Positions 1 through 64,000 of a stretch of 64,000 nucleotides of DNA are shown here, piece after piece. This DNA comes from Escherichia phage ECML-10. The translations under genes were made by a program, and so were the position numbers. The notes under the pieces were generated by a model. It searched no databases, was not told the origin of the DNA, and saw only the letters and a list, made by a program, of their open reading frames with translations. Each line of letters opens with the position of its first letter. Positions within the stretch are counted from its first letter, which is position 1. The stretch lies in the sequence record OL631479.1, one strand, 5' to 3'.

Positions 1-78
1 AGCTAAGTCGTTGGCAAAATCTATTGCATCATCCAGTGCACGAAATTCACCTTCATCTTCTAAATAATCCTCATTCAT
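1..78 (-). CDS. hypothetical protein, N-terminal fragment (gene runs off the left edge)
   Basis: Minus-strand ATG at 78 opens an acidic reading frame (MNEDYLEDEGEF...) that continues past position 1; weak RBS. Confidence 0.3.
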   Translation of the reverse strand, partial: MNEDYLEDEGEFRALDDAIDFANDLA

Positions 79-184
79 GGAACGAAAAACGAGCTTAACC
101 TTAAACATAGCATTACCTGTAGACCTCGTAAGTTAAAATTGTAGCACATCATATTGCAGATCTTATCAGGTAACATTATTTTTG

Positions 185-394
185 TCAACAGATTCCGGCC
201 TTATCTCGCCTGTCTGCGTATTCTTTAATCGCAACCTCATCTGCATTAGTGACCAGGTCTTCAAAGTAACTCTCAAGCTCCTCGTCAATGTCAGGAGACC
301 AGCTCTTTTTCCTGTCAGTGTGAATTGCAGACTTGTTGAACTTATTACAGTTCTTTGCTACCGGATTATTCATTAAGCGCTCCTCAGCGTTCAT
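185..394 (-). CDS. hypothetical protein (69 aa)
   Basis: ORF track; start overlaps stop of upstream gene 384..962 by 11 nt; no clear SD. Confidence 0.4.
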   Translation of the reverse strand: MNAEERLMNNPVAKNCNKFNKSAIHTDRKKSWSPDIDEELESYFEDLVTNADEVAIKEYADRRDKAGIC

Positions 395-962
395 AGTAAA
401 TTTTATTTAACATTACCTCATCCTTTGCAGAAAGAATACCGAGATATGCATCACCGAATCTACCTGCAACAACCTCTGCGTGATACATCACTTCGTTAAT
501 ATCGTCAAGAGTGATAACTGGATGACCGTATCTCTCTGAGTATTGTCTCAGAGTGCGATGTAGGGAGTCATCATCATAGGCAGACTTTTTAATATCACAA
601 ACACGACGAATAGCCTTGATGTCGAAAAACCCTGTACGATACCAACCAAGAAAAAGGTTTCGTGCAGTGTCAACATCTACATCAATACCATCAAGAACCT
701 TATCTACAAGATAGCTGTCATCCTTTGGACCTGCTTCCTTAGTGCGAATGTAGTTGCCATCTTTTCCAGGTGACAGCTCCTTCTCATCACCAACCTGAAT
801 GCCATCATTTGGCGGTGTTAACCACTTATCCGGATGCTTACGATCACGAGCGTTAGAATGATTACGCTGGAAACCTGGCTTCCACTTGAAAGTTTTCTCC
901 ATCTGTTCTTCATTCTGATAACGTTTTGCAATCTTTTCACGGTCATCTTTGCGTGAGCTCAT
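384..962 (-). CDS. hypothetical protein (192 aa)
   Basis: ORF track; SD GAGGAGG 6 nt upstream of ATG at 962. Confidence 0.6.
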   Translation of the reverse strand: MSSRKDDREKIAKRYQNEEQMEKTFKWKPGFQRNHSNARDRKHPDKWLTPPNDGIQVGDEKELSPGKDGNYIRTKEAGPKDDSYLVDKVLDGIDVDVDTARNLFLGWYRTGFFDIKAIRRVCDIKKSAYDDDSLHRTLRQYSERYGHPVITLDDINEVMYHAEVVAGRFGDAYLGILSAKDEVMLNKIYYER

Positions 963-1467
963 AGCTGCCTCCTCTTCAAGTTATAGAAAAACTCACTGTA
1001 TCGCTTTGTAACGAGCTTTTCTATCAAACTGGTGCGATTGCATTACTTGGTATGGTTTATACAGCTGTGGAGCGATTTAGGGGCCTCATTATCCGTTTCC
1101 ACACATAAACTTTATCCAAACTCGCGCGGGAGTCTCTCAACCGACTCCTTACGGCGCTGGCAAGCTTTCGTCGGTGGCCCACATTAGTGCTCGGCCTTTG
1201 GCCTGCGCTATCGCTTCGCTCCCACACATGTTAACAGACCTGCATGTATGCACTTCTGTTATTGTGTGCACTATGGAGGCCCGGCATCTCGCCCCCTCGT
1301 AGGCGAGTGCCAATGAAGGGCCGACACTACCTATAGAAAGTAATAAATTTAAAACATGGTACTTAGGATCTAGTATATTCTACATAAGTTAAGTATATGT
1401 ACTTAGTACCATAAGTACTAGATCTTTTATTTTTTATTATTTAGTTATTTTAGTTATATTCTTTATG

Positions 1468-1548
1468 TGTCCGTATCACGGACAGTTAGTGTCCGTATTA
1501 CGGGCAGATGTGTCCGCGTGACGGACAGTAGTGTCCGTATCACGGACA
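1468..1548. promoter_or_regulatory. array of four 17-bp palindromic operator-like sites (TGTCCGTATCACGGACA and variants)
   Basis: Copies at 1468-1484, 1490-1506, 1511-1527, 1532-1548; centre-to-centre 21-22 bp. Confidence 0.6.
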
Positions 1549-1623
1549 GTTACTAGCCTCTGTTCCAGGGCGAACATAAAACATACGAATCCTTATAGTA
1601 CAGATATTTAAGTTTTTACTGGT

Positions 1624-1974
1624 CTAACCAGTTGTTGACATCCGAATAACTTCTTCTGGTGGCAAAACTTTGGAAAATGTGCATCTTTTACCTCTCCCTT
1701 GTGTGGATATTTCAACCACTCCCGCACATTCTAAAGTTTTAACGCACGCTGCTGCTTTTGTTTTCTTTATCCCAACATCTGCTGCAATTTTCCTTGTGCT
1801 GGGTGTGAAGCGTGAATTTCCTCCAAGCTTATACCAGTTGTGCAGGTAGCAGTATACAATCTTGTCATACAAGTCAAGAACAACAACCTCTCCAGTTGTG
1901 TCATTCAAAACTTTTGACATAGACAGTATTTCAAGGGGGACTTTAAGATATAGCAGCTTATCCCCATCTTTCAT
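1624..1974 (-). CDS. putative DNA-binding protein (possible HTH)
   Basis: ORF track; SD AGGAGA before ATG at 1974; C-terminal RKIAADVGIKKTKAAACVKTLECAGVV resembles a helix-turn-helix; adjacent to palindrome array. Confidence 0.5.
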   Translation of the reverse strand: MKDGDKLLYLKVPLEILSMSKVLNDTTGEVVVLDLYDKIVYCYLHNWYKLGGNSRFTPSTRKIAADVGIKKTKAAACVKTLECAGVVEISTQGRGKRCTFSKVLPPEEVIRMSTTG

Positions 1975-2021
1975 ATCTCCTGATTCTCCTTGTGTGGCAA
2001 TTTTCTTTAAAATAGCAGGGA

Positions 2022-2576
2022 TTACTCCCCGCTGTCAATAGCAAGACTCATTGCAATACGGTATGCCTCTTCTAATGGTAAGAGTCTCCCCCACACATCC
2101 CAACCGACATCAAGCTGCCTGCCAAACAACTGTTGTGTGGTTCCGTGAGCATGACCGAACAGTTGGACTGATCCATGAGGCTTTCTGTTCCACTTTGCAA
2201 ACTGGTAATGGCTCATACAGATCAAATTCTTGTTGTGGCGAAGCTCGTAATAATCTACAACCTCGTGATAGAACTCTTTCATAATTCTGACAGTCGTCCT
2301 TGTGTCATGGTTGCCACGAACAAGAATAATATGTCCGTTCAACATATTTAGAATATCCGGGAGTAAGTTGTTGATATTCTTATCATTAGTGCACGCAATA
2401 TCTCCCAAGTGGAACACAGTGTCTGCAGGTGACACAACAGAGTTCCACTCGGCGATGATTCCTGCATTCATACTGTCAAGATTGTGATCATACTGAGATC
2501 TGTGTTTTTGACATGAATCAAACTCCATGACCCGCTGGTGGAGAAAGTGTGTGTCGCTTGTTACAAAGTATTTCAT
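2022..2576 (-). CDS. calcineurin-like metallophosphoesterase (protein/polynucleotide phosphatase)
   Basis: Start moved to internal ATG (MKYFVTSDTHF); motifs DxH, GDIACTNDKN, GNHD, GHAH typical of the family. Confidence 0.75.
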   Translation of the reverse strand: MKYFVTSDTHFLHQRVMEFDSCQKHRSQYDHNLDSMNAGIIAEWNSVVSPADTVFHLGDIACTNDKNINNLLPDILNMLNGHIILVRGNHDTRTTVRIMKEFYHEVVDYYELRHNKNLICMSHYQFAKWNRKPHGSVQLFGHAHGTTQQLFGRQLDVGWDVWGRLLPLEEAYRIAMSLAIDSGE

Positions 2577-2583
2577 ACATTCC

Positions 2584-2994
2584 TCATTTAAGTTTAATGC
2601 AGTTTTTAAGCTGGCGTTCCATACGATCCACAACCCTGTCTGGAACATCATGAATGCTTTTATTACCGTGGCGGTTTTCAACCACGATCACGGTATAACT
2701 ATACCCATGACTGATTGCCATGTCAATATATTCTTGCACATGTTTTTCTTTTGTAAACGTATTACTTACCACGATACGGTCGTATCCCATACGCATCATA
2801 TCTTCTACGTTATCTTTGCACCATTTTGCTGCAAGTGTTACTTTACTTGCATCCCAGTTGTAATTTCCGTCATCGTCGTACCAGAACATGTCGTTCTCAA
2901 AATGTGGATACAGACCTTCTAAAGATAGAGCATTTGCCAGTGTTGATTTGCCAGACCCTGGTATACCACGCACGATATATAGCATTTTAGACAT
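2584..2994 (-). CDS. polynucleotide kinase-like P-loop kinase (T4 Pnkp kinase-domain homolog)
   Basis: Start moved to ATG 2994 (SD GGGGGA); P-loop GIPGSGKST, RIVVSNT and HDVPDRVV align with T4 Pnkp N-terminal kinase domain. Confidence 0.65.
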   Translation of the reverse strand: MSKMLYIVRGIPGSGKSTLANALSLEGLYPHFENDMFWYDDDGNYNWDASKVTLAAKWCKDNVEDMMRMGYDRIVVSNTFTKEKHVQEYIDMAISHGYSYTVIVVENRHGNKSIHDVPDRVVDRMERQLKNCIKLK

Positions 2995-3112
2995 AGCAAT
3001 CCCCCGTTTTAATTTTAATGATAGTATACCTAACTGTTTTGTTAATTTCAAGTGTTGACACTAGGTTGTTTGTGTGGCAGGATAGACTGACAAAATGACA
3101 AATGAGGAACGT

Positions 3113-4030
3113 ATGATGAAGTATTTTAATGCAGACGATCTAGTTGACAAAGGTCTTGTAACCAGTCGATATTATCCAGATCTTGGATTAAAGATCTATA
3201 AATATGCCAGAAAAGTATTCTACAACAATCTGTGGCATTTGTCCCCTCGTTTGCTGGAGTGCCGAGGCATTGTTGTCGGTAATGAAGGAAATGTTGTGGC
3301 ATGGCCCTTCACAAAAGTGTTTAACTTGGGAGAAAATCACACCAACCTGCCTGACAATAAGCTTGTGACGGCGGTAGAGAAAAAGAACGGATTCCTCGGC
3401 GTGGTGTCATCTCATAAAGGTGAACTATTGTTCTCAACAACCGGATCTCTTGATTCCCCATATTGTAACCTCGCAAAGGAAACCATCCGGGAGCAATGTG
3501 GTAATTTAGATCTTATCAAGAAGGTTATGGGCAATGAAAACATGACATTCATGTTTGAAATTTGTCACCCTTCAGATCCGCATATTGTTCAGGAAGATCA
3601 TGGCGCATATTTGATAGGTTGCAGATATAATGATTCTGGAATAATGCTGCCAGAAGCAGCTTTAGATGGGATTGCCAAATACCTTGGCGCAAAACGTCCT
3701 CACACTGTGCGTGAAATTCCGTTCAGCTATGCAAAAGAATTGGCTGCAGAAACAAGAGGTGAAGGGTATATGATTCGTAAGCCTTACTACCCTTATGATC
3801 TGCAGCTGAAGATCAAGTCTCCATACTATCTGGCACGGAAGGCCGTAATGAGGGGTAAAGCTTGGAAGATTTGGGATGATGATATCTTTAAACGTGTTGA
3901 CGAAGAGTTTTACGGCATGGTAAACTTCATTCGTAGCAATTACACAGAAGATGTGTGGAACTGCCTACTGGAGCAGGAACGCAGGGAGATACTCGACCAC
4001 TATTTCCACAACGAGGACTATATGCAATGA
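3113..4030 (+). CDS. RNA ligase, Rnl1 (T4 RnlA) type
   Basis: ECRGI, FNLGEN, KxNG (EKKNGFLG) lysine motif, EGYMIRK and LKIK match T4 Rnl1 motifs; start set to ATG 3113 (SD GAGGAA). Confidence 0.8.
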   Translation: MMKYFNADDLVDKGLVTSRYYPDLGLKIYKYARKVFYNNLWHLSPRLLECRGIVVGNEGNVVAWPFTKVFNLGENHTNLPDNKLVTAVEKKNGFLGVVSSHKGELLFSTTGSLDSPYCNLAKETIREQCGNLDLIKKVMGNENMTFMFEICHPSDPHIVQEDHGAYLIGCRYNDSGIMLPEAALDGIAKYLGAKRPHTVREIPFSYAKELAAETRGEGYMIRKPYYPYDLQLKIKSPYYLARKAVMRGKAWKIWDDDIFKRVDEEFYGMVNFIRSNYTEDVWNCLLEQERREILDHYFHNEDYMQ

Positions 4031-4377
4031 AGAAGTTGATTGTGTGGCTGGATGATTTGAGAGATCCGTCAAATTATGGACTCCCAGACGCTGTTTGGCT
4101 GAAGAATTCCTCCGAGTTTATGGATTTTATTAACGATAAGGGAAAGCTCTACAGACGCGTTTCTGAGTGGCATATGGACAACGACTTAGGAGAAGTATTC
4201 GAAGGATATGATTGCCTATCCATGTTGGAGGAAAAATTTGTATTCGGTAAGCCTCCAGTGGTTGACAACGTGAAGATTTTCGTACATACTTCTAATCCAT
4301 CAGCGGCTCGTAAATTCATGCTTGCAGCTGACTCGTTTAAAAAGTTTGGAATAGAGATTAAACAAAACATCTACTGA
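4027..4377 (+). CDS. hypothetical protein (117 aa)
   Basis: ATGA start/stop overlap with RNA ligase; WLDDLRDP, HMDNDLG and HTSNP conserved-looking motifs, family not recognised. Confidence 0.55.
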   Translation: MKKLIVWLDDLRDPSNYGLPDAVWLKNSSEFMDFINDKGKLYRRVSEWHMDNDLGEVFEGYDCLSMLEEKFVFGKPPVVDNVKIFVHTSNPSAARKFMLAADSFKKFGIEIKQNIY

Positions 4378-4385
4378 GGACACTT

Positions 4386-5147
4386 ATGCGACGACTGATT
4401 ATTATCTCCGGTGCTGGTTTGAGCGCTGAATCTGGTATTCCCACTTTCCGATCTGGTAGCACTGCAATGTGGGAGAATTTCAGCATCGATGAGGTGTGCA
4501 ACATCCACACCTTTGCCAAGAACTACTATAAGGTGCATGACTTTTACAATGCACGTCGTGTAGCTCTGGGCAGTGTTGATCCTAACCTTGCACATCTTCG
4601 GATCGCTGAGTGGTATTCCCGCTGGTCTGGTCGTGTGATCAACCTTACCACCAATGTAGATGATTTGCTGGAGCGTGCTGGTGTAAAACATGAAGATATT
4701 TTACATGTCCACGGGTATTTGCCTGAAATCACCTACGAAGATGCTGAAGGTAATGATGTAATTAAAAATATCGGATACACGGAGGTAGATACAGGTAAGT
4801 ATACCTGGGTTAAGCCCAATGTAGTGTTCTTCGGTGAGGTTGCTCCTAAGTATACAGACATGTATGACCTGTTGACATCTCTCACAAGCAATGATATGGT
4901 GATCCTGGTAGGTTGTTCTAACACAGTTATTAATTTTAACTGGGAATTGTTTCCTGCTACTTGTAAAGGCACAAAACTGCTGATTGTAAACAAGTATGAT
5001 TCGCAGAGTGCAGATGGAAGTGGCATTTCACGTAGCGACCTTTATCAATATGAGGATCGCGGGATCCCTGTATGGTTTAACGGTGCTGTTGACGCTTTCT
5101 CTGATAAAGTATTTATTGAAACTGTAGAAAACTTTATGGAACTTTAA
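4386..5147 (+). CDS. SIR2-family NAD-dependent deacylase/ADP-ribosyltransferase
   Basis: Sirtuin signature GAGLSAESGIPTFRSG near N-terminus and HVHG catalytic His motif. Confidence 0.75.
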   Translation: MRRLIIISGAGLSAESGIPTFRSGSTAMWENFSIDEVCNIHTFAKNYYKVHDFYNARRVALGSVDPNLAHLRIAEWYSRWSGRVINLTTNVDDLLERAGVKHEDILHVHGYLPEITYEDAEGNDVIKNIGYTEVDTGKYTWVKPNVVFFGEVAPKYTDMYDLLTSLTSNDMVILVGCSNTVINFNWELFPATCKGTKLLIVNKYDSQSADGSGISRSDLYQYEDRGIPVWFNGAVDAFSDKVFIETVENFMEL

Positions 5148-5160
5148 AAGGAGACCTTTA

Positions 5161-5874
5161 ATGCTGAATACTAAACTGATCGACAACCTGGAAAAACTGT
5201 CTCAGCCTGAAAACTACCTTTGGTCTGCCAACTGGGTGGAAAACTGGAACCGTGTGGCAGCTAAGGTGAAAAAATCATACACACCATTCGAATTACAGCT
5301 TAGCTTCATTGAGGAAGAGTTCAATGAAGTTTTGGAAGAGCTGGAGAAAGGTGATGGTGGAGATCACTTGCTAAAAGAGGCCTGCGATCTTCATGTTGTC
5401 ACAAGTTATGCCGCTTATCTTGTTAATGACAATCACGAAAAGTGGTCAAACCTGTTTGATAATCCACGAGGTATTAAGTTCAAGATTGGTGAGTTCTATG
5501 ATACACTGATCGCTGCGAAAAACACCTCTAAGCAAAGAGCGTCTGCTTACCGCTTAGCAGAGTTGTCAACAGCTTTGCTGTTCCAGCTTCGCGGTGATGT
5601 GTGCGGGATGATGCGTAAGGTTCTCAAATCGAATGACAGCAAGTTTGCACGGGTCAACCATCTACGGTATTCACACGGTGCCAGTGCAGATATGCCTGCT
5701 GAACAACTCATCGAGTTGGAGATTAAAGATCTTGAGCGACGCTTTGATGGTCGATATGAAGGTTTTGTTGCCAAGGAAGAATTCTACAACGGTAATAAAG
5801 TTATCATATTCCTTGACAGTAAAGGTAAGATCATGAAGCCTTCAAGCTTCAAGGATGTAACAGAGTATATTTAA
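5161..5874 (+). CDS. hypothetical protein; possible MazG-like NTP pyrophosphohydrolase N-domain
   Basis: ORF track; SD AAGGAG; EEEFNEVLEELEKGDGGD resembles the MazG/HisE EExxE..D motif (tentative). Confidence 0.5.
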   Translation: MLNTKLIDNLEKLSQPENYLWSANWVENWNRVAAKVKKSYTPFELQLSFIEEEFNEVLEELEKGDGGDHLLKEACDLHVVTSYAAYLVNDNHEKWSNLFDNPRGIKFKIGEFYDTLIAAKNTSKQRASAYRLAELSTALLFQLRGDVCGMMRKVLKSNDSKFARVNHLRYSHGASADMPAEQLIELEIKDLERRFDGRYEGFVAKEEFYNGNKVIIFLDSKGKIMKPSSFKDVTEYI

Positions 5875-5880
5875 CAACAT

Positions 5881-5906
5881 AGCCGGGTGATCCCGGCTTT
5901 ACTTGT
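5881..5906 (+). terminator. rho-independent terminator
   Basis: Hairpin AGCCGGG-TGAT-CCCGGCT followed by TTACTTGTTG, just after stop at 5874. Confidence 0.5.
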
Positions 5907-5916
5907 TGTGGAAAGT

Positions 5917-6246
5917 ATGCAAGTGAGGCAGATAGTTATGTACAAGCACTCTAGAGATCTTGAAAACGATGCTGTGTTTGGGGATCAGATGAAAGAGTTG
6001 GTTAAACTCATAGACAGGATAGAGGATAAGTTTGACACTAAGATCTACATCGACAGCAAAGTATTCAACCACAAAATATGGACAAATCTGTGTGTTGGGC
6101 TACATGGTGATAAAGATATTGTAAATTTGGTTGTAATAAAGTTCATAGTGTGGCAGAATAAGACTATACGTTATTCCGATCCACACTTACTTGTTTATCC
6201 TATAAAAGACCTACTACAGAAGGAGGACTGCAATGCCGTTATTTAA
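5917..6246 (+). CDS. hypothetical protein
   Basis: Track ORF 5887..6246 begins inside the terminator hairpin; start moved to ATG 5917. Confidence 0.45.
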   Translation: MQVRQIVMYKHSRDLENDAVFGDQMKELVKLIDRIEDKFDTKIYIDSKVFNHKIWTNLCVGLHGDKDIVNLVVIKFIVWQNKTIRYSDPHLLVYPIKDLLQKEDCNAVI

Positions 6247-6502
6247 TCTTGCTAAACCTGTAGAAGCCCACCAGTTTGACGGAAGCTCTTCATCAGTATC
6301 TGATCTGCAACGGTGGATTGATACAGGTGTGTTTACATCGTCACCTGTTCGGACCAGAGATCTTCGTCGCATGTGTGAGCTTGTCGAGCCTTTTGGTAAC
6401 CTTGTCTTGTACCAGGGAGATTGGCTAGTTGACTTTATGGGAGACTGGTTGGTAATGAGTAAAGAAGAGATGTTTAAAATTTTTAAGGAAGAGGCCGAGT
6501 AA
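6233..6502 (+). CDS. hypothetical protein (89 aa)
   Basis: ORF track; SD AAGGAGGA before ATG 6233. Confidence 0.5.
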   Translation: MPLFNLAKPVEAHQFDGSSSSVSDLQRWIDTGVFTSSPVRTRDLRRMCELVEPFGNLVLYQGDWLVDFMGDWLVMSKEEMFKIFKEEAE

Positions 6503-7785
6503 TGCATCAAATCAAAACAACACTGTACGCACTGAACAAAGATGGCAGCTACCAACAGTGGAAAGTATTCACTGATGGCGAAAAGGTTATCGTAGAGTTT
6601 GGCAAGCTTGACGGTAAATTGCAGTACAAAGAGACGGTATGCACACCTAAGAACGTAGGTCGTGCCAATGAGACTACAGCTGAGCAACAGGCCGAGCTTG
6701 AGGCTATCAGCAAGTGGGAAAAACAAGTCCGTCTGGGGTATGTTGAAAACATGGAAGATTGCGAGCAGGGTGTTGATCTTTTACCCATGCTGGTGCATGA
6801 CTACCTGAAGCGTGGCAAGGCACTTAAATTACCTTGCTGGATCTTGCGTAAGTTAGATGGCCTTCGTCTGCTTGTTGTTTTCCAAAATGGTGAGCCTAAA
6901 TTTATTTCCCGTGGTAATAAGTCCTATCCTATTCAAGGAAAGCTTTTAGAGCAACTTCGTTCTTTCCATTCTACCACTGGGATTAAACAACTTGATGGGG
7001 AACTATACATTCATGGTCTTCCTTTGCAGAAAATAGTGTCTCTTGCTAAACGGTGGCGCACACAGGAAGAGATTCAGGCCGAGATCGATAAAGACTATGA
7101 GGCAGATAAAAAACGCCGTCATGCCGCAATTAAGGCAGGCTTATCAACATACAAAAACTTCAACAAGGTAGATATTCCTGTCGATGTTGAGCCTGTTCGT
7201 GATGATTTGCGTTACGGTGGGTACTGTAGCTACGATCTTGAGTATCACATTTTTGATATTCCTAGCGACAAGGTGTGGTGGGATCCAGAAACAGAGTCTG
7301 GACGCTGCAAGGATCTTATGGATGCAGAGGATACCGTTACCACTCTGATGCTTGACCATATCAAGGTTGTTGACGCAGAGCTTGCGTACACAGTTGATCA
7401 TTGCGAAGAATCTGTTGGTATATTCATGTCCGAAGGATATGAAGGTACCATTATGCGTAACTTCTGTGGTAAATATGAGTATGGTCAGCGAACATCTGAA
7501 GCATTGAAATGGAAAAAGTTCAACGACGCAGAGGTGAAAGTTATTGACGTTGAGAAAGATAAGAATGATGAAGGTGTTCTTATCTGTGTTGACAAGGAAG
7601 GTGTTGTTGTTAAAATGAAGATGAAAGGCACGCACGAGGAGCGTAGCTATGACAGGATGCAGAAAATGATCGGCAAGTTTGTCACCTTCAAATATCAAGC
7701 AAGGACAGAAGACAACAACTACCAATTCCCTGTCGGTATCTGCGTCCGAAATGTTAACCCAGACACTTGGGAGGTTCTGGAATGA
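6502..7785 (+). CDS. ATP-dependent DNA ligase
   Basis: Motif I KLDGLR, motif IV EGTIMRN, motif V KWKKF, and C-terminal GKFVTFKY...FPVGICVR like Chlorella-virus/T7 ligases. Confidence 0.8.
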   Translation: MHQIKTTLYALNKDGSYQQWKVFTDGEKVIVEFGKLDGKLQYKETVCTPKNVGRANETTAEQQAELEAISKWEKQVRLGYVENMEDCEQGVDLLPMLVHDYLKRGKALKLPCWILRKLDGLRLLVVFQNGEPKFISRGNKSYPIQGKLLEQLRSFHSTTGIKQLDGELYIHGLPLQKIVSLAKRWRTQEEIQAEIDKDYEADKKRRHAAIKAGLSTYKNFNKVDIPVDVEPVRDDLRYGGYCSYDLEYHIFDIPSDKVWWDPETESGRCKDLMDAEDTVTTLMLDHIKVVDAELAYTVDHCEESVGIFMSEGYEGTIMRNFCGKYEYGQRTSEALKWKKFNDAEVKVIDVEKDKNDEGVLICVDKEGVVVKMKMKGTHEERSYDRMQKMIGKFVTFKYQARTEDNNYQFPVGICVRNVNPDTWEVLE

Positions 7786-7912
7786 TGTAGGATGGTTTAG
7801 TAGATAACGGTAGCCAATTGAATGATGGTTTTTCAATTGGCACCTACATAACCACACTATGCAGTGTTGTTGTTGATCGGGTTAGTTATGAGTAAACTGG
7901 AGAGTATGAAAA

Positions 7913-8410
7913 ATGAAACTTGATAAAAATGTTCAACGAAAAGCTTTCTTGGATCTTATTGGCTGGGCAGAGGGAACAACAACCCACCCTGCCACCAAAT
8001 GTGGAGGATACGATGTTGTAGCATACGGGATGGACGGAAAACCTGAAATCTTTACAGATTTTTCTACGCACCCTTTTGCAAACGGTCGCCCTGGTAAAGT
8101 GTTTAACTCAAAAGGGCAAAGAACTACAGCCTGCGGTAAATATCAATTTCTTGTCAAATACTGGGAACACTACAAAAAACAGCTTAAGTTGCCGGATTTT
8201 GGACCAGATAGCCAGGATAAGTGGGCAATCCAGTTGATCAGGGAACGTAAAGCACTTGAAGACATAGATAACGGTCATATTAAATCTGCTATACGTAAGA
8301 CCTCAAATATTTGGGCTTCGTTCCCATACAACCAGTACGACCAAAATCCAAAAACCATTGACAAGTTGCTTAAGAAATTTGTAGAGTTTGGAGGTGTTGT
8401 TCTGGATTAA
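7913..8410 (+). CDS. endolysin, lambda R-type lytic transglycosylase
   Basis: KAFLDLIGWAEGT, GYDV, FTDFSTHP, YQFL, SNIWASFP align closely with lambda R lysozyme. Confidence 0.9.
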   Translation: MKLDKNVQRKAFLDLIGWAEGTTTHPATKCGGYDVVAYGMDGKPEIFTDFSTHPFANGRPGKVFNSKGQRTTACGKYQFLVKYWEHYKKQLKLPDFGPDSQDKWAIQLIRERKALEDIDNGHIKSAIRKTSNIWASFPYNQYDQNPKTIDKLLKKFVEFGGVVLD

Positions 8411-8418
8411 TGATCAAA

Positions 8419-8446
8419 AGGTAGGCCACTCGCCTACCTTTCTACA
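8419..8446 (+). terminator. possible terminator hairpin
   Basis: AGGTAGGC-CACTC-GCCTACCT followed by TTCTAC (weak U tract). Confidence 0.35.
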
Positions 8447-8464
8447 CCAGAGGTGTGTTGAGAT

Positions 8465-9226
8465 ATGAAGATACATTTCTTTTTTAATGATCACTATCCT
8501 TATTGGTACAAGGATGGTGATCTAATCTTTTGGAAACCTGGCTACAGTAGGAATGGAAATAGGGCTGGACACTACAACAAAAAGACTGGATATTTCCAAG
8601 TGTACAATAAGCTGACAAATGTTAAACGTGGCAGACATAGGGAAATTTTTGACATGTTTTACGGATGTGTCACAGATACTTGGCATATCGATCATATCGT
8701 CTCTAAGAAAAATTCTACTAACGGAGTGCCTGTAGACAAGATAGAAAACCTTCAAATGTTGAAGCCTTGGGATAACTACTGTAAGAGAGCCTTGGAAAAT
8801 GTGCAAAGCAATAACACCTCTACAGTGACTGGTGTGGTATGGCTGAAAAGAGAGGGTAAGTGGAGGGCAAGTAGAAGGATAAATAGGGTAAATGTTAGGT
8901 TGGGAGATTTTGACACTTTCGAAGAGGCTAAGTCTAGGGTTGAATGGTCAATAGCCAACCCGGAAGAGGCTTTAAAGATAGTTCCAAACCCGCACAAGAA
9001 TAATATCCTGCCAGGTATTGATTGGTCTAAGAAAGATACCTGTTGGAGGGCACGAGATAACAAAGGAAGAAACTTAAGATGCTTCAACGACAGGAAGTGG
9101 CTAAATCCGTGGTGGGAGGCAGTTTGTGCAAGAAAGTCTTGGGAAGTAAACTGTCTCTACGGAGGGATGTCACTAACTGAGTGGAAGTTATCCAGAGGCT
9201 ATCCAAGACCTTGTGTTGAGGATTGA
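8465..9226 (+). CDS. HNH homing endonuclease with AP2-like DNA-binding domain
   Basis: HIDHIVSKKNSTNG...NLQML HNH motif; GVVWLKREGKWRASRRINRVNVRLGDFDTFEEA AP2-like. Confidence 0.75.
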   Translation: MKIHFFFNDHYPYWYKDGDLIFWKPGYSRNGNRAGHYNKKTGYFQVYNKLTNVKRGRHREIFDMFYGCVTDTWHIDHIVSKKNSTNGVPVDKIENLQMLKPWDNYCKRALENVQSNNTSTVTGVVWLKREGKWRASRRINRVNVRLGDFDTFEEAKSRVEWSIANPEEALKIVPNPHKNNILPGIDWSKKDTCWRARDNKGRNLRCFNDRKWLNPWWEAVCARKSWEVNCLYGGMSLTEWKLSRGYPRPCVED

Positions 9227-9289
9227 TCATTGACATAACCACACGGACGTGGTACTGTTACCTCATAAAATGTTTGAGGGGGTTTAACC

Positions 9290-9496
9290 ATGAAAGATTT
9301 TCTGTTGGCAATTTTGTTCATGGCGGCATGTCTGGCCTGTGGTGTCGTGTTTGCAGGTGAAACAGCGTATCTTGTCGATGTATATCGTGACAATGGTAAA
9401 CGTATTTGCCTTTATGAGACAAGCCAAGGTGAGCTCTACGAGCTTGTGAAACAAGGTGAGGCAGGTTCCTGCCCTCGCACCAATTTCTTTGAATGA
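9290..9496 (+). CDS. small protein with N-terminal hydrophobic signal-like segment
   Basis: SD GAGGGGG; MKDFLLAILFMAACLACGVVFAG hydrophobic N-terminus. Confidence 0.45.
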   Translation: MKDFLLAILFMAACLACGVVFAGETAYLVDVYRDNGKRICLYETSQGELYELVKQGEAGSCPRTNFFE

Positions 9497-9506
9497 GGGA
9501 GAACAC

Positions 9507-9971
9507 GTGGAAGACGGACGTTTAATGAAGTCTGAACGAAGGCTTATTGTGCAACTGATCCCAGAAACAGCTTGGTATAATAACCTCCGAAACGCTGTGA
9601 AGAAGAGTGAGTGGGATAAGATCCGCAAGAAGTGCTATAGAGAAGCCAACTACACCTGTGAGGTGTGCGGCGGTAAAGGCAGCAAACACCCAGTGGAGTG
9701 TCATGAACTTTACACTTTCGAAGAGGGAGTGATCCGGCTTGTCGGACTGATAGCACTGTGCCCGGATTGTCACACATCGGTGCATCCTGGGTTAGCAAAT
9801 ATCCGTGGAAAGTATGCTCAGGCAGTTAATCAGTTGGCTAAGGTGAATAAGATCACCAAGAGTATGGCAGAGGCGTATTACCGAGACTGCTTTGCAGAGT
9901 GGCGTGAGCTTAGTAAAGTTCCAGAATGGAAGACTGACTTTTCGTGGATAGAGGGTTACCTTGATGGCTAA
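9507..9971 (+). CDS. HNH-like zinc-finger nuclease, putative
   Basis: Start moved to GTG 9507 (SD GAGGGAG); CEVCGG...H...CPDCH Cys/His cluster. Confidence 0.5.
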   Translation: MEDGRLMKSERRLIVQLIPETAWYNNLRNAVKKSEWDKIRKKCYREANYTCEVCGGKGSKHPVECHELYTFEEGVIRLVGLIALCPDCHTSVHPGLANIRGKYAQAVNQLAKVNKITKSMAEAYYRDCFAEWRELSKVPEWKTDFSWIEGYLDG

Positions 9972-10254
9972 GAGACCTGTAAAAGAGAAATTCGATAAGA
10001 CAGCTTTTGTATTCGATACACCTCTGGACGACATCATTAGAGGTATGCAATCATTGTATCGGAAGGCTGAATCTGAGCAGCTGTCGGAATCAGAACTTTA
10101 CTGGCTCGGTTGGTGGGAGTTAAACCTGCCTAAAGCTGAAAGTTCTTCTCTGAGAACTGTTAAAACGTGCGCCCAAGAAAACGCTGCACTTGGAATCTAC
10201 CACAAAAGGAAAAGATCAACAAAAAGCTCTCCAAGAAAGACTAAAAAGTCTTGA
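9964..10254 (+). CDS. hypothetical protein
   Basis: ORF track; ATG 9964 overlaps upstream stop. Confidence 0.45.
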   Translation: MAKRPVKEKFDKTAFVFDTPLDDIIRGMQSLYRKAESEQLSESELYWLGWWELNLPKAESSSLRTVKTCAQENAALGIYHKRKRSTKSSPRKTKKS

Positions 10255-10280
10255 CAAAAGTGTTATTAATCTGATATTAT
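10251..10280 (+). promoter_or_regulatory. sigma70-type promoter (TTGACA-18-TATTAT)
   Basis: -35 at 10251-10256, -10 at 10275-10280, AT-rich context, 34 nt before gene start. Confidence 0.5.
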
Positions 10281-10313
10281 CGGTCAGATATCTATAAACT
10301 AGGAGAACTAGAT

Positions 10314-10622
10314 ATGCTTAAAATTTTTATTGTTGAAGATAAAGATATTGTCCAGTTGTATGCAAACGAGAATCATAAAGGTATGATTCTGAAGAAGGCA
10401 AGCAACCTTCATGAAAACACAATTCAACCTGGCGATGTAATTAAGATCTGTGGTTATATGATACCAGACTCCTTGATGAAAATAACCCACCACTGGGGGT
10501 CTAATCCGTTCCTTTTTGAAAAGTATTGGGATGTTGAGTCACTTATTGCAGAGAGTGATGATGCATTCCATTACAGCATCCAACCATCTTGCAGAATAAC
10601 TAACAGGAGGGTCTTTGAGTAG
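10314..10622 (+). CDS. hypothetical protein (102 aa)
   Basis: ORF track; SD AGGAGAA. Confidence 0.5.
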   Translation: MLKIFIVEDKDIVQLYANENHKGMILKKASNLHENTIQPGDVIKICGYMIPDSLMKITHHWGSNPFLFEKYWDVESLIAESDDAFHYSIQPSCRITNRRVFE

Positions 10623-11754
10623 AGAATATCCACTTATTGAGTCCATAGATTGTCTGGCTGATCTTCTTGAACCTGACGCTATAGTTTATTATGACTTCGA
10701 TCAGGTTGCATATCAAGCTGCAGCAAGTTGTGAAAAAAGGACAATTGAGGTAACACACAAAGCCTCCGGACGTAAGAAGATGTTTAAAACACGAACAGAG
10801 TTCTGGGGGCGGCAGAAGAACACAGTTGGTGGTTGGTTAAAAGCTGAGAATACCAACCGTGAAGCTGCATGTAAAAAGGCTGGCAAGGAGTTTATTCCGT
10901 GGACACGAGAAGATTTCGATGTCTTGGATATCCAAACCCCTGATCCTGTAGAGAACTGCTTGCACACAATTAAGTGTAAAGCGAATGCAGTCCTTAATTA
11001 TCTCGGTATTCCGGAAGATCGGTGCGTGGGGGTACTTGGAGGCACAGGTAATTTCAGACTAGATCTTCCCATGCCGGAAAGATATAAAGCCAACCGTAAC
11101 AATACTCTTCGACCACTGCTGCTTGGAGATGCAAGACAGTATCTCCAAAAGCAGTATAATGCTCAAGTGATCAACGGTATCGAGGCTGACGACTGGTTAG
11201 CTATCCAGCAATTTGAAGGTTGGAACCACTACCAAAAAACAGGTAAGTTCAACAAGTTTATTATCTCTATTGATAAGGACCAAAGAACACTGCCGGGGCT
11301 TGTGTTCGATCCCATGCGAAACGATAAGGGAGATTTTGTAAGGGAAACCCCTATGCTGATCGATAACGGTATGGGGAACATCTTCATGAAGCCTAATGGA
11401 GAGGTTGGTGGTTACGGAATGCTGTTCTTCGGATACCAAATGCTGTGTGGTGACTCTGCCGACAATATCAAGCCGTATCAAGGACTTATCGGTAAGGGTA
11501 AGTTCGGGGATGCCTCAGCATTCTACCTACTGTCTCAGTGCAGCACTCCAAAGGAGATGTGGGTGGCTATTATTGATCAGTACAAGAAGTGGTTCCCGAA
11601 AGGTGTTGTTAAGTATACTGACTTCAATGGTGTTGATCGTAGAATTTCCGTAGGTCAATGGATGAGTATAATTTTTGACTGTTTGTATATGAAGCGAACA
11701 TTCAATGATCAAACAAAACTTGTTAACGTTCTTAGAAATGTTGGAGCAATTTGA
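10615..11754 (+). CDS. 5'-3' exonuclease / flap endonuclease (T5 D15-like)
   Basis: GIEADDWLAIQ, SIDKDQ, LCGDSADNIKPYQGLIGKGKFG match FEN motifs; TTG start with SD AGGAGG. Confidence 0.65.
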   Translation: MSREYPLIESIDCLADLLEPDAIVYYDFDQVAYQAAASCEKRTIEVTHKASGRKKMFKTRTEFWGRQKNTVGGWLKAENTNREAACKKAGKEFIPWTREDFDVLDIQTPDPVENCLHTIKCKANAVLNYLGIPEDRCVGVLGGTGNFRLDLPMPERYKANRNNTLRPLLLGDARQYLQKQYNAQVINGIEADDWLAIQQFEGWNHYQKTGKFNKFIISIDKDQRTLPGLVFDPMRNDKGDFVRETPMLIDNGMGNIFMKPNGEVGGYGMLFFGYQMLCGDSADNIKPYQGLIGKGKFGDASAFYLLSQCSTPKEMWVAIIDQYKKWFPKGVVKYTDFNGVDRRISVGQWMSIIFDCLYMKRTFNDQTKLVNVLRNVGAI

Positions 11755-12086
11755 TGACTAAAAATTCTGTAGATAGTGCAATTATGGAAGCTGTTTTTGA
11801 GGATGATCATACAACAGGGACACTTAAAACAAAAAATACATTCGTTGTTGCCACAGGTATGTGGCGGTTGTATGAAGATGACACCATTTCATACATCCTG
11901 TACACTGATGATTACGCAGATGACCGTGTATGGTCTGCTGTTTTAAAAGAGGATTGTGAACTGATTGAGGGCGAGCGGTTATGCATGTTCCCCAGTGTGG
12001 AAACAGATGTTAAGCTTTGCTCTCTCGTCTTGTTCAAAGATAAGGCTTATGCTCCTGATGAAGGAGAGGAGGATGAGGAAGTATGA
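11754..12086 (+). CDS. hypothetical acidic protein
   Basis: ORF track; ATG 11754. Confidence 0.5.
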   Translation: MTKNSVDSAIMEAVFEDDHTTGTLKTKNTFVVATGMWRLYEDDTISYILYTDDYADDRVWSAVLKEDCELIEGERLCMFPSVETDVKLCSLVLFKDKAYAPDEGEEDEEV

Positions 12087-12712
12087 GAGAGCGTCTATTA
12101 TCCATAGACCAGTCGTTGACACACACAGCTTGCGTTGTATGGGACGATGGAAAGCCTGTTCATAAGGTTGTGTTACGAACTCAAAGCTCATCTGCAAAAG
12201 AGAAGAAACCAGGGACGGTTTCTTTTGCAACAGCTGCTGAGCGTATTGACTGGATCTGCAAACAGGTCAGATATTATATCCACACGCACGGAGTTGACAC
12301 CGTGGTTATGGAAGGACTTTCCTTCGGATCTCGCGGGGATGCCACACGTGAACTGGCTGGGTTGTTTTACGGTCTCGAAGTTATGCTTTGGGATGCTTTA
12401 GCTGATTGTGAAAATGACGGCCTGTTTAAGGTTCACACAGTGACACCAACAACTGCCAAAAAGTTTGCTCGTAGTCATCTTCCTGAAGAACTTGCTTTTG
12501 AGGAGAAGAAAAAGCTTGACAAAAAGACAGGTAAAGAGCATACTGTGAAGAAACCTGTTACGATGGATAAAAAGTTGATGGTTAAGGCCTGCGAAGTATC
12601 TGAACCAGGGTTCCTAGATGGGATCAATTTGGTACAAGGTAAGGCCGATCTCGCAGATGCTTATTGGATAGGCAGGGCGCATCTGGAGGGGTTATCGCAA
12701 AGCGTAAAATAA
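12083..12712 (+). CDS. RuvC-like Holliday junction resolvase
   Basis: LSIDQSLTHTACVV, VVMEGLSFGSRG, KADLADAYWIGRAHL match RuvC catalytic D/E/D-containing motifs. Confidence 0.6.
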   Translation: MRERLLSIDQSLTHTACVVWDDGKPVHKVVLRTQSSSAKEKKPGTVSFATAAERIDWICKQVRYYIHTHGVDTVVMEGLSFGSRGDATRELAGLFYGLEVMLWDALADCENDGLFKVHTVTPTTAKKFARSHLPEELAFEEKKKLDKKTGKEHTVKKPVTMDKKLMVKACEVSEPGFLDGINLVQGKADLADAYWIGRAHLEGLSQSVK

Positions 12713-13269
12713 GAAAGAAAGCTGTCAAAGCCCCCGTTCATAGCGGGTGGCTAAAAGATTCTAAGGACATAGCCAACTTTCGAAAAGAATTGTCAGAGGA
12801 GCAGGATGGTCTTGATCCGATCTTGTGCGAGCCACTTCGTAAGCCTTGTTTAGATCATGATCATCTGACTGGTCGTTGCAGGGGTGTTTTGTCTCAGTGC
12901 ACTAATACCTTTGAGGGGTATGTGCTTAAATACTGGATGAAATACTGTAACGAGTATACAGATTGCAGTTTATCAGAGGCGTTGCGCCGGATGGCTGACT
13001 ATCTGGAGAAAGACTACAGCGACTTCCCGCTCCACAAAAACTACAGAGATGATATGACAAAGTTCTTGAGGAGATGCTCTAAAGCTACGATTATTGCACG
13101 AGCAGAATCAGATCTCAATCTTGTCATTAATCCAGAGTGCACCAAGCATGAGGCTATTGAGTCCTACATGCAGGAGTTTATAAAGAAAACTGAGGAGAGA
13201 GATTTCTATGGGGATGAAAAAGGTATTCAATCCTTGCGACTCAGTCCTGATCAGGATGAAATACCGTAA
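12664..13269 (+). CDS. endonuclease VII-family nuclease (T4 gp49-like)
   Basis: CEPLRKPCLDHDHLTGRCRGVLSQCTN motif; start uncertain (no ATG; TTG at 12664 overlaps upstream gene). Confidence 0.6.
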   Translation: MDRQGASGGVIAKRKIRKKAVKAPVHSGWLKDSKDIANFRKELSEEQDGLDPILCEPLRKPCLDHDHLTGRCRGVLSQCTNTFEGYVLKYWMKYCNEYTDCSLSEALRRMADYLEKDYSDFPLHKNYRDDMTKFLRRCSKATIIARAESDLNLVINPECTKHEAIESYMQEFIKKTEERDFYGDEKGIQSLRLSPDQDEIP

Positions 13270-13429
13270 CTGGAAAGGTGTTGTTGCAGATCGCTGCGTT
13301 ACTGAGCCTAATTTATGGTTTGGCTCTACAGAGTATCATAAAGAAGAGCAGTGGTTGATGCATGCCTTTGATGTAGACAAGGGCGAATATCGTGACTTCG
13401 CTTTAAAAGACATTCTTCAGTTTTACTAA
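13208..13429 (+). CDS. hypothetical protein (73 aa)
   Basis: SD GAGGAGAGAG before ATG 13208; overlaps 3' end of upstream gene by 62 nt. Confidence 0.4.
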   Translation: MGMKKVFNPCDSVLIRMKYRNWKGVVADRCVTEPNLWFGSTEYHKEEQWLMHAFDVDKGEYRDFALKDILQFY

Positions 13430-13441
13430 GGAATTTTGACG

Positions 13442-14425
13442 ATGATGGCAAAGTTAACTCTTGAGCAAATTTTAACACTAAAGCAGCAGGGATACACTAA
13501 TAGACAAATTGCTCGTGAATTTTTAGGCCGTGAGTCACGTGAGAGTTGGATCCGACTACAGCTTAAACGTGCACAAGAGAATATGTCAGAGATTGTAGGA
13601 GAAGCAACGGAGCGCTTCCTTGAAGAACACAAAGGAGCTAAAGTTTGGGTGTATGATACAGAAACATCACCAACAAACGGCTGGTTCTTTGGGCACTATA
13701 AGACCAACATTCAAACCTGCGGTATTGAAATTATGCCCTATATGCTAACTTTCGCAGGTAAGTGGTTAGACAGTCCTAGTGTGGTTGACTGCGCTCTTCC
13801 CGATTACAAAATGTGGGATGAGGATATTCACAATGACCTCGAATTGATTCAGGACTTGTGGTATTATCTGGATAAATGTGATGTCGCAGTAGCCCACAAT
13901 TCAGGTTTTGACTGTGGGTGGGCAAACCAACGATTTGCATTTCACGGGTTGCCTCCAACAAGCCCATACAAAGAGGTTGACACCCTTAAAATGATCAAGA
14001 AGGCATTCCGTTTGAATGCAAACACTTTGGAGTATGCATGCAAATACTTCCAACTTGCCAGACAGAAACTGATTGACCACACATTTGAAATGTGGATCAA
14101 GTGTGTTCATGGTGATCTTGAGGCGTTTAAACAGATGCGGGAGTACAATGTTGGTGATATCCTATCTCTGGAAGGCCTGTATTTGCTGGCACGCCCGTTT
14201 GCTAAGCAGCACCCCAACATGTCATTGTACTACCAGGATGAGGAGCCAAAAGTTCGTTGCCCACGCTGCGGTGGAGAACACCTTCACGAGGAAGAAGCTT
14301 TGGCGTATACTCAACTGAGTGCATTTAAAACATATCGCTGCGAAGGTTGTGGATCTGTTGTTCGTGACCGTAACAACATCCGTACCAGAGAAGAAATGAA
14401 AAACACCCTGATTCAGATAATCTAA
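13442..14425 (+). CDS. DEDD-family 3'-5' exonuclease with C-terminal zinc ribbon
   Basis: VYDTETS and AHNSGFD exonuclease motifs; CPRCGG...CEGCG; start moved to ATG 13442. Confidence 0.7.
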   Translation: MMAKLTLEQILTLKQQGYTNRQIAREFLGRESRESWIRLQLKRAQENMSEIVGEATERFLEEHKGAKVWVYDTETSPTNGWFFGHYKTNIQTCGIEIMPYMLTFAGKWLDSPSVVDCALPDYKMWDEDIHNDLELIQDLWYYLDKCDVAVAHNSGFDCGWANQRFAFHGLPPTSPYKEVDTLKMIKKAFRLNANTLEYACKYFQLARQKLIDHTFEMWIKCVHGDLEAFKQMREYNVGDILSLEGLYLLARPFAKQHPNMSLYYQDEEPKVRCPRCGGEHLHEEEALAYTQLSAFKTYRCEGCGSVVRDRNNIRTREEMKNTLIQII

Positions 14426-14434
14426 TCAAGTATA

Positions 14435-14458
14435 GGGAGGCTTGCGCCTCCCTTTTCC
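14435..14458 (+). terminator. rho-independent terminator
   Basis: GGGAGGC-TTGC-GCCTCCC followed by TTTTCCTTTT. Confidence 0.6.
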
Positions 14459-14471
14459 TTTTGGAGGCACT

Positions 14472-15290
14472 TTGAGCAAGAAAGAGTCCAACGACAAATA
14501 TTACACAAACCCTGAGTATGCAGAATATCTTGTTGGTAAAGTAAAAGATAAGTATGGAAATTGTGCATACGTTGAGCCTTCTGCTGGAAGGGGTTCTTTT
14601 TCAAAACTATTTTCAGAGATACTGTCTTACGATCTAGTACCAGATCCTGAATTTGAAGGACCAACACCGTGCATTCAGGCAAACTTCTTGGAGGTGCATC
14701 CCAAGGCAGATGTCTTCATAGGTAACCCACCATTTGGCAAGAATTCATCTTTAGCTTGCAAATTCTTTAACCATTGTGCATCATTGCTAGAGCTTGGAGG
14801 GGCTATAGCCTTCATCTTGCCACGGACATTTGAAAAAATATTTTTTGCAAACAAACTGGACATGTCGATGCACCTTGTCTACAGTGAAAGGTGCCCTAAG
14901 AACTCGTTTCTACTTAATGGCAAACCTTATGACGTGCCGTGTGTTTTCCAAATTTGGGAGAAAAAGGCGTGCAACAGGGATCCTGTAGAGATTGGGGAGA
15001 ATAAGTTATTTTCTTTTAGCACTCCAGATGACTACGACTTCTGTGTAAGACGTGTTGGGTATAATGCTGGAAAAGTATTGGGGGAGGATGACCCAAAATC
15101 TGAAGAATCAACATATTTCATAAAATCTTTAGTTGACGGTGTTGACAGAGTGTTTGCTGAATGCTATTCTTCTTTTCAAGAAGAAGCAGGTAAGACTGCC
15201 GGAATGAAGAGTATAGGTAAGAAAGAACTACAATACATTTTGGAGACTAGGTATGATCAAAAGCATAGACTTGACCAAAGAACTTACTGA
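14472..15290 (+). CDS. DNA N6-adenine methyltransferase
   Basis: Motif I VEPSAGRGSF, motif IV GNPPFG, YYTNPE; start set to TTG 14472 (SD GGAGG) because track start lies inside the terminator hairpin. Confidence 0.65.
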   Translation: MSKKESNDKYYTNPEYAEYLVGKVKDKYGNCAYVEPSAGRGSFSKLFSEILSYDLVPDPEFEGPTPCIQANFLEVHPKADVFIGNPPFGKNSSLACKFFNHCASLLELGGAIAFILPRTFEKIFFANKLDMSMHLVYSERCPKNSFLLNGKPYDVPCVFQIWEKKACNRDPVEIGENKLFSFSTPDDYDFCVRRVGYNAGKVLGEDDPKSEESTYFIKSLVDGVDRVFAECYSSFQEEAGKTAGMKSIGKKELQYILETRYDQKHRLDQRTY

Positions 15291-15711
15291 TGCAAAAGCT
15301 TTTGGTGAGACAGCGGTACAAAGGGGGCAGGCGATGGGACTGGCACTACCTTTCGTATTAAAAGAGCACTTTACAGATTTTCAACTTATCAAGGGTGATA
15401 AGGGAATGCTTATCCTGGAGCATAAGTTGAGTAAGAAACGCTATAAAGTTGTTTTTAATTCTAAAGCTCCAACAAAACTGGGATTCAGAACTTACAATCT
15501 TAACCCATCCTACACTAAGGGTGTTGGAAGGGTAGAACAACAGCATTTCAGTGCCAGAGCTTCTTTAGCCCCTTTGATGCTAAATTTCTCAGGGGTGGCT
15601 TTAGGATACCTTGATAAGAAAAGAGTTCTTCATGTCCGTTTCACAGACTTTGTAACGCTTCTAGCCAACAACGAGGTTGATGAAAAGGGACGTGTAAAAA
15701 CAAACTTCTAA
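15253..15711 (+). CDS. hypothetical protein (152 aa)
   Basis: ORF track; SD GGAGA. Confidence 0.5.
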   Translation: MIKSIDLTKELTDAKAFGETAVQRGQAMGLALPFVLKEHFTDFQLIKGDKGMLILEHKLSKKRYKVVFNSKAPTKLGFRTYNLNPSYTKGVGRVEQQHFSARASLAPLMLNFSGVALGYLDKKRVLHVRFTDFVTLLANNEVDEKGRVKTNF

Positions 15712-15738
15712 TAACGCATAGTATGATTGGAGAACGCA

Positions 15739-15930
15739 ATGACACTAAAGTTAACAATTCCAGACAGCTTTTCAGAAGACTTTATCCCAGAAATGATGGG
15801 TAAGATGCGATCATTGCTTGATCAGATCGAGGAAGCTGTTTGGGAAGACGATGCTGTAGTGGCTAACGAGCTGGTAGATAAGTGTAAAAGTATTATTGAT
15901 GCAGTTGAAGAATACCACGGAGGTTTTTGA
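15739..15930 (+). CDS. hypothetical acidic protein
   Basis: Start moved to ATG 15739 (SD GGAGAA). Confidence 0.45.
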   Translation: MTLKLTIPDSFSEDFIPEMMGKMRSLLDQIEEAVWEDDAVVANELVDKCKSIIDAVEEYHGGF

Positions 15931-16544
15931 TGGATATTATTGTTCTTAACGCCCCACCCAGCAGTGGTAAGGATCACATTGCAGATCTCTTGTTGGAAGC
16001 TATTCCTAACTCACACCACCGTGAGGTTAAGGAGATGCTCTTCAGTGTGGCAATTAAGGCAGCTGGTGTAACTCCTCAACTCTGGAATGCACTTTATGAC
16101 CGCCACTACAAAGAAGAGCCTTGCCCTTTCTTAATGATAGACGGCAAGCATGTTTCTCCGCGAGAATGGATGATCCATTGTAGTGAAAATCTGATTAAAC
16201 CTATCTTTGGTGAAGATGCTTTCGGTAAAGCCGCAGTCGCATCTTTGAAGAAAGATTTCCCTAAAGGTAAAGGGGTTGTTGTTTACTCCGATGGTGGATT
16301 CAAAGAGGAGCTGGCATGCCTTAGCGAGTACGCGTACAGCACAGGTGGAGATCTGTTGTTGTTCCGTATTCACCGTGTCGGATATGACTGGGGAAATGAT
16401 TCCAGAACCTATCTAAGTCTGGAAAAGAACGGAATAAAAGGAATTGAGTTCGATGTTGTAAACCCTGAAGGTGCACCTTGGGAATGTGCATCGGAGATTG
16501 TGTGCAAGTATATTGATGCTAAAGAGGCCCAAGAAGAATGTTAA
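15930..16544 (+). CDS. dNMP kinase-like P-loop protein
   Basis: NAPPSSGKDHIADLL resembles T4 gp1 dNMP kinase P-loop; ATGA overlap with upstream gene. Confidence 0.45.
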   Translation: MDIIVLNAPPSSGKDHIADLLLEAIPNSHHREVKEMLFSVAIKAAGVTPQLWNALYDRHYKEEPCPFLMIDGKHVSPREWMIHCSENLIKPIFGEDAFGKAAVASLKKDFPKGKGVVVYSDGGFKEELACLSEYAYSTGGDLLLFRIHRVGYDWGNDSRTYLSLEKNGIKGIEFDVVNPEGAPWECASEIVCKYIDAKEAQEEC

Positions 16545-17131
16545 TCGGTATTGATGTAGATTTGACACTGGTAGATTCAGGAACAGCATGGTGGGAGTGG
16601 TTGGAGCGTTTATATGGTCCAGCCAGTAAGACAGTCACTAAACCTTCTAATGGGTTAATGTATTACGATCTGTCAAAGTATTGGCCTGATCGCCCCAAAG
16701 AAAACATCATAGGGCCTTTTGATTTCTGGAGTGACCCGTTCCTCTACGACTTTCTTAAGCCTGAAGAGGGGGCTATTGAGGTTATGAAAGATTTGGTGGC
16801 TCGTGGTCACAAGCTTGCATTTATCTCGGTATGCAAGAAAGGTCACCTTGCATCTAAATCAAGGTTCTTAAAGCGTTGGACTAGTGATTTTATGGATCTG
16901 GACGATCACACCCAGGGTCACGGCTTCTACGCCACGCATTTCAAGGGAAATGTGGCTGTAGATGTTATAATTGACGACAGGCATGAATACCTGAACCAAT
17001 TCGCTTCACGCCCTGAAGTTATTAAAATCCTAAAAGATACGCCTTATGAGCAATTTGAGGAGTTAAAGGTTAGTGTTGACTATACCGCTAATAGCTGGTA
17101 TAAAATAGGAAAGTTTTTAGAAGGTATTTGA
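16538..17131 (+). CDS. HAD-family 5'-deoxyribonucleotidase-like phosphatase
   Basis: HAD motif I IGIDVDLTLVD; KLAFISV motif-II-like; C-terminal DDRHEYL. Confidence 0.6.
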   Translation: MLIGIDVDLTLVDSGTAWWEWLERLYGPASKTVTKPSNGLMYYDLSKYWPDRPKENIIGPFDFWSDPFLYDFLKPEEGAIEVMKDLVARGHKLAFISVCKKGHLASKSRFLKRWTSDFMDLDDHTQGHGFYATHFKGNVAVDVIIDDRHEYLNQFASRPEVIKILKDTPYEQFEELKVSVDYTANSWYKIGKFLEGI

Positions 17132-17132
17132 A

Positions 17133-17333
17133 ATGGGCAGATGTTCTAAAGGTGGCGATCCTGTAGTCAGATACGGTGACTGGCTAGAGGTGTATGATCT
17201 GGGAGGTAAGCTGGTGTATGCCTCCAGGATCACCCAAGACATGTGCTCCGATATGTTCAACAGATACCTTGCATTTAAGGCCAACATAAACCCAGACGAA
17301 ATTTCCAAAATTAAAACAAGGAGAGCTAAATAA
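17133..17333 (+). CDS. hypothetical protein (66 aa)
   Basis: ORF track; stop overlaps next start. Confidence 0.45.
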   Translation: MGRCSKGGDPVVRYGDWLEVYDLGGKLVYASRITQDMCSDMFNRYLAFKANINPDEISKIKTRRAK

Positions 17334-18316
17334 TGCTAAAACTGTGCACTGCAAAGATCATTGCTGACAGCATTTCCGAGAAAGGTAAGCGCATCACAAC
17401 TTTTGAGCTAGAGTATCCTCGAATTATTCACTCAGAGCTTATGACGCACCGAGTGTTCAGCCGAAACGCCATGTCTTCCCGTGCAGTGCCTGTCGGAAAG
17501 ATGCTGCAACAGATTGTGGAGAATCCGGCAATGCCAGTTCGCTTCGGTGTAAATAAGCGAGGAATGGAAGATGGTGGGGAACACGATCAAAAGATCCGTG
17601 TAGAGTACACTGATATGGAGCTAACTCCGGAAGAGTTTTGGAAAGAAGCTGCAAAAAACGCCGCTTGGCATGCAGAGAAGTTTGCCCTTGCTGGTTACCA
17701 TAAGCAAGTATGTAACCGCTTAGTGGAGCCTTTTCAGCGCATGAAAACAGTTGTAACAAGCACCGAGTGGAATAATTTTTTCCACCTCCGTTGCTGGCAC
17801 GATGCGGATCCTACGATTCAGATGTTAGCTAATTGTATGTGGGAGGCTCTTGTGAATAGCACTCCTGAAATCCTTAAACCGGGTCAATGGCACACTCCAT
17901 ATGTAGAGCACGTTTATTTGGACGGGGAGTTTAACTACGCTGTACGTGACACAGAAGGAAAGCTCTGCATTCTCGATACTAAAGAAGCTCTGTCTATCAG
18001 TGCTAGTTGCTGTGCACAAGTATCTTATCGAAATATTGACAGCACGTTTGAAAAGGCAGACAGTGTGGCTAAAAAATTGATTGGTGGGGATCGTATTCAT
18101 GCAAGCCCTTACGAGCACCAGGCAACACCTATGGATCACGATAACGCAATGGAACGTTTAAACTACTACCTGTCTTCATGTGAAATCACACAAGACATCA
18201 GTACTTGGCAGGAAGGTGTAACCCATCAAGACCGTGATGGTAAATTCTGGTCTGCCAACTTTTGTGGGTGGGTTCAGCACAGACAACTGCTTAATAACCA
18301 CTTCGTGAAAGGTTAA
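17333..18316 (+). CDS. thyX: flavin-dependent thymidylate synthase ThyX-like
   Basis: THRVFSRNAMSSR resembles ThyX signature RHRxxSxNxxSxR (first Arg replaced). Confidence 0.5.
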   Translation: MLKLCTAKIIADSISEKGKRITTFELEYPRIIHSELMTHRVFSRNAMSSRAVPVGKMLQQIVENPAMPVRFGVNKRGMEDGGEHDQKIRVEYTDMELTPEEFWKEAAKNAAWHAEKFALAGYHKQVCNRLVEPFQRMKTVVTSTEWNNFFHLRCWHDADPTIQMLANCMWEALVNSTPEILKPGQWHTPYVEHVYLDGEFNYAVRDTEGKLCILDTKEALSISASCCAQVSYRNIDSTFEKADSVAKKLIGGDRIHASPYEHQATPMDHDNAMERLNYYLSSCEITQDISTWQEGVTHQDRDGKFWSANFCGWVQHRQLLNNHFVKG

Positions 18317-18345
18317 TCCTATCACAGCGATAGGTAACTTTTGTG

Positions 18346-18374
18346 TTGACTAATAGTATTAGATAATCTATAAT
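18346..18374 (+). promoter_or_regulatory. sigma70-type promoter (TTGACT-17-TATAAT)
   Basis: -35 at 18346-18351, -10 at 18369-18374. Confidence 0.5.
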
Positions 18375-18414
18375 AATGGCTCACTTTGTTGGTGAGCCAG
18401 AAATGGAGACAGAT

Positions 18415-18876
18415 ATGAGTAATGTTATGATTCCTAAAAAGACATTTATTTCAGTTACTTTGGATTTCCTATCTACCGTTCCCGGGTTTAACGTTCGCAC
18501 ACGAAACGGTCTCCGAGCTGCACTCTTTGCCGTAGGGTTTGATTTAAAAAGTATTGATGTTCTTCGTGGAAAAAACGTTCGATGCAAAAATAAGCCAACA
18601 CATTATCGAAAGGCAGATGTATTTGCTGGTGTCATGCGTGCAGACTTTAGATACCCGCAAATGTATAACGGTGTAGATATTTTAGATGTGGATAAAGCAC
18701 CTGGTGAGGCAATGCTTGTTCAAGATCTTCCGTATGATATTCCTGTAGAGGATCGTGTTAATGTAAGAAAGTATACAAAACAATCTGAAAAGGCTGAAGA
18801 TATTCATATTGTTGATGAACCTTTCAATTTTGAAGATCTGCATCGCCTGGAAAAATTATTCGGTATTGAAAGCTAA
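18415..18876 (+). CDS. hypothetical protein
   Basis: Track start 18376 lies upstream of predicted transcript start; moved to ATG 18415 (SD GGAGA). Confidence 0.45.
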   Translation: MSNVMIPKKTFISVTLDFLSTVPGFNVRTRNGLRAALFAVGFDLKSIDVLRGKNVRCKNKPTHYRKADVFAGVMRADFRYPQMYNGVDILDVDKAPGEAMLVQDLPYDIPVEDRVNVRKYTKQSEKAEDIHIVDEPFNFEDLHRLEKLFGIES

Positions 18877-18886
18877 GGTGGTGAAG

Positions 18887-19117
18887 ATGAGTCATAACTC
18901 CAAGTGGAAGGATCTTGGTTTTGCAAGTCGGTCAGAGTATGTTGGTTGGCTTTGGTTCAACGGCCTGACAAATGATATTAAAATGTATGATGATGTTTAT
19001 TATGACGAGTATACAGGCAAAATTATAAATATCTCTGTAGAAGAGGATACCTTTATCCAGCAAGATACTGATACCTGCCTTGATAAATACGTTGATGAAG
19101 TGGAGGAAGCAAATTGA
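18887..19117 (+). CDS. hypothetical acidic protein
   Basis: Start moved to ATG 18887 (SD AAGGTGGTG). Confidence 0.5.
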   Translation: MSHNSKWKDLGFASRSEYVGWLWFNGLTNDIKMYDDVYYDEYTGKIINISVEEDTFIQQDTDTCLDKYVDEVEEAN

Positions 19118-21429
19118 TCACCAAGGTAATTAAAAGCAACGGATGTGAAGTGGCATTCGATCCAGAACGTTTAAATAAGGCAGCTATTTTCGGTGACGAC
19201 GGTAACGGCAATTGGTCACATATTGCACTGGATGCATACAAACGACTGTATGATGGATGTACAACCAAAGAAGTTAACCAAGCTATCATAGACTCCTGTG
19301 TTAGCCGTAAAGACGAAGCACATTCCTGTATGGCTGGTCGTGTTCTTATTGGTCAGATTTATAAAGAGGCTTTTGGAGGGTTTACAAAGATCCCTTCCTT
19401 ACCATCATTTTACAACGACATGGTTGAGAAAGGGTATTGGGAGGATATGGGATATAGCTTTACCGAGCTAAACACTTTAGACGCTGTTATTGACCACAGT
19501 AAAGATCTCGGTTATGGCTATGCAGTCCTTAAACAGTTTCGCGACAAATACGGGATCAAGGATACTCTTAAAGACACCTTGTTTGAATCTCCCCAGATGA
19601 TGTTTATGGGGATAGCAATGGCTGTCATGAAGAATATGCCGAAAGAACGTCGTATCAACGATGTTGTAAAATTATACACTTATCTGTCCGACTTAAAGAT
19701 CAATGCCCCGACACCGTACTTAAACGGGCTGCGCACAGGTAAGACAGGGTATGCATCTTGTTGTGTAATAAAAGCTGACGATACAGCAAAATCTATTGGT
19801 GTGGCACGTGAAGTTGCGTACACAATGACGGTTAACCAAGCAGGTATCGGCTACTATTTATCATCAAGATCTGCAGGTGATGGTGTTCGCGGTAACACTA
19901 TTAAACACATGGGTAAGATTCCATATTATCGAGGTATTGACGCTGGGGTTAAGGAGAACAGGCAACAATCACGTGGCGGTTCTGCAACAGTATCATTCCT
20001 TGCACTAGACCCGCAGATTGATGAGCTAATCCGCTTGAGAAACCCTATGACTGTTGCTTCAAAAAGAATCAACACCATGGACTACTCCATCGGTATTAAT
20101 AGGTCGTTTATCAACCGTGTGGCTAAGAATTTAGATTGGATGCTTGTTTCTTATAAGCACGCTCCTCAACTGCATGAGGGTATCTTCACCATGTCTATGG
20201 AGGAGTTTGATGCAGAGGTTGATCGTATTGCTAAAGATGACAGTATCCCTAAAACATGGATCCGAGCCAGAGATCTTGCTGTTGAACTGATCACGCAGCG
20301 TACTGAGGTGGGAAGGCTGTATGTATACTGGACAGATGAGATGAATAGACATACACCTTTTAAAGATGTGATCTATTCAAGTAACCTGTGTGCAGAAATA
20401 GCCCTCCCTACAAAAGGCTATTCAGATATGCGTAATATCTTCAAGTACGATGCTGATGATGGAGAGGTTGCATTGTGCTTCCTGTCATCTCTTGTAGCTG
20501 GAAGGGTTACTCCAGAGGAGTATGAGGATGTTGCATACTACACGGTGCTTATGATTGACAATGTTATGGAAATCATGACATATCCGTATGAAAATATGGA
20601 AAGCACAGTTAAAAAACGCAGATCCATCGGGGTTGGCCTTACCAATGTTGCACATTTTATTGCCAGCCACAAGGTTACTTACGGATCTCCTGAAAGTAAA
20701 CAGCTTGTTCACGATCTTGCAGAACTTCACAGCTACAGCTTGCATAAGGCAAGTTTACGGTTGGCAAAAGAGCGTGGTGTCTGCGAGTGGATGCATAAAA
20801 CAAAATATCCAGAAGGTTGGTTACCAATCGACACCTATAACAAAGAGGTCGATAGCGTGGTGAAAGATCCTTCTCTTAAACAGGATTGGGAAGGGTTACG
20901 TAAAGAAATTATTGAAAATGGTGGGCTACGTAATAGCGTTCTTGAAGCATATATGCCTAATGAAAGCTCTTCGCTGGCAACAAACACCACTAACGGGGTT
21001 TATCCTGTCCGTGAGCACATTATCTTTAAAAAGTCGCCACAAGGGCAGGTGCTGTTTATCGTTCCTGACTATGATGAGTTGAAAGAGTATTACACCTCGG
21101 CTTGGGACGTTGATACTAACGACATGATCGATATGTATGCTGTGATTCAAAAATTTACAGGTCAGGCAATCAGCGCGGATTTATACATAGACTACACCAA
21201 GTTGAAAGATGGTAAAATTTCAATGAAGGAGCAGCTAGGGTACCTTATCCGTGCCACTAAATTCGGGATGAAGACATGGTATTATTTAAACTCCAGGGTT
21301 GGTGCTGGTGACTCATTGGCAGAGGAACTTCATGCCAAGAAACAGGCTGAAGATGAAACCAGAAAGAACTACCCTTTGATTGCAGATAGTTCGGTTGAAG
21401 ATCCGTATTGCGAAAGTTGTGCACTATAA
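19114..21429 (+). CDS. nrdA: ribonucleotide reductase class Ia large subunit
   Basis: 771 aa; N-terminal ATP cone; active-site SNLCAEI; TTG start with SD GGAGGAAG. Confidence 0.9.
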   Translation: MITKVIKSNGCEVAFDPERLNKAAIFGDDGNGNWSHIALDAYKRLYDGCTTKEVNQAIIDSCVSRKDEAHSCMAGRVLIGQIYKEAFGGFTKIPSLPSFYNDMVEKGYWEDMGYSFTELNTLDAVIDHSKDLGYGYAVLKQFRDKYGIKDTLKDTLFESPQMMFMGIAMAVMKNMPKERRINDVVKLYTYLSDLKINAPTPYLNGLRTGKTGYASCCVIKADDTAKSIGVAREVAYTMTVNQAGIGYYLSSRSAGDGVRGNTIKHMGKIPYYRGIDAGVKENRQQSRGGSATVSFLALDPQIDELIRLRNPMTVASKRINTMDYSIGINRSFINRVAKNLDWMLVSYKHAPQLHEGIFTMSMEEFDAEVDRIAKDDSIPKTWIRARDLAVELITQRTEVGRLYVYWTDEMNRHTPFKDVIYSSNLCAEIALPTKGYSDMRNIFKYDADDGEVALCFLSSLVAGRVTPEEYEDVAYYTVLMIDNVMEIMTYPYENMESTVKKRRSIGVGLTNVAHFIASHKVTYGSPESKQLVHDLAELHSYSLHKASLRLAKERGVCEWMHKTKYPEGWLPIDTYNKEVDSVVKDPSLKQDWEGLRKEIIENGGLRNSVLEAYMPNESSSLATNTTNGVYPVREHIIFKKSPQGQVLFIVPDYDELKEYYTSAWDVDTNDMIDMYAVIQKFTGQAISADLYIDYTKLKDGKISMKEQLGYLIRATKFGMKTWYYLNSRVGAGDSLAEELHAKKQAEDETRKNYPLIADSSVEDPYCESCAL

Positions 21430-21435
21430 TTTTAA

Positions 21436-21457
21436 AGGGGCTTCGGCCCCATTTTAG
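21436..21457 (+). terminator. rho-independent terminator
   Basis: GGGGC-TTCG-GCCCC followed by ATTTTA. Confidence 0.55.
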
Positions 21458-21468
21458 AGGTTAGAATA

Positions 21469-22557
21469 ATGGCTGTATTTAATGCTGAGAACACCGCTCA
21501 TAAAACTGGTGACTATCCGCTGTTTCTAGGACAGCAAATGGGTATGTATGACTCTATCAACAAAAAATATCCACAACTGTTTGAACTATACAAAAAACAA
21601 AAAGAGCAAGATTGGGCAGAGGATGAAGTGGATTTGTCGCAATCTATTTCAGATTTTGTAACATGCTCCAAGTCAACTTATGACGTGATGGTGCAGACCT
21701 TGATGTGGCAATGGGAGGCTGATAGCGTTGCGGCAAGATCGATCATCTGCCTCTTTTCACCATTCATCACTAATAGTGAGCTTTTCACTCTATTGATGAA
21801 ACAGTCAGAGATTGAAGTTCTTCACGCACTAACTTACTCAGAGATTGTTAGACAATGCCTCCCCAATGCCCGTGAGATTATAGAAGAGATTCAGGAAAAC
21901 CAAAACGTTCTGAGCAGATCTGGCGTTATTGTCAAATACATGCAAGAGCTCGAGGTTATTGGTGCAAAATACCGACTGGATCCTTCTAGTGTTGAAGAAG
22001 ATGTTGTGCGGAAATGCATTCTTAGAGCGCTTTTTGCACTTTTAGCCCTGGAAAGTATTGAGTTTATTGCAAGTTTTGCATGCACTTTCGCAGTAGCTGA
22101 ACAGGGTATCTTTGTTCAGGTGGCGCAGCTTGTTCAAAAAATCATGCTTGACGAAATGCTACATTCGAAAGGTGATTTTGCCATCATTGATATCCTGCTT
22201 AATGATCCCACATGGGAGAAAAGCTTCCTTGAGATAAAGGGGGAGTTAAAAGAGATTCTTGATGAAGTACGAACCAAAGAGTACGGTTGGAGTGACTATA
22301 TTTTCAGCGAAGGAAGGGCGATTATAGGTCTTAACTCACCGTTGCTTAAAGAATGGGTTGACTATAACTGCTCACCGATTTATGATTACTACGACATCGA
22401 CAAAGACTTTGTGCCGCCAACAAAGGACCCGCTACCGTTTATGCAGGTGTGGATGAAACCTTCATTGCAACAGACGGCGAACCAAGAAATGTCGAACACT
22501 GACTACCGCGTCAACACAACTGTTAACGACGCTGAAGAAGAAATTTGGGAGTTTTAA
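21469..22557 (+). CDS. nrdB: ribonucleotide reductase class Ia small subunit
   Basis: 362 aa directly downstream of nrdA; size and position typical of the radical-generating subunit. Confidence 0.8.
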   Translation: MAVFNAENTAHKTGDYPLFLGQQMGMYDSINKKYPQLFELYKKQKEQDWAEDEVDLSQSISDFVTCSKSTYDVMVQTLMWQWEADSVAARSIICLFSPFITNSELFTLLMKQSEIEVLHALTYSEIVRQCLPNAREIIEEIQENQNVLSRSGVIVKYMQELEVIGAKYRLDPSSVEEDVVRKCILRALFALLALESIEFIASFACTFAVAEQGIFVQVAQLVQKIMLDEMLHSKGDFAIIDILLNDPTWEKSFLEIKGELKEILDEVRTKEYGWSDYIFSEGRAIIGLNSPLLKEWVDYNCSPIYDYYDIDKDFVPPTKDPLPFMQVWMKPSLQQTANQEMSNTDYRVNTTVNDAEEEIWEF

Positions 22558-22560
22558 TAT

Positions 22561-22839
22561 ATGAGCTGCGAAAAATCTTTTTTCATCATCATTTACGGTA
22601 AGGATAACTGCCCACATTGTGTCAGAGCAAAAGAATTTGCAATCAGCAAAGGTCTGCCTTTTGTATATAAGACACTTGGCGAGGGCTACACAAAAGAAGA
22701 GCTTATTGAGAAGTGTAGTCCAATCGTCCCCCGAACGTTGCCGCAGATCTTCTTAGAAAGCGATCTTGACAGTATCCATATAGGCGGTGCCGACGATTTC
22801 ATCTCTTTTGTTAAGAATGGTTTTGGAGAGAAAAAGTGA
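22561..22839 (+). CDS. glutaredoxin-like redoxin
   Basis: CPHC active site, GGADDF motif, 92 aa, between nrdB and nrdD. Confidence 0.7.
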   Translation: MSCEKSFFIIIYGKDNCPHCVRAKEFAISKGLPFVYKTLGEGYTKEELIEKCSPIVPRTLPQIFLESDLDSIHIGGADDFISFVKNGFGEKK

Positions 22840-23681
22840 AAGTTGTAAAACGGGACGGTAGAGAAGAGTTCTATAACGGAATTAAGGTGATCAAGGCGGC
22901 AGAGTCCGCCTTATTTGAGTCTGGACATACTGAAGAAGAAGCTTACCGGATCGCCTGCGAGGTTAATGAAGTTGTTGCTAACAATCTACCAACCGACCAG
23001 TGCACGATCTCTGTAAAAAATATCCATATCCTTGTTGAAGACGCTCTTATGGATATGGGTTTAAAATGTGCAGCCAGAGAATACATCCAGTATAGGCAGA
23101 CAAGAGATAATAACAGAGAGGCAGGTGGAAAACTGCTCGCAGATATTAGTGGCTTCTTGGATCGCACTTGTGATGAATTTACAAAAGAAAACGCAAATAA
23201 GCCTACCAATCATGTACACACTCATCGTGACCTGCTTGCAGGCATCCTTAGCAAACACCTTGCATCAACACAGATCCTGCCAGACCGTGTCTCAGAAGAG
23301 CACAATAAAGGCTTCATCCATGTGCATGATCTTGACTACTTGATCAGTCCGTTAACAAACTGTTGTTTGGTAAATTATCCAGATATGTTGGAAAACGGAT
23401 TCAACATTGGTAACGCCCATGTCAGTAAGCCGAAGTCAATAGGGGTTGCAACAACAATCCTTAGCCAAATCTCTAGTGCGGTAGCTAGTGCTCAATATGG
23501 GGGTCAGACTATGAGCCATATTGATCATTATCTGGCACAGTATGCTGAAGCGACCTATGAGAAGAACCTTAAATTTTGCCAGGAACATTGGTTGCCAGAT
23601 GCTGAGACTGTTGCAATGCAAATGACAGATAAAGACGTATTTGACAGTATGCAGACATTACTTTATCAAATCAACACGTTA
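22836..23681 (+). CDS. nrdD: anaerobic ribonucleotide reductase NrdD, exon 1 (3' boundary approximate)
   Basis: MKVVKRDGREEFYNGIK ATP cone aligns with E. coli NrdD N-terminus; frame stops at 23697 just after conserved NTL. Confidence 0.7.
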
Positions 23682-24483
23682 ACCTCTGTCAACGGTTAAC
23701 AAACTGGCCGTTGTAAAACTCTCCTAACCTCATAAGAGGGGTCGGTAAATCCGGCTAACGGGGAACGCTAAGGCGAAAGCTATGCCAATCCCGTGACTAG
23801 TTCTTACAGGAGTTGGAACGGTTGTAACGACTAACGAAAGGCAGAGATGCTTGACAAACATTTCTGAACCAAGTAGTGTAGGGGTTAGTTGAAATACTAA
23901 CTTCGAAATGGAGAGGCTCTATGAAAAAGATCATTCTTAATGGTGAAGAATCAAACTATGTGATTGATGAGGTTGGAAACGTATACGGAAAACGTGGAAT
24001 GCTACACCCAATATTGTGGGGAGGTTATGGAAAAGGTAACAAGCATGTTAAACGCCGTTATATGTACTCTTTCAACCACAAAGGTAAAAAGATTCGAATC
24101 CAAACCTCAAGGATTGTTGCCTTGTATTGTTTGCCGGATGTCCCAGAAGACCCTGAAAACTGGGAAGTGAATCATAAAGATGGCAATACATTGAATGATC
24201 ATCCGTCTAACCTAGAGTGGGTTTTGCCGGAAGATAATAAGAGACATGCTTTCCGAACAGGACTTTGTCCAGGTAAGTGCTATAGGAAAGTGCAGGCATA
24301 CAAAGGGAAAACCTTGGTGGGTGAATATCCTTCACTCTATGCCTGTGCAAAAGCCTTAAATTTGAACGTAGGTAACGTTCATAGGGCTATCGAAGGAAAT
24401 GCCGAAGGTAAGCATCTCACAATAAAGGGTTATTATCTTATTGAAGTAGAGTAAGAGATAGTCTGGCCCTGTGGAAACACAGG
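23682..24483 (+). mobile_element. probable group I intron interrupting nrdD (boundaries approximate)
   Basis: About 800 nt between two nrdD halves whose products align contiguously with E. coli NrdD; contains a free-standing HNH ORF; exon 1 would end in T and the proposed intron in G. Confidence 0.5.
23921..24454 (+). CDS. intron-encoded HNH homing endonuclease
   Basis: VNHKDGNTLNDHPSNLEWV HNH motif; NUMOD-like YVIDEVGNVYGKRG; SD GGAGAGG. Confidence 0.7.
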   Translation: MKKIILNGEESNYVIDEVGNVYGKRGMLHPILWGGYGKGNKHVKRRYMYSFNHKGKKIRIQTSRIVALYCLPDVPEDPENWEVNHKDGNTLNDHPSNLEWVLPEDNKRHAFRTGLCPGKCYRKVQAYKGKTLVGEYPSLYACAKALNLNVGNVHRAIEGNAEGKHLTIKGYYLIEVE

Positions 24484-25756
24484 GAGGAGACAGCAGACTC
24501 CATTCATCACATTAAGTTTAGGACTGGATACCTCGGTCTTTGGTAGAATGATTACCAAAAACTACTTGAAAGTCCACAAAATGGGTCTTGGTGAAGAACG
24601 TATCACACCTGTGTTCCCTAAAGTGCTGTTCTTCCTAGAAGAGGGTGTCAACATGAACCCTGGAGATCCTAACTATGATTTGAAACGATTAGCTCTGGAA
24701 TGCTCTGCAGAGCGGATTTATCCTGACTTTGTTTCTGTTCCACTAAATCGTAAAGTGACAGGCTCGACAGATGGTAAAGTAACGAGCATGGGTTGCCGGA
24801 GTTTTCTTAGCAAATACAATGACTTGGAAACAGGCGAGGAGAAATACCTTGGTAGATTTAACTTAGGCGTTGTTAGCCTTAACCTGCCAATGATTGCGGC
24901 AAAAGCTAAGACGGAAGGTGTTGATTTCTTTGCCGTTCTTGACGAGTATCTGGATTTGGCATATGAAGCTCACCTTGTAAGGGTTAACCGTCTGAAAGGC
25001 ACCAAAGCAGGGCAGAACCCTATCATGTGGTGTGAAGGCGCTCTTGCTCGCCTGGATCCTGAAGAGAGTATTGATAAACTCTTCTATGACGGGTACGCTT
25101 CCATCAGTATTGGGTATATTGGTGTGTATGAAACCTGTCAGATTTTGGGCAGGGAGGGTGACAAGGCTTTAGCTCTTGGAATACTTCAGCACATGAGAGA
25201 TGCTTGTGAGCGATACAAGAAGGAAAGTAGACTAGCGTTTAGCTTGTACGGCACCCCTTCTGAGAGTCTATGCTATAAAGCTGCAACCTGTCTGGATCGT
25301 GAATATCCTGAAGTGTTGAAGCACGAGCATGAATATCTCACCAACAGTTTCCATCAGCCAGTATGGATCAATAGCTCTCCTTTTGATAAGTGGGAGTATG
25401 AGGAAGGTTTTGCTATGATCTCCTCTGGTGGCAACATCGGATACGTAGAGACACCAAATCTGAAAAACAACTTAGATGCTTTGGAAGCTCTTGTTGATTT
25501 CGGATATAAACACATTATGTATTTTGGTATCAACCAGCCTGTGGATAAATGTCTCAAGTGTGGTTTCTCTGGTGAGTTCAGTGCAACAGCTAAAGGCTTT
25601 GTATGCCCAGAGTGCGGAAACCATGAAGAGGGAACGATCAGCGTAATTCGACGTGTGTCTGGATACCTTTCCAGTCCTAACTCTCGTCCTTACAATAAAG
25701 GTAAGCAAGCGGAAGTTATCGAGCGAGTTAAGCACTACGGAAGTTGTGGTTGCTGA
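24484..25756 (+). CDS. nrdD: anaerobic ribonucleotide reductase NrdD, exon 2 (5' boundary approximate)
   Basis: GLDTSVFGRM...EEGVNMNPGDPNYD aligns with E. coli NrdD; C-terminal Zn ribbon and glycyl-radical motif RVSGYL. Confidence 0.7.
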
Positions 25757-25822
25757 TACTTGACAAAAGCCACAAGGATGTGGCACACTTAGTTCAAAGA
25801 TTAGAGCTAAGAAGGTTCAGCA

Positions 25823-26950
25823 GTGTCCAGAAAACTTACAACAGATGAGTTTATAAAGAGGGCAAAAGCAGTTCATGGAGATAAGTATGATTACTCTAAG
25901 GTTGAGTATGTAAATGCCTGCACCAAGGTTATAATTATCTGCCCATATCATGGAGAATTTGAACAAGCTACCCACCAACACCTTGCAGGACGAGGCTGCC
26001 GGGAATGTGGAAAGCTAAAAATGGCACAAAGCCACATTATACCACATAAGGAGTGGTTGAATGTTATCCAAGAGGTCAATCCTTATGTCGAAGTGATTGG
26101 AGAAATAATAAGCTGCAGAACAAAAGTGCCGTGCCGCTGCAAAATTTGCAGTCATGAATGGTCAGCAATGCCTTATCTTCTTAAACAAGGACATGGGTGC
26201 CCTAGATGCGGCAAGCTAAAATTCGCACAAAGCAGAGCTATAGCCCATACCGAGTGGGTCGAGGACATAACGAAGAAAAATACATATATTGAAATAGTAG
26301 AAAGGGTTAAAAATAGCGATACACCAGTATTGGCACGATGCAAAATTTGTAGTCATGAATGGTTAGCAAGACCATCCCATCTTAAACGAGGGCATGGGTG
26401 CCCTAGATGTAAAGGCAATGCAAAGAGATCCCATGTGGAATGGGTAGGGCATATAAAGGTTGTCAATCCAAGTATTAAAGTGCTTGGAAAAATTAAAAAC
26501 GGCAGTGCAAAAGTATTATGTAGGTGTAAGATTTGTGATTATGAATGGTCTCCTGCTCCTATTAGGCTCAAGCAAGGACATGGGTGCCCTAGATGTGCTA
26601 ACTACGGCTTTTTATCGTACAATCACGGCAAACTTTACATTATGGTTGATGACTTAGAAGTACCAACACTTATGAAGATCGGTATTAGCGTCAGTGTCGA
26701 AGAGAGAAAAGATAGGATATTGAAAAGTGCCAAAAGGGCAGGGGTAGGTATTTATGATCTCTACCTGGCGAAAACGTGGGAAGGATCAACTCAAAACATG
26801 GCAGATTTAGAAAAATCTGTGCATAAGGCCTTCAGCAAGTATAAAATAAACTTCCCTGTAAAATTTGATGGTAGCACAGAATTCTTCTACTACAGGCCTG
26901 AAGTGTTTGACACGGTGGAAGAAGTATACAGGAAGATTTGTGGTAAATGA
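25823..26950 (+). CDS. T5orf172-domain (GIY-YIG superfamily) putative homing endonuclease with four N-terminal Zn-ribbon repeats
   Basis: Four CxxC...GHGCPRC modules; C-terminal KLYIMVDD...LMKIGISVSVEERKDRI resembles the T5orf172 domain; GTG start. Confidence 0.6.
   Translation: MSRKLTTDEFIKRAKAVHGDKYDYSKVEYVNACTKVIIICPYHGEFEQATHQHLAGRGCRECGKLKMAQSHIIPHKEWLNVIQEVNPYVEVIGEIISCRTKVPCRCKICSHEWSAMPYLLKQGHGCPRCGKLKFAQSRAIAHTEWVEDITKKNTYIEIVERVKNSDTPVLARCKICSHEWLARPSHLKRGHGCPRCKGNAKRSHVEWVGHIKVVNPSIKVLGKIKNGSAKVLCRCKICDYEWSPAPIRLKQGHGCPRCANYGFLSYNHGKLYIMVDDLEVPTLMKIGISVSVEERKDRILKSAKRAGVGIYDLYLAKTWEGSTQNMADLEKSVHKAFSKYKINFPVKFDGSTEFFYYRPEVFDTVEEVYRKICGK
26104..26610 (+). repeat. intragenic tandem repeats (about 190-200 nt period) encoding the Zn-ribbon modules
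   Basis: Near-identical stretches GCAAAATTTG(C/T)AGTCATGAATGG and GGACATGGGTGCCCTAGATG recur three times. Confidence 0.6.
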
Positions 26951-27002
26951 TCGTAGAAAGATATGCATATCTTAAATATGCTATTAACTAAGGAGGTTCA
27001 GT

Positions 27003-27119
27003 ATGTCATCGGGTATCTATAAAATCTGCAAGTGCGGTTGTCATTGTAATCTTCGTTGGTGCAAGGCACTGGACGATTTTATTTGGCATTGCCCTAAATG
27101 TGATGCGGAGTATCTATGA
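27003..27119 (+). CDS. Cys-rich 38-aa micro-protein (putative zinc ribbon)
   Basis: SD AAGGAGG before ATG 27003; 8 Cys in 38 aa (CKCGCHC...CPKC); stop overlaps nrdG start (ATGA). Confidence 0.4.
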   Translation: MSSGIYKICKCGCHCNLRWCKALDDFIWHCPKCDAEYL

Positions 27120-27589
27120 ACATTGCCGGATACACAGAAATATCTTACACCGAAGGGCCAGGTATTAGAACTGCCTTATGGGTATCTGGGTGCCCACACG
27201 CCTGCCCTGGTTGCTTTAATCAGGCATTTTGGTCAAAAGATAAAGGAAGAGAGTTCACTGAAGAAGACTTGCAAAAAATCTTGTCAGATTTAGATAACCC
27301 GTCTGTGTGCGGTATCTCTCTGCTGGGTGGAGAACCCTTAGCATACTATAATGAGCCAGATATTATTAACCTGATGGAGAAAATTAAGGAAAAATTTGGT
27401 GACAAGAAAACTATTCTTGTATATACTGGGTTCACATTTGACCATATCTCTAGCGATGTTCTTAAACTGGCTGATATCATCATTGACGGTAAGTATGTAA
27501 AAGATTTACCAACCAAGAAACCGTTCCGAGGTAGCGATAACCAAAGAATGTTTAAAAAAGTATCAGGCGGTTGGGTTCAGGTAGACTAG
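27116..27589 (+). CDS. nrdG: anaerobic ribonucleotide reductase activating protein (radical SAM)
   Basis: Radical-SAM cysteine cluster GCPHACPGC; 157 aa. Confidence 0.85.
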   Translation: MNIAGYTEISYTEGPGIRTALWVSGCPHACPGCFNQAFWSKDKGREFTEEDLQKILSDLDNPSVCGISLLGGEPLAYYNEPDIINLMEKIKEKFGDKKTILVYTGFTFDHISSDVLKLADIIIDGKYVKDLPTKKPFRGSDNQRMFKKVSGGWVQVD

Positions 27590-27592
27590 TTG

Positions 27593-27622
27593 TTGACAAA
27601 GCTTTGTTTAGATAGGTATAAT
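27593..27622 (+). promoter_or_regulatory. sigma70-type promoter (TTGACA-18-TATAAT)
   Basis: -35 at 27593-27598, -10 at 27617-27622. Confidence 0.55.
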
Positions 27623-27653
27623 TATCGTAAAATGAAAGCAGAGGAGGTGCCAA

Positions 27654-27767
27654 ATGGCTAAAAAAGCCTTGAAGAAGGCGTACAAGAAAGAGATTGCGCT
27701 TGAGCTTAAGAAAAAACACAAGCGTGAAAAGAAACATCATGAGGATGAAGAGGGGGTGCAACAGTGA
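27654..27767 (+). CDS. small lysine-rich 37-aa protein
   Basis: SD GAGGAGG before ATG 27654; MAKKALKKAYKKEIALELKKKHKREKKHH; below track size cutoff. Confidence 0.4.
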   Translation: MAKKALKKAYKKEIALELKKKHKREKKHHEDEEGVQQ

Positions 27768-28114
27768 CACAAGAACGTATCGATTTGGCTAATAAGTTTG
27801 TAGATCTCATTTTGCCACGGTTAGTTACTCAACATGCAGACGCTATTTCTACTAATCTTGATGGCTTACGTCTAATGCTAAATCGCACAGATGACCCTCG
27901 TATTCGGGCTGATTTAGAAGCCTCTGCCAACAAACTGGAAAAGTTCTTGCAAGTAGATACGCAAGAAGCCTTACACAAGATTATGGTGGAAGGTTTCTCT
28001 AAAGAATTTACCATTAAAGAGCTTAAGGAGCTGATCCACCAAGAAGAGATGAATATCCGAGTTCAGGCTGTTGCAAGCAGCATGGAGGCGGCTATTGAAA
28101 AACTGTTGCAGTAA
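27764..28114 (+). CDS. hypothetical protein (116 aa)
   Basis: ORF track; GTG start overlapping upstream stop. Confidence 0.5.
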   Translation: MTQERIDLANKFVDLILPRLVTQHADAISTNLDGLRLMLNRTDDPRIRADLEASANKLEKFLQVDTQEALHKIMVEGFSKEFTIKELKELIHQEEMNIRVQAVASSMEAAIEKLLQ

Positions 28115-28152
28115 AAGTACTTGGCACATCTCAATCTGAAAGGAGTCCCAAC

Positions 28153-28941
28153 ATGGGTCGAGCTAAAGAAACAAAACGCATGCGTGATGAAGCTAGAGAG
28201 GCTCGCAAATCTGATCGCCTGCGTAAGGCTGCTGAGAAATTTGCTGACGAACGAGAGCACACCGCTCCAGCTCTCCGACCAATGAATAAAAAGCAGCAAA
28301 AGTATCTTGATTATCTAGGGTCACGTAAGATTATTATTGTAAACGGTGTGTTTGGATCCGGTAAGACATTCATGGCATCTGCATATGCAGGTGATCTTCT
28401 GCGTAAGAATGAGATTGATAAGATCATTGTTGCACGTCCTTATGTACAGACCGGAAAATCAAGCGGATACAAACCGGGAACGTCAATGCAGAAGCTTTGG
28501 CCTTACCTTCGTAGTATGATGGACACGATTTGTCGTCGTGTTGGCAAAGGTGCTTTTGCCGCAATGCTGGGAGACGGTCAGAACAGCCGTATCGAGATTT
28601 GTGAAGTTGAAAGCATTCGTGGTCGTAGTTTCGATGAGCGATGCTTTGTCCTGATTGACGAGGCACAGCAAACTAACCCTGAAGAAATGTTGTCAATTAT
28701 CACAAGGATCTCTGATCAGGCCACCCTTGTAATTATGGGCGATAATAGCCAACGTGACATCCCTGGTAAATCTGGCCTTGCATGGGTGACGGATTTCTTT
28801 ACTCGTCATCCAGATCCTGAGGTTGGAATGATCAGCTTTGATAGTCCAGACGATGTCGTTCGTTCCGGGTTGGGTCGTCAGATTGCACTCAATCTTATTG
28901 AGGATCGTGCAAATCATATTTGGACCCCTGTTTCCGAGTAA
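28153..28941 (+). CDS. phoH: PhoH-like ATPase
   Basis: P-loop GVFGSGKTFMA; 262 aa; SD AAAGGAG. Confidence 0.8.
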   Translation: MGRAKETKRMRDEAREARKSDRLRKAAEKFADEREHTAPALRPMNKKQQKYLDYLGSRKIIIVNGVFGSGKTFMASAYAGDLLRKNEIDKIIVARPYVQTGKSSGYKPGTSMQKLWPYLRSMMDTICRRVGKGAFAAMLGDGQNSRIEICEVESIRGRSFDERCFVLIDEAQQTNPEEMLSIITRISDQATLVIMGDNSQRDIPGKSGLAWVTDFFTRHPDPEVGMISFDSPDDVVRSGLGRQIALNLIEDRANHIWTPVSE

Positions 28942-28985
28942 TACAGAAGGGTGGTTATTCCACCCTTAAATATCTAAAACAGTTG

Positions 28986-29014
28986 TTGACAAATAGGCAA
29001 GCTTTAGATATTAT
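28986..29014 (+). promoter_or_regulatory. sigma70-type promoter (TTGACA-17-TATTAT)
   Basis: -35 at 28986-28991, -10 at 29009-29014. Confidence 0.5.
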
Positions 29015-29042
29015 TATCGGACAAAACAAGGAGAAGGACAGT

Positions 29043-29354
29043 ATGGCCACAATACAAGAGAAACTGAATAAAATATACTGCCTGTTTGTCTATAACGGCG
29101 AGACAATTTTGGCATATAAAGGATCCAAGAATGTATGGATCAAGGACAGTGGTGGTAATATAATCAATTTAGCGTTGCTACGTGAGCGCCGACACAGATT
29201 CTTTATCGAGTCTAGAATTATTGAAAGTAGTACCTGCTACAGAACAGGCGATAAAGTAATTGTTGACAATGATACGTGGTATGTGGTAGACTGGCAATCA
29301 TTGAGCTGTGATGCTTCTGACAATCGTAAGTACTCTATAGTGATTGCTAAATAA
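29043..29354 (+). CDS. hypothetical protein
   Basis: Track start 28920 is upstream of the promoter; moved to ATG 29043 (SD AAGGAGAAGGA). Confidence 0.5.
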   Translation: MATIQEKLNKIYCLFVYNGETILAYKGSKNVWIKDSGGNIINLALLRERRHRFFIESRIIESSTCYRTGDKVIVDNDTWYVVDWQSLSCDASDNRKYSIVIAK

Positions 29355-29414
29355 AGGTAAATGTGAATCAGGTTTAAATAAATAGCTTTCAACTTCCAAT
29401 ATTAAGGATTTCTC

Positions 29415-30464
29415 ATGAATTTAACACCTCGCAGCACCATGGTACACGGCATGAAAGAAAAACAGAACGGTTTCGAACCTATGAGTAATAAAATGTTCGG
29501 TATGCCGGGTGGTATTATGGAAACATACAGCTACCCAACACCAGTTGTTGACCACGTTCTTTATATCGACGATTTGGAAGACTTACAAGATCATATGTCT
29601 CGTCTGCAGACGATCCGTATGGCTCAGCCGGAAGAAAGCATTCGGGTGATCATCAATAGCCCTGGGGGTTGCGTGCACATTGCAATGGCTTATCTGCAGG
29701 CATTCCGCGAGTCTCAGGCAAGCGTTGTTGCACATGCTGAAGGGATGTGTTGCTCTGCTGGAACAATCTTATGGCTTGGTTGCAAAGAACGTACTGTGGC
29801 TCCGGACACAGAATTTATGTTCCACTACTATCAAGGTGGCACTTATGGTAACGGTGTGAACATGAATACTCAGGTCAGCTACTGGAAAAAACGTTTTGAA
29901 CGCCTGATCGAAAAATACTACGGTGAGGTGCTGACAGAAGATGAGATCGCATCCATCACAGCTGGTGGCGAAGTGTGGTTGGACGGAGAAGAGCTGGCAG
30001 CACGCACTGGAGCTATTATTCTGGATGAAGGCAACATACAACGCATCCAGAACGGACAAAAACCGAAAAAGCTTCTGGCAAAAGGTGATGAGGAAGGCGT
30101 GTTAGGTGAAGCAGGTCTTCCGGAGATTCACCAGTGCACATCTTTAGATGAGTTAGTTCATGCTGTTGAATCTGCAAAAGAGGGTGGTTCGAAAGGTGAT
30201 GTTCACACTGTGTTCCTGAATCTGCAGATGGAAAGTGGCGAGACCGTCCGAATTGCCCTGGGTGAGATTACTTCAGAAGATCTGCAGAGATTCTCTGTCG
30301 TTGAACTTCAGGATATTCTGTCTCAATTGAAGACCACTCTGAACGGCGGTGAAGAGGTTAAGGTGAAAGATAAGACTCGCAAGCGTCTTGTGGACAATAT
30401 TATTAAAACAGCAAAAGAGCTCAATGAAAAAATCCTGGGTGCAGGAATTGTCGAAGAAGCTTAA
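29415..30464 (+). CDS. ClpP-like serine protease
   Basis: VINSPGG, GMCCSAG (Ser) and FMFHYYQGG (His) resemble ClpP catalytic motifs. Confidence 0.6.
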   Translation: MNLTPRSTMVHGMKEKQNGFEPMSNKMFGMPGGIMETYSYPTPVVDHVLYIDDLEDLQDHMSRLQTIRMAQPEESIRVIINSPGGCVHIAMAYLQAFRESQASVVAHAEGMCCSAGTILWLGCKERTVAPDTEFMFHYYQGGTYGNGVNMNTQVSYWKKRFERLIEKYYGEVLTEDEIASITAGGEVWLDGEELAARTGAIILDEGNIQRIQNGQKPKKLLAKGDEEGVLGEAGLPEIHQCTSLDELVHAVESAKEGGSKGDVHTVFLNLQMESGETVRIALGEITSEDLQRFSVVELQDILSQLKTTLNGGEEVKVKDKTRKRLVDNIIKTAKELNEKILGAGIVEEA

Positions 30465-30476
30465 ACATTAATTCTA

Positions 30477-30499
30477 AAGCCCTCTTCGGAGGGCTTTTA
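30477..30499 (+). terminator. rho-independent terminator
   Basis: AGCCCTC-TTCG-GAGGGCT followed by TTTTAT. Confidence 0.65.
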
Positions 30500-30515
30500 T
30501 GATCTGGAGATTTGC

Positions 30516-31049
30516 ATGACTTGTGCTAGAAAACCTGATGAACAACGTAACGCATACGATGAGTATGTGACACCGGAGTGGTGTGCAGAAGGGCTGTATG
30601 ACCTCATTCCGTTCCCAGAAGATTGGACCTATTTGGAGCCTTGCAGAAATAGCGCCTCAGGCGTGTTCTACTCCCGTATGCCGTTAGGATCTGCATGGGG
30701 AGAAATCCAAGAAGGTGTTGACTATCTGAATACAGAATACAACCATGTTGACTGTATTATCACCAACCCACCGTACAGCTTGGCTCGTGAGTTTGTAGAC
30801 AAGGCGTTGAAAGATGCTGACGTAGTTATTATGCTTTTGCGTCTTAATTTTCTGGAAAGCAAAGCCAGATTTGAATGGTGGCTTGATAATGCACCTACCA
30901 CTGTGATCACAATATCTAAGCGTCCATCATTCCAATCGAATGGCAGAACTGACGGGCAAGCATATGCATATTTTGTATGGGACAAGAAAAACCGTCTAGA
31001 CTTGCCGCCATTTATGTGGTTGGCACCACCAGAGGCAGATTTGAAATGA
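30516..31049 (+). CDS. DNA N6-adenine methyltransferase (phage Dam-like)
   Basis: CIITNPPYSLAREF motif IV (NPPY). Confidence 0.7.
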   Translation: MTCARKPDEQRNAYDEYVTPEWCAEGLYDLIPFPEDWTYLEPCRNSASGVFYSRMPLGSAWGEIQEGVDYLNTEYNHVDCIITNPPYSLAREFVDKALKDADVVIMLLRLNFLESKARFEWWLDNAPTTVITISKRPSFQSNGRTDGQAYAYFVWDKKNRLDLPPFMWLAPPEADLK

Positions 31050-31330
31050 AAATGAGTGCTAAGGACAAGTTGCACCAGTTAGCGCTAAAACGTCCTGTAA
31101 CGCTCCCTGACGAGCTTAACTCCATTTATGATGCGATTGTAGGGGAGATACAAAATAAAGCGTTAGCAGGCTTTCTGGGATGCGGATTTTCGATAAATCT
31201 ACCCTCACATCTCTCAGATTACTTCCCGCATATTGTTGGGGATTTGAGGGCAGGAGGTCTGCAGGTAGATGTTGTTGGCATCTCTCCAGAGAAAAATAAC
31301 ACGGTTGCCTACTTGACAGTAACCTGGTAG
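31046..31330 (+). CDS. hypothetical protein
   Basis: ATGA overlap with upstream gene; start moved to ATG 31046. Confidence 0.5.
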   Translation: MKMSAKDKLHQLALKRPVTLPDELNSIYDAIVGEIQNKALAGFLGCGFSINLPSHLSDYFPHIVGDLRAGGLQVDVVGISPEKNNTVAYLTVTW

Positions 31331-31364
31331 TTGTGTATTGTTGTTATCAACAAGGGGGTCATTT

Positions 31365-31604
31365 ATGTACAAGTCATTTTCAATTTACTCAAGACAGGCG
31401 AAACACTACACAGAGATCCTGATTACTCAGAAAAAATCTGTAGAGGGTGAGTGGGAGTATCACCATAAAATGTTGCGTCCAGCTTGGGTTTTTGATAGAC
31501 TTATTGCTATGATCCCTCTTGGAGAAGTATACCCTCTGACAGGTCATAGGGATGCTTGGGATTTAATTGATTACATAGATTCATTTAAGGAGCCCAGTGT
31601 ATGA
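31365..31604 (+). CDS. hypothetical protein
   Basis: Start moved to ATG 31365 (SD AAGGGGG). Confidence 0.45.
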   Translation: MYKSFSIYSRQAKHYTEILITQKKSVEGEWEYHHKMLRPAWVFDRLIAMIPLGEVYPLTGHRDAWDLIDYIDSFKEPSV

Positions 31605-31999
31605 AGATTGAGATCACTAAAGAAGGTAAGAAAGTGTCTGGAGACTATGCAACAGTAATTCGAGATTTAATGTTTGAAACCACCAAGTTCGGCACATCTA
31701 AAGTTGGTCAAACGGTGAGTGTGCAAGGTAATATCACCTCAGGAGAGAAGATAATCATCGTGATCAAAGGACAAGATCCTGTGGAAGGAACAGTGGGCCG
31801 AGGAGGCTACCTGTGCATTTCTGAAGAACCGCGCATGCTGGTTGCTGATGACTCCACAGGTAAAAAGCGGGTATGTAACACTGACGAGGTGATGATTATC
31901 TATCCAGTCAACCCAGATGATCCTGCAACATGGATTGTGGGGAATGAAATCTTCTCTTTAGAAGAGTTATCCTTCCCAGCTCCGCGCTCTGTTCAGTAA
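31601..31999 (+). CDS. hypothetical protein (starts MKIEIT)
   Basis: ORF track; ATGA overlap. Confidence 0.5.
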   Translation: MKIEITKEGKKVSGDYATVIRDLMFETTKFGTSKVGQTVSVQGNITSGEKIIIVIKGQDPVEGTVGRGGYLCISEEPRMLVADDSTGKKRVCNTDEVMIIYPVNPDDPATWIVGNEIFSLEELSFPAPRSVQ

Positions 32000-32038
32000 T
32001 AATTTATCTTACCAGGGACGGTAGAAGTAGGAGGTAGC

Positions 32039-32272
32039 ATGAAAGTTAAATTTCTTACAGATTTAGGGTACCCTTCCTTGGTTGACTGCGTTGGTAAAAT
32101 TGTGGAAGCAAAACGACTATCTGCAAACGATAATGTTGTCATGGTTAAGGGAAAAGATTTACTATCTGCAGGTGCAGAGTCTGGCAGGATCTCTCCTGAC
32201 TATACGTATTACCTGTCTTTAAGTAATCTACCAGAACGAGGCGGCAAAGGCCTTGAAGTTGTGGAGGAGTGA
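32039..32272 (+). CDS. small acidic protein, MK(V/I)K family member
   Basis: SD GGAGG; MKVKFL start, C-terminal LEVVEE shared with paralogs. Confidence 0.5.
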   Translation: MKVKFLTDLGYPSLVDCVGKIVEAKRLSANDNVVMVKGKDLLSAGAESGRISPDYTYYLSLSNLPERGGKGLEVVEE

Positions 32273-32796
32273 CAGGTATGCTACTGGTTGATTGGAAAGA
32301 TTTTTATGGCGATAAAGACCCGAAAGCATTTATATATAAGCCTTGGAGATACTCAGAGAGTCAAATTGCTGCAATAAACCTTACAGCAAAGCGCCGAAAA
32401 ATTATTGAAAGTAAATATAGATACGCCCAGCTAGTGGCTGGTGTTTCTCCACAGGTAGAGGGTTTTGTACTTAAACTGTACGAAAAGTTTATGAATTACG
32501 ATTTGTCATTCGTGAAGGTGGGCGAGGATTTATCCCCTGGTAACAACGTAACCCGTTGGAAAGTTTCGTGTGACAAAAAACTCCCGATCAGTATTGAGGT
32601 GTGTCGATACTGGGGGTATCATGATTGTGGATTGTATGACTACCATGATGTGGAAATAAAGCCACGCAATCATCTAAGCGACCCAGAAAAAGATTACTTG
32701 AAGCATGTGATTCTTTCCATGTTTGGAGGGTATATCACAGAGAAAAATAGCGAAGACAGAGTATCCTTTCTTAACAGTTTGAACCAGGAGATGTAA
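32269..32796 (+). CDS. hypothetical protein (175 aa)
   Basis: ORF track; SD GGAGGAG. Confidence 0.55.
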   Translation: MTGMLLVDWKDFYGDKDPKAFIYKPWRYSESQIAAINLTAKRRKIIESKYRYAQLVAGVSPQVEGFVLKLYEKFMNYDLSFVKVGEDLSPGNNVTRWKVSCDKKLPISIEVCRYWGYHDCGLYDYHDVEIKPRNHLSDPEKDYLKHVILSMFGGYITEKNSEDRVSFLNSLNQEM

Positions 32797-32797
32797 T

Positions 32798-33034
32798 ATG
32801 GCCATAGATACTGTGTTGGTTTGGTATTGCGCATTGACCTTTCTGACAATGGTTGTTTTAGCAACTCTTTGCATCATATCTTGTAGAAAAATTAAGTTTG
32901 ACGACTTTATAACTATAATCACTGCCGCACCTTTTTGGCCTGTCGTTCTCTTCATTGTTGTTATGTGCTTGGTAGATCACTGTAAAACCGTCAGAAAAAT
33001 GAAGGAGGCAGATAAGAATGGTAACAGTGACTGA
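32798..33034 (+). CDS. small membrane protein (2 predicted TM segments)
   Basis: Hydrophobic stretches VLVWYCALTFLTMVVLATLCIIS and ITAAPFWPVVLFIVVMCLV. Confidence 0.5.
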   Translation: MAIDTVLVWYCALTFLTMVVLATLCIISCRKIKFDDFITIITAAPFWPVVLFIVVMCLVDHCKTVRKMKEADKNGNSD

Positions 33035-33254
33035 AACTGTTTATACTGTTCTTAGGGAGATTGCATTCTATACAGACCTTAGTTCAGTATCTTCATGGGA
33101 AAAGAGTGTGTATTTAAAATGGTGCGTGAAATTAGAGGTGACCTTCTAATGTTTCAAGCCATGTTTATTGAAATGCTCTCCGGAGTATTACTGCTGGTAG
33201 CCATTTTGGGTGGTGCGGCACTAATGTATAATTATCTTGAAAAAGGGGACAGTA

Positions 33255-33440
33255 ATGACAAAAAATAAATCCTTAGAACAGGCTGAAAACCTTCTCCACG
33301 AGCTGGTAAAGGAGTGGAAAGTTGAATACTCAGATTTTAATGCAAGAGAGGGGGAAGATTATTGGCCTACGGAGCGCTCAGAGGGAGAGTGGTATCAAGA
33401 TTTCATAGAATGGTTATATCAGACGTGTGATGAGGGGTGA
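33255..33440 (+). CDS. hypothetical acidic protein
   Basis: Start moved to ATG 33255 (SD AAGGGGA); a 39-aa hydrophobic ORF at 33149-33268 overlaps in another frame. Confidence 0.4.
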   Translation: MTKNKSLEQAENLLHELVKEWKVEYSDFNAREGEDYWPTERSEGEWYQDFIEWLYQTCDEG

Positions 33441-33898
33441 CGATGTTTGTTAAATATGTAAAAACGTGCCTCAACAACCTTGGTAGAGAGCATTGGTACA
33501 CCTTGCTTGAAAAAGGAGAAATTTTAACAAAATCTGGAAAGATAACTTTGATACCCTTGGATGATAAAGACCCGTCACTACTTGTCATAGATGATTACGT
33601 TACAGGTGTGTCGTACGAGGTCTCTGTGGAGAGGTTAATACGCAGATCTGGAGGGCCTTATGACCGAAGAGAGTATGTTTTCGATTCTGTTACAGAGAAG
33701 GAGGATCCGTCTCTAATGTTTAGGATGGTAATCAGGGATATGAAATCATCTATAAATAGGATCGTAAAGGACATTAAAGAGCCTTTTAGGGTAAAAGTTA
33801 AGAAGTTTTTTGATTCTAAGATTAACATACTCGCCGTTGTGCTAGGCGTAATTCAACTTCTGTTAATTTTGCACTATCTTGAACTGTTGTTCAAGTAG
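33437..33898 (+). CDS. hypothetical protein with C-terminal TM helix
   Basis: ORF track; ILAVVLGVIQLLLILHYLELL. Confidence 0.5.
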   Translation: MTMFVKYVKTCLNNLGREHWYTLLEKGEILTKSGKITLIPLDDKDPSLLVIDDYVTGVSYEVSVERLIRRSGGPYDRREYVFDSVTEKEDPSLMFRMVIRDMKSSINRIVKDIKEPFRVKVKKFFDSKINILAVVLGVIQLLLILHYLELLFK

Positions 33899-33958
33899 TG
33901 TGCAACAAGGCACAAAGGATGTGCCATGATTAAATAAACTAAGAAAGAGGTAGAGAGA

Positions 33959-34306
33959 ATGCCAAAGATTAAGTCGGTATTAATGTGGGCAGCTGTTGTA
34001 GCTTTTGTAGGATACTGGACTTGGGAAACTGAATTAAAAGATATCGGATATACCAGTCTTGAGAGCAAGGCATGCATTGGCATAACCGATGCATTCAGGC
34101 AAAATGCTATGGATCACGAATGTGTTGATGCAGATATAGATGAGAAACTGTCTAAGGACAAGGATTTTTACCATGGTCATGCCTTGCTTGATAGTGGTGA
34201 CACTGTGGAATTCTGGTCGTGGTTCCGTGAAGATGGAACAATAAAGACAGCAGTAAAGATTTCCAACAAAGAGTTAATGCTGTTGCAGCAGAAGGAGGTG
34301 CAATGA
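33959..34306 (+). CDS. membrane-anchored protein (N-terminal TM)
   Basis: SD AAGAGG; VLMWAAVVAFVGYWTW. Confidence 0.5.
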   Translation: MPKIKSVLMWAAVVAFVGYWTWETELKDIGYTSLESKACIGITDAFRQNAMDHECVDADIDEKLSKDKDFYHGHALLDSGDTVEFWSWFREDGTIKTAVKISNKELMLLQQKEVQ

Positions 34307-34590
34307 TTTGGATATCCTACACTGATGGCACCATGCTGTATACCGCAGGTACTAGGTATGAAGTTCAGGAGGACGATAAAAAATTTATCGTAAAAACATT
34401 TGACAAGGACGACAACCTTTTGCTAGAATTGACTTACAAGGTTGGAGAGGTATCCGATATCCAATTGGATTGTGGTCATAAAGATAATCCACTCAAAAAA
34501 CCTGGAATAGGCAAGGCTTCAGAAGAACGTTTGTCTCGTATTGCAGAAAGCGTTTCTCCCCAAAAATCTAAGAAGAGGAGTAGAAAATGA
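34303..34590 (+). CDS. hypothetical protein
   Basis: ORF track; ATGA overlap. Confidence 0.45.
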   Translation: MIWISYTDGTMLYTAGTRYEVQEDDKKFIVKTFDKDDNLLLELTYKVGEVSDIQLDCGHKDNPLKKPGIGKASEERLSRIAESVSPQKSKKRSRK

Positions 34591-34787
34591 GTGACAAAAT
34601 TCTTAAATTTAATACCTACTATGAGAATGATTTGAACGATCTGTATTATATAGTGCGTAGCGAAAACCCGAATGTAGTACTGTTTTGCCGAGAACCTTTC
34701 AAAGGAGAGGAGATTGAATCTACCATGAATGTGGATCAGATTTCACACCTGCTGCTCCTTGGATCATTAAAAGAGGCAGTATTCTAA
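34587..34787 (+). CDS. hypothetical protein
   Basis: ORF track; ATGA overlap. Confidence 0.45.
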   Translation: MSDKILKFNTYYENDLNDLYYIVRSENPNVVLFCREPFKGEEIESTMNVDQISHLLLLGSLKEAVF

Positions 34788-34806
34788 ACCAGGATGGAGG
34801 GTTTTT

Positions 34807-34992
34807 ATGAAGCACTATTGTCTGTCTGGCAGAATGGGTGCAGATTGTGATTGGGTTTTCTTAAAACTTGTCAGTATTCGAGAGTTCATTCCAGAGGAAG
34901 AGCAAGAAAGTGAGCTGATGTCATGGATCAACCATTACGGTAACACTTTTCGGCATGTTAAGGTGGAAGAGTTGCCAAGCGAGGCTGATTGA
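34807..34992 (+). CDS. hypothetical protein
   Basis: ORF track; SD GGAGGG. Confidence 0.4.
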   Translation: MKHYCLSGRMGADCDWVFLKLVSIREFIPEEEQESELMSWINHYGNTFRHVKVEELPSEAD

Positions 34993-35087
34993 CTATGATT
35001 GCATCAATATTAACGTTTATGGGTGGCGTGGCATTCGGATTCATTGTTTGCCTGTTTATAGTGATTATGTCTATGCGAGGCTGAATT

Positions 35088-35381
35088 ATGAAACTTTTTG
35101 AGTGGTTTAAAAAGTTTAAATATAAAGCTGTAGCCATCGTGCCGTGGTCCATTCAGTGGGTGGACGATGAGGGATTACCAATTCCAGGTGATAAAGACAC
35201 GGGATACTGGATCATGCTTGAGAACGGGTTCGGTAAACGGAAATATTCCTGCACGGATACCTCAGGAGCATCTTTTAGGAGAATTCCTGGGTATAAATGT
35301 ATGATTGTGTGGAAGATGTCTGGTGTACCTCCGGCCAATGCACAATATCTTACTACCAATCCAACCACAGAAGAGGACTAG
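35088..35381 (+). CDS. hypothetical protein
   Basis: ORF track. Confidence 0.45.
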   Translation: MKLFEWFKKFKYKAVAIVPWSIQWVDDEGLPIPGDKDTGYWIMLENGFGKRKYSCTDTSGASFRRIPGYKCMIVWKMSGVPPANAQYLTTNPTTEED

Positions 35382-35383
35382 TA

Positions 35384-35665
35384 ATGAAAAAGATTTGCGA
35401 TACAGATGTGGAGTTCAAGGTGTGTAGTAAGGAGACCTATTGGGAAGTGAGACAAAAGGTATATTTGTTTGGACTTATCCCATATTGGTCCAAATTCTAC
35501 TGGGGAGCAGATGAATTAGGGAGATATGCCACCAAAGCTATGGCGCTTATAGGTATAGCTGAATATATTGCTGCTAGGGACAGGGCTGGAAAAACCTGCT
35601 ACTACACTGCTGACGAGATTCGTAACAGTGTTTACGTCCCCCAACCACCTGAAGGAGACCGTTGA
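35384..35665 (+). CDS. hypothetical protein
   Basis: Start moved to ATG 35384 (track start overlapped upstream gene). Confidence 0.45.
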   Translation: MKKICDTDVEFKVCSKETYWEVRQKVYLFGLIPYWSKFYWGADELGRYATKAMALIGIAEYIAARDRAGKTCYYTADEIRNSVYVPQPPEGDR

Positions 35666-35889
35666 TGAAAGTTAAAGTTTTAGATTCAAGCTTCTATATT
35701 GGTCAGGAGCCTTTAGTGGGTAAAGTGTTTACCGCTGTCCATAACGAAGATTATCCTGACCTTTTAAAAATAAAGGGTGCAGATCTTATTGCCGCTGGTG
35801 CATCTCAGGAATGCTTTGACAGTCAGTGGACCTACAACTTTGCCCTAGGTGAGGATGTAGAGATAGTGGAGGACGATCATGAAGGTTAA
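35665..35889 (+). CDS. small acidic protein, MK(V/I)K family member
   Basis: MKVKVLDSSFYIGQ start; C-terminal EDVEIVEDDHEG. Confidence 0.5.
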   Translation: MKVKVLDSSFYIGQEPLVGKVFTAVHNEDYPDLLKIKGADLIAAGASQECFDSQWTYNFALGEDVEIVEDDHEG

Positions 35890-36133
35890 AATTCTTGATT
35901 CTAACGTCTACTTGGGGCAATCCTTCCTGAAAGGAAAGGTCGTACCTGCGGTATACTTTGAAGGGTTGCCGTGGGATGATCCTGTGCGGCAACATCACAG
36001 TTATGTAGGCCACAACGTGGTGTTTATCTTGGGATCAGACCTGATCACCGCTGGTGCACCTGAATATTATTTCGGGGAAGAGTCCTATTATGCCTTTGGG
36101 GTAGGGTCAGATGCAGATATTGTAGAGCTGTGA
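35879..36133 (+). CDS. small acidic protein, MK(V/I)K family member
   Basis: MKVKILDSNVYLGQ start, very similar to preceding gene; C-terminal GSDADIVEL. Confidence 0.5.
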   Translation: MKVKILDSNVYLGQSFLKGKVVPAVYFEGLPWDDPVRQHHSYVGHNVVFILGSDLITAGAPEYYFGEESYYAFGVGSDADIVEL

Positions 36134-36145
36134 TGGGTAACCGTT

Positions 36146-36544
36146 GTGAAAAATAAACTGTTCAAAGTTACAATGAAAATTCGCGGAGCTTGGAGCGTAA
36201 AGCAAGGGCGTATCCCAGAATTTGAGAAAGATTTCTACGTAGTCTCCACCTCGGAGGAGGCTGCATGCTGGCAGGCTGGCTATGCCTATGCAAGAACCTG
36301 GTACGAAGGATACCAGACTGGGGGCTATGACGGAGAAATTGTCAGCAAGGGTGTAGAAGAAATTAATGTGTTGACAAGTGAAAAAGTTTTTGTTATAGTG
36401 CATCCAGATTCCAGAGTGAAGCATTACTGGAATGCCAGAACAAAAACTTGGACACCGTTTGCAGACTCTGCTACACCACTTTTAAACCAAAAAGCTCTTG
36501 ACTCTGCCCCGAGCTATGGGGTTGTTGAAGAAAAGCTAAACTGA
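36146..36544 (+). CDS. hypothetical protein, paralog of 38355..38750
   Basis: Shares HP.S...YW....WTP motif block with 38355..38750. Confidence 0.5.
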   Translation: MKNKLFKVTMKIRGAWSVKQGRIPEFEKDFYVVSTSEEAACWQAGYAYARTWYEGYQTGGYDGEIVSKGVEEINVLTSEKVFVIVHPDSRVKHYWNARTKTWTPFADSATPLLNQKALDSAPSYGVVEEKLN

Positions 36545-36561
36545 AACAGTGAGGTGTCACT

Positions 36562-36852
36562 ATGATGGATTTAATTCTAAATATTGATAACGCAGAAGAA
36601 TTTAAAGACGATGGTGTAACAAGCATGGACAAACCCTGCTCTGCTAAGGTTGACTCAAAATGGACCTACAAGTTTGACGGAGAGATCTTTGCAAATGATG
36701 AGAAGGTTGTAGATGCTGCAGCCATTTTAAACGCTCTAGGGTACGACCCTGTGAATTCTTTGATCAAGGATCCTGTTGAGTTTGCAGAGTATGTTCGAAA
36801 AATGGCAGATCTTGCTGCGGATATTTTAAAAACTATAGACAACAAGCTGTAA
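36562..36852 (+). CDS. hypothetical acidic protein
   Basis: ORF track; SD GAGGTG. Confidence 0.5.
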   Translation: MMDLILNIDNAEEFKDDGVTSMDKPCSAKVDSKWTYKFDGEIFANDEKVVDAAAILNALGYDPVNSLIKDPVEFAEYVRKMADLAADILKTIDNKL

Positions 36853-36934
36853 AAACTGTTGACACAACGCTTCAGATTTAGTATCATTGTTTTCAAAGAG
36901 GGTTTGGTTCCCTCTTCTTTAAAAGGAACACGTT

Positions 36935-37252
36935 ATGCAAATTGAAATCACTGGCAACGTAGAAATCACTGAAGGTATGGTGTCTTTCATTTCCCACAAA
37001 ATGTCTAAGCTGGAGCGTTTGCACCCCTCTGCCAACTATACACGTGTGAGTGTAAAAGTTGAAAATGATCACCAGGAAGTCATGGCGTTCATTTTTGACA
37101 CTTCCGGAAAAGAAGTTATTGCCAAAGCTAAAGGCAGTGACGCTTACGAGGCAACTGACCGTATGGTAGATGTTGCAGCACGTCAGTTGGCTAAATGCGG
37201 TGGAAAGAAAGGTAAAGGGAAGGGCAAAGTAAAGATTGACTTTGGAGAATGA
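36935..37252 (+). CDS. hpf: ribosome hibernation promoting factor (HPF/RaiA/YfiA family)
   Basis: MQIEITGNVEITEG, KLERL, VSVKVEN and GKEVIAKAKGSDAYEATDRMVDVAARQLAK align with E. coli HPF/YfiA (from memory). Confidence 0.7.
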   Translation: MQIEITGNVEITEGMVSFISHKMSKLERLHPSANYTRVSVKVENDHQEVMAFIFDTSGKEVIAKAKGSDAYEATDRMVDVAARQLAKCGGKKGKGKGKVKIDFGE

Positions 37253-37389
37253 GGTGCTACAATGGGCGTGATTAAGAAATTAGTACCAAATGTAGAGATT
37301 GCATGCTTTGAAATTATGTTTGCAATCGCAGTTGTAGTTAATGTGTTAGGTTACGGCTATTAATATCAAATAATTGAGGAGACCTCTAA

Positions 37390-37659
37390 ATGAAAATTAA
37401 ATTATTCAAAACTGAGCTGGCAGACAAAAACTGTGGACTGGTTGAAGGCATGATCGTTGAAGCACAACCAGTGGACTACATGAAGGTAGTTCGTGATGCC
37501 TTGGGTGAAGGCTTTGATCTGATGGAGCCAGCTCTGCGAGAAGATGTTATCGAGATGGCTAAAAAGCACACACCTGAAGGCTTGGTGGTGTTTGTTGCAC
37601 CGGGTAACGGAGAAGAGTTGATTGTAACTCCTGATGTGTATGAGATTGTAGAAGAGTAA
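37390..37659 (+). CDS. small acidic protein, MK(V/I)K family member
   Basis: MKIKLFK start; C-terminal VYEIVEE; SD GAGGAGA. Confidence 0.5.
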   Translation: MKIKLFKTELADKNCGLVEGMIVEAQPVDYMKVVRDALGEGFDLMEPALREDVIEMAKKHTPEGLVVFVAPGNGEELIVTPDVYEIVEE

Positions 37660-37754
37660 TCCTGCTTGGATTAGCATACTTCTCTCAATAAAAAGAAAAG
37701 TTTGTAATTATTTGTGGGAAAGGAATCCCCATCTCTTGCCAGAGGTGATACTAT

Positions 37755-38018
37755 ATGATTGTTTATTTTAAAACTTCAGGTGGATACCCTGATTCTCAAA
37801 GCTTGATCGGAAAAACGTGCACAGCATACTCACCTCTTGATGAGGAGGTAAGCGATATTCTACGAGATATGTATCGGATTGATCCCCAAGAAGCTTTTGA
37901 TCAAAACCTTGTATTTGTCAAGGGCTCAGACATGAAGTCTTTGGGAGCATTCCCTGAAGCAGATGATGATGCCGTTTATTCGTTCATGACTCCTTTTGAA
38001 GCTATGGTTGTTGGGTGA
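37755..38018 (+). CDS. small acidic protein
   Basis: ORF track; SD AGAGGTGA. Confidence 0.5.
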   Translation: MIVYFKTSGGYPDSQSLIGKTCTAYSPLDEEVSDILRDMYRIDPQEAFDQNLVFVKGSDMKSLGAFPEADDDAVYSFMTPFEAMVVG

Positions 38019-38022
38019 GAAT

Positions 38023-38355
38023 ATGAAAGTACGATTTATTGGTGAAACAATTCCTGTGCATCTCCGGTCGCCTGAAGATTCTGCAGATCTTGCATCTCAG
38101 AAGGCGAGAGGTTATGATAAGAAAGTAATCTCAAACGATGTAGAACTTGAGGCTACTAGTTTACCTGACCCTGCTGCATTCTTTAATCATTATGGATACT
38201 ATTTCAGCAATCTGATGAATATCGGTGAGCTTGTGTTTATTAGTGGTGGAGAAATTGTTAGCAAGCTTGGCGGCGATCCGGATGTCTTTCATGAAACCTG
38301 TCCTTTTGCATTTGTGGTAGGTTCAGATGTGGAAGTTATTGAGGAGGTGCGGTAA
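38023..38355 (+). CDS. small acidic protein, MK(V/I)K family member
   Basis: Start moved to ATG 38023 (MKVRFIG); C-terminal GSDVEVIEEV. Confidence 0.5.
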   Translation: MKVRFIGETIPVHLRSPEDSADLASQKARGYDKKVISNDVELEATSLPDPAAFFNHYGYYFSNLMNIGELVFISGGEIVSKLGGDPDVFHETCPFAFVVGSDVEVIEEVR

Positions 38356-38750
38356 TGGTAAGACTATACCGTGTTGAGTATAGCTCAGATACTGTATACA
38401 ACGTAAGAAGCAAAGATCGCAGCGACAGAGTGCAAGAAATGTATGTTCTTGCCGACAGTCCGCTATCTGCAGCGTTCAAGGCAGGGGCTCTTGCATCTCG
38501 TTGGAAATTTGAAGGTGGATCTTTCTATGAAGAAACCCTTGAAGATTCTGTTGTTATTTCTTCTGTAGAGGTTTCAGATGACTACGAAGGGAAAAAGTTC
38601 GTAATGCGGCACCCACACAGCAACATTGCGTACTACTGGGATGTTCTGAACAACGAGTGGACCCCAGATCTTCAGAAGGCTACTGTGCTAACACCGTTTT
38701 TGGCAGATAAGTTTCCACCAGAAGGTAATTTATCCGCACTGTTTCAGTAA
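38355..38750 (+). CDS. hypothetical protein, paralog of 36146..36544
   Basis: FVMRHPHSNIAYYWDVLNNEWTP matches VFVIVHPDSRVKHYWNARTKTWTP. Confidence 0.5.
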   Translation: MVRLYRVEYSSDTVYNVRSKDRSDRVQEMYVLADSPLSAAFKAGALASRWKFEGGSFYEETLEDSVVISSVEVSDDYEGKKFVMRHPHSNIAYYWDVLNNEWTPDLQKATVLTPFLADKFPPEGNLSALFQ

Positions 38751-38826
38751 TTTTCTTGCACACAGGTGTTGACAACGCCAACCCTGTGTGAAATAATACC
38801 TTCATCTTAACAAGACAGGAGACCGA

Positions 38827-39087
38827 TTGATGAAGATTAAATTGAAAAACCTTGAAACGGCAGAGATTCAGGACGGTGTAGATTTCCGTTCTAAAGATGG
38901 TGACATCTTAGAGGTAAATCTTCCAACCTACACGCTGATTAAAGGTTTTGGCAACGTTCCGGAAGAGGATATTCCAGAAATTCTTATGATGTTGATTCTT
39001 GACGGAACTGTGTTTGTAGGTGAAGGTGAGAACGCTATTGCAATCCCAAGCCATTTTTATGAAGTAGTCGACGAAGAGGTGCTGTAA
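38827..39087 (+). CDS. small acidic protein, MK(V/I)K family member
   Basis: MMKIKLKN start; C-terminal FYEVVDEEVL. Confidence 0.5.
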   Translation: MMKIKLKNLETAEIQDGVDFRSKDGDILEVNLPTYTLIKGFGNVPEEDIPEILMMLILDGTVFVGEGENAIAIPSHFYEVVDEEVL

Positions 39088-39438
39088 ATGAAAGTAGAAA
39101 TTACCGGTTTTGATGTGAATGCGGTTCCGGAAGATATTTTATCTAAATTGCCGGAAGGTTTTGGTAACGGTGTTGTGGTGGATGCTGTTCCTCCTACCAA
39201 AGACATTCTGCTGCAGTATGGTGTAGCAGAGGAAGATGTTGATAAAGTTCTTACAATGATGGCAATCGATCGTGTTGTCGTTGTTAAAGGTCTCGATAAT
39301 TTTGAGAGTGATCCTCTGATTATTCGTGGAGATGACTACAAAATCATCGATAATGAAGGCCAAGAGTTCTATGAGCCTTGTGCAGAAGATATTCTTAACT
39401 TATTACTGGAAGCAGGCACCGAAGAGGAGGACGAATAA
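39088..39438 (+). CDS. small acidic protein, MK(V/I)K family member
   Basis: MKVEITGFD start; acidic tail. Confidence 0.5.
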   Translation: MKVEITGFDVNAVPEDILSKLPEGFGNGVVVDAVPPTKDILLQYGVAEEDVDKVLTMMAIDRVVVVKGLDNFESDPLIIRGDDYKIIDNEGQEFYEPCAEDILNLLLEAGTEEEDE

Positions 39439-39767
39439 TGAAGATTGACCCGTTACTGAAGGCTCGTGCAGAAAAAGCGTACACCATTAAGCTGACCAAC
39501 CTGGTTCCTACTTGTCATCCAGATGTAGGTTGGCCCGAAGGTTTGGTGGAGGGAACTGTAACAGCTGCATACCTTCCTAACATCAAATACCTCATGGAGA
39601 TCTTAGAGATGGATGAGGAAACTGCAGAACAGTTCCAGTTGGATATGAAACAGAGTGGGACTCTGGTTATTCACGGGTGGTATAATACTAAAGATGCAGA
39701 AGACCCTCTGGTAACTTCTAATCTGGCATATGAAATCTTAGGGCCTTTGAACCTGGAGGAAGACTAA
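39438..39767 (+). CDS. small acidic protein
   Basis: ORF track; ATGA overlap; MKIDPLL start. Confidence 0.5.
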   Translation: MKIDPLLKARAEKAYTIKLTNLVPTCHPDVGWPEGLVEGTVTAAYLPNIKYLMEILEMDEETAEQFQLDMKQSGTLVIHGWYNTKDAEDPLVTSNLAYEILGPLNLEED

Positions 39768-40054
39768 TGAAAGATCTGGTTAAGATTAAGATTAAAGATA
39801 CCAATGGGGAGCTCAGCCATTTTGGAATTAATGATGGTGACGAGCTGATCGCACACCTGCCTACCAAGGAGGTTGTAAGCAAAGCAGTTGCCGGAGAAGA
39901 AGCTGCAATGCAGGCTGCAGGTGTGGATGAAAACTATGTAGCTATGTGCATGTGCCGAGATCAGGTTGTTCTGTATAAAGCGTATCGACCAAACGGAGCC
40001 ACGGAGTGGCTTGTATTCCGACCCGAAGGATATGAAATCTTAGAGGCACTATGA
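39767..40054 (+). CDS. small acidic protein
   Basis: ORF track; MKDLVKIKIK start. Confidence 0.5.
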   Translation: MKDLVKIKIKDTNGELSHFGINDGDELIAHLPTKEVVSKAVAGEEAAMQAAGVDENYVAMCMCRDQVVLYKAYRPNGATEWLVFRPEGYEILEAL

Positions 40055-40143
40055 TAAATCTTGCCAAGGTTGCAACGGCACTGTTAATTATTTGCTGGTC
40101 AGTAACCTTAACACTGTGTCTTGTATTTCAGTGAGGTGCTTGT

Positions 40144-40407
40144 ATGAACATCCTGATGTGGGTTATAGCAGTGGCGTTTGTTGCATGTTTTTGCTGCTGG
40201 GTTGCGGTGAGGATTTCTGTAGCTACCCTTCGGAAGTTGGGGTTCTCAGAATGGGATATTAATATCCTTTCTTTTCGCAATGAGACAATATCAGCCGCCC
40301 TGCTTTGTAAGAAATTCAAGTGGGAACCTTGTGAGGTCATGAACTATCTAAGAACGGGAGATATCCCTGAAAGATTTAAAAAAGTTCTTGACGGTAAGGA
40401 TAAATGA
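40144..40407 (+). CDS. small membrane protein
   Basis: MNILMWVIAVAFVACFCCWVAV hydrophobic N-terminus. Confidence 0.45.
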   Translation: MNILMWVIAVAFVACFCCWVAVRISVATLRKLGFSEWDINILSFRNETISAALLCKKFKWEPCEVMNYLRTGDIPERFKKVLDGKDK

Positions 40408-40435
40408 TAGTATAGTGACTAACAAGAGGTGAGGA

Positions 40436-40576
40436 ATGACAGATTTTACTGAAGCTTTAATGATGGCCTTGTCTGTTTTAGCGCTATCGGTGTGTTTTGG
40501 GGCGTTATTCACATCTCTGGTTAAAGTTTTACATACAGTATTATTACCCAAGGAGCGCAGTAATGACGAAGATTGA
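40436..40576 (+). CDS. 46-aa hydrophobic micro-protein
   Basis: SD AAGAGGTGAGGA before ATG 40436; ALMMALSVLALSVCFGALF TM-like; below track cutoff. Confidence 0.35.
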   Translation: MTDFTEALMMALSVLALSVCFGALFTSLVKVLHTVLLPKERSNDED

Positions 40577-40814
40577 CTTGAATGCTGGCGACCATGTTGT
40601 TGTCAAATGCATCGGAGATTATCTTGGATTCACAATCGGCAATACTTACGAGGCGGTAGTGGCGAAGGTTTATCATGATAAAGTCCTCAGTCTTGTATTT
40701 GACTGCGATGATGATGGGGATGACCGATACGTCTGTGAGGTGCTGGCACGAGACGATAGTGAAGACCAGAAATTCCTGGTTATTGAACTGAACGGTATTT
40801 TTGTAGAACGTTAA
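40563..40814 (+). CDS. hypothetical protein
   Basis: Start moved to ATG 40563 (SD AAGGAG). Confidence 0.45.
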   Translation: MTKIDLNAGDHVVVKCIGDYLGFTIGNTYEAVVAKVYHDKVLSLVFDCDDDGDDRYVCEVLARDDSEDQKFLVIELNGIFVER

Positions 40815-40842
40815 TTTAAAACAACATAAGGAGACTCTTACT

Positions 40843-41148
40843 ATGGCTAAATCTAAAGTTGAACTGTTCACCTCTCTTCCTTCTGACACTGCAGAGCGTG
40901 ATCGCCTTCGCAAAACAATCGAAGAACTGGTGGAACTCCAACTTCAGATTAAAGATCTGAAAGATGCCATCAAGGATATCATTCTTGTTGAGAAGCAGGA
41001 TCATCTGTATTCTCCTAAATTCATCAAATCTCTGGTGGCTACCGAGTTCGATATTCGATATGAGGCTGAAAAACGTCGAGCTAAAATCGAAGAAGAGGTT
41101 GAGCACATGTCCGAGGCAGACATTCTGTTCAAACGCTCTGTAGAATAA
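40843..41148 (+). CDS. hypothetical protein, predicted coiled coil
   Basis: SD AAGGAGA; charged heptad-like sequence. Confidence 0.5.
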   Translation: MAKSKVELFTSLPSDTAERDRLRKTIEELVELQLQIKDLKDAIKDIILVEKQDHLYSPKFIKSLVATEFDIRYEAEKRRAKIEEEVEHMSEADILFKRSVE

Positions 41149-41156
41149 TGACAAAG

Positions 41157-41181
41157 AGAGGGGCTTGGGCCCCTCTTTTTA
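41157..41181 (+). terminator. rho-independent terminator
   Basis: AGAGGGGC-TTGG-GCCCCTCT followed by TTTTT. Confidence 0.65.
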
Positions 41182-41203
41182 CTATCTATGAAGGAGATTT
41201 GAG

Positions 41204-41530
41204 ATGGGTATACCGATCACTGTAAAAGAATTGAATGAACGTGATGCAGGTGGTCTATGGCCTGCACGAAAAATACGCTGCGTCTACATGAAAGAGAACC
41301 TTGAACATCTTGATCAACAGATCAAGGTCGGTGATATTTTCGAGGTCTTCTATTCCAATCGTCGCAACTGGGAAACCATTCAGCCTTCTGGTTTTGTTCT
41401 TGCCAAACTTGACACTGGAGAAGTGATTATCCCAGGGTTGGATATTGTCTTCGAAATTATCCAGGAGTGGGATCCGGATAAGATTAGATATGAAGAGTTA
41501 TTCGGTGAAGGTATTATCAAACCTGTGTGA
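41204..41530 (+). CDS. hypothetical protein (108 aa)
   Basis: ORF track; SD AAGGAGA. Confidence 0.5.
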   Translation: MGIPITVKELNERDAGGLWPARKIRCVYMKENLEHLDQQIKVGDIFEVFYSNRRNWETIQPSGFVLAKLDTGEVIIPGLDIVFEIIQEWDPDKIRYEELFGEGIIKPV

Positions 41531-41538
41531 GGTGGATT

Positions 41539-41838
41539 ATGTCTACAAAGACGGCTAAATACTCCTACATGCCATCAACCTCTGCAGAGGTAGATTTTAG
41601 TTTCGATGTGTTTCCACTGTTTGAGGTGGTTCTGGCATACCCAACAATACTATCTACTCCGGAATCACTTGTGCCTGTTAAGTTGCAGAACGCCATGCAT
41701 TCTATGCACTACAACAATAAATGCAGGCACAGATGGTGTCAGGACGAGGAAAAAGATCTGGATAGTTTGAGAGATTTTGACAGTCACCTTTTGACACCTT
41801 TCAGCTACTCCAACCTTGATAAGCCATCATGGGTATAG
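41539..41838 (+). CDS. hypothetical protein
   Basis: Start moved to ATG 41539 (SD GAGGTGG). Confidence 0.45.
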   Translation: MSTKTAKYSYMPSTSAEVDFSFDVFPLFEVVLAYPTILSTPESLVPVKLQNAMHSMHYNNKCRHRWCQDEEKDLDSLRDFDSHLLTPFSYSNLDKPSWV

Positions 41839-41862
41839 CAAAATATCAAATTTAAGACACCT

Positions 41863-41890
41863 AGGACGCTCTGTGGCGTCCTTTTCTTTA
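41863..41890 (+). terminator. rho-independent terminator
   Basis: GGACGC-TCTGTG-GCGTCC followed by TTTTCTTT. Confidence 0.6.
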
Positions 41891-42051
41891 TCTGGTGCAC
41901 GATTGCATACCTTGGACAGATAATCTCCTTACAGAGCGTTTAAGAGCTTCCTACAAACAACTCTCTTTTTCGAGCGTAGCGAGAACGCACGTCCGTTTTG
42001 ACCCAAATCCCCATACGCTCGGATTTTAACCAAACCCTCGCGGCGTTTCTA

Positions 42052-42080
42052 TTGACACATTACCGCTCCAGTGATAGTAT
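42052..42080 (+). promoter_or_regulatory. sigma70-type promoter (TTGACA-17-TAGTAT)
   Basis: -35 at 42052-42057, -10 at 42075-42080. Confidence 0.45.
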
Positions 42081-42198
42081 CCACACATAGTTTGTAGAAT
42101 ATGGAATACACAATGAGAACATTGTCCGAAGTTTTAGTAGTGATCCTGATGATCATTACGTCCATAGCGGCTGTTGCCGGAATACTCACGGGTGGAAC

Positions 42199-42411
42199 AT
42201 GATCAACACGCATGCACCTGAAGAGACATCCGAAGGAGTGACCATATGTCCATTGTCTGAGCCAGTGAAAGAGGAAAACTTCGATTCTGAAGATTCTCCA
42301 TCTTCGCTCCAGGTAGATCCTGAGGCTGATGACCTAACGTGGGAAGACATCGTAGACATCTGGTTCTCCATTATGCCTGAGCACGAAGAGTTCAGAGGTG
42401 GTAGACTATGA
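42199..42411 (+). CDS. hypothetical acidic protein (70 aa)
   Basis: ORF track; weak SD. Confidence 0.4.
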   Translation: MINTHAPEETSEGVTICPLSEPVKEENFDSEDSPSSLQVDPEADDLTWEDIVDIWFSIMPEHEEFRGGRL

Positions 42412-42532
42412 AGCACCGAGCCCACACAGGTTCCTCATGCTAAAGCATGGCCTGAAGAGGCAAACGTGTATAATTCCAGTGCATTGGAACGTATAAAACC
42501 CTGTTCACACTCTCATTTCCAGAGGAGATTTC

Positions 42533-42748
42533 ATGAAGATAGAAATATTTGGTGGAGCTGACAACACTCGTGGCCTGATTTACCTTGAATTCGATGAAAC
42601 ATACCTGCCAGAGGTGTTAAATATAGACTCTGTTGCTGAGGCTTTGGGAGTAAACCCTAAAGAACTCCACTCTTGTGCTGAGATCGATGGTTGGGAAGAG
42701 ACCATGAACATTGATTTCAGTGAAGTAGAGGATGAACCGCTGGACTGA
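42533..42748 (+). CDS. small acidic protein, MK(V/I)K family member
   Basis: MKIEIFGG start; SD GGAGA. Confidence 0.5.
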   Translation: MKIEIFGGADNTRGLIYLEFDETYLPEVLNIDSVAEALGVNPKELHSCAEIDGWEETMNIDFSEVEDEPLD

Positions 42749-44329
42749 CACACAATTAGCTGCCCGGCTAAAGTGCTGGAAGCACCTATAACACATCTTT
42801 CAACTAAATTTCCCACCACCACAATCACTTACCTCCCACACATGACTGTTTGCTTGTTTAGTGAGCAGTCATGCCTTGACATTCTTGCCTATCCTGATAA
42901 AATTAAGTTCTTCTCTTTTCTTTTACCGAGTAATTCGGGTTTTCTGTTCTCTTCGGTTTGAAGGGGTATGGAGATACACCTGAGTGAACAGGGTGAACAA
43001 CCGAACATTTGGCTATGGCATTAGCATGGCGAAGCGGACGGGTGACGAAAGAGGGGCCGGAGGACACCAGTCACTGCCATATGATATATGGGTGATAACC
43101 TGAAGAGTCTGAATAAGTGTTTAAGTACCAGTCAGAGGAAAAGGTGAATGGTAGCCGAAGGGGGAGGGGGTTTCTTGTATCTTTAATTTGTATATTATGT
43201 ATACATTCGTAAACCAATCTCATCTGAATCTGTTTACCACACAAAGTGGATAGAGACAAATATTACCTATTAAACTTGAATTATTTATAGAAAATACTAC
43301 AACACTACTTAAGTATTTGATTTTACACACAAATCCTGCAGATATTCACCCCCCATATTTAACATACTTGTAACATATTCCATACTCTACCTGACCGATC
43401 AACTCACCCAACTACATCCTCCATATTTCCCCTGTCTGTACTACCCCTGCCCAGCCGGGAGTCCCGTCATATCTGGCTTTCCAGCAAATATCACACCCAC
43501 AAATATCATTGCCTGAAGAGGGTTTCATCCCATAATACATGCCTTACCTGAAGAGCGCTTCATATACCCCGTAAATTTTTTAATTGACACCCTCCCCGCC
43601 GCCGGAGGGGGTTGGCTTTTCCCACACAGACCCGAAGAGCCAGCCAGAAATATCTGAACAGGTCCAGCTATGCCACGATTTTGACCTGACCTACAGGAGT
43701 GCTTCCCTGTCAGGAGCCGGTAGCGACTGGAGTGCTGCCAGGCGGACGAAATGGGAATACTTCTCATTCTTATAATAATTCTCAAATATCGAGGCAGTGA
43801 GGCAAATTAATAGGTGAGGCCGTTCACACAGTGGCACAACATTTGCAACCTATCTTGTGTGGGGGAATGAGAATACCTATCATTGTGAGAATAGTTATCA
43901 TTACGGGCAATTTAACATAATACCCATTATGCGCACCACTGGCGATCCATACAGGGATTGATAACATGAGTTACTGTTTATGCATATAACAATTATATTT
44001 CTTACTATTTGTGTGGGATATAGTTAGCAGCCAATAGATTAGATATTGACCTGTAGACTTCTGACCGTCCAGACGTCTAAACGCCCACACAACAAGGCTT
44101 ATACATACATCGCTGAATGTAAACAGGGCCGCAAAAATGCTACCATACCAGATTGTAAATTTTTCATACAGCACTTGACAAAGAGGAGAAAAACTTGTCT
44201 GACACTTTAGACACAATAGTGACATAATGGTGACACACTGGGCATACTCAACACACTGGATACAATAACAGTTGTTACTATTGCATGCTTCACTGTTCAC
44301 GTATAGATTGTTTACACAGAGATGATAAG

Positions 44330-44620
44330 CCATGCCATTCGTTTGCATGACAATAATTAACTTGTTTACAATCTTTCACTGGCTATGCCAGGTGACCTTT
44401 GGTCACCCCTTCGGGTGTTTCTATGACATAATATAAAAGCAGGGCAACTATTAGAAGATCTATAGTTGCCTTGCTTGTTATGTCACGATTAACTAAATAC
44501 AAGGCAACTATGATCTGATTAATAGTTTGCAGACAAACTATCACGGGGGTGATGGTTACTGCTTTTATATTATGTCGCGACTCCGTCGCGCCATGCCATT
44601 CGTTTGCATAGTTGCCTTAT
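44330..44620. repeat. complex of direct and inverted repeats (GGCAACTAT iterons, 18-bp inverted pair, CCATTCGTTTGCAT direct pair)
   Basis: GGCAACTAT/ATAGTTGCC four times; GACATAATATAAAAGCAG at 44424-44441 with reverse complement at 44561-44578; CCATTCGTTTGCAT at about 44334 and 44596. Confidence 0.55.
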
Positions 44621-45234
44621 TGTTACGAATAAAACAATTGCATTGTTAATGATTTCTTATCTTTCTCTTAGTCATCTAATGATTCCAGTCAGTATAGTAA
44701 TGTACAGTAAACATTAGACGACTAAAGATTTCTCTGTTTATTATAACTCACCGTTATAATTTCGAGCTGTTTACGAAAAATGTTGACATCCTAGCCGATT
44801 TATGTTATGCAGTTTACACGAATAATTATTTTATGCAGGTATTGACTATTCCGTTATTCTATGGTTGGAATAAATACTTAGCAGGCTATAGACTGGTGAG
44901 CGTACGTAAATTCTGAGATCTGGCGGCTATAGTTATACTCGATTTTTCACGTAGAACACGCTTTTGTGGTTATGTAAGTGCATGAATTATAAGAATTTTT
45001 ATTTGTTGACAAGATATTGAAGATATGCATCAGGTTAAAATTTATGCAATAGCGGCATTACGTGCAATTTTGGAAGGAAAAGCGTGTAAAAATGGCCCTG
45101 CTACCACACAATGAAAGGTTATGCAATAGCTATTTTACATGTATATTTGTACAGTGTGTGGGATTGATGGCTCGTCAATTATTCCACTTGCCAGGTAGGG
45201 CCGTTTGTGGTAGGAAAAGAGAAGACAAAAAGAA

Positions 45235-45251
45235 AGGGGCTTTAAGCCCCT
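45235..45251 (-). terminator. rho-independent terminator for minus-strand block
   Basis: AGGGGC-TTTAA-GCCCCT; minus-strand reading is followed by TTTCTTTTT. Confidence 0.55.
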
Positions 45252-45270
45252 GACCGTTCATCTTGTTGTA

Positions 45271-45534
45271 TTATTTGTTGCTCATCCAGTTTTCCCAAGC
45301 TGCCTGATAATCTGCCTCACTACGGCGGATCTCTTCTTGTTCTTCAAGTCGGATCTCTTCTTCCAGGTACCCCAAGATGTCAGCCTTTTTGGTCTGGCGT
45401 AGCATCCAGTCATCTTTTTTGCGGGTAAAGATCTTATAAGCTTTCTCGCAAACCTCTTTTTTGCTACCTTTCTGGACTTCCAGAACACGATAAGCCATAT
45501 ATTGAACTAGTTTGAGCTGGTCAAGACGTTTCAT
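45271..45534 (-). CDS. hypothetical protein (87 aa)
   Basis: SD AAAGAGGAAAAA before ATG 45534. Confidence 0.55.
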   Translation of the reverse strand: MKRLDQLKLVQYMAYRVLEVQKGSKKEVCEKAYKIFTRKKDDWMLRQTKKADILGYLEEEIRLEEQEEIRRSEADYQAAWENWMSNK

Positions 45535-45596
45535 GATGTTTTTCCTCTTTATGTGGTTTTTGTTCAGTGGGCCTTTTGGCCCGTGTCATTATCTTA

Positions 45597-45869
45597 TTAC
45601 TTACGGCGGCAGAATTCAAGCGTTTTTAATTGATAATCTTCCTCAGCCTGGAGTACAACCGCCTCGATCATTTCGTTGGCATTGTTGAAGCCATACCCTT
45701 TAGCGAACTCATCCGCACCACCTTCGTGATCATGTTCTGCGTTCATCGCTTCCACGAAATGGAATTCAAGATTATTGAGATAAGGGCTTGATGTTCCGTC
45801 CTCTTTTTCGATGAGATCCCAAATAGCATTAAAACGTGATTCGACTTCTTGATTAATCCAGCTTGACAT
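45597..45869 (-). CDS. hypothetical acidic protein (90 aa)
   Basis: SD GAGAGGAAAA before ATG 45869. Confidence 0.55.
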   Translation of the reverse strand: MSSWINQEVESRFNAIWDLIEKEDGTSSPYLNNLEFHFVEAMNAEHDHEGGADEFAKGYGFNNANEMIEAVVLQAEEDYQLKTLEFCRRK

Positions 45870-46080
45870 AATGTTTTCCTCTCTTCTGGTTGTTGTGTGG
45901 GCACTTTTGCCCCTTCAAGATAAATGTTACCCCACCACCTGGCAGATGTCAACGGTTTTTATAGTTCTTATATGACAGGCAGGCCCGGTGATTGTCTCCC
46001 CCCGTCGCCAGGTGCCTGCCGTGTAATAAGTATAACAAAAAACAGGACCATTGCAAGCCCTGTTTTCTAGTTAATAAGGA

Positions 46081-46272
46081 TTATATTTTTTCGCCTATGT
46101 AGTCCGGTCGGTTTTTCTCTGTCATGCGCTTTAGCAATTCTTGCATGTTACTTATGGCTTGTAGTGTATCCTCTTCCAGACTTGAATCAACATAATCAGG
46201 ATCGTCTATGACCTTTCTATGATTATGATAACGCAGTACCGCCAATACCTTTCTAACTTGTTCAACATTCAT
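46081..46272 (-). CDS. hypothetical protein (63 aa)
   Basis: ORF track; weak SD. Confidence 0.45.
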   Translation of the reverse strand: MNVEQVRKVLAVLRYHNHRKVIDDPDYVDSSLEEDTLQAISNMQELLKRMTEKNRPDYIGEKI

Positions 46273-46421
46273 TTTTATCGCTCTTTAAAACAAGGTGCCA
46301 ACCGTTTCTAGTAGATCACTGACCACCAGGACAATACTGATCAGCACATATCTAACCATAAGGGGAAAGAGCGCCAGCGATCCCGCCACAATCCCCAAGG
46401 TAATGATTATCTTTTTCACGG

Positions 46422-46706
46422 TTAACGGTTAACGTAAGCTTTACCGTTCACGGTTATGGGTAGATCCTCCAGGTCTGGATCTTCCTTAAGGTCGCGAGCA
46501 AGCTCACCGCACCGGATACCCTCGAATCCGTAGTACTCTGTTGTACCGTCATTAAAAGTTTTAGCGGCAAGGCATAAGCGATAAGTAACCCCGATTTGAT
46601 TGACGGCATGGATATCCGTTAGATCAACCTCTTTTGCCAGCTCTTTAGCCATTACAGGCGCATTAAGTCCAACAACCAGGGCAACTACTGCGATCATCTT
46701 TTTCAT
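46422..46706 (-). CDS. secreted/periplasmic small protein (signal peptide)
   Basis: MKKMIAVVALVVGLNAPVMAKE signal-peptide-like N-terminus; SD AGAGGA. Confidence 0.55.
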   Translation of the reverse strand: MKKMIAVVALVVGLNAPVMAKELAKEVDLTDIHAVNQIGVTYRLCLAAKTFNDGTTEYYGFEGIRCGELARDLKEDPDLEDLPITVNGKAYVNR

Positions 46707-46797
46707 TGTGTCTATCCTCTTTCTGCTACGTTTAAGGCGGCGGTAACCGCCTGTTTATGTTTTGTTGGTTAATTTTCGGGTATCGGTATAAATTAAA

Positions 46798-47031
46798 CTA
46801 TGCTGTACGCTCAACTATAACAACGGCTTGAGGGATCTCACCTTCAACCACTATCAAGGCTTTTTTCTGCGTGATAGATATCTTTACCCGCTTCAGTGTG
46901 GCGGTAAAATCTTTCATTTCGTCACGTGGTGTTTTAGTGCAATGCCAGATCTCGGGCTTGCCGATCTGTAAGCTGCGCAAGAATTCCGTTTTACCTGTTT
47001 TATTCGTGATCATTTGATTCACCTTATCCAA
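46798..47031 (-). CDS. hypothetical protein
   Basis: ORF track; alternative ATG at 47013. Confidence 0.45.
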   Translation of the reverse strand: MDKVNQMITNKTGKTEFLRSLQIGKPEIWHCTKTPRDEMKDFTATLKRVKISITQKKALIVVEGEIPQAVVIVERTA

Positions 47032-47180
47032 TACCGTGGGAAGATAGGATCATGTTAGCCATAGTTGCAACCACTCCAACCGATAATGCCAGGCCAACTA
47101 CTACAACCGTGAAAATTTTATCTAACATGATTCTACCCTCATTAATGGGCGTTGCCTTATTGCCCCGCCCTACGAAATAC

Positions 47181-47208
47181 ATTCTACCTGATTTACAATT
47201 GTTGTCAA
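47181..47208 (-). promoter_or_regulatory. sigma70-type promoter on minus strand (TTGACA-16-TAGAAT)
   Basis: Plus-strand tgtcaa at 47203-47208 and attcta at 47181-47186. Confidence 0.45.
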
Positions 47209-47214
47209 ACTATT

Positions 47215-47394
47215 TTAACGATAATCATCATATGCTTTATTGACCTGGCGAATATAACATTCAAAAGCTAGATCAATAGATTTATATTCACGGATATATT
47301 CACCATAGGAAACCACATACATTTCTATAGCTTCCTCATATGCGAGGAGAATAGAATCTAAGCCTACGATCTCAGTCTTTGCAATAATAGCCAT
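47215..47394 (-). CDS. hypothetical protein (59 aa)
   Basis: SD GAGGA before ATG 47394; just below track size cutoff. Confidence 0.4.
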   Translation of the reverse strand: MAIIAKTEIVGLDSILLAYEEAIEMYVVSYGEYIREYKSIDLAFECYIRQVNKAYDDYR

Positions 47395-47470
47395 GATTTT
47401 TATCCTCTTTGTGGTTGGTGGGGCTTGTTGCCCCCATTTGATTTATATATTACAGTCTTATATGGTCATG

Positions 47471-47704
47471 TCAACTATTTTCAAAAAATTTTTCTGCTGT
47501 GATATTTTTCCCGGTAGGGTTCGCTACTTTTAAAATTCTATCATGCACCGGACGCCCGAAAGAATAAGATCCGTATACAGTAAACCAATAATTGCCGTCA
47601 GGCTGTACTATTACCGTCGCATATGGTACGCCTTTTTCGTTTTTGCTGACAAAATAGATCACATTGCCATTAATAGCCTCGGCGCGTTTAATTTGTTCCA
47701 TCAT
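47471..47704 (-). CDS. hypothetical protein (77 aa)
   Basis: SD AGGTGA; 5' leader hairpin GGGGCC-GAAAA-GGCCCC upstream. Confidence 0.55.
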   Translation of the reverse strand: MMEQIKRAEAINGNVIYFVSKNEKGVPYATVIVQPDGNYWFTVYGSYSFGRPVHDRILKVANPTGKNITAEKFFENS

Positions 47705-47767
47705 GATGATTCACCTATCTTTATTTTTTCATAGTTTCAGGAGGGGGCCTTTTCGGCCCCGCCAGGT

Positions 47768-48052
47768 TTATTTATTGATAGCGTGCAGCGGGAAAGGTAC
47801 GCCAGGTTGATAGATAACCTTTACAACCTCATCAGGACAAAAGAAATTGCAGAACTCACCGCAATAGGCCTCATCCTCTTTCAACTCTTCATCAACATAC
47901 TCAAAAAAGTAGTCGATGCTTGGATAATCTTGACCAGGGTTATAATCAACCATAGTGAGGACCAGTTCAAGATCATTGCGGATGATATGCATACCAGCTT
48001 TTAAATACTTCGCTTCCATTTTTACTACATCGCCAGCGGTAACAATAGCCAT
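47768..48052 (-). CDS. hypothetical protein
   Basis: Start moved to ATG 48052 (SD AGGAG). Confidence 0.5.
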   Translation of the reverse strand: MAIVTAGDVVKMEAKYLKAGMHIIRNDLELVLTMVDYNPGQDYPSIDYFFEYVDEELKEDEAYCGEFCNFFCPDEVVKVIYQPGVPFPLHAINK

Positions 48053-48184
48053 GGTTTTAACTCCTGTTTCTGTTAATGATTGGAGGCATAACCCCCCTCG
48101 ACAACTCTTATTATCCATATTGTAGGGCTTGATGCAAGTACTTCTTTAAAAAATTTTTAAGTGCCTTGGAGGCCGCTGTAACGC

Positions 48185-48219
48185 CAAAATAATAAAGGCC
48201 ATGCAACCGCATAGCCTTT
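48185..48219 (-). terminator. possible terminator hairpin
   Basis: AAAGGCCATGC-AACC-GCATAGCCTTT (one mismatch); minus-strand reading followed by ATTATTTTGG. Confidence 0.4.
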
Positions 48220-48277
48220 ATGTGATTATATCGCTGCAGGCCCTGCTAGGGGCCTTATTTTGCATCATTTGCCGGAA

Positions 48278-48586
48278 CTATACAGAGAAAACATCGTTCA
48301 CAATAGCGATCACAATGCCGCCCACCTTGTCACGGTCAACAATGCACAAATCACCATAGATCATGTGGTAGTCTGGATGATCTTTCACGGAATAGTCAAT
48401 GAGCGTTTTCTTGTCGTCCAGCTTTGTAACTTCCATTCTCATAACGATATGAGAATCATCAAAGGCATTATTCCGAAAAGTCATAGCCTGACCACCATGG
48501 CACCCAGTGATCTCCACTTCCACACCGTCTACGATCTGACCATTAAAGAAATAAAGATTATTAGCCAGGATAAACATGTTTATCAC
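48278..48586 (-). CDS. hypothetical protein (102 aa)
   Basis: SD AAGGAG before ATG 48586. Confidence 0.55.
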   Translation of the reverse strand: MINMFILANNLYFFNGQIVDGVEVEITGCHGGQAMTFRNNAFDDSHIVMRMEVTKLDDKKTLIDYSVKDHPDYHMIYGDLCIVDRDKVGGIVIAIVNDVFSV

Positions 48587-48635
48587 TCCTTGTTAACTGC
48601 GTGTTATTTTTACCACGATTAAAATTTACTTTACT

Positions 48636-48659
48636 GATGGCCCTGGCGTCAAGGCCATC
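48636..48659. repeat. conserved stop-codon-adjacent stem-loop element, copy 1 (GATGGCC-N10-GGCCATC)
   Basis: Element tttactttactGATGGCCctggcgtcaaGGCCATCtaaaaataaattta; core ends 12 nt before stop of 48671..48871. Confidence 0.6.
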
Positions 48660-48670
48660 TAAAAATAAAT

Positions 48671-48871
48671 TTACAGGCCTACAATCTCTTTGATTCGTTT
48701 AACTGCTGCCTCAGCGCCTTGGGGGTAGAAATTATGGTAACCGATCACGCGAGTGATACTAATTGCAGTTTGATGATCTTCATAATAGCCCTTGAAGATT
48801 TCTTGACCGTCAATCAGCACGGCAATTTTTTCTTCTTTTTTGAAGTTAATAACGCGGATATTGTTGCTCAT
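48671..48871 (-). CDS. hypothetical protein (66 aa)
   Basis: SD AAAGGAGAAA before ATG 48871. Confidence 0.55.
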   Translation of the reverse strand: MSNNIRVINFKKEEKIAVLIDGQEIFKGYYEDHQTAISITRVIGYHNFYPQGAEAAVKRIKEIVGL

Positions 48872-48974
48872 TTTGTTTCTCCTTTCTGGTTTTTGTGTTG
48901 GTGGGGATTAGCTCCCCGTTGATTATTATTATCCATATTTCGGACCGGATTGCAACACCCCGGAAGAAAAATTT

Positions 48975-49008
48975 TTTGAAAAAGTTAGGCCCCCAGGGAT
49001 CGGGGGCC
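48975..49008 (-). terminator. rho-independent terminator
   Basis: GGCCCCC-AGGGATC-GGGGGCC; minus-strand reading followed by TAACTTTTTCAAAAAATTTTTC. Confidence 0.55.
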
Positions 49009-49012
49009 GTTA

Positions 49013-49132
49013 TCAGTTACTTACAGCGATAAAATACATCCCTACGCCTAACAATATTTCAAGGGCGATGATCTCAAGCCATACCATAACCCGGCGCACC
49101 TTATCGGTGCGGGGCTTATCCTTGGTTGTCAT
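49013..49132 (-). CDS. 39-aa membrane micro-protein
   Basis: SD AAAGGGGGAGA before ATG 49132; hydrophobic VMVWLEIIALEILLGVGMYFIAV; below track cutoff. Confidence 0.4.
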   Translation of the reverse strand: MTTKDKPRTDKVRRVMVWLEIIALEILLGVGMYFIAVSN

Positions 49133-49374
49133 CGTCTCCCCCTTTCATCCTGGTAGTAGTGACGTGGTTTACAATGGCCCCCAGGAGTACCATCACCACG
49201 CACATCACAAGAAAAATTATCTCTGTCGTTGTTCGATCCATTGTTATAAAATTCCTTAAGATCAGGCCTGAAAATAAAGCGTTCGTTATTGAATCCATCA
49301 CGCCAGGCGGCTGGCTTCAAATCTTCATCAAAGGGATTAATTAACGTGGTATTATTTAAACGGCTGGCCCACAT
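49129..49374 (-). CDS. hypothetical protein
   Basis: Start moved to ATG 49374 (SD GAGAGGAA). Confidence 0.45.
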   Translation of the reverse strand: MWASRLNNTTLINPFDEDLKPAAWRDGFNNERFIFRPDLKEFYNNGSNNDRDNFSCDVRGDGTPGGHCKPRHYYQDERGRR

Positions 49375-49723
49375 ATTTTCTATTCCTCTCAAATAGGCGA
49401 TCCGCCTCAGTTAAACAAATCTCATGGGCGTGATCTCTGGTTTTAGCTTCATCGAAAACCTGTTGTGCAAGGCTGCAGCGTAGGGAGACTGGAAGATCAC
49501 TATAATAGGCGTTGACAAATGTTTGCGCGTCATACAGGTCGGAAAATACTTTACCCTTTCTATTATCGCCTTTGTCAACAATTGCAAGGATAACAAGTAC
49601 AATAGTTGCAACCACCCCCAGGAAAATAGATATAATAAACCATAAAAAGGCGGATCTACCCATCTTGCCAGCGATCCAGGCGTTAAACAAGGCAACTAAT
49701 ACGGCCAAAATAATAAATTCCAT
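49352..49723 (-). CDS. membrane protein (2 N-terminal TM helices)
   Basis: Start moved to ATG 49723 (SD AAAGAGGT); MEFIILAVLVALFNAWIAG and FLWFIISIFLGVVATIVLVILAIV. Confidence 0.5.
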   Translation of the reverse strand: MEFIILAVLVALFNAWIAGKMGRSAFLWFIISIFLGVVATIVLVILAIVDKGDNRKGKVFSDLYDAQTFVNAYYSDLPVSLRCSLAQQVFDEAKTRDHAHEICLTEADRLFERNRKYVGQPFK

Positions 49724-49787
49724 TCTATGTACCTCTTTTGCAGTTCTGTTTAACAATAAGGCGGCAAATATGCCGCCTGTTACCTGA

Positions 49788-50168
49788 TTAAAAATTATCG
49801 CCGTAAATCTTTCCGCTTTCTGCCCACACCACCACGCGGGGCATACTATCCCACACGTCTTGTTTTAGATTGAGCGCGTGCAATTCTTCGGTGGTGCCCA
49901 TACCAGGCACGGGCTGATTGTATACTGCAAAACGACCACCTGCATAATCATAGGCCAGGGTTAAATCACACTGAATCATCTTTTTGATCATGGCGTTGAG
50001 CATAGCGTTAGCCGCATACTGGTCACGTTTTAAAGGCAACTCTTTGATTAGTTTGCGATAGTTTTCAATGTGATCGCACACTGTTTCACGTGGAAGATCT
50101 TTCATATCCTCGCGAAAGGTAACCAGGTTAAACATAACGGTGTCAATAGCTTTAGTAGTGTTTTTCAT
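49788..50168 (-). CDS. hypothetical protein (126 aa)
   Basis: SD AAAGAGGAAAAC before ATG 50168. Confidence 0.55.
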   Translation of the reverse strand: MKNTTKAIDTVMFNLVTFREDMKDLPRETVCDHIENYRKLIKELPLKRDQYAANAMLNAMIKKMIQCDLTLAYDYAGGRFAVYNQPVPGMGTTEELHALNLKQDVWDSMPRVVVWAESGKIYGDNF

Positions 50169-50482
50169 AATGTTTTCCTCTTTGTTTTGTGTGGGGCAAA
50201 CGTCTTGCCCCCCTTGAGTTTTAATATAGCAAGTTTTTAGATTATTGCAACACTTTATTTATGAAAAACTCATCTCTCCATATTCATCCACATCAAACCG
50301 CCAATCATTGGCCTCAATAAGGCCGATCAGGTTTTCGGTAGTGAACTGTTCTAGATAGGCCTCCTCCAGGTCTACGTAAACCTTGCGGGATAGCTCCCGT
50401 ACCGTCTCGGTGATCAGCTCTTCCAGGTCTTCCACTTTGTTTTCTTTGTTAGTGGCGGGAAGTTTTCCCGTTTACATGCTTA

Positions 50483-50510
50483 AGTATACTTATCGAGATT
50501 TACTTGTCAA
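50483..50510 (-). promoter_or_regulatory. minus-strand promoter (TTGACA-16-TATACT) with downstream GGGAAAACTTCCC hairpin
   Basis: Plus-strand tgtcaa at 50505-50510, agtata at 50483-50488; hairpin at 50457-50469. Confidence 0.5.
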
Positions 50511-50760
50511 CACTATTTTTTAAATTATTGTGGCGCAAAATGTTTAAAATCTCTTCAACGTCATCAACACGGCGGCAATTTTTAAACGCTACCAATTGCC
50601 CCAAGATTTTGATCACTGGGCGGCCTTGCCAGTGCCCCTGGAGAAAGCGCGCTTTAACTTTATCGGTGGAACTATCACGCCACCAAACTGCTTTATTATT
50701 GCAGTAGTAAAAATTATTCAGGACAACATCAACTTTATCAAAATTTTTTAATTTACGCAT
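50500..50760 (-). CDS. hypothetical protein (86 aa)
   Basis: SD AGGAAGGAG before ATG 50760. Confidence 0.55.
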   Translation of the reverse strand: MRKLKNFDKVDVVLNNFYYCNNKAVWWRDSSTDKVKARFLQGHWQGRPVIKILGQLVAFKNCRRVDDVEEILNILRHNNLKNSVDK

Positions 50761-50795
50761 GGCGTTTACTCCTTCCTTCTTGCTTTGATGTGGTT

Positions 50796-50824
50796 AGTAT
50801 ATCCGGACTGTTCCAAGGTGTCAA
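50796..50824 (-). promoter_or_regulatory. minus-strand promoter (TTGACA-17-TATACT)
   Basis: Plus-strand tgtcaa at 50819-50824, agtata at 50796-50801. Confidence 0.5.
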
Positions 50825-50969
50825 TCTTTAAATAAAATCACTGTTAATGATATTTTTAACACCATAAAACGGCCCTAGGTGATGTTTTCAGGTCAATAAA
50901 GGGGATTGCATAGGTAGGGGCTTTTGTGGCGTTTGTGGGGCCAACCAGGGGCGCTATTCGTAGGATAGA

Positions 50970-50999
50970 AATAAAAAGCCCCGCACAATGGCGGGGCGT
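50970..50999 (-). terminator. rho-independent terminator
   Basis: GCCCCGC-ACAATG-GCGGGGC; minus-strand reading followed by TTTTTATTTC. Confidence 0.6.
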
Positions 51000-51005
51000 T
51001 GGTTG

Positions 51006-51203
51006 CTATTTGTCTTTATGGCGGTACCGTTCCGCCTGTCGTTCACGTTCCAAAAGCAGGCCCGGCAGTTTACGATCATAATGATTCCGCCAGATCTTCC
51101 CAAATCTTTTTGGCTTATTTAGTTTATTGTTACGCTGGCGGCGTTCCGGCAGCTCTTCGGAATCATGAGATCGCTTTACAATCTTTTCAAAATTAATCTT
51201 CAT
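51006..51203 (-). CDS. small basic protein
   Basis: Start moved to ATG 51203 (SD AAGGGGGG); Arg/Lys-rich. Confidence 0.5.
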   Translation of the reverse strand: MKINFEKIVKRSHDSEELPERRQRNNKLNKPKRFGKIWRNHYDRKLPGLLLERERQAERYRHKDK

Positions 51204-51540
51204 ATATTCCCCCCTTGCTAACTTCAATATTGGCCTGAATAGCCCGGATACGGCGCTTTATAACTTCCTGATCTGTGTGATCGTATCCCCAAAAGTCTAC
51301 AATTTTTGCGCCCCCCGCTTCCAGGCGGTACAGTGTTTCCTGCATTTTGTAAGCCGGGATCGGTCGCGGTGTTACTTGGTCACCTTCTTTATTTTTATAC
51401 TTTATAATATAATCTTCATTATCGTTGAATGTCCAAAATGGATATTCTGCAAGGGCGGTACTTTCCTTTTTATCCTGGATCTTGTTTACAATTAAAGCCG
51501 TAGCAATAGCGCCAATAATAAAACTAGCCCCGCTGATCAT
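51193..51540 (-). CDS. membrane-anchored protein
   Basis: Start moved to ATG 51540 (SD AAAGGAGA); MISGASFIIGAIATALIV. Confidence 0.5.
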   Translation of the reverse strand: MISGASFIIGAIATALIVNKIQDKKESTALAEYPFWTFNDNEDYIIKYKNKEGDQVTPRPIPAYKMQETLYRLEAGGAKIVDFWGYDHTDQEVIKRRIRAIQANIEVSKGGIYED

Positions 51541-51615
51541 GTACTTTCTCCTTTCATTGTGTTGATAAACTATCTTTATAGATGGCCCTGCTACCAGGAC
51601 CACCGAAAAACCAGC

Positions 51616-51861
51616 TTATTTGACGATACCGACAAAACAGATCCCGCCTTCCCCTATATAGGCAATATCGGTAATTTGATAATTTGTCAAGATCCGCGTG
51701 TTCAGATCATTAATAAAATCGGTCATCGCGTTGGTGTAGTTGTCTTCCGTGTCTAAGGCATAATCCCAGGTGTAAACCTTTTTACGTCCGAAGCCTTTTA
51801 CCATGATACGGGCGCTTTTGGTGTTGGTAGGGGCATAATATTTGGTGATTAGTGCTGCCAT
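51616..51861 (-). CDS. hypothetical protein (81 aa)
   Basis: SD AGGAG before ATG 51861. Confidence 0.55.
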   Translation of the reverse strand: MAALITKYYAPTNTKSARIMVKGFGRKKVYTWDYALDTEDNYTNAMTDFINDLNTRILTNYQITDIAYIGEGGICFVGIVK

Positions 51862-51915
51862 GGTTTTAACTCCTATGCATTAGTTCAGTGTTAACAGTAT
51901 AACGTTTACTTTATT

Positions 51916-51939
51916 GATGGCCCTGGAGTCAAGGCCATC
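51916..51939. repeat. conserved stop-codon-adjacent stem-loop element, copy 2
   Basis: tttactttattGATGGCCctggagtcaaGGCCATCtaaaaataaattta; core ends 12 nt before stop of 51951..52292. Confidence 0.6.
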
Positions 51940-51950
51940 TAAAAATAAAT

Positions 51951-52292
51951 TTACTCGTTTTCTTCCAGTTCTGCAAGCTCTTCTTTCACTTCTTCAAGCT
52001 CTGTATGCAATTCCTGGTATTCTTCATCGTCCTCAATATCCAGGCTGTCGATGTAGTCGCTAAATCCGCAGCGGTAAGCGATAGGATCTAGCTCCTTGAG
52101 GATACGCGACGGAAGAAAAGAAATGTTTCCGATCATAATTTCGCCGTAGATCTCGTCTAACCATTCATCATAGTTTTCGTCGTACTTGTCCTCGTCGATT
52201 TCAAAGTTATCGATCTTGTTCTCAAGGTCTGCGATCTGTTTTTTCAGCGCGGCGATCTGCATAGCTTTTTCTGCGGCGGTCATAGTAGTCAT
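51951..52292 (-). CDS. hypothetical acidic protein, predicted coiled coil
   Basis: SD AAAAGGAGAAAA before ATG 52292. Confidence 0.55.
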   Translation of the reverse strand: MTTMTAAEKAMQIAALKKQIADLENKIDNFEIDEDKYDENYDEWLDEIYGEIMIGNISFLPSRILKELDPIAYRCGFSDYIDSLDIEDDEEYQELHTELEEVKEELAELEENE

Positions 52293-52343
52293 AGTGTTTT
52301 CTCCTTTTGTGTGCTCTGGGAAGTTTTCCCGTTTACGTGTTTA

Positions 52344-52371
52344 AGTATATCGATCTAAGTTAGTTTGTCAA
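52344..52371 (-). promoter_or_regulatory. minus-strand promoter (TTGACA-16-TATACT) with downstream GGGAAAACTTCCC hairpin
   Basis: Plus-strand tgtcaa at 52366-52371, agtata at 52344-52349; hairpin at 52317-52330. Confidence 0.5.
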
Positions 52372-52491
52372 TTAAAAATTTAAGAAAAATTTTGCAAAAC
52401 TGTTAGCGCTACTCATTAACATTTGCGCCAGGATGTAACCGACAACGCAAACGATAATAGTTATCTTTGTGTATTGGCGTGTAGTGCTCAT
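52369..52491 (-). CDS. 40-aa hydrophobic micro-protein
   Basis: SD AAAGGGGG before ATG 52491; below track cutoff. Confidence 0.35.
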
Positions 52492-52536
52492 CTTAAAGCC
52501 CCCTTTTTCGCTTAGTTGAGATTAGTTTACTTTATT

Positions 52537-52560
52537 GAAGGCCCTGGAGTCAAGGCCATC
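52537..52560. repeat. conserved stop-codon-adjacent stem-loop element, copy 3 (one mismatch in stem)
   Basis: tttactttattGAAGGCCctggagtcaaGGCCATCtaaaaataaactta; core ends 12 nt before stop of 52572..52976. Confidence 0.55.
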
Positions 52561-52571
52561 TAAAAATAAAC

Positions 52572-52976
52572 TTAGTAAGTTTTCAGTACTTTACCGTCCA
52601 ACCTGTCAAGCTGGATCTCGATAGCTGCAGAAAACCTATTGTAAACCACATCGCCCATAGAATCCAACCAGTCTATGACATTATACACTTGCTCTTTGTT
52701 CTTGCAGGTCCGGATCCGTTTCATGATGTAAGCCGGATCAATATTGGTACTCTCGTTGGTGTTCCCCTGTACCTGGTTTGCCGTATTAGTTACATCTTTA
52801 ATGGCCTTTACCACCACCTGGAATGGCTTTAAGGTGCCTTTTGCGTTCATCTCACGCGCTTTTGCGGCGCGGTTGTTATATGTTACACAACGGCGGCAAA
52901 TGTTGACCAAATGCATGTCAATAATTTTTTCATCGTTTGCCAGTTCGTTCATGATGCGGCGTACGTTCTTATTCAT
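52572..52976 (-). CDS. hypothetical protein (134 aa)
   Basis: SD AGAGGAAAAG before ATG 52976. Confidence 0.55.
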   Translation of the reverse strand: MNKNVRRIMNELANDEKIIDMHLVNICRRCVTYNNRAAKAREMNAKGTLKPFQVVVKAIKDVTNTANQVQGNTNESTNIDPAYIMKRIRTCKNKEQVYNVIDWLDSMGDVVYNRFSAAIEIQLDRLDGKVLKTY

Positions 52977-53055
52977 AGCTTTTCCTCTGTGTTGGCGGGA
53001 TGTTCCCCGCCTTTTGTGTCTAGTTTACTTAAATTTTGCAGCGTGTCAATGATTT

Positions 53056-53454
53056 TTATTCGTGGGCGCATGTTACAATGTGCTTTTTATAGCCTAGGTG
53101 GTCAGCAAGTGCCGACAAAAACTCTTCTTCGTAGATCCAGCCGTCGGCAGTGATCCCCATAGCATTTAATGCGCTCTCAAGTGCTGCGTTAGCTTTATCA
53201 TAACCGTGACCGCCCGCCTTGCCGCCAGTATAGCCGTACTTATTGTTCTTGTTGTCGTGTATCCAAAAAACGCAGTAGTGAGTGTTCCCGCTGGCGGCGG
53301 CATAATACCGGATCTCAGCTACTTCGTGCAAATTATTGTCATCGTCCAGGCCCACCAGATTATAAGCCTTGTAAAATCCACGATCACGGCGGCAGTTCTT
53401 GACATCAGAAAAAGAAAAGTCCGCATTATCAAAATTAAAGGTAGTGGTTTTCAT
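53056..53454 (-). CDS. hypothetical protein (132 aa)
   Basis: SD AAGAGGA before ATG 53454. Confidence 0.55.
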   Translation of the reverse strand: MKTTTFNFDNADFSFSDVKNCRRDRGFYKAYNLVGLDDDNNLHEVAEIRYYAAASGNTHYCVFWIHDNKNNKYGYTGGKAGGHGYDKANAALESALNAMGITADGWIYEEEFLSALADHLGYKKHIVTCAHE

Positions 53455-53486
53455 GATTTTATCCTCTTAGTGTCTTTTGTGCTTTT

Positions 53487-53515
53487 AGTGTATTTTGTGT
53501 CAGGCCATATGTCAA
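53487..53515 (-). promoter_or_regulatory. minus-strand promoter (TTGACA-17-TACACT)
   Basis: Plus-strand tgtcaa at 53510-53515, agtgta at 53487-53492. Confidence 0.45.
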
Positions 53516-53518
53516 TAC

Positions 53519-53716
53519 TTATTTTTTATTAAACCAGTGGTTGATCTGGCCTTTTGTCAGGGCGCAACGATTAAGTTGGTGCCGGGTATAGCTCTGACCG
53601 CGACGGAATTTATAAAGGCCTTGCCCGTTGTTGATGGTTACGTCCACCTGGCAAACCATTTGATCGGTGACCACCTGGCGAGTGCTGCGACGTACTTTGA
53701 TTCCGTAGGCGTTCAT
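53519..53716 (-). CDS. hypothetical protein
   Basis: Start moved to ATG 53716 (SD GAGAGGA). Confidence 0.45.
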   Translation of the reverse strand: MNAYGIKVRRSTRQVVTDQMVCQVDVTINNGQGLYKFRRGQSYTRHQLNRCALTKGQINHWFNKK

Positions 53717-53795
53717 GATTTTTTTATCCTCTCTGTTAATTAGTGTGGTGTTGTTCACCTTGCGAGGATAAGAATAACAAGAACTGTCCGAGCTG

Positions 53796-53957
53796 TCAAC
53801 CATTAGTTAAAATTATTTTTGCCCCTGCCAGGTTAACCATCATTTTTTCGTACTCTTCTTTATGTTCCAACGCTCCCGCCATAGCCTTTTCAACCAGGGC
53901 GATAGCCTCAGCGTCATTAATAGCTACATTTTCCAGGGGGATTATATTACCTTTCAT
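53796..53957 (-). CDS. 53-aa hypothetical protein
   Basis: SD GGGGAGGT before ATG 53957; below track cutoff. Confidence 0.4.
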   Translation of the reverse strand: MKGNIIPLENVAINDAEAIALVEKAMAGALEHKEEYEKMMVNLAGAKIILTNG

Positions 53958-54149
53958 TTTTGTACCTCCCCTTCAATTGTTACCTATCCTATAGCATAGG
54001 CCCACCAGGTTTACAAGCCTTCATTCTCTCCTGCCTGGTCAGTTAGGTCCTGCCAGGCTGGCCCCGCCAGGTTGCAGCGGTTAGCGCATCAGGTTAGAAA
54101 AATTTTTTGAAAAGTGTTGACAGCGGCCCCGCCAGGTGGCACAATATAC

Positions 54150-54400
54150 CTATCGAAAGGACGGCAGGCACCGGTGACGGGGGAGACAACCACCGGGGAT
54201 GGGCGCTGCATAAAATGAGAACGGTTATCATTATCATTTAAAAATTTATGCAAAAAATCCTTGCTTTCTTTGTCCTGTGTGATACTATAATAACAAGCCG
54301 GGGCAACAGGGGCCGGGAGACAATCACCGGGCCTGCCCGTTATTCTGCAAACGAGAATGATTATCATTCAAAATTCTAAATGAGAACTCCTCGCATTTAA
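54150..54400. repeat. two copies of a duplicated noncoding unit carrying Fur-box-like palindromes
   Basis: GGGAGACAA(C/T)CACCGGG and ...GAGAA(C/T)G(G/A)TTATCATT... occur twice; GAATGATTATCATTC is a perfect 15-bp palindrome. Confidence 0.5.
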
Positions 54401-54419
54401 TAAATTTAATTAGCATGCT

Positions 54420-54960
54420 AATTACCCTCCGTAACAATTTCCTATAAAACAGTATCCCATAAAATATTCCCATATAGAAATTTTAAAAATCCATTTCTGA
54501 AAACGAAAAATCGATTTCGTCCCCAAAAATTTCAGGTCGAGATCCGGAACGATTTCCAGAAAATCCGATTCAGAAAACGAAAAACAGATCGAGTACTGAG
54601 AAATTTATCGAGAAAAATTTTCAGAAAATCCAAGCCATGAAATGAAAAGTAGATCGAGTACTTGGAAAGCTGCACCGCAACTTCAAGATAGTGGTTAGAT
54701 TGTTACCATAGAAGGTTAAGGGCAAGTGGAGGAAGTTCTAGTAGAGGGAGGTTAGCATGTGTGGGAAATCTATAATGGTGGCCTGGAATATGGTGCAAAC
54801 GATAGGATGAGTTATTCAGCTTGTCGCGCCTACTCTGAAAAATCCATTTTAGTTTTCGATCCATTTTCTGATTTTCTAAGAATTTTAAAATATCCAGCCC
54901 GGTGAAATATCAAAAGGAGGAAATCCATTTTAGAAATCCCCCTTACACTTGATATGCCAG
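54420..54960. repeat. AT-rich iteron-dense noncoding region
   Basis: Repeated GAAAATCC, TTCAGAAAACGAAAAA, AGATCGAGTACT and AAATCCATTTTAG motifs; no credible ORF. Confidence 0.55.
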
Positions 54961-54973
54961 GAATTTTCAAGTA

Positions 54974-55303
54974 TCAGCTGTCTTTGTTTTTAGGTTTGTA
55001 CATGCGTAAAGGTATGGTCTTTGTAACATTCCATTTCCTCAATCCTTCCCAGCTCCAGTTGTGGGCGTGGTATCCGGTTATGCATGCACTACTGGAGTGA
55101 TCGTAAGCATAAGAGAACGCTAAGCGCACCAGGTGGGGCCAGTCCTTCCATGGTTGTGGACCGTAAGCTTTTCTCCAACACCGACACAAACTAAATGTCT
55201 CAAGGATAGGAAGGATAACAAACCCATACACTGTCACCAAAATAGTCAGTGCAATGATTGTCAGGAACACATACCCTGCAGTTGAAATGATGATCTCTGT
55301 CAT
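54974..55303 (-). CDS. membrane protein (N-terminal TM helices)
   Basis: SD AAAGGGGA before ATG 55303; ISTAGYVFLTIIALTILVTVYGFVILPIL. Confidence 0.55.
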   Translation of the reverse strand: MTEIIISTAGYVFLTIIALTILVTVYGFVILPILETFSLCRCWRKAYGPQPWKDWPHLVRLAFSYAYDHSSSACITGYHAHNWSWEGLRKWNVTKTIPLRMYKPKNKDS

Positions 55304-55497
55304 TTGTCGTCCCCTTTCTTACGGATATAAATGTGAGAACCTGCCTGTATATAAATTTCTCGACCATCTTCTGCGAAGATGTGGAATACACGGTCACCTT
55401 CGTACTCAATACGAGATATCTTCATAATGGTCTTTCCACCTGGGATACGGATCTCGTCCCCCACAGCGATGTTCCATGCAGATTTAAGCTTAAACAT
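55300..55497 (-). CDS. hypothetical protein
   Basis: Start moved to ATG 55497 (SD AAAGGAGGGTG). Confidence 0.5.
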   Translation of the reverse strand: MFKLKSAWNIAVGDEIRIPGGKTIMKISRIEYEGDRVFHIFAEDGREIYIQAGSHIYIRKKGDDK

Positions 55498-55735
55498 CTG
55501 CACCCTCCTTTGGGAACTTGAACTCTGGCATAGCCATATACGCTACAACAGGGTTGTGATCAAAGTAGAACTGACCGTTAATTATCCCGGTTTTACTCAC
55601 ATAGTTACCAGATCCTGCAAGAACAACCTCGCAAGCTCCGAAATCTACATTGCCATCCTCATCAGCCATGGCTACGATATACTTTCCTAGAGGCATGTTT
55701 TTAACGCCGTCTACAAATGTCCACCCTTTGTTCAT
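55490..55735 (-). CDS. hypothetical protein (81 aa)
   Basis: SD AGGAGA before ATG 55735. Confidence 0.55.
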   Translation of the reverse strand: MNKGWTFVDGVKNMPLGKYIVAMADEDGNVDFGACEVVLAGSGNYVSKTGIINGQFYFDHNPVVAYMAMPEFKFPKEGADV

Positions 55736-55755
55736 ACTTTATCTCCTGCACTTTC

Positions 55756-56088
55756 TTAAGGTAACCAGTAAACAATCTCGCCTTTCAGCTTCATGTCGTT
55801 TCCAACATAAATTTCCCAGCCATCCATCTTAGCAACTGTAGGCCCAAAGTCATCCGCACCCCTTACCTCTTTCCAGGCTCCGTAGTCAGGTTGCCAGATA
55901 TAGAATCCACCTTCTTTGTCCCATGCTCCGTACACTACGTTTAACAGGTTTCCCATTGCAACAATGGTGGGCCGTGGGAATAATACATCTACAGATGCGC
56001 CACAATTTCGGGTATCTTTTAAGTTGCAATCCCAAAAGATGTCTGCCAGTGTGGCGGCGATAGCTTTACGTCTTTCTAATGTTACCAT
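55756..56088 (-). CDS. hypothetical protein (110 aa)
   Basis: ORF track; weak SD. Confidence 0.5.
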   Translation of the reverse strand: MVTLERRKAIAATLADIFWDCNLKDTRNCGASVDVLFPRPTIVAMGNLLNVVYGAWDKEGGFYIWQPDYGAWKEVRGADDFGPTVAKMDGWEIYVGNDMKLKGEIVYWLP

Positions 56089-56097
56089 GTATCATAC

Positions 56098-56289
56098 TCA
56101 CTTGTTGTTAATAAGTTCTAAAACTTTCTGTCTTACTTTGTCAAGGTCTGTTGATTCAAAAACTGTGCGATATCCCCAACTTTGCCCATAGGAGTGACTG
56201 CAATCTCCGTAGCACCATTGCTCAATTTGATAGTATTCAAGGAAGGGGTGCTGTCTAACTATGATGCCATCCCGGTTAAAAATTACCAT
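56098..56289 (-). CDS. hypothetical protein (63 aa)
   Basis: ORF track. Confidence 0.45.
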   Translation of the reverse strand: MVIFNRDGIIVRQHPFLEYYQIEQWCYGDCSHSYGQSWGYRTVFESTDLDKVRQKVLELINNK

Positions 56290-56352
56290 AATACGTCGCT
56301 CTCTGTTAGTCTGTGCGTATATTATACACTGTAGTTTTCAGATGTCAATCTT

Positions 56353-56547
56353 TTACAGGTTACTCCAGTATGCTCGGCATTTACATTTCGGGCAATGAGG
56401 CTCTTTTATGTAATAACCATCAGTCTTTGGAACACTTTTTGGTGCAGTTTTAAGATTGTACCGAGTAAAACACCGGAAGCAGGTTACCTCTCCAACCTGT
56501 TGATCGTTTATCCACTCGCCAGAGTAAAGCTCTCTCTTGTTTCTCAT
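56353..56547 (-). CDS. small zinc-ribbon protein
   Basis: Start moved to ATG 56547; CFRCF...CPKCKC Cys cluster. Confidence 0.45.
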   Translation of the reverse strand: MRNKRELYSGEWINDQQVGEVTCFRCFTRYNLKTAPKSVPKTDGYYIKEPHCPKCKCRAYWSNL

Positions 56548-56576
56548 AATTCTCTCCCAAATCCTCTGCAATCTTA

Positions 56577-56744
56577 TACCAAAATCTCCAGCCAGAAAGC
56601 ACACGGGAACACTTTGATGATTGAATCTTTACCTGGTTCAGCAGTTCTTTTTCCGTAGGGTAGGTAGAAATACCCTCCTGCAGATTCGAACACAGCCCCT
56701 TCGGTTGTATCTATCACAGCCAGAATTAAGATTTTAGTCTCCAT
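56577..56744 (-). CDS. 55-aa hypothetical protein
   Basis: SD GAGAGGGAG before ATG 56744; below track cutoff. Confidence 0.35.
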
Positions 56745-56797
56745 AGTGCTCCCTCTCTCAATCGTTGTGGTGACTATACCATCTCAAAAACCAGCTG

Positions 56798-57256
56798 TCA
56801 ACACTTTTTGTACTCCACCACGATAATATTCATATCAAAAGTGGCAAGGTTAATAACGTCCTCTACGTGCTCCCACTTCAAACCGCCTATGCCGCACCCG
56901 ATCTTAGGGATGTAGAATGGTAAAGTCGATCCACTGAATACCTCATTGACTAGCTCAAAGCCTTTCAGGATTGAGAAATATTCAGCATTAGGCCCTGGGT
57001 AGAACTGAGTATACAGATTGATTCCGTAGACAATACCTCTCGGAGATAAGTGCTCCCATCGGGAGAACGCACCCAGTTTACTTAGGCAACCATATCTAGT
57101 CTCTTTGTCAGCTGCCAATGCTTGAGGGAACTCACGGGAAATCTGTTTTGCTATCCCCTTGCCCATTGTGTGGAAGCAGTTACAACCGTGGATCAGGTGA
57201 CCAGCACCGCTCTTAAAAAGGGAGATTAAATCTCCCTCTACAGTATCAATAATCAC
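56798..57256 (-). CDS. macro-domain protein (ADP-ribose binding/processing)
   Basis: EGDL, HLIHGCNCFHTMGKGIAKQI and PKIGCGIGGL match macro-domain motifs; start set to GTG 57256 (SD AGAGGAG). Confidence 0.6.
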   Translation of the reverse strand: MIIDTVEGDLISLFKSGAGHLIHGCNCFHTMGKGIAKQISREFPQALAADKETRYGCLSKLGAFSRWEHLSPRGIVYGINLYTQFYPGPNAEYFSILKGFELVNEVFSGSTLPFYIPKIGCGIGGLKWEHVEDVINLATFDMNIIVVEYKKC

Positions 57257-57671
57257 GGTATGCCAGCTCCTCTTCCGCAATTTCAAAAAACTCAGTCCAG
57301 CACTGTGGCATATTGGAGTTACCGAAGTGGCTTTCATAGTAAAGGTTCTCACCACTTGGAAGATAGAAATCTGTTACCTCATAGAATCCACAATCGTCGC
57401 ACTCGCCTTCTTCAAACTTAGCCTCAACCTTAATACCGAGGAAGGTGAAAAGTTTATGGATATCTTCAGTTTCGAACTCCCAGTGAATGTTGTTTTCCGC
57501 ATCGGTGTAGAACTGGATCAGCAGACCATTGTCCAGTTTACCAAAATACTCTGTGAAGTAACTTCCTTCCCAGAAATCTTTATGACAAATAATATCCATG
57601 CGTTTGCCCATAATAATGGTGTGAGCGTTTTGGGCATCGTCACGAATCAGTTTTGGCATTTCATAGATCAT
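57246..57671 (-). CDS. hypothetical protein (141 aa)
   Basis: SD GGAGAA before ATG 57671. Confidence 0.55.
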   Translation of the reverse strand: MIYEMPKLIRDDAQNAHTIIMGKRMDIICHKDFWEGSYFTEYFGKLDNGLLIQFYTDAENNIHWEFETEDIHKLFTFLGIKVEAKFEEGECDDCGFYEVTDFYLPSGENLYYESHFGNSNMPQCWTEFFEIAEEELAYRDY

Positions 57672-57739
57672 CTTAGTTCTCCGGGTTCAACAGGTGGTGG
57701 TGCTACAGGAAGATCATAAAACATGGCTATCACAGTCTC

Positions 57740-57937
57740 TTACACAGGAATTGCTTCAAATAGACCGTTATCTATACCGTCCTTCAGATAGAGATTATAT
57801 TCTATGTCGGTATCTGTATAAAGGGCAGCATCCAGCATTCTATCCGTGAGTCCATCCATCGGGTGGAGAAACCACCACCCACGCCAGTCAAAGTAACAGC
57901 CTGGTGCATCTTCTCTTACACGGATTCGATAAATCAT
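57740..57937 (-). CDS. hypothetical protein (65 aa)
   Basis: SD AGGAGG before ATG 57937. Confidence 0.55.
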   Translation of the reverse strand: MIYRIRVREDAPGCYFDWRGWWFLHPMDGLTDRMLDAALYTDTDIEYNLYLKDGIDNGLFEAIPV

Positions 57938-58033
57938 GGGCAGTGGCCTCCTGTTAGCTATACATCCCAGTTTTCTTCGTTCATCACGTCCTCCCGTTCT
58001 ATGAAGTTATAATTGCACACCTTTCAACCTGTG

Positions 58034-58450
58034 TCAACAGAAAACTTCAACAAATTCTTCCACAGTTTTAATGTCGTGGGAAAAAGGTTTACGGCTATAG
58101 CGGGCAATAGCACTATCAACCACCGCCCGGTACTCCAAATCTTCAGAATATTTCATGAAGCATTGCAGCGTCTCTGGGCAGATAGCTAAATAGCTCCACC
58201 ACCCCTCTTCAGATTGGTAGTCGAATCCCATACTCTCCAACCATGAAGCATATACTCCTGCACCCTCTAGCCAGTGGGTATTTTCATCAAGAAATTTATT
58301 CACCGACATGTGTGCTTCCAGGCACTCGTCAAGCTCTTTTCCGTTAACCAGCCATGCACTGACTGTGGCGCATCCGAGGTCTACAGATTGAGTTGGCAGG
58401 TTGTATTGGTCATAGTTCTCAGGTTTAACAATGATATCTTCTAATGTCAT
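58034..58450 (-). CDS. hypothetical protein (138 aa)
   Basis: SD AAGGAGA before ATG 58450. Confidence 0.55.
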   Translation of the reverse strand: MTLEDIIVKPENYDQYNLPTQSVDLGCATVSAWLVNGKELDECLEAHMSVNKFLDENTHWLEGAGVYASWLESMGFDYQSEEGWWSYLAICPETLQCFMKYSEDLEYRAVVDSAIARYSRKPFSHDIKTVEEFVEVFC

Positions 58451-58512
58451 TTTTCAGATCTCCTTATACAAAAATGCCCCACCCTTTCGGGCAGGGCTAT
58501 GTTAGTTAGGTG

Positions 58513-59136
58513 CTAAAAGTATTCATAGAGGTATCCATCTGGGGCTGGAATTTTTTCATGAATGTAGTAATCAACACATATTCCGGTTTCTCTTCTGCAA
58601 GAATTGTGGGATACCCATTCTTTGAGAACGTTGCCATTCATGTCCAGCCTCCTTACATTTTTACACCGTCTACCGCTGGTGCTTCTATGCAACAGAATAT
58701 CCTCTGTCTGCTTGTCTTTATTTTCTCCCCAAGTCGTTAAACGGATATTATCAAAAGAGTACCCTTTGAAATCATCTATCCTGTCACAAGAAGGCTTTTT
58801 CCTTTTGTCGTATCCGCTGGCTACCCACTGGTCATACAACTCTTTGTAACCGTTTAGGTATAGCCACTCCTTAAACTCTTTTTTGGTGTAAGTCGGAGGT
58901 GGGTGACCTCTCTTCTTACTGTTGCACTTTTGAGTCTTGTACAACACGCGGATCACACCTTTTTCTGAAGAGTCGTGGGAAAATTGGTCAGCCTCCCTGC
59001 TGGCCTTCTTGCAACACTCTTTGCACTTATTAAGATGACCGTCAGACATCTTTGGGTGTTTGTAGAACTCGGAGAGGTTTTTCACCTCTCCGCACTTGAT
59101 GCACCTCTTACAATGCGTGGATTCTACTTTTGCCAT
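58513..59136 (-). CDS. putative HNH-type homing endonuclease with N-terminal Cys-rich finger
   Basis: [10 protein letters not shown]...CKECC finger; [23 protein letters not shown] resembles HNH_3; C-terminal [20 protein letters not shown] resembles endonuclease DNA-binding modules; start approximate. Confidence 0.5.
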
Positions 59137-60379
59137 ATTGCAAACCCACCGGAGCGAAAGGTATGTCATCACAGAAGTCGTACTGTGCTGGATTCTGATC
59201 CATCGGGTCATCTTCCTCATCATTTACAGGAGGGGCGTCTACAGTGTTTTGCTGTGGAGCTGCTTCCTGTTTGGCAGCCTGAGGTTCTTGATGGTCAGTT
59301 GACCCAGCACCGTTCTTGATCCAATCGTACAACGGCTCAGCCAGATTAGTCAAGACATCTTTTGCTTCTACAGTAATTGCCGCTGCAAAATCATCAACTT
59401 TCGTTTTCTTGTCAATACGGCGACAAGCGTTCAACACTGCATTACCGACACTGGCACCTACTTCATCTTCAGTTCGGTTGGTGGCTTGAGCATACTCTTT
59501 CTTAAGCTCAATGGTGACTACGTGCAGTGTTTTAGCCACGCCCAGTGGGTCGTCTACCTTAAACCCGCGATCCAGGATGATCTGCAACGCATTGATGCTA
59601 TGCCCCGTTTCCACACCGATAGGGTCGTAAGAGGATTTACGCTTGCCACCGGAGCCTTGAGTGCCGTTCTCTGCCTTAGGAGGATAGGCCTTGAAACCAC
59701 TGATAATGTTTCCAGTGTCTTTGTCAACAATGGCTGCAACACGACCACCTACCACCAGGTCTTTAAGCTGCTCATCAGTGACAACCATAGCACCTTCGCC
59801 AATCTTGTGGTCATTAACAGTAACCACGTTGCCAACAATCTGAGTCACATCACCATAGATGCGTAAAACGTCCTGATTGGCATTCTGCTGAGGTTTCTGC
59901 TTCTGGCCTTGTGATTGTGCACCTTGTTGCTGTTTTTGCTGCTGAGTCGCTGCTGGAGCCTCTCCTGCACCCAGCTTGACCATCTTAGCCAGTGAGCCTT
60001 TGTAATAGGTCTTACCGTTATGCTCGTTTGCCTTCAAAGGGATATTTACGATCCATCCTGGCGTTACGGTTTCCCACTTGTCATCAATCTTAACAGAGAC
60101 AGAGTCTTGATGCCCCGGTTTAAGCAGCTTATCACCCATGCTGATCCAGACTTCTTCACCGCCTTGAAGCAGGTTATCAGAGGAATCCAGTTCAGAAATC
60201 AGTAAAGAGATAGTGTGGCTGGATTCAATTTTCTTACCTTGCCACACGGTGGTTTTAATACCTGTTGCAGGATCAGCCCCTTTAATAGGTTTAATGCTAA
60301 CACGCTTGATCATGCCGTGAGCCAGTAAAACAGTTTCACGCGGATTCATCGGGTTAGCGAATTGTTGAATAACGCTCAT
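59108..60379 (-). CDS. hypothetical protein with Gln-rich linker and acidic tail containing DDIPF
   Basis: 423 aa; [20 protein letters not shown] low-complexity linker; C-terminal DFCDDIPF resembles SSB tail motif; ATG overlaps upstream stop. Confidence 0.55.
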
Positions 60380-60744
60380 TATTTGTCTCCTTGTTCTTCG
60401 TTAGTGTTTGCCGTGTGTGCAAACCCTGCTTGAATTAATTTGTCCTGAACTTGAGCCAACAGGCCCATTGCAAAACTTGTGGTCCCAGAGAGGGCCATCA
60501 ACATATCTCGTTGTTGAGCTACCCAACCTAAGGCATAGTCCAAACGACGATATTTTTCTTCTTCACGCAGAGCCTGAAATAATTGTTCAGCCTCCGGTTG
60601 TTGTGTGAGCTCCTGAAGTCTTCCCATGAAAGAAGAAAGCACTAGCAAAAGAGACACTTGATCTTTACTTAACCCTAAGAAAAATTCTTGAGGTTGTTCT
60701 TGCTCGTTCATCGCAACCGACTCTTGATCGTTCATTTGTTCCAT
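60379..60744 (-). CDS. hypothetical protein (121 aa)
   Basis: SD GGAGAT before ATG 60744. Confidence 0.55.
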   Translation of the reverse strand: MEQMNDQESVAMNEQEQPQEFFLGLSKDQVSLLLVLSSFMGRLQELTQQPEAEQLFQALREEEKYRRLDYALGWVAQQRDMLMALSGTTSFAMGLLAQVQDKLIQAGFAHTANTNEEQGDK

Positions 60745-60827
60745 TATGGAATCTCCGATTTTATTTGAACAACATAGAAGGAGACACTATTTTAGCATCC
60801 CCTTCTGTAAATTACAATAGGTATTTG

Positions 60828-61073
60828 TTAGCCAATCACTTCGAAAGTTCCCCAATTCCCGTCCAGCAGGCAGGTGATCGGATCCCCATCGTCGTCAAAG
60901 ATTTCAAAGTTTTCAGCATCCAGGATGTGGCCCTCGAACACAATACTTTCGTCGCCACCACCAGAGATAACAGCGTATTCCTTACCTTGTGTCAAGTTTT
61001 GACACCCTTTGCCACCAAAACCTACTTCAACACAACGTACTTTCTGTCCTGCGCGAGCAACTACTTCAGCCAT
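60828..61073 (-). CDS. hypothetical protein (81 aa)
   Basis: SD AGGAGA before ATG 61073. Confidence 0.55.
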   Translation of the reverse strand: MAEVVARAGQKVRCVEVGFGGKGCQNLTQGKEYAVISGGGDESIVFEGHILDAENFEIFDDDGDPITCLLDGNWGTFEVIG

Positions 61074-61090
61074 CTTAAGGTCTCCTGATA

Positions 61091-61393
61091 TTAATCGTCA
61101 AGTTCAAAATAGATTTTAACAGCTTCATCAAAGATTGGAATCCCGATGTTGTTGATAAGCTGCCAAACTACCATATCTTTACCGGGGTCTGGGAGAATGT
61201 CAACCTTTCTCCATGCGCTGTATATCCAGTTCGGACCACCTTCTGCACTAACTGGCAGATTTTCACCAGCCTCCTGCAGATACTTATACAGCAAAAGATA
61301 TTCTGGATACTCTAGAACACTGTCCTCTGTAGTGTATAGCAGTTCACGGTATACTTTTAAGAACCCTGCGGGGGTGATGTTTTCAGTCTTCAT
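61091..61393 (-). CDS. hypothetical protein
   Basis: Start moved to ATG 61393 (SD AGGAGAGG). Confidence 0.5.
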   Translation of the reverse strand: MKTENITPAGFLKVYRELLYTTEDSVLEYPEYLLLYKYLQEAGENLPVSAEGGPNWIYSAWRKVDILPDPGKDMVVWQLINNIGIPIFDEAVKIYFELDD

Positions 61394-61772
61394 TTGCTGC
61401 CTCTCCTGCATTCATCAGATCTGCCATAGCGTCACCAACGAAGAGAACAACCACATCGTTGACAGCGTCAGTATCATCTTTGTTGACGTTGCTGAATTTA
61501 GGACACACAGCAATGATCATATAGACACCGTTACCCACCTGAACTGTCCGTGTGGTGCACATCATGGCGGTATTTGTGCCTTCTTTGAAGGCGAAGCCTT
61601 GAAGACGCTCCTCTAAAGTGTTACCGGTAGATTTCAGAAGCGCCAGCTCGTCCAAGGCATAGATGATATCTCCGGAAGTTAGTGTTGCCTTGCCATCAGA
61701 CACCATAATCACTCCATCAGCACCGTCAAGCTTAGAGGCTTCAAAGATATCAATATCCCAAATATTTTTCAT
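61383..61772 (-). CDS. hypothetical protein
   Basis: Start moved to ATG 61772 (SD GAGGAAG); ATGA overlap with upstream stop. Confidence 0.5.
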   Translation of the reverse strand: MKNIWDIDIFEASKLDGADGVIMVSDGKATLTSGDIIYALDELALLKSTGNTLEERLQGFAFKEGTNTAMMCTTRTVQVGNGVYMIIAVCPKFSNVNKDDTDAVNDVVVLFVGDAMADLMNAGEAANED

Positions 61773-62032
61773 CACGCTTCCTCGTCGTCTAAGGAGTTGA
61801 AGATTTCACCGAAGTATTCTAAGACTTCTAGCTCCCGTGTGGTGCAGAAAACACAGTCACCGTTGTCATCCTCGATAACGGCCTCTTTACCCAGCACATC
61901 TACTTCAAGTTTATCGTTCAACAGGACAGCCCCTGTGTAAACTTTGTCGGCTGTGCAGTCCCGAAAAGCAGAGTCCTTCTCCAGATAGTCTGGCTTAACC
62001 TTGGCTTTAATTCGTTGATATTGTTTGGTCAT
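61772..62032 (-). CDS. small Cys-containing protein, paralog of 62096..62350
   Basis: Start moved to ATG 62032 (SD AAAGGGGA); AFRDCT...DDNGDCVFCTTRELEV matches AFKDCT...DDEGDSVWCTVNEVVFV. Confidence 0.5.
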   Translation of the reverse strand: MTKQYQRIKAKVKPDYLEKDSAFRDCTADKVYTGAVLLNDKLEVDVLGKEAVIEDDNGDCVFCTTRELEVLEYFGEIFNSLDDEEA

Positions 62033-62095
62033 TACTGTGGTCCCCTTTCGTTTGGATAGGGCCATTATAATAGGTCCTATCACTGTTGTCAAGTA

Positions 62096-62350
62096 TTAAT
62101 GTTCAGGTTTTACAAAAACTACCTCGTTAACAGTGCACCAGACAGAGTCCCCTTCATCATCTTTAAAGGTAAGGCACTGTGCTGAGTTTTCCAGCTCATC
62201 AATCTCTTCTTGTGATAAAGGAGCCCCTTCTTCCAGAAGGGCTTTTACCAAAGGGTTCTCACAAAACTCTGCTTCATAAATTGCACCGACTGTGCAATCT
62301 TTAAAAGCTCGGTCATTTGCAACGCATTCTGGCTTCAAAGTAATTTTCAT
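62096..62350 (-). CDS. small Cys-containing protein, paralog of 61772..62032
   Basis: SD GAGGAGA before ATG 62350. Confidence 0.55.
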   Translation of the reverse strand: MKITLKPECVANDRAFKDCTVGAIYEAEFCENPLVKALLEEGAPLSQEEIDELENSAQCLTFKDDEGDSVWCTVNEVVFVKPEH

Positions 62351-62426
62351 CTTGGCAGTCTCCTCAGTTATTTAAAAATCAACGCTCTGTTTGTGTGAAG
62401 CATCTTATATCTAATCTTACTTCTTG

Positions 62427-62798
62427 TCAATGGCTATTTTCAATCAGCCACGCAGGGTCGAGGTAAATTTGTTGGCGTGTTGCCCAATGACAAACTTCAT
62501 TGTACATCTGAATCTCTTTGTCTGTCAATTCACGAATAGGCTCATCTATACCCTCATTTTTGTGGTAATCCCAGTCGGCATCGATTTCCCACAGCCATGA
62601 CTTGTTGTCACCACGCTTACGCACACAAAAGTCACCCGGACGGCCTGCCAATGCATTTAAGAACTCGTTCTCCGCTCGCTCTTGGAGAATACTAAGGAGC
62701 AAAACGTTAGAACATGACCGTAGAATATGCTTCAGCTCACAATCATCAATCTCAACTTCAATACGTTGTTTGACTGTGTGGGTACCTTTTACTAACAT
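62427..62798 (-). CDS. hypothetical protein
   Basis: Start moved to ATG 62798 (SD GAGGAGG). Confidence 0.5.
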   Translation of the reverse strand: MLVKGTHTVKQRIEVEIDDCELKHILRSCSNVLLLSILQERAENEFLNALAGRPGDFCVRKRGDNKSWLWEIDADWDYHKNEGIDEPIRELTDKEIQMYNEVCHWATRQQIYLDPAWLIENSH

Positions 62799-62808
62799 CC
62801 TACCTCCT

Positions 62809-63003
62809 CTAAACGAACTCTGCAAGGGTTGTGTTGTTCACTGCACCGCAGTAAATGGAGTATCCCAGCCCATTAGAGTGCAGAAACCACGGCGTTCCGA
62901 AATTATCTTTCACGTAGACATCGCCGTTGCTTGTAAAGGGCCAATATTCTTCGCCAAGGGTAAAATACCTACTCATACCTTCAGCAAGATACTTTACTTT
63001 CAT
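62809..63003 (-). CDS. small protein, member of a three-gene paralog run
   Basis: SD GAAGAGGA; GTPWFLHSNGLGYSIY motif shared with neighbours. Confidence 0.5.
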   Translation of the reverse strand: MKVKYLAEGMSRYFTLGEEYWPFTSNGDVYVKDNFGTPWFLHSNGLGYSIYCGAVNNTTLAEFV

Positions 63004-63227
63004 AGGTCCTCTTCTACAGCTACAAACTTGGCAAGCAGGGTGGTTCCGTAGATATGATACTCACCGTTTGCCAGATGGGAGATAAACCAGGCAATCCCTT
63101 CCTCGTCTTTAATCATCTTGTTTGCACGATTTTTATCGTAATAAACCTCGTAGGTCTTTCCTTCTTTAAAGAATGACAGGTCTGTCATCTTTTCTTCTAC
63201 AAAAGTAGCTTTAACCAAAGTTGTCAT
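63000..63227 (-). CDS. small protein, member of a three-gene paralog run
   Basis: SD AAGGAGA; GIAWFISHLANGEYHIY. Confidence 0.5.
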   Translation of the reverse strand: MTTLVKATFVEEKMTDLSFFKEGKTYEVYYDKNRANKMIKDEEGIAWFISHLANGEYHIYGTTLLAKFVAVEEDL

Positions 63228-63508
63228 TGATCGGTCTCCTTCTTGTTAAGTCTGAATACTGCAATAATAACATTCCCAAGGTGCAGTGTCAAATCATTTC
63301 CAAGATACCACAACATTCCACGGTCATCTTTGATGAAAGGGTAACAATCTGGTGCCTTCCAGACATTGTACACTTTCCCAACCTGAAAGAAATCAGGCCC
63401 TGTTGGGATTTTGGTACCAGGCCACACTTGAGATACCTGAACACACTCCACCTGCATAATAACAGGGATAGTCATAGATGTAAATGTTTTTGTTGGTTCT
63501 ACTACCAT
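63224..63508 (-). CDS. small protein, member of a three-gene paralog run
   Basis: Start moved to ATG 63508 (SD AAAGAGGAGA); RGMLWYLGNDLTLHLGNVI. Confidence 0.5.
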   Translation of the reverse strand: MVVEPTKTFTSMTIPVIMQVECVQVSQVWPGTKIPTGPDFFQVGKVYNVWKAPDCYPFIKDDRGMLWYLGNDLTLHLGNVIIAVFRLNKKETDQ

Positions 63509-63557
63509 AAAAGTCTCCTCTTTGCTCAACAACACTTCCATGTGTTGATAGTTTACA

Positions 63558-63914
63558 TTAGTGACAATCACCCCAATTACGACCACACAAGTATTCACCT
63601 GTGATCTGGAACGGGACTCCCATCATTTTAGAAGCTTGCCAGAAGCAATGTACCACCATTTCGCCCACAGGACTCCAGATAAGTTCAAGCTTTCCGTCAT
63701 CGTTCAGGATAGGATCGTACACCGTGTTTCCGTCTCTGTCAACCACTTCGTTTCCGTTTTCATCCTTGCGTGCCTTTTTGTACTTATGACCGTCAAACAC
63801 ATGAAGTTTGGCCTCCTGCTCTGCCTTAAATGCTTCCAATTCTTCAATTGTGTCGAAGGTGTACACAGTCTTATACTTAGGCGTGTCAGGAACCTGAAGT
63901 TGGTACTCATCCAT
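63558..63914 (-). CDS. hypothetical protein (118 aa)
   Basis: ORF track; weak SD. Confidence 0.45.
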   Translation of the reverse strand: MDEYQLQVPDTPKYKTVYTFDTIEELEAFKAEQEAKLHVFDGHKYKKARKDENGNEVVDRDGNTVYDPILNDDGKLELIWSPVGEMVVHCFWQASKMMGVPFQITGEYLCGRNWGDCH

Positions 63915-64000
63915 CTGTTCAGGTAGGTCGTTAAGCTACCCCGCACCATTACGTGCATAGCCATACAGTTTCCTGTATGGATCGGACTACCTCACTGCCT

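What the first reader, a model, noticed from the sequence alone, without database searches (positions are those of the whole stretch)
42750..45250. 2.5-kb gene-poor strand-switch region with a G-poor tract and several hairpins
Between the last plus-strand gene (ends 42748) and the first minus-strand gene (45271) there is no credible ORF; track ORFs here are low-complexity. Positions about 43330-43480 are almost devoid of G on the plus strand, which gives G-runs on the minus strand. A hairpin CCCTCC-CCGCCGCC-GGAGGG followed by a T-rich stretch at about 43594-43630 could terminate plus-strand transcription. Gene deserts are rare in phages, so this region probably holds replication, packaging or noncoding-RNA functions.
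Basis: seen in the sequence. Interest (0 to 1): 0.6.

Follow-up and report, generated by a model that had tools for sequence, protein, structure and literature searches.

The report
Phage chromosome ends and terminal repeat
The 2.5-kb gene-free stretch is where the two physical ends of this rV5-like coliphage chromosome meet through one copy of a 459-bp terminal repeat; this is largely known biology, but beside the repeat lie an almost invariant promoter-driven non-coding element and a 152-nt palindrome that I found described nowhere.

Summary
Window 42749-45270 has no conserved ORF, contains the most G-depleted 150 nt of the 64 kb, and carries a weak hairpin at 43590-43609.

The window is a Vequintavirus (rV5-like E. 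coli myovirus). Its two gene clusters converge on this region.

Eight or more GenBank genomes from at least five sources open exactly at window-equivalent 43741. Four of them carry 43741-44199 at both ends. Korf 2019 reports a 458-bp terminal redundancy for this genus. Klebsiella phage KPP-1, from a sister genus, has its 514-bp repeat in the same kind of convergent desert, with matching boundary motifs. So the desert is the chromosome-end and concatemer-junction region.

Three further features are uncharacterised:
- A block at 42800-43172 is about 99% identical across relatives whose flanks differ by 5-15%. It has a strong sigma-70 promoter and ends at a G5AG5 run unique in the window.
- A 152-nt palindrome at 44425-44576 folds far better than shuffles (z about -9).
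- Arrays of short repeats right of the repeat vary in copy number between relatives.

Rfam gives no match and covariation is inconclusive.

The parts
42840..42872 (+). Hairpin CATGACTG-N17-CAGTCATG just upstream of the promoter -35. It lies inside the conserved block and could be a terminator or operator for the + gene cluster.
   Evidence: Read directly from the sequence. Near-invariant in relatives, including the divergent L028 and L043.
42876..42903 (+). Sigma-70 promoter TTGACA-16-(TG)TAAAAT, matching 11 of 12 positions with an extended -10.
   Evidence: Best promoter match in 42000-46000. Both hexamers are kept in all relatives, while the spacer changed by several bases and grew from 16 to 18 nt in L006 and L046-49.
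42909..43172 (+). Ultraconserved non-coding block, a candidate transcript of about 263 nt (ncRNA or primer RNA). It starts with a CU-rich 5' tract and ends in a G-run.
   Evidence: 97-99.7% identical in 118 records. Only 4 differences in 360 nt in contig L028, whose flanks are 84-88% identical. Conservation stops sharply at 43172. No ORF with a coding signature, no Rfam match, no E. coli genome match. MFE -87.5 kcal/mol, z -1.8 on + and z -0.7 on -.
43160..43170 (+). G5AG5 double G-run followed by TTT, at the 3' edge of the conserved block.
   Evidence: The only G4+NG4+ motif on either strand of the 64-kb window, with 0.32 expected per strand. Run lengths vary among relatives (G5AG6, G6AG6, G5ATG5-6). 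It is kept in lineage L043, where the middle of the block is replaced.
43173..43330 (.). AT-rich spacer (about 31% GC) that is less conserved and carries indels.
43280..43480 (+). C-rich, G-poor tract, which gives G-runs on the - strand.
   Evidence: Lowest-G window of the 64 kb. The homologous start and C6 run are present in KPP-1 just left of its repeat.
43486..43563 (+). Two AAATATCA boxes (43486, 43501) and two copies of TTRCCTGAAGAGSGYTTCAT (43509, 43544).
   Evidence: KPP-1 has a same-orientation pair of AAATATC boxes at -102 and -85 from its cut.
43590..43609 (+).
43741..44199 (.). Direct terminal repeat, 459 bp. Base 43741 is the first base of the virion DNA and 44199 the last.
   Evidence: EdH4, YN3, ECP2309 and Gotham carry it at both ends. 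bov11CS3, bov25_3, Pr121LW and Aya open exactly on it. Korf 2019 reports a 458-bp terminal redundancy. The CM1 tandem duplication starts at the same base.
43729..43748 (+). Left end motif GGAGTGCTGCCA|GGCGGACG.
   Evidence: Same cut position relative to GTGCT..A|GRCGGAC in KPP-1, whose ends were determined independently.
43784..43790 (+). AAATATC box 43 bp inside the left end.
   Evidence: Same offset (+43) in KPP-1.
43865..43902 (.). Two adjacent palindromic sites, AATGAGAATACCTATCATT and TGAGAATAGTTATCATT, with a third weaker copy at 43752-43768. Likely sites for a dimeric DNA-binding protein.
   Evidence: The same motif occurs inside and right of the KPP-1 repeat.
44152..44181 (-). Leftward promoter-like site TTGTCA-18-TACAAT at the inner edge of the repeat.
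   Evidence: KPP-1 has TTGTCA-18-TACAAA at the same place with a diverged spacer.
44173..44199 (+). Right end motif CTTGACAAAGAGGAGAAAAACTTGTC|.
   Evidence: KPP-1 has CTTGACAAGGAGAGAGAATTGTGTT| at the right edge of its repeat.
44200..44328 (.). Array of GACAY and TT(T/C)AC(A/G) short repeats whose copy number varies.
   Evidence: Length is 112-228 nt in 26 relatives, with 2-6 and 1-8 copies respectively. It is among the least conserved parts of the region. TGTTTAC occurs 6 times against 0.34 expected.
44329..44348 (+). Perfect 20-nt direct repeat GCCATGCCATTCGTTTGCAT, copy 1. Copy 2 is at 44590-44609. The two copies flank the palindrome.
44425..44576 (.). 152-nt extended palindrome. An 18-bp perfect outer stem encloses nested GGCAACTAT inverted repeats and a side hairpin.
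   Evidence: MFE z -8.8 (+ RNA), -9.1 (- RNA) and -9.4 (DNA). Paired positions are nearly invariant in relatives; variation falls mainly in loops and bulges.
44590..44609 (+). Copy 2 of the 20-nt direct repeat.
44780..45150 (.). AT-rich zone with TTGACA boxes (44783, 44841 as TTGACT, 45005) and TTATGCA repeats. 44800-44850 is 99.9% conserved.
   Evidence: TTGACAAGAT...TATGC is shared with KPP-1.
45235..45251 (-). Intrinsic terminator of the - gene cluster, AGGGGCTTAAAGCCCCT followed by a T run.
   Evidence: Annotated as a terminator in EdH4, Gotham and Murica.

Best explanation
The gene desert is the chromosome-end region of a vequintavirus.

Shown from relatives: virion DNA is linear with fixed ends. 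It starts at window base 43741 and ends at 44199 of the next unit, so the 459 bp 43741-44199 sit at both ends as a direct terminal repeat. In this assembly the two ends are joined through one copy, as in a replicative concatemer junction. The two flanking clusters of small genes are transcribed outward towards the ends, which is why no genes lie here.

Inferred: terminase recognises conserved sequences at the two boundaries (...GTGCT..A|GRCGGAC on the left, CTTGACAA-N14-TTGTC| on the right) and nearby boxes. It cuts there, and the repeat is duplicated during packaging as in T7-type phages.

Inferred and untested: the rest of the 2.5 kb is cis-acting DNA serving the ends.
- The C-rich, G-poor tract and the weak hairpin stop + strand transcription before the junction.
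- Palindromic operator-like sites and a leftward promoter lie inside the repeat.
- A variable repeat array and a 152-nt palindrome lie just inside the left end.
- A strong host-type promoter drives a roughly 263-nt ultraconserved non-coding transcript that ends at a G5AG5 run followed by an AT-rich stretch. This may act as a stable RNA or as a transcription-made primer.
For: Identity and layout:
- The window is 91-95% identical to 121 vequintavirus records.
- The region equals the rV5 'non-coding' box between convergent units.

Fixed ends:
- EdH4 and YN3 start at GGCGGACG (43741) and end at ...AACTTGTC (44199), with the 459 bp at both ends.
- In a half-sample of 119 records, ECP2309, Gotham, bov11CS3, bov25_3, Pr121LW and Aya also open exactly there.
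- Gotham annotates 1-459 as a repeat_region.
- Korf 2019 reports 'short terminal redundancies of 458 bp' for EdH4 and HdK5.
- CM1 has a perfect tandem duplication that begins at the same base.

Sister genus:
- KPP-1 has a 514-bp repeat with twofold coverage and T7-type packaging by PhageTerm.
- That repeat also lies in a convergent, gene-poor 1.8 kb.
- The boundary motifs, the +43 AAATATC box and the edge promoter are shared.

No coding signal in the desert.

Strong constraint on non-coding parts.
Against: - No reads or virion DNA of this particular phage were available, so its own ends are inferred from relatives 93-97% identical.
- Two papers report PhageTerm calls of 'circularly permuted' or headful packaging for vequintaviruses, and the rV5 paper treats these genomes as permuted.
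- The CM1 duplicated unit is 523 bp, not 459 bp.
- Nothing here shows which protein binds which motif.
- Transcription of the conserved block is not shown. Covariation for an RNA fold does not exceed controls.
Confidence: 0.8

Rival explanations
1. Headful packaging from a pac site. The genome would be circularly permuted, the 459-bp 'repeat' would be an artefact of how some records were opened, and the desert would hold only a pac site or nothing specific.
For: PhageTerm 'circular permutated' for the bov phages. 'Headful, partial circular permutation' for BpE1AUH. The rV5 paper speaks of circularly permuted genomes. Most GenBank records open elsewhere.
Against: At least 8 records from at least 5 sources share identical end bases, and four carry the repeat twice. 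Korf 2019 states a 458-bp redundancy. KPP-1 shows twofold coverage. The end motifs are conserved across genera at the same offsets. The revised bov records now open at 43741.
Confidence: 0.08
2. The conserved block is a transcription-primed replication origin. Host RNA polymerase starts at 42909. The G-rich transcript stalls or forms an R-loop or hybrid G-quadruplex at G5AG5. The phage polymerase and T7-gp4-like helicase-primase then start DNA synthesis in the adjacent AT-rich DNA. This can coexist with the end-region explanation.
For: A strong promoter with conserved hexamers. GC skew of +0.38 in the block, followed by 31% GC DNA. The G5AG5 is unique in the window. The G-run and the first 100 nt are kept where the middle is replaced. 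Conservation ends right after the G-run. rV5 encodes gp4-like and Pif1-like helicases and has a skew change at the equivalent place. Human CSB2 (G5AG7 to G6AG8) works this way.
Against: There are no replication data. In the POLRMT assays, tracts with 10-12 G in total gave almost no termination above the basal level. E. coli RNA polymerase behaviour at such a site is unknown. In KPP-1 the only such motif is on the other strand and elsewhere. The block is absent from KPP-1. 360 bp of near-invariance is more than a primer site needs.
Confidence: 0.2
3. The conserved block encodes a stable trans-acting non-coding RNA, for example for host takeover, anti-defence or packaging. It would lie at the chromosome end only by position.
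For: The promoter, a sharp 3' boundary and strand asymmetry of folding. 5 of 7 substitutions at predicted paired sites keep pairing through G-U on the + strand. A 14-nt hairpin-like insertion is tolerated in L046-49. The 5' hairpins hold in the divergent lineage.
Against: No Rfam family matches. The covariation term is unfavourable, and 2 of 85 compensatory pairs is no better than slid controls. Fold z is only -1.8. There is no clear intrinsic terminator. No expression data were found in the literature searched.
Confidence: 0.3
4. The desert hides small protein genes, as annotated in PMBT16, Mangalyan, CM1 and APCEc02.
For: Some records annotate 2-13 short CDS here. The window has a 125-aa ORF at 43971..44348.
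Against: No ORF in the gap shows third-position bias. Those outside the near-invariant block are broken in a third to all of the relatives scored, and the two short ORFs inside it stay open only because the DNA there hardly varies, while the flanking control genes pass both tests. The 125-aa ORF spans the repeat boundary and the variable repeat array.
Confidence: 0.03

Closest known systems
Terminal redundancy of vequintaviruses EdH4 and HdK5 (Korf et al. 2019, PMC6563267) and the 'non-coding' box of rV5 (Kropinski et al. 2013, PMC3606486)
   Same: This is the same element in the same genus. The 459 bp at 43741-44199 are 95% identical to the EdH4 ends. The desert corresponds to rV5 104014-106617.
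   Different: Neither paper links the two observations. Neither describes the boundary motifs, the ultraconserved block, the palindrome or the repeat arrays.
Phage T7 concatemer junction and short direct terminal repeat (160 bp)
   Same: Fixed ends and a short direct repeat. PhageTerm assigned T7-type packaging to the sister phage KPP-1. From my own knowledge of T7: promoters near both ends (phiOL, phiOR), arrays of short repeats flanking the repeat, and a hairpin intermediate proposed for duplicating the repeat. All of these have look-alikes here.
   Different: This is a 137-kb myovirus. Its promoters are host sigma-70 type, not phage-polymerase type. The repeat is three times longer and there is no sequence similarity. 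The terminase relationship was not tested. The T7 parallels come from memory and are not tool results.
Klebsiella phage KPP-1 (Mydovirus) 514-bp direct terminal repeat (PMC9862379)
   Same: A convergent gene-poor region containing the repeat. Shared left and right boundary motifs, the AAATATC box at +43, TGAGAAT..TATCATT sites, a C-rich tract before the repeat and the edge promoter TTGTCA-18-TACAAW.
   Different: It has no homologue of the 42800-43172 block. Its desert is only 1.8 kb. Its double G-run lies on the opposite strand.
Human mitochondrial LSP-CSB2 primer-forming element (PMC3488243, PMC5027508)
   Same: A promoter, then a G-rich transcript, then a G5-6AG5-8 run followed by T residues. 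Run length is heterogeneous between genomes. The replication proteins are related (gp4/Twinkle-like and Pif1-like helicases in rV5).
   Different: Bacterial multisubunit RNA polymerase instead of a T7-like one. The G-runs are shorter and the spacing is about 250 nt rather than about 120 nt. No functional data exist. This is a resemblance only.
Rho-dependent terminator rut regions
   Same: At least 150 nt of untranslated, C-rich (28%), G-poor (5%) RNA on the + strand, downstream of the last + genes and promoter.
   Different: Rho dependence was not tested. Part of the tract is conserved in sequence across genera (C6 run plus ATAT), which composition alone would not require.

Membership tests
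Short direct-terminal-repeat (fixed-end) phage chromosome | The same sequence is present at both ends of the linear genome. | tested here: met
   EdH4 and YN3 records carry window-equivalent 43741-44199 at both ends. ECP2309 and Gotham also hold two copies. This was shown for relatives 93-97% identical, not for this isolate.
Short direct-terminal-repeat (fixed-end) phage chromosome | The ends fall at the same bases in independent isolates. | tested here: met
   At least 8 records open at exactly the same base. The cut position relative to conserved motifs is the same in KPP-1.
Short direct-terminal-repeat (fixed-end) phage chromosome | Twofold read coverage over the repeat and read-start pile-ups at the ends. 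| not testable with these tools
   No reads were available. It is reported for KPP-1. Opposite PhageTerm calls are reported for the bov phages and BpE1AUH.
Short direct-terminal-repeat (fixed-end) phage chromosome | A terminase of the clade that makes short exact repeats. | not tested
   The terminase gene was neither located nor compared.
Headful (pac) circularly permuted genome | No fixed ends, so the ends are spread over the genome. | tested here: not met
   Identical ends in independent records and a repeat at both ends.
Any described RNA family (Rfam 15) | Covariance-model match at or near the gathering score. | tested here: not met
   Nothing appeared in 42750-45250 at E<=1. The best hit on the block is 13 bits against a 45-bit threshold. 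No tRNA or tmRNA was found.
Structured non-coding RNA (generic) | Compensatory base changes that support a fold. | tested here: inconclusive
   2 of 85 pairs have changes on both sides, against 0-3 in slid controls. The covariation term is +2.3. The sequences are too similar to decide.
Intrinsic terminator (hairpin at 43590-43609) | A stable GC-rich stem directly followed by a U tract. | tested here: inconclusive
   6 pairs, an 8-nt loop and the tail GGUUGGCUUUU. In relatives the stem is imperfect, at -7 to -16 kcal/mol.
Rho-dependent terminator (G-poor tract) | A long untranslated C-rich, G-poor RNA segment. | tested here: met
   8 G and 42 C in 150 nt, the extreme of the window. There is no conserved ORF.
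Rho-dependent terminator (G-poor tract) | Termination depends on Rho. | not testable with these tools
   Needs bicyclomycin or rho-mutant transcript mapping.
CSB2-type G-tract primer or termination element | Two G-runs split by one A on the non-template strand, downstream of a promoter and followed by T. | tested here: met
   GGGGGAGGGGGTTT lies at 43160-43173, 250 nt from the predicted start, and is unique in the window.
CSB2-type G-tract primer or termination element | Forms an R-loop or hybrid quadruplex and primes DNA synthesis. | not testable with these tools
   No experimental data. Tracts of this total length had little effect on POLRMT.
Iteron-type replication origin | Repeated initiator sites next to an AT-rich unwinding element, with a cognate initiator. 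| tested here: inconclusive
   Repeat arrays and AT-rich DNA are present. Copy number varies freely and no initiator is known.

The most novel reading that the evidence does not exclude
Vequintaviruses would start DNA replication next to their right chromosome end by a mitochondrion-like route. A host-polymerase transcript from the invariant promoter at 42876 would be converted into a primer at a CSB2-like G5AG5-6 tract. It would then be handled by the phage's T7-gp4-like and Pif1-like helicases. Alternatively, the same roughly 263-nt RNA would be a new class of end-linked phage RNA needed for packaging or host takeover.
Probability: 0.15. Interest if true: 0.75.

Novelty: new member of a known kind. 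Interest (0 to 1): 0.42.

Why it matters
- It settles what the 'non-coding' box of rV5-like phages is, and gives the exact end bases. Rebooting, engineering and consistent deposition of these widely used therapeutic and typing phages need those bases, and many GenBank records are opened arbitrarily or called permuted.
- It gives cross-genus boundary motifs that can be mutated to study terminase recognition in a large myovirus with short exact repeats.
- It flags an orphan element that is more conserved than the neighbouring genes compared here. It has a clear promoter and a G-tract like the mitochondrial primer site, so it is a cheap and well-defined target for RNA-seq, deletion and origin mapping.

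Tried and rejected
- tRNA/tmRNA scan of the window: none found.
- Rfam at E<=1 over 41500-46500 and at E<=10 over the block: only chance hits.
- blastn at low stringency against 50,697 phage records: nothing outside Vequintavirus for the region or the block.
- E. coli genomes: no match to the block, so it is not host-derived.
- nhmmer of the block against the KPP-1 end region and two other Vequintavirinae loci: no hit.
- Synteny through the DsbA-like gene in Mydovirus and Seunavirus: gene order differs and there is no desert nearby.
- Pattern scans of IMG/VR with a repeat, a block 20-mer and the right-end motif: only two vequintavirus contigs plus chance coding hits.
- Metagenome scan and homologues of the 71-aa neighbour gene: these yielded the useful divergent lineages L028, L043-45 and L046-49, but still too little variation for covariation.
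- Hidden-gene hypothesis: rejected by the ORF-integrity and codon-position tests.
- Literature search for vequintavirus transcriptomes: nothing found.
- A search for open T7 junction papers gave nothing usable, so the T7 comparisons rest on my own knowledge.
Full report
**What the window is.** The 2.5-kb query matches 121 phage records at 91-95% identity, nearly all Escherichia phages of the genus Vequintavirus (rV5-like myoviruses). In rV5 the region is 104014-106617, between ORF163 (+) and ORF164 (-). The rV5 genome paper draws it as a grey box labelled 'non-coding'. That paper expected bidirectional terminators there but did not find them, and it noted a GC/AT-skew change at 104425-105475. 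So the desert is a long-noticed but unexplained feature of the genus. It lies where two transcription units converge.

**Checking the observation.**
- The last + ORF (42533..42748) and the first - ORF (45271..45534) are real genes. They are intact in 18/19 and 19/20 aligned relatives, and their variable sites concentrate at third codon positions (34/49 and 46/64).
- The ORFs of 39-125 aa inside the gap show no codon-position bias. Those outside the near-invariant block 42800-43172 are also broken in a third to all of the relatives scored. The two short ORFs inside the block stay open, but only because the DNA there hardly varies. The 125-aa ORF could be scored in only three relatives.
- Indels are 15-70 nt long.
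- The G-poor tract is the most extreme in the window. The 150 nt from 43280 hold 8 G and 42 C, against a mean of 33.7 G with sd 6.3.
- The hairpin at 43590-43609 exists but is weak and imperfectly kept in relatives.
- There is no tRNA and no Rfam family.

**The central result: the chromosome ends.** Several GenBank genomes break inside the region, and always at the same two places.
- I fetched both ends of EdH4 (Germany) and YN3 (China). Each record starts with GGCGGACG, which is window 43741. Each ends with ...AAAACTTGTC, which is window 44199. The 459 bp between are present at both ends.
- A search with just these 459 bp listed half of the 119 matching records. ECP2309, Gotham, bov11CS3, bov25_3, Pr121LW and EcoIv14a_Aya also open exactly on this segment.
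- Gotham annotates 1-459 as a repeat region.
- Korf et al. [quoted passage not shown]
- CM1 carries a perfect in-place tandem duplication that begins at the same base, with a 523-bp unit. I29 also holds two tandem copies. I read these as assemblies that kept both repeat copies.

In EdH4 the first genes point to the left end and the last genes point to the right end. This explains the convergent layout in a circularised assembly such as the window.

**Support from a sister genus.** Klebsiella phage KPP-1 (Mydovirus) was reported to have a 514-bp direct terminal repeat with twofold coverage and T7-type packaging by PhageTerm. In its record the repeat again lies in a convergent, gene-poor 1.8 kb. 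Overall similarity is too low for blastn at normal settings, yet the functional-looking pieces line up.

| Feature | Window | KPP-1 |
|---|---|---|
| Left end | GGAGTGCTGCCA\|GGCGGACG | GCGGTGCTA\|GACGGACA |
| Right end | CTTGACAAAGAGGAGAAAAACTTGTC\| | CTTGACAAGGAGAGAGAATTGTGTT\| |
| AAATATC box inside the left end | +43 | +43 |
| Upstream same-orientation box pair | -255 / -240 | -102 / -85 |
| Leftward promoter-like site at the right edge (spacer diverged) | TTGTCA-18-TACAAT | TTGTCA-18-TACAAA |

Both phages also share TGAGAAT..TATCATT palindromic sites, and a C-rich tract with a C6 run just before the repeat. Two independently determined pairs of ends fall at the same offsets from conserved motifs. 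This is the strongest argument that the ends are real and sequence-specified.

**Conflicting reports.** PhageTerm called the bov vequintaviruses 'circular permutated' and BpE1AUH headful. The revised bov records nevertheless open at 43741. I treat headful packaging as an unlikely rival. Only reads from this phage can close the question.

**Anatomy of the rest of the desert.** An alignment of the window with 19 relatives shows a patchwork.
1. *Block 42800-43172.* It is 99-100% conserved while flanking genes are 86-98%. Across 118 records the 341 nt around it are 97-99.7% identical. Contig L028 has a neighbouring gene only about 88% identical and a scrambled downstream sequence, yet differs at just 4 of 360 positions.
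2. *Promoter and limits of the block.* It starts with a hairpin and the best sigma-70 promoter of the region, TTGACA-16-TGnTAAAAT. In L006 and L046-49 the hexamers are kept while the spacer changes and lengthens to 18 nt. This is the signature of a working promoter. Conservation stops abruptly after GGGGGAGGGGGTT at 43172.
3. *Right of the terminal repeat.* A repeat array of 112-228 nt varies in copy number. Two perfect 20-nt direct repeats then flank a 152-nt extended palindrome at 44425-44576. The palindrome folds with z about -9 on either strand and as DNA, and its paired positions are nearly invariant, with variation mainly in loops and bulges.
4. *Right-hand end of the desert.* An AT-rich zone carries TTGACA and TTATGCA repeats. 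A good intrinsic terminator closes the - cluster at 45235-45251.

**The ultraconserved block in more depth.**
- It has no ORF with a coding signature, no Rfam hit, no match in 5,426 E. coli genomes and no counterpart in KPP-1.
- The + strand is purine-rich and folds to -87.5 kcal/mol (z -1.8). The - strand gives z -0.7.
- Homologues of the neighbouring 71-aa protein led me to two divergent lineages. L046-49 carry a 14-nt hairpin-like insertion and a 13-nt duplication inside the block. L043-45 keep the promoter, the first roughly 100 nt and the terminal CCUGAAGGGGGAGGGGGG, but replace and shorten the middle to give about 205 nt.
- Even with these sequences, RNAalifold finds an unfavourable covariation term. 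Only 2 of 85 pairs have compensatory changes, no better than slid controls. A defined RNA fold therefore remains untested.

**The G-tract.** G5AG5 is the only motif of two G-runs of four or more separated by one or two bases on either strand of the 64 kb, with 0.32 expected per strand. Its run lengths vary between isolates. It is followed by T residues and 150 bp of 31% GC DNA.

This is formally like human mitochondrial CSB2 (G5AG7 to G6AG8). There the transcript from the light-strand promoter terminates and forms a hybrid quadruplex or R-loop that yields the replication primer. That effect was also seen with T7 RNA polymerase. rV5 encodes a T7 gp4-like primase-helicase and a Pif1-like helicase.

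I record this as a lead, not a finding. Tracts of this total length had almost no effect on the mitochondrial polymerase, and nothing is known for E. coli RNA polymerase.

**The G-poor tract and the hairpin.** On the + strand the tract would give an untranslated, C-rich, G-poor RNA, which is the composition of Rho loading sites. It sits between the last + promoter and the repeat, and KPP-1 has the equivalent. My reading is that, together with the weak hairpin, it keeps rightward transcription out of the junction. This is inference. On the - strand the same tract gives G-runs, and a leftward promoter-like site at the repeat edge could transcribe it. I could not decide between these readings.

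**How it most likely works.**
- *Shown, from relatives:* the ends are fixed, the repeat is 459 bp, the boundary motifs are conserved, and no genes are present.
- *Inferred from established knowledge of short-repeat phages such as T7:* replication gives concatemers with one repeat per junction. Terminase recognises the junction, cuts at the two boundaries, and the repeat is duplicated during packaging.
- *Speculative:* roles for the palindrome (a hairpin intermediate, origin or terminator), the repeat arrays (protein loading sites) and the conserved block (primer or stable RNA).

**Novelty and score.** The main explanation is already in the literature in scattered form: the non-coding box in 2013, the 458-bp redundancy in 2019, and a repeat_region feature in one GenBank record (Gotham). 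The window is another member of a known kind. New here are four things:
- the link between those observations;
- the exact ends and the cross-genus motifs;
- the ultraconserved promoter-driven block with its CSB2-like tract;
- the palindrome.

Interest is moderate. It would rise sharply if the block proved to be a primer-forming origin or a new functional RNA.

Noticed in passing
window 45253/45271: A 139-aa gene (rV5 ORF164, 420 nt; Murica note 'Rel homology domain') sits between the desert and the 87-aa gene in most relatives. It is absent from the window, and also from nimi, APCEc02, EdH4 and PMBT16. This is a roughly 570-nt presence/absence polymorphism at the desert edge.
   Followed up: partly
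GenBank MG0656xx records (hits H1, H12, H18 and others): 18-19 records named 'Campylobacter phage' with host C. jejuni are 91-97% identical to E. coli vequintaviruses across this region. The host label looks doubtful.
   Followed up: no
window 42835, 43621, 44084 (+); 43856, 44010, 45155 (-); also 45894, 50188, 1700, 1991 (-) and 42081 (+): The motif CCCACACA occurs 6 times in the desert against 0.34 expected. Elsewhere CCACACA(A) follows -10-like boxes or terminator hairpins and precedes ribosome-binding sites. It may mark transcript starts or processing sites.
   Followed up: partly
relatives, at window-equivalent 42755, 43589, about 43715 and 44477: Small palindromic insertions of 15-70 nt come and go between isolates, like miniature mobile hairpins. 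Examples are ACCTGCTTCACAGGT, CCGAAGGGTCTAGCTTTCAGCTAGAG and TTAACATCCTCGAGACGAAGGCTATGCCTGAGT.
   Followed up: no
L010 (Shigella phage CM1) 3031-4076; ON286975 (I29) 104224-105275: These records contain the terminal repeat as an in-place tandem duplication. In CM1 it is a perfect 523-bp unit that starts at the exact left-end base. It is probably both repeat copies kept by the assembler. The extra 64 bp in CM1 are unexplained.
   Followed up: partly
L032 (Klebsiella phage KPP-1) 4672-4684, - strand: The only double G-run in this 10-kb locus (G5AAG6) lies 133-145 nt left of the KPP-1 terminal repeat. It is on the opposite strand from the window's G5AG5 and downstream of the conserved leftward edge promoter.
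   Followed up: partly
window 45955-46090 (-): A weak Rfam hit to yeast snoRNA snR9 (26.5 bits against a 58-bit threshold, E 0.44), which I take as chance.
   Followed up: no
window 40843-41148 (+): This 101-aa protein is 99-100% conserved across nearly all vequintavirus records (98% in ECP26) and 42-58% identical in Mydovirus, Seunavirus and Certrevirus. Some records annotate it as a DsbA-like transcriptional regulator or dsDNA-binding protein. Its neighbourhood is not syntenic between genera.
   Followed up: partly

What the first reader, a model, noticed from the sequence alone, without database searches (positions are those of the whole stretch)
44330..44620. Symmetric iteron and inverted-repeat complex, a candidate origin or partition-like site
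The nonamer GGCAACTAT or its complement ATAGTTGCC occurs four times (about 44443, 44462, 44504, 44610). These are bracketed by an 18-bp inverted pair (GACATAATATAAAAGCAG at 44424-44441 and its reverse complement at 44561-44578) and by a direct pair CCATTCGTTTGCAT (about 44334 and 44596). The nested symmetry resembles replication origins or centromere-like sites and lies in the gene-poor region.
Basis: seen in the sequence. Interest (0 to 1): 0.65.

Follow-up and report, generated by a model that had tools for sequence, protein, structure and literature searches.

The report
Conserved branched hairpin beside phage terminal repeat
The repeats are real, but they are the paired strands of one strongly conserved, strand-specific folded element of about 150 bases that lies just inside the terminal repeat of an rV5-like E. 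coli phage, matches no described RNA family, and whose function is still unknown.

Summary
The window is a Vequintavirus (rV5-like myophage). The finding lies in its 2.5-kb ORF-free zone, 226 bp inside a 459-bp direct terminal repeat (window 43741-44199, placed by homology to records that start or end there).

The "iterons" are not independent sites. Box 2 pairs with box 3, box 1 pairs with a degenerate fifth box, and the 18-bp inverted pair closes a 152-nt branched hairpin (z about -9).

The core is 95% or more identical in 109 of 119 Vequintavirus records. Ten more differ only by a 33-bp loop insertion. FV3 alone has it deleted, exactly between the two 20-bp direct repeats.

The same frame occurs in other Vequintavirinae lineages (A5-4, KPP-1, a PVP-SE1-sized contig and others): a perfect 16-18-bp closing stem, a lineage-specific branched interior and a TCGCGCCA tail. 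Covariation is strong. Wobble pairs fall almost only on the + strand.

So this is a folded single-stranded element. I lean towards a non-coding RNA, with a single-stranded-DNA replication or end-processing signal as a close rival. A classical iteron origin or a partition site is not supported: no DnaA boxes, no initiator or par gene found nearby. Rfam has no match.

The parts
43741..44199 (.). Direct terminal repeat (DTR) of the phage genome, placed by homology. The physical genome ends lie here.
   Evidence: This 459-bp segment is exactly the first and last 459 bp of EdH4. It forms the start and/or end of at least 8 independent records. Korf et al. report a 458-bp terminal redundancy (PMC6563267). 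CM1 carries it as a tandem duplication.
44176..44198 (+). Conserved DTR-end motif TTGACAAAGAGGAGAAAAACTTGT, followed immediately by the cut position.
   Evidence: Conservation stops right after it. KPP-1's DTR, mapped by sequencing coverage, ends in the homologous TTGACAAGGAGAGAGAATTGTGT.
44199..44328 (+). Hypervariable short-repeat arrays: TGACAYAAT-type units, then GTTTACA/TTCACG-type units. The first type repeats the outer half of the stem arm.
   Evidence: Copy number differs between relatives, and identity falls to 42-68% with many gaps. The arrays give overlapping sigma-70-like hits on the + strand.
44329..44348 (+). Direct repeat copy 1, GCCATGCCATTCGTTTGCAT.
   Evidence: It is the left break-point of the FV3 deletion.
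44391..44417 (+). Optional GC-rich double hairpin, terminator-like on the + strand (GGTGACCTTTGGTCACC; CACCCCTTCGGGTG followed by TTTCTAT).
   Evidence: It is present in about half of the relatives and absent in the rest. A similar hairpin sits directly upstream of the element in L041.
44425..44442 (+).
   Evidence: Invariant in 25 relatives. It co-varies perfectly with the 3' arm across lineages.
44443..44473 (+). Box 1 (44443-51), a 10-nt spacer containing GATC, and box 2 (44462-70, extended to 44473). These are the 5' strands of the two inner helices.
44474..44499 (+). Apical loop region. It tolerates substitutions and a 33-bp insertion (rV5, A135, C9).
44500..44531 (+). Box 3 (44503-11, pairs with box 2), a GATC spacer, and the degenerate box ATAGTTTGC (44522-30, pairs with box 1).
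   Evidence: (I9).
44536..44557 (+). Side hairpin AACTATCAC-GGGG-GTGATGGTT, followed by the conserved TAC.
   Evidence: The analogous 3' hairpin in other lineages shows compensatory changes.
44559..44576 (+).
44576..44593 (+). Conserved tail CGCGACTCCGTCGCGCCA. It forms a small GC hairpin here. TCGCGCCA is the same in all 11 lineages, although this octamer was part of the search pattern that retrieved nine of them.
44590..44616 (+). Direct repeat copy 2 (44590-44609), overlapping box 4 (44608-44616). Box 4 with its flank duplicates box 2 and could pair with box 3 instead.
   Evidence: (D3, D9, I2). Invariant in relatives.
44783..45027 (+). Three TTGACW-N12-TATG promoter-like sites (44783, 44842, 45006) pointing into the genome. 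They are context, not part of the hairpin.
   Evidence: They are the only three in the 64 kb, against 0.36 expected. The same motif lies 48-50 nt after the element in KPP-1- and PVP-SE1-like genomes.

Best explanation
The nonamers, the 18-bp inverted pair and the GATC spacers are the helices of one conserved folded element of about 150 nt. It has an 18-bp perfect closing stem, two stacked inner helices, a tolerant apical loop and a 3' side hairpin, followed by a conserved GC-rich single-stranded tail. It is read from the window's + strand.

My commitment is that it acts as a non-coding RNA, made as part of a rightward transcript of the terminal non-coding zone. Promoter-like sites exist in the TGACA arrays, and many relatives have a TATAAT placed so that transcription would start at the first stem base.

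In this reading the long perfect closing stem would serve as a processing or stability helix. The invariant tail and junction bases would be what a partner recognises. Box 4 offers an alternative pairing for box 3.

Shown: the fold, its conservation, its covariation and its strand. Inferred: that the folded molecule is RNA rather than single-stranded DNA, and everything about its role.
For: - Fold: z about -9 on either strand, and better on +.
- Conservation: the core is 95% or more identical in 109 of 119 Vequintavirus records, although the flanks fall to 42-68%.
- Substitutions in 25 relatives fall in the bulge, the loop and the spacers, or are compensated. Observed haplotypes stay more stable than random mutants.
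- The same frame occurs in 11 elements from other Vequintavirinae lineages.
- Closing stem: 195 Watson-Crick pairs, no mismatch, 9 different arm sequences.
- KPP-1/PVP-SE1-like alignment: 98.1% of cells paired, 10 pairs with double changes, 0 of 500 shuffles as good, and slid controls at 23-47%.
- Strand: 25 wobble cells on + against 1 C·A cell, and dG(+) below dG(-) in 13 of 13 elements.
- Context: the zone has other promoter-like sites and ultra-conserved non-coding blocks.
- In two lineage groups a duplicate of an internal helix strand lies 27-32 nt after the stem, +32 in seven of the eight elements that have one.
Against: - No promoter is conserved at a fixed distance, and there is no clear intrinsic terminator after the element.
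- A terminator-like hairpin sits 8 nt upstream in this window and in L041.
- There is no wobble in 195 closing-stem pairs, whereas inner helices have about 6% wobble cells. That is odd for an RNA stem and fits a DNA-level constraint.
- The outer stem bases (GACA...TGTC) are the same in all lineages, but the 3' arm end was part of the retrieval pattern and only its pairing partner is independent.
- Copies of the arm motif abut the DTR cut site, which suggests recognition as DNA.
- I found no transcript data, and Rfam has no match.
Confidence: 0.4

Rival explanations
1. The folded molecule is single-stranded DNA of the + strand, acting in cis in genome-end replication or processing. One version is a single-strand initiation (priming) signal on the strand displaced by rightward synthesis from the terminal zone, like the primosome-assembly sites beside ColE1-type origins or the G4 complementary-strand origin (my own knowledge). 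The other is a fold-back hairpin used while the terminal repeat is duplicated at the concatemer junction, as proposed for T7.
For: - It lies 226 bp inside the DTR here and 309 bp inside the coverage-mapped DTR of KPP-1.
- PhageTerm classed KPP-1 packaging as T7 type (PMC9862379).
- rV5 has a T7-like polymerase and primase-helicase (PMC3606486).
- A hairpin-ended DNA containing the terminal repeat is reported for T7 (as cited in PMC4281155).
- The closing stem has no wobble, and every stem ends in GTC, the T7-type primase trinucleotide (primase point from my own knowledge).
- The element looks insulated from transcription: a terminator-like hairpin upstream and an outward-pointing promoter-like site downstream.
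- Arrays of the arm motif start exactly at the DTR cut.
- The FV3 deletion between the flanking direct repeats is the classic outcome of a DNA hairpin forming during replication (mechanism from my own knowledge).
- G·T wobble is also tolerated in DNA hairpins.
Against: - Conserved multi-branch folds with covariation are overwhelmingly RNA.
- No structured single-stranded-DNA site of this kind is known in dsDNA phages with T7-like replisomes.
- A simple fold-back primer would not need a conserved branched interior.
- FV3 shows the element is dispensable, at least in the laboratory, so it cannot be the only packaging or replication signal.
Confidence: 0.33
2. One reading: double-stranded iterons or operators, GGCAACTAT-N10-ATAGTTGCC twice at 60-bp spacing plus a half-site, bound by a phage protein to form a replication origin, a terminase-recognition (pac/cosB-like) site or a centromere.
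For: - The boxes and arms are invariant while the 10-bp spacers vary, as with dimer-binding half-sites.
- The 33-bp insertion roughly keeps helical phase.
- The site lies next to the cut site and is followed by an AT-rich stretch.
- Lineage-specific boxes inside a conserved frame recall lambda cosB or ori iterons co-evolving with their protein (my own knowledge).
Against: - Inner stem positions co-vary perfectly between very close relatives, and the arms lie 61-188 nt apart in different lineages. Only base pairing explains this.
- The KPP-1 'operator' ATGATAA-N4-TTATCAT is replaced by ATGCGA...TCGCAT and ACGATA...TATCGT with compensation, so it is a hairpin.
- The strand-biased wobble has no meaning for duplex DNA.
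- DnaA boxes are not enriched.
- No DNA-binding, initiator or Par domain was found in the flanking proteins.
- The spacing to the cut site is variable.
- The core is deleted in FV3.
Confidence: 0.1
3. A transcription terminator or insulator complex that keeps transcription of the terminal zone away from the genome end.
For: - Terminator-like hits on + at 44404-17 and 44536-57.
- Murica annotates a terminator within this stretch.
- The arms carry A- and T-tracts flanking GCAG/CTGC.
- The rV5 authors expected bidirectional terminators here.
Against: - The closing stem is AT-rich and is not followed by a U-tract.
- The fold is far larger and more elaborate than a terminator, and it keeps conserved unpaired bases and a conserved GC tail.
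- The - strand operon already ends at a strong terminator at 45251-45235.
Confidence: 0.07
4. A selfish palindromic insertion (MITE-like or integrative) flanked by a 20-bp target duplication.
For: - Perfect 20-bp direct repeats flank the unit.
- FV3 looks like an 'empty site'.
- Neighbouring GC hairpin blocks are present or absent between relatives.
Against: - There is one copy per genome in all 119 records and none in 5,426 E. coli genomes.
- It sits at the same place in several genera and shows purifying selection and covariation.
- FV3's single repeat copy carries the variant base (A at position 7) that A135 and JEP1 have in their left copy only, so it reads as a left/right recombinant, that is a deletion.
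Confidence: 0.04

Closest known systems
T7 concatemer-junction region (terminal repeat, flanking short-repeat arrays, hairpin intermediate, early promoters A1-A3)
   Same: - A short direct terminal repeat.
- Arrays of short imperfect repeats immediately beside it.
- An inverted repeat a few hundred bp inside it.
- Three inward-pointing promoter-like sites 0.6-0.8 kb from the repeat.
- A T7-like replisome, and 'T7 type' packaging reported for KPP-1.

Details of the T7 layout are from my own knowledge.
   Different: - No sequence similarity.
- The element here is a large branched, strand-specific fold with covariation.
- The host RNA polymerase is used, not a phage one.
- The genes beside it are transcribed towards the end.
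- No hairpin DNA intermediate has been shown.
T5 injection-stop (iss) region in the left terminal repeat
   Same: A large untranslated region at the genome end, packed with direct repeats, inverted repeats and palindromes and conserved among relatives (bioRxiv 10.1101/866236).
   Different: - It lies outside the terminal repeat, not inside it.
- DnaA boxes are not enriched.
- Two-step DNA transfer is not known for these phages.
Single-strand initiation signals (ColE1 primosome-assembly site, G4 complementary-strand origin)
   Same: Strand-specific, multi-hairpin, about 100-150 nt, positioned just downstream of a priming region, and dispensable but helpful (my own knowledge).
   Different: - No sequence or family link.
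- These signals are known for plasmids and ssDNA phages that use host primosome proteins, not for a myophage with its own primase-helicase.
phi29 packaging RNA (pRNA)
   Same: A small RNA encoded close to a genome end. Its 5' and 3' ends pair in a long helix that closes a multi-way junction, and its structure is conserved while its sequence drifts (my own knowledge).
   Different: - An unrelated phage family and packaging motor.
- No loop-loop complementarity was seen.
- The element is dispensable in FV3, whereas pRNA is essential.
Iteron origins (lambda ori, plasmid iterons)
   Same: Repeated short boxes with dyad symmetry next to an AT-rich stretch.
   Different: - The boxes are helix strands that alternate in orientation.
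- There is no initiator gene and there are no DnaA boxes.
- The box sequences are not kept between genera, while the fold is.

Membership tests
Iteron-type replication origin | Three or more direct repeats of one 17-22 bp unit in the same orientation at regular spacing | tested here: not met
   The four 9-mers alternate +,-,+,- at start-to-start spacings of 19, 41 and 105 bp, and they pair with one another in the fold.
Iteron-type replication origin | DnaA boxes | tested here: not met
   TTWTNCACA with up to 1 mismatch: 5.2 per kb in the non-coding zone against 3.3 per kb window-wide. None lies in the core. The rV5 locus gives 3.7 per kb.
Iteron-type replication origin | Adjacent AT-rich unwinding region | tested here: inconclusive
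   44600-44880 is 28-34% GC against about 42% for the genome. That is suggestive but not extreme.
Iteron-type replication origin | Initiator (Rep/O-type) gene next to or around the repeats | tested here: not met
   No ORF overlaps the repeats. Seven flanking small proteins have no Pfam hit above the cut-offs.
Partition centromere (parS/parC) | Linked parA/parB-type genes and a plasmid or prophage lifestyle | tested here: not met
   The neighbours have no such domains. The family is strictly lytic with linear DTR genomes. Only the flanking genes were scanned, not the whole genome.
T7-type concatemer-junction processing site | Short exact direct terminal repeat | tested here: met
   459 bp, placed by homology to records that carry it at both ends. 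KPP-1 has 514 bp by coverage and PhageTerm.
T7-type concatemer-junction processing site | Inverted repeat able to fold back, within a few hundred bp of the repeat | tested here: met
   226 bp from the DTR end here and 309 bp in KPP-1.
T7-type concatemer-junction processing site | Hairpin-ended DNA intermediate; requirement for packaging | not testable with these tools
   This needs analysis of replicating DNA. The FV3 deletion argues against a strict requirement.
T5 injection-stop region | Located in the untranslated part of the terminal repeat, with an ordered set of 8 DnaA boxes | tested here: not met
   The element is outside the DTR, and DnaA boxes are not enriched.
Structured non-coding RNA (any Rfam family) | Match to a curated covariance model | tested here: not met
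   No hit at E of 1 or less in window 42000-46000, nor at E of 0.5 or less in five other loci.
Structured non-coding RNA (generic) | Conserved secondary structure with compensatory changes and strand-specific G·U pairs | tested here: met
Structured non-coding RNA (generic) | Own promoter and terminator; detectable transcript | tested here: inconclusive
   The promoter-like sites are variable in position, and there is no clear terminator. No transcriptome for this genus is in the paper library.
Intrinsic terminator | GC-rich stem directly followed by a U-tract | tested here: not met
   This holds for the whole element: the closing stem is AT-rich and is followed by GCGACUCC. Two small internal or flanking hairpins do match loosely.
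Mobile palindromic element (MITE-like) | Multiple copies, target-site duplication, presence/absence polymorphism | tested here: not met
   Single copy in each of 119 records. Absent from E. coli genomes. Only FV3 lacks it, and that reads as a deletion.

The most novel reading that the evidence does not exclude
A previously undescribed family of structured nucleic-acid elements, shared by several Vequintavirinae lineages and placed just inside the terminal repeat, that takes a direct part in making or replicating the genome ends. It could be an RNA cofactor, or a strand-specific DNA hairpin that primes or marks terminal-repeat duplication. Either would be the first such element defined by covariation for a myophage with T7-type ends.
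Probability: 0.2. Interest if true: 0.85.

Novelty: new variant of a known kind. Interest (0 to 1): 0.62.

Why it matters
rV5-like phages are among the most often isolated E. coli phages and are widely used in therapy and biocontrol collections. Even so, their replication origin, packaging signal and non-coding RNAs are unknown, and the 2.5-kb "non-coding" box has gone unexplained since the rV5 genome paper.

This work places the physical genome ends inside that box. It also shows that the box holds a deeply conserved, strand-specific folded element that matches no described family. That gives a concrete and easily mutated target for three questions: how T7-type ends are made in a large myophage, where replication starts, and whether these phages carry early non-coding RNAs. 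It also matters for engineering or rebooting these genomes, where the junction region must be kept intact.

Tried and rejected
- Coding explanation: the small ORFs across the core (44383-44544 on -, 44527-44649 on +) are rejected. The common variable sites do not fall on third codon positions, and indels hit the ORF ends (my reading).
- Host origin or mobile element: no match in 5,426 E. coli genomes.
- Wider sampling: the neighbouring 87-aa protein found only 2 IMG/VR loci, and the exact 27-mer found only 2 metagenome contigs.
- FtsK-like DNA-binding neighbour: the "DNA translocase FtsK" label on the 87-aa protein has no Pfam support.
- DnaA-box origin or T5-like iss: no enrichment.
- Rfam: nothing.
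- TGACAYAAT as a window-wide motif: not enriched overall, 36 observed against 44 expected. Only the local cluster stands out.
- UPEC06 ends: the record has identical 462-bp ends, but they are shifted about 200 bp from where the DTR-end motif predicts. I could not tell whether that is the true repeat.
- Literature: searches for a Vequintavirus transcriptome or a description of this region found nothing relevant.
- Ultra-conserved block 42908-43185: its fold is not unusual, z = -1.5.

Full report
**What the window is**

The region matches about 120 phage records at 90-97% identity, nearly all Vequintavirus (rV5-like E. coli myophages). The + strand genes end at 42748 and the - strand genes end at 45271. 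About 2.5 kb of ORF-free DNA lies between them. The rV5 genome paper drew this as a "non-coding" box, found no terminators there, and could not locate an origin by skew (PMC3606486).

**The observation**

The four exact GGCAACTAT/ATAGTTGCC copies lie at 44443, 44462, 44503 and 44608. They are the only exact copies in the 64 kb. The inverted pair is 18/18 at 44425-42 and 44559-76. The direct pair is 20/20 at 44329-48 and 44590-609.

**The genome ends are here**

- EdH4's record begins and ends with the same 459 bp. Its position 1 corresponds to window 43741 and its last base to window 44199.
- The same segment forms the exact start and/or end of at least eight independent records. Four of them carry it at both ends.
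- Korf et al. report a 458-bp terminal redundancy (PMC6563267).
- CM1 carries the segment as a tandem duplication.
- KPP-1, from another genus of the subfamily, has a 514-bp repeat shown by two-fold coverage and PhageTerm ("T7 type"; PMC9862379). It ends in ...TTGACAAGGAGAGAGAATTGTGT, homologous to the window's ...TTGACAAAGAGGAGAAAAACTTGT at 44176-44198.
- Other papers call these phages circularly permuted, so the repeat is well supported but not universally accepted.
- On this placement the finding starts 131 bp, and its hairpin 226 bp, inside the repeat.

**Anatomy and conservation within the genus**

An alignment of 18 sequences shows:

- the repeat is conserved up to 44198;
- 44199-44330 is hypervariable, with arrays of TGACAYAAT-type and then GTTTACA-type units whose copy number differs;
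- a GC hairpin block at 44388-44420 is present or absent;
- 44423-44625 is almost invariant.

The core is 95% or more identical in 109 of 119 records. The ten at 80-90% differ by a 33-bp insertion. Only FV3 lacks the core. It has one copy of the 20-bp repeat, with the left context of copy 1 and the right context of copy 2, so this is a precise deletion between the repeats.

**The repeats form one fold**

Window 44425-44576 folds into one branched hairpin, as RNA or as DNA, with z about -9. Its parts are:

- the 18-bp inverted pair, which closes it;
- box 1, which pairs with a degenerate box at 44522-30;
- the two GATC spacers, which pair with each other;
- box 2, which pairs with box 3;
- 44536-57, which is a side hairpin.

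In 25 relatives the boxes and arms do not vary. Changes sit in a bulge (44455), the apical loop, the spacers and 44532-34. The 33-bp insertion is in the apical loop. Several multi-site variants (HMD-6, IMGVR_a, EduardKellenberger) keep or improve the pairing. Observed haplotypes are more stable than random mutants with the same number of changes.

**Beyond the genus**

- A5-4 (Septuagintavirus-like) has no GGCAACTAT. At the same place it has GACACTATAAAACGAG, then 71 nt, then CTCGTTTTATAGTGTC, followed by GCTCCCTACGGTCGCGCCA.
- KPP-1 has a perfect 21-bp pair 309 bp inside its repeat, with the same kind of tail.
- A pattern built from the arm end plus the tail retrieved 13 IMG/VR loci. Eleven are real, from contigs of 84-148 kb, one of them the size of PVP-SE1.
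- All have a perfect 16-18-bp closing stem that begins GACAY(A/T)ATA, a branched interior of 100-224 nt that differs between lineages, and a GC...TCGCGCCA tail. The 3' arm end and the TCGCGCCA octamer were fixed or nearly fixed in that search pattern, so their sameness across the retrieved loci is partly built in. The 5' arm, the interior and the covariation were not constrained by the search.
- The closing stems total 195 Watson-Crick pairs, no wobble and no mismatch, across 9 different arm sequences.
- For seven KPP-1/PVP-SE1-like elements, 98.1% of cells pair and 10 of 61 pairs show double changes. No shuffle of 500 reaches this, and slid controls pair at only 23-47%.
- What looked like a KPP-1 "operator" (ATGATAA-N4-TTATCAT) is a hairpin. 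It becomes ATGCGA...TCGCAT or ACGATA...TATCGT in relatives.

**Which strand folds**

Wobble pairs fall almost only on the window's + strand: 25 cells, against one C·A cell that would be a wobble on the other strand. The + strand fold is more stable in 13 of 13 elements, by 3-18 kcal/mol. The functional form is therefore a single strand of + polarity.

**RNA or DNA**

For RNA:
- covariation with strand-biased G·U in a multi-branch fold is the usual signature of RNA;
- the zone carries other promoter-like sites and conserved non-coding blocks;
- many relatives have a TATAAT placed so that transcription would start at the first stem base;
- a copy of an internal helix strand lies 27-32 nt after the stem in two lineage groups, +32 in seven of the eight elements that have one, which would allow an alternative pairing.

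For single-stranded DNA:
- the closing stem has no wobble at all;
- its outer bases are the same everywhere and end in GTC (the 3' end was part of the retrieval pattern);
- copies of the arm motif start exactly at the repeat's cut site;
- upstream sequences are heterogeneous and include terminator-like hairpins;
- the position beside the repeat is kept in both genera where the repeat is mapped;
- the family has a T7-like replisome, and T7 has a reported hairpin intermediate.

I give RNA 0.40 and single-stranded DNA 0.33.

A duplex iteron origin, a terminase site or a centromere gets about 0.10, for these reasons:
- the arms lie 61-188 nt apart in different lineages, yet always match perfectly;
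- the box sequences are replaced between genera;
- DnaA boxes are not enriched;
- the neighbouring proteins show no relevant domains;
- FV3 lacks the core.

Rfam has no match, E. coli genomes have none, and the paper library holds no description of the region or transcriptome for the genus.

**Verdict**

This is a real, strongly selected and apparently undescribed structured element beside the terminal repeat. The fold, its conservation and its strand are shown. Its chemistry (RNA or DNA) and its role are inferred.

Noticed in passing
window 43741-44199: By homology this 459-bp segment is the phage's direct terminal repeat, so the 'convergent' gene-free zone of the circular map actually contains the physical genome ends. 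Several papers still describe these phages as circularly permuted.
   Followed up: yes
window 42815-43165: A block of about 350 bp that is essentially 100% identical in 15 relatives. It follows a near-consensus sigma-70 promoter at 42876-42903 (TTGACA-16-TAAAAT with TG). There is no Rfam hit and the fold is unremarkable (z = -1.5). It may be a non-coding RNA or a tiny-protein gene.
   Followed up: partly
window 44783-44804, 44842-44863, 45006-45027 (+): Three TTGACW-N12-TATG sites, the only ones in the 64 kb (0.36 expected). All point into the genome, against the - strand genes. The same motif lies 48-50 nt after the element in KPP-1- and PVP-SE1-like genomes, and inside KPP-1's terminal repeat. 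The 12-bp spacing is too short for an ordinary sigma-70 promoter and recalls activator-dependent middle promoters.
   Followed up: partly
window 44199-44330 and 43665-43740: Both flanks of the terminal repeat are indel hot spots. On the right are arrays of 10-16-bp units with variable copy number. On the left, GC-rich hairpin modules are present or absent. This resembles the short-repeat arrays that flank the T7 terminal repeat.
   Followed up: partly
window 45234-45251 versus L001 5752-6296: This phage lacks the 139-aa gene (rV5 ORF164) that most relatives carry between the terminator and the 87-aa gene. This accounts for the roughly 545-bp length difference.
   Followed up: partly
L012 (FV3, NC_019517) about 1880-2010: FV3 alone among 119 records has the core deleted exactly between the 20-bp direct repeats. 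This could be a true deletion stimulated by the palindrome or a cloning or assembly artefact.
   Followed up: partly
L002 (CM1, MK962749) 3278-4322: The CM1 record holds a tandem duplication of window 43741-44263 (523 bp). It is probably the terminal repeat assembled twice, but the unit is 64 bp longer than in other records.
   Followed up: no
GenBank MG0656xx records: About 18 'Campylobacter phage' records (UNVERIFIED) are 90-97% identical to E. coli Vequintavirus across this region, so their host labels look doubtful.
   Followed up: no
window 45271-45534 (-): Several records annotate the 87-aa product as 'DNA translocase FtsK'. Pfam gives no such hit, so the name appears to be propagated without support.
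   Followed up: yes
L029/L030 (UPEC06, MW250786): The record has identical 462-bp ends. They lie about 200 bp away from where the conserved repeat-end motif (TTGACAAAG...) would place the boundary, and this is unexplained.
   Followed up: partly

What the first reader, a model, noticed from the sequence alone, without database searches (positions are those of the whole stretch)
45535..53040. Recurrent 5' leader architecture before minus-strand genes: GC hairpin, CACAA-rich spacer, AAGAGGAAAAC, ATG
Upstream of at least seven minus-strand genes (starts 45534, 45869, 47394, 48871, 50168, 52292, 52976) the leader contains a short GC-rich hairpin (for example GGGGCAA-GACGT-TTGCCCC, GGGCC-AAAA-GGCCC, GGCGGG-GAACAT-CCCGCC). 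This is followed by (A)CACAA(A)...ACCAGAA and an extended SD AAGAGGAAAAC about 5 nt before ATG. The similarity exceeds what a shared SD alone explains and suggests a duplicated translation-initiation cassette or a shared regulatory site.
Basis: seen in the sequence. Interest (0 to 1): 0.5.

Follow-up and report, generated by a model that had tools for sequence, protein, structure and literature searches.

The report
Phage early-gene promoter-hairpin leader cassettes
An rV5-type E. coli phage puts the same small control unit (host-type promoter, short GC hairpin at the predicted start of the RNA, an A/C-only stretch, strong ribosome-binding site) in front of about ten small early genes; the pattern is real, but it is a fairly ordinary phage expression-and-shuffling cassette of a kind already described in T4-like phages.

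Summary
All seven flagged minus-strand leaders, plus three more (starts 47128, 48052, 50435), share one collinear layout.

- **Hairpin:** GC-rich, its 5' base 8-13 nt after the -10 hexamer.
- **Spacer:** 5-20 nt, 87% A+C and rich in ACA.
- **Ribosome site:** purine Shine-Dalgarno (SD), then the start codon.

The window is a Vequintavirus (rV5-like phage), and the region is its ORFan-rich, presumably early, arm. The same layout recurs in relatives: across the window and 12 loci of Vequintavirus and Stephanstirmvirinae relatives, 94 of 155 predicted leaders carry a hairpin, 43 of them exactly 10 nt after -10.

The hairpins lack T-tracts, so they are not intrinsic terminators. Their stems and loops differ, so they are not one protein site.

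Gene-content differences between relatives have crossovers inside the cassettes. This matches the PeSL (promoter-early stem-loop) cassettes of T4-like phages.

The most likely mechanism has three parts:
- a 5'-proximal stem-loop that hinders RppH/RNase E entry;
- an unstructured, U-poor ACA translational enhancer with a strong SD, giving stable, well-translated early mRNAs;
- cassette repeats that act as recombination substrates.

It is a new member of a known kind. Interest is low to moderate.

The parts
45532..45619 (-). Cassette before the 87-aa ORFan (ATG 45534): -35 TTGAAT 45619-45614, -10 TAAGAT 45596-45591, hairpin GGGCC-AAAA-GGCCC 45582-45569, spacer actgaacaaaaaccacataa, SD AGAGGAAAAA
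   Evidence: leader fold z = -3.6; ORFan phrog_11701. Weakest promoter match of the set (8 of 12).
45867..45952 (-). Cassette before the 90-aa ORFan (ATG 45869): -35 TTGACA 45952-45947, -10 TAACAT 45929-45924, hairpin GGGCA-AAAG-TGCCC 45912-45899, spacer acacaacaaccagaag, SD AGAGGAAAAC
   Evidence: z = -2.3
47126..47208 (-). Cassette before the 34-aa ORF (ATG 47128): -35 TTGACA 47208-47203, -10 TAGAAT 47186-47181, hairpin TAGGGCG...CGCCC 47170-47147 (the type common in Stephanstirmvirinae), SD GAGGG
   Evidence: z = -3.9. It is a chimera of two adjacent cassettes of relative L005, with the crossover in the TAGGGCGG arm.
47392..47474 (-). Cassette before the 59-aa ORFan (ATG 47394): -35 TTGACA 47474-47469, -10 TAATAT 47452-47447, hairpin GGGGC-AACAA-GCCCC 47434-47420, spacer accaaccacaa, SD AGAGGATAAAA
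   Evidence: z = -2.1. The swap breakpoint in L003 and L007 lies at its -35.
48050..48137 (-). Cassette before the 94-aa ORFan (ATG 48052): weak -35 TTGCAT 48137-48132, -10 GATAAT 48115-48110, hairpin GGGGG(G)-ttatg-CCTCC with one G.U pair 48097-48082, spacer aatcattaacagaaa, SD CAGGAG
   Evidence: Weakest member (z = -0.4). Orthologues keep a G-run/C-run hairpin with different sequence.
48869..48955 (-). Cassette before the 66-aa ORFan (ATG 48871): -35 TTGCAA 48955-48950, -10 GATAAT 48933-48928, hairpin GGGGA-GCTAA-TCCCC 48917-48903, spacer accaacacaaaaaccaga, SD AAGGAGAAAC
   Evidence: z = -3.1. L003 and L007 have GGGGAG-ACA-CTCCCC instead.
50166..50250 (-). Cassette before the 126-aa ORFan (ATG 50168): -35 TTGCAA 50250-50245, -10 TATATT 50228-50223, hairpin GGGGCAA-GACGT-TTGCCCC 50211-50193, spacer acacaaaacaa, SD AGAGGAAAAC
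   Evidence: z = -3.1. Orthologous genes at 64-69% identity in two of three distant phages (L014, L015) carry different hairpins at the same place; the third (L016) has none.
50433..50510 (-). Cassette with promoter and hairpin but no SD (GTG 50435, 58-aa remnant): -35 TTGACA 50510-50505, -10 TATACT 50488-50483, hairpin CGGGAA-AAC-TTCCCG 50470-50456
   Evidence: z = -2.3. It is a paralogue of the 52371 cassette (54 nt, 80%). A window-specific 450-nt deletion runs from its spacer into the coding sequence present in all 7 relatives.
52290..52371 (-). Cassette before the 113-aa ORFan (ATG 52292): -35 TTGACA 52371-52366, -10 TATACT 52349-52344, hairpin GGGAA-AAC-TTCCC 52330-52318, spacer agagcacacaa, SD AAGGAGAAAAC
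   Evidence: z = -1.6
52974..53049 (-). Cassette before the 134-aa ORFan (ATG 52976): -35 TTGACA 53049-53044, -10 TAAACT 53027-53022, hairpin GGCGGG-GAACAT-CCCGCC 53011-52994, spacer aacac, SD AGAGGAAAAG
   Evidence: z = -4.0. All 7 relatives carry a GGGAA-TGT-TTCCC hairpin core here, six of them as the full GGCGGGAA-TGT-TTCCCGCC (L001 has GACGGGAA).

Best explanation
**What it is (well supported).** This is a repeated early-gene expression cassette of an rV5-like phage (Vequintavirus). Each copy has four parts in fixed order:
- a host sigma-70 promoter with an AT-rich upstream flank;
- a GC stem-loop that starts about 10 nt after the -10 hexamer, which is about +2 to +6 of the predicted transcript;
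- a 5-20 nt spacer made almost only of A and C, with clustered ACA motifs;
- a purine-rich SD (AGAGGAAAA or AAGGAGAAA) 7-9 nt before the start codon of a small ORFan.

The cassettes are the counterpart, in rV5-like phages, of the PeSL (promoter-early stem-loop) cassettes of T4-like phages.

**How it works (inferred).**
- The stem-loop sits at the 5' end of each early mRNA. There it limits access of RppH and the 5'-end sensor of RNase E, prolonging mRNA life.
- The spacer is poor in U and G. It cannot pair with the hairpin or the SD, offers few RNase E sites, and carries ACA translational-enhancer motifs.
- Together with the strong SD, this gives an open, context-independent, highly active ribosome-binding site.

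**Evolutionary role.** The cassette sequence recurs in front of many genes, so the copies also serve as homology patches. Small genes are gained, lost and swapped through them. This, together with selection, explains why the leaders resemble each other beyond the SD.
For: **Shown directly.**
- Promoters lie immediately upstream of every hairpin. Predicted promoters are annotated at the corresponding positions in relative Gotham.
- The hairpin is anchored to the -10 element (10.8 +/- 2.0 nt; 43 of 94 exactly 10) and not to the ATG (23.3 +/- 4.5 nt).
- The hairpin is the only stable structure in the leaders, with z-scores down to -4.0.
- There is no T-tract after the hairpins: mean 1.1 T in the next 8 nt, and only 5 of 94 have four or more. 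True terminators in the same region do have T-runs (45251, 49008, 50997).
- Spacers are 87% A+C and ACA is enriched fourfold.
- The SD-to-start region is more accessible than in 95 other genes of the window: P(unpaired) 0.68 against 0.49, P = 5e-4.
- The sense strand folds slightly better than the antisense strand (78 against 53 segments, P = 0.018). G.U pairs are present and the 5' arm is G-rich at about 3:1. This points to an RNA-level role.
- Orthologous leaders keep a hairpin at the same place with different stems, loops or loop orientation.
- Crossovers between relatives lie at the -35, in the hairpin 5' arm, and in the spacer/SD. The flanking duplicated stretches are 10-61 nt long.
- Downstream genes are ORFans.

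**From the literature.**
- 5' secondary structure stabilises E. coli mRNAs because RppH and RNase E need single-stranded 5' ends (PMC3997798).
- ACA and CA-rich elements upstream of the SD are translational enhancers in enterics (PMC3879156).
- PeSL definition and its role in shuffling (PMC2839356).
Against: - No transcription start sites are mapped for any rV5-like phage that I could find. Promoters and the 'early' label are predictions.
- The predicted single-stranded 5' overhang (about 2-6 nt) may be too long for full 5'-end protection in some copies.
- Hairpins in this phage group are not always at transcript 5' ends:
  - in Certrevirus they lie between -35 and -10;
  - the window's type-B repeat has the stem-loop over the -35;
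  - several intergenic hairpins have no promoter.
  A role on read-through transcripts, or at the DNA level, therefore cannot be excluded.
- RNAalifold on a MAFFT alignment of orthologues found no strictly compensatory pair. The structural evidence is 'each variant folds', not formal covariation.
- The fixed 10-nt spacing could partly reflect common descent of the cassettes.
- One copy (48052) folds no better than shuffles.
Confidence: 0.6

Rival explanations
1. The stem-loops act on transcription coming from upstream. They would be attenuators, terminators or 3'-end stabilisers that insulate each small gene from the strong promoters in front of it. This is the role proposed for PeSL stem-loops in T4-like phages.
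For: - The PeSL authors measured strong reduction of reporter expression by one G-run/C-run stem-loop.
- In related genera, and in the window's type-B repeat, the stem-loop lies within or upstream of the promoter, where it can only act on upstream transcripts.
- Promoter-less intergenic hairpins exist at 47760, 46752, 48255 and 49778.
Against: - No U-tract follows the hairpins, whereas the phage uses canonical hairpin-plus-T-run terminators elsewhere.
- A terminator placed after its own promoter would also abort that promoter's transcripts.
- The position is tied to the -10 element, not to the upstream stop codon.
Confidence: 0.15
2. The hairpin, alone or with the CA spacer, is a shared regulatory site. 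It would be bound by a phage or host factor that switches the early genes off or on together. Candidates are an RNA-binding protein, a nuclease, an antiterminator of the boxB/N type, or the host sRNA GcvB.
For: - In Stephanstirmvirinae the hairpin is nearly one sequence (TAGGGCGGCAATGGTGCCGCTC) repeated many times per genome.
- All hairpins have the G-rich arm 5'.
- The CA spacers are complementary to the GU-rich R1 region of GcvB: duplex energy -16.6 against -12.8 kcal/mol for other leaders, P = 0.001.
Against: - In this window the stems and loops differ between copies, and orthologues change loop sequence, length and orientation.
- No Rfam family matches.
- GcvB complementarity follows automatically from the A/C composition.
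- Sequence uniformity in Stephanstirmvirinae can result from concerted evolution by recombination.
Confidence: 0.1
3. There is no function of its own. The similarity would be a by-product of recent duplication and recombination of one ancestral promoter-leader, with the palindromes merely tolerated or acting only as DNA-level recombination hot spots.
For: - Pairs of cassettes are clearly paralogous.
- Crossovers fall inside the cassettes.
- There is no strict covariation among orthologues.
Against: - The sequence between -10 and hairpin, the stems and the loops are all diverged, yet pairing, spacing, A/C composition and ACA content persist across two phage subfamilies.
- Hairpins are far more frequent than in shuffled leaders.
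- The start region is measurably more open than in other genes.
Confidence: 0.1

Closest known systems
PeSL (promoter-early stem-loop) cassettes of T4-like phages (Arbiol et al. 2010, PMC2839356; Comeau et al. 2014, PMC4122927)
   Same: - Intergenic units of about 80-100 bp in an ORFan-rich variable region.
- Upstream stop codon in an AT-rich flank in several copies, then a strong sigma-70-type promoter.
- A G-run/C-run stem-loop, then the SD and start codon of the next gene.
- Many copies per genome, with crossovers between copies that add, remove or swap genes.
- One of the five described PeSL subclasses has the stem-loop downstream of -10, as here.
   Different: - The phage lineage is unrelated (Vequintavirinae and Stephanstirmvirinae).
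- Here the stem-loop position is nearly fixed at about 10 nt after -10. In RB49 and phi1 it is mostly between -35 and -10 or over -10.
- It is followed by a distinctive A/C-only, ACA-rich spacer.
- There is no U-tract, so the terminator role proposed for PeSLs is doubtful here.
- Mini-circle formation was not tested.
5'-terminal stem-loop mRNA stabilisers of E. coli (ompA and papA 5' UTRs; Belasco laboratory, reviewed in PMC3997798)
   Same: A short stable hairpin at or near the 5' end of the transcript, followed by a single-stranded region and a ribosome-binding site.
   Different: The 5' end is only predicted here, and the unpaired 5' overhang may be 2-6 nt. No half-life data exist. Here the element is multiplied in front of many genes.
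ACA-motif / CA-rich translational enhancers upstream of the SD (yifK, dppA, gltI; Yang et al. 2014, PMC3879156)
   Same: Clusters of ACA in an unstructured stretch just 5' of the SD. They occur in enterobacterial hosts and are position-tolerant.
   Different: Those are host genes regulated by the sRNA GcvB. Here they are phage leaders combined with a 5' hairpin. Enhancer activity and GcvB sensitivity are untested.
Intrinsic (Rho-independent) terminators
   Same: GC-rich stem of 5-7 bp with a short loop in an intergenic position.
   Different: No U-tract follows, and the element lies downstream of a promoter and upstream of the gene it precedes.

Membership tests
PeSL cassette | Sigma-70-like early promoter (-35, -10) with an AT-rich upstream flank, in an intergenic position | tested here: met
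   Ten promoters with 16-17 nt spacers, most matching 9-11 of 12 consensus positions and two weaker (45534 and 48052), with A/T-rich flanks. Activity was not measured.
PeSL cassette | Adjacent sequence able to form a stable stem-loop, often a G-run followed by a C-run | tested here: met
   Hairpins of -4 to -13 kcal/mol with a G-rich 5' arm.
PeSL cassette | 3' end formed by the SD and start codon of the downstream gene, preferentially an ORFan | tested here: met
   SD and ATG in 9 of 10 copies. All ten proteins scanned (nine cassette genes and the product of start 50760) fall in PHROGs of unknown function with no significant Pfam match.
PeSL cassette | Many copies clustered in a gene-content-variable (hyperplastic) region | tested here: met
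   Ten copies in 7.5 kb. Relatives cover only 39-100% of the region, in 4-9 pieces.
PeSL cassette | Recombination between copies generates insertions, deletions and replacements of the flanked genes | tested here: met
   Crossovers at the -35 (47469), in the hairpin arm TAGGGCGG (47170 region), in the spacer/SD (45558-45540), and between two type-B copies (61-nt overlap). This was inferred from comparison with 7 relatives.
PeSL cassette | Stem-loop functions as a transcription terminator or attenuator | not testable with these tools
   Sequence argues against intrinsic termination, since no T-tract follows, but only an assay can decide.
PeSL cassette | Occurs in T4-like myoviruses | tested here: not met
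   The window is a Vequintavirus (95.7% to phage navn). This concerns taxonomic scope, not mechanism.
5'-terminal stem-loop mRNA stabiliser | Stem-loop begins within a few nucleotides of the transcript 5' end | tested here: inconclusive
   The hairpin starts 8-13 nt after the -10 hexamer. With a start site about 7 nt after -10, this leaves about 2-6 unpaired nt. No start-site data exist.
5'-terminal stem-loop mRNA stabiliser | Removal shortens mRNA half-life in an RppH/RNase E-dependent way | not testable with these tools
   Needs rifampicin-chase experiments.
ACA-motif translational enhancer | One or more ACA motifs in a single-stranded stretch just upstream of the SD | tested here: met
   2.0 ACA per 26 nt against 0.53 elsewhere. 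The spacer is unpaired in the predicted folds.
ACA-motif translational enhancer | Mutation of ACA lowers translation | not testable with these tools
   Needs reporter fusions.
Intrinsic terminator | GC hairpin immediately followed by a U-rich tract | tested here: not met
   Mean 1.1 T in the 8 nt after the hairpin; 5 of 94 have four or more.
Single operator or RNA-protein recognition site | Same recognition sequence at every copy | tested here: not met
   Stems and loops differ among the ten copies and among orthologues. No Rfam match.

The most novel reading that the evidence does not exclude
The 5' hairpin plus U-poor leader could be a 'self' mark. It would let phage early mRNAs escape an RNase E-dependent wave of host-mRNA destruction that the phage itself triggers.
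- rV5 gp11 was reported as a probable homologue of T4 Srd.
- T4 Srd stimulates RNase E on host mRNA while phage mRNA is stabilised.

A second, weaker reading is that the ACA-rich spacers copy the host's CA-rich enhancers. Phage early genes would then be exposed to repression by the host sRNA GcvB, whose R1 region is complementary to them.

Neither reading is excluded and neither was tested. No Srd gene was looked for successfully in this window.
Probability: 0.12. Interest if true: 0.6.

Novelty: new member of a known kind. Interest (0 to 1): 0.3.

Why it matters
**Significance is modest.**
- The finding extends the PeSL idea from T4-like phages to two other large subfamilies of coliphages, Vequintavirinae and Stephanstirmvirinae. 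PeSLs are self-contained promoter-hairpin-SD units that both express ORFans and shuffle them.
- These subfamilies are widely used in phage therapy and biocontrol. I found no description of the element in the literature that was searchable.

**Practical uses.**
- The element gives a rule for annotating early promoters and true start codons in these genomes. Examples are the 34-aa gene at 47128, the start at 48052 rather than 48118, and the truncated gene at 50435.
- The compact hairpin + A/C spacer + SD leader is a natural example of an insulated, structure-free 5' UTR that synthetic biologists could reuse.

**Possible wider question.** If the hairpin turns out to shield phage mRNA from phage-enhanced RNase E activity, it would become a testable case of how a virulent phage tells its own RNA from host RNA.

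Tried and rejected
- **Intrinsic terminator reading:** rejected because no T-tract follows the hairpins.
- **Single protein- or operator-site reading:** rejected because stems and loops differ.
- **Known RNA families:** none in the region or the window (Rfam). There are no tRNAs.
- **Formal covariation:** RNAalifold on a MAFFT alignment of eight orthologous 50168 leaders gave 0 compensatory pairs, because the variants differ by indels and re-registered stems. I therefore do not claim covariation, only conserved foldability.
- **More orthologues from IMG/VR:** only 5 loci found.
- **Literature:**
  - No transcriptome or start-site map for rV5-like phages.
  - The rV5 genome paper lists promoters but not leader hairpins.
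  - The PVP-SE1 genome paper is not held.
- **'GAAATGGAGA' motif:** shared by two late-region leaders but not enriched in the window.
- **Srd:** the ten minus-strand early-arm proteins between 53 and 63 kb that I scanned are endonuclease VII-like, phosphatase-like or of unknown function, with no Srd.
- **First automated hairpin scan:** its strict criteria missed some copies with weak promoters or long loops, so the ten cassettes were curated by hand.

Full report
**Where the window comes from.** The 8.4 kb around the finding matches about 250 phage genomes. The best hits are Escherichia phages navn (95.7%), JES2013, HdK5 and others, all in genus Vequintavirus (rV5-like myoviruses). The minus-strand genes between 45.2 and about 54 kb are short ORFs. 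Those I scanned fall in PHROGs of unknown function and have no significant Pfam match. The region lies near a genome end in several relatives. It ends at a 0.9-kb non-coding stretch that faces the plus-strand genes.

**Check of the observation.**
- A promoter-to-ATG alignment of ten leaders is collinear: -35, -10, G-run, C-run, A/C stretch, purine SD, ATG (A1).
- Besides the seven listed starts, three more belong to the set: 47128, 48052 and 50435.
- 'ACCAGAA' is present in only two leaders. The exact AAGAGGAAAAC is present in three; the others have AGGAG or GAGGA variants.

**Is it more than chance?**
- Folding each predicted leader gives a single 5' hairpin with a largely unpaired remainder.
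- Z-scores against dinucleotide shuffles are -3.6, -2.3, -3.9, -2.1, -0.4, -3.1, -3.1, -2.3, -1.6 and -4.0.
- The hairpin's 5' base is 8-13 nt after the -10 hexamer in all ten, and the distance from -10 to ATG is 45-57 nt.
- The spacer between hairpin and SD is 71 A, 35 C, 7 G and 9 T of 122 nt (P about 3e-16 against the regional composition). Other start regions of the window are T-rich instead.
- ACA occurs 2.0 times per 26 nt against 0.53 in 102 other start regions (P = 1e-5).

**Relatives.**
- I fetched seven Vequintavirus loci (L001-L007) and more distant ones: Phapecoctavirus ESCO25 (L008), Justusliebigvirus alia and UAB_1 (L009, L010), and Certrevirus DU_PP_IV (L011). I also fetched five IMG/VR loci.
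- The architecture is even more uniform in Stephanstirmvirinae. Dozens of leaders read '-10, gtatcacg, TAGGGCGGCAATGGTGCCGCTC, a purine- and A-rich spacer, AGAGAG-type SD, ATG'. That hairpin recurs several times per ~150-kb contig in IMG/VR.
- Over 155 unique predicted promoter-to-start leaders from the window and 12 loci, 94 carry a GC hairpin.
  - Its start is 10.8 +/- 2.0 nt after -10 (43 exactly 10). The hairpin-to-ATG distance is 23.3 +/- 4.5 nt.
  - The 8 nt after the hairpin hold on average 1.1 T.
  - The spacers are 55% A, 24% C, 9% G and 12% T.
- With stricter criteria, hairpins occur in 30-58% of real leaders of the Vequintavirus and Stephanstirmvirinae relatives, against 1-7% of shuffled ones.
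- In Certrevirus the GC stem-loop sits between -35 and -10 instead, and the leaders are strongly CA-rich.

**Conservation of structure.**
- Orthologous leaders keep a hairpin at the same place while the sequence changes.
  - For gene 50168 the stems are GGGGCAA/TTGCCCC (window), GGCGGGCGA/TTGCCCGCC (L007) and GGGGGCGAG/CTTGCCTCC (L004). L003 has an inverted loop, acgtc instead of gacgt.
  - For 48871 the variants are GGGGA-GCTAA-TCCCC and GGGGAG-ACA-CTCCCC.
  - For 52976 the variants are GGCGGG-GAACAT-CCCGCC and GGCGGGAA-TGT-TTCCCGCC.
  - One hairpin is lost, 47394 in L001.
- Genes only 64-69% identical to the 50168 product carry different hairpins at the same position in two of three distant phages (L014, L015); the third (L016) has none.
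- RNAalifold on a sequence alignment found no strictly compensatory pair, because the variants differ by indels. I claim conserved foldability, not formal covariation.
- Across 133 promoter-proximal segments the sense strand folds slightly better than the antisense strand (78 against 53, P = 0.018). G.U pairs occur and the 5' arm is G-rich about 3:1. This modestly favours an RNA-level role on the sense transcript.

**What the hairpins are not.**
- They are not intrinsic terminators. They lack T-tracts, whereas the same region has canonical terminators with T-runs at 45251, 49008 and 50997.
- They are not a common operator or protein site. Stems and loops differ between copies.
- They match no Rfam family.

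**Recombination.**
- Direct-repeat families in the region are almost all regulatory pieces:
  - a 55-nt 'type-B' element in 4 copies;
  - a 54-nt promoter+hairpin pair (50510 and 52371, 80%);
  - several leader, SD and ATG repeats.
- Comparing the window with seven relatives and reading the junctions shows gene-content differences whose crossovers lie inside these pieces:
  - Replacement of the 47394 gene in L003 and L007 runs from the -35 hexamer at 47469 to the next promoter.
  - The window's 47208 cassette is a chimera of two adjacent cassettes of L005, joined in the shared hairpin arm TAGGGCGG, with loss of the gene between them.
  - An extra gene in L001, L004 and L005 is flanked by two copies of the spacer+SD 'AACCACAyAAAGAGG'.
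  - L004 lacks two genes between two type-B elements (61-nt overlap).
  - A 546-nt insertion is flanked by copies of the terminator hairpin at 45251-45234.
  - A window-specific 450-nt deletion runs from the 50510 leader spacer into the coding sequence, leaving the 58-aa remnant at 50435.
- Viability filters breakpoints toward intergenic DNA. Even so, the duplicated 10-61-nt junction sequences show that the cassettes themselves were the recombining homology.

**Mechanism.** The closest concept is the PeSL of T4-like phages. A PeSL is an early sigma-70 promoter with an AT-rich flank, a G-run/C-run stem-loop in one of five positions (including downstream of -10), and the SD and start of an ORFan. 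PeSLs were shown to promote transcription and to mediate modular shuffling. For the leader itself I favour a stability-plus-translation design, for four reasons.
- RppH and the RNase E 5' sensor need single-stranded 5' ends, which explains the long-known stabilising effect of 5' stem-loops (PMC3997798).
- ACA and CA-rich elements just upstream of the SD are translational enhancers in Salmonella and E. coli (PMC3879156).
- An A/C-only spacer next to an A/G-only SD cannot form stable structure. Consistent with this, the -18 to +5 region is predicted to be more open than in 95 other genes of the window: 0.68 against 0.49 unpaired, P = 5e-4.
- The U-poverty of the spacer also removes the U-containing sites preferred by RNase E. 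This point is from my own knowledge of the RNase E cleavage consensus and was not tested here.

All functional steps are inferred. Start sites, half-lives and translation were not measurable here.

**Caveats.**
- The varying stem-loop position in other genera, in type-B elements and in promoter-less intergenic hairpins keeps alive the PeSL authors' view. In that view the stem-loops act on read-through transcripts, as attenuators or 3' stabilisers.
- The fixed spacing may owe something to common descent.
- No literature on leader hairpins or transcript maps in rV5-like phages was found in the searchable library. Absence there is not proof that it is undescribed.

**Speculative leads.**
- rV5 gp11 was reported as a probable Srd homologue. 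T4 Srd stimulates RNase E on host mRNA while phage mRNA is stabilised. A 5' hairpin could be what spares phage early mRNAs.
- The CA spacers are complementary to the GU-rich R1 region of host GcvB. I verified GcvB as L017 701-906, Rfam RF00022, 199 bits. Duplex energies are -16.6 against -12.8 kcal/mol (P = 0.001), but this follows largely from composition.

**Verdict.** The element is a PeSL-like early-gene expression and shuffling cassette, a new member of a known kind. Interest is low to moderate.

Noticed in passing
window 48620-48674, 51565-51619, 51900-51954, 52521-52575 (minus strand): A second repeat family ('type B', 55 nt, 4 copies) lies directly after stop codons: TAA, TTTATTTTTA, stem GATGGCC(TT)/(AG)GGCCATC with TTGAC(T/G) in the loop, about 18 nt, then TAAAC/TAAAT. 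It looks like a promoter with the stem-loop over the -35, which is a PeSL subclass. The 51619 copy keeps the stem with a different sequence (GGTGGTCCTG/CAGGGCCATC) but lacks TTGAC. Relative L004 has lost the two genes between two copies.
   Followed up: partly
window 44400-45230: This is a 0.9-kb non-coding stretch between the convergent transcription units; the rV5 paper also mentions a non-coding box. It holds four exact ATAGTTGCC copies in alternating orientation within 175 nt (expected 0.36 in the whole window) and a 36-nt direct repeat at 45037-45072 and 45114-45149. This looks iteron- or operator-like, possibly an origin or regulatory region.
   Followed up: partly
window 18346-18417 and 23851-23923 (plus strand, structural-gene region): Two leaders share a different layout: a sigma-70-like promoter, a 9-bp hairpin starting 1-2 nt after -10, then GAAATGGAGA, 5 nt and ATG. 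The decamer is not enriched in the window overall.
   Followed up: partly
window 50259-50510 (minus strand): The 58-aa GTG ORF at 50435 is a remnant. All seven relatives have about 450 more nucleotides and a 207-aa gene here. The window's deletion joins the leader spacer to an internal coding sequence with 7-19 nt of overlap.
   Followed up: yes
window 47744-47760, 46735-46752, 48238-48255, 49759-49778 (minus strand): These are GC hairpins in intergenic spacers with no recognisable promoter. Only 49778 has a partial T-run. They may act on polycistronic transcripts as 3' stabilisers, attenuators or processing sites.
   Followed up: no
L008-L010, L003, L005; IMG/VR loci L018-L027: A near-invariant hairpin, TAGGGCGG(C)AAT(G/A)GT(G)CCGC(T/C), lies about 8-10 nt after the -10 of many early promoters in Stephanstirmvirinae. 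It also occurs in some Vequintavirus cassettes, and up to 7 copies were found per IMG/VR contig, in three separate stretches. The loop AAUNGU is conserved, which could mean sequence-specific recognition or concerted evolution.
   Followed up: partly
window 47128 and 48052 (minus strand): Mechanical ORF lists give longer ORFs starting at 47182 and 48118, inside the promoters. The cassette layout and the relatives' annotations place the true starts at 47128 (34 aa) and 48052 (94 aa).
   Followed up: yes
query positions about 2966-5623 of window:45200-53100:- (about window 47480-50135): Some of the small ORFans have nucleotide-level matches (70-75%) in unrelated phages. These include jumbo Asteriusvirus-like phages (phAPEC6, 121Q), phage Av-05 and a T7-like Kayfunavirus, which suggests wide horizontal movement of these genes.
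   Followed up: no
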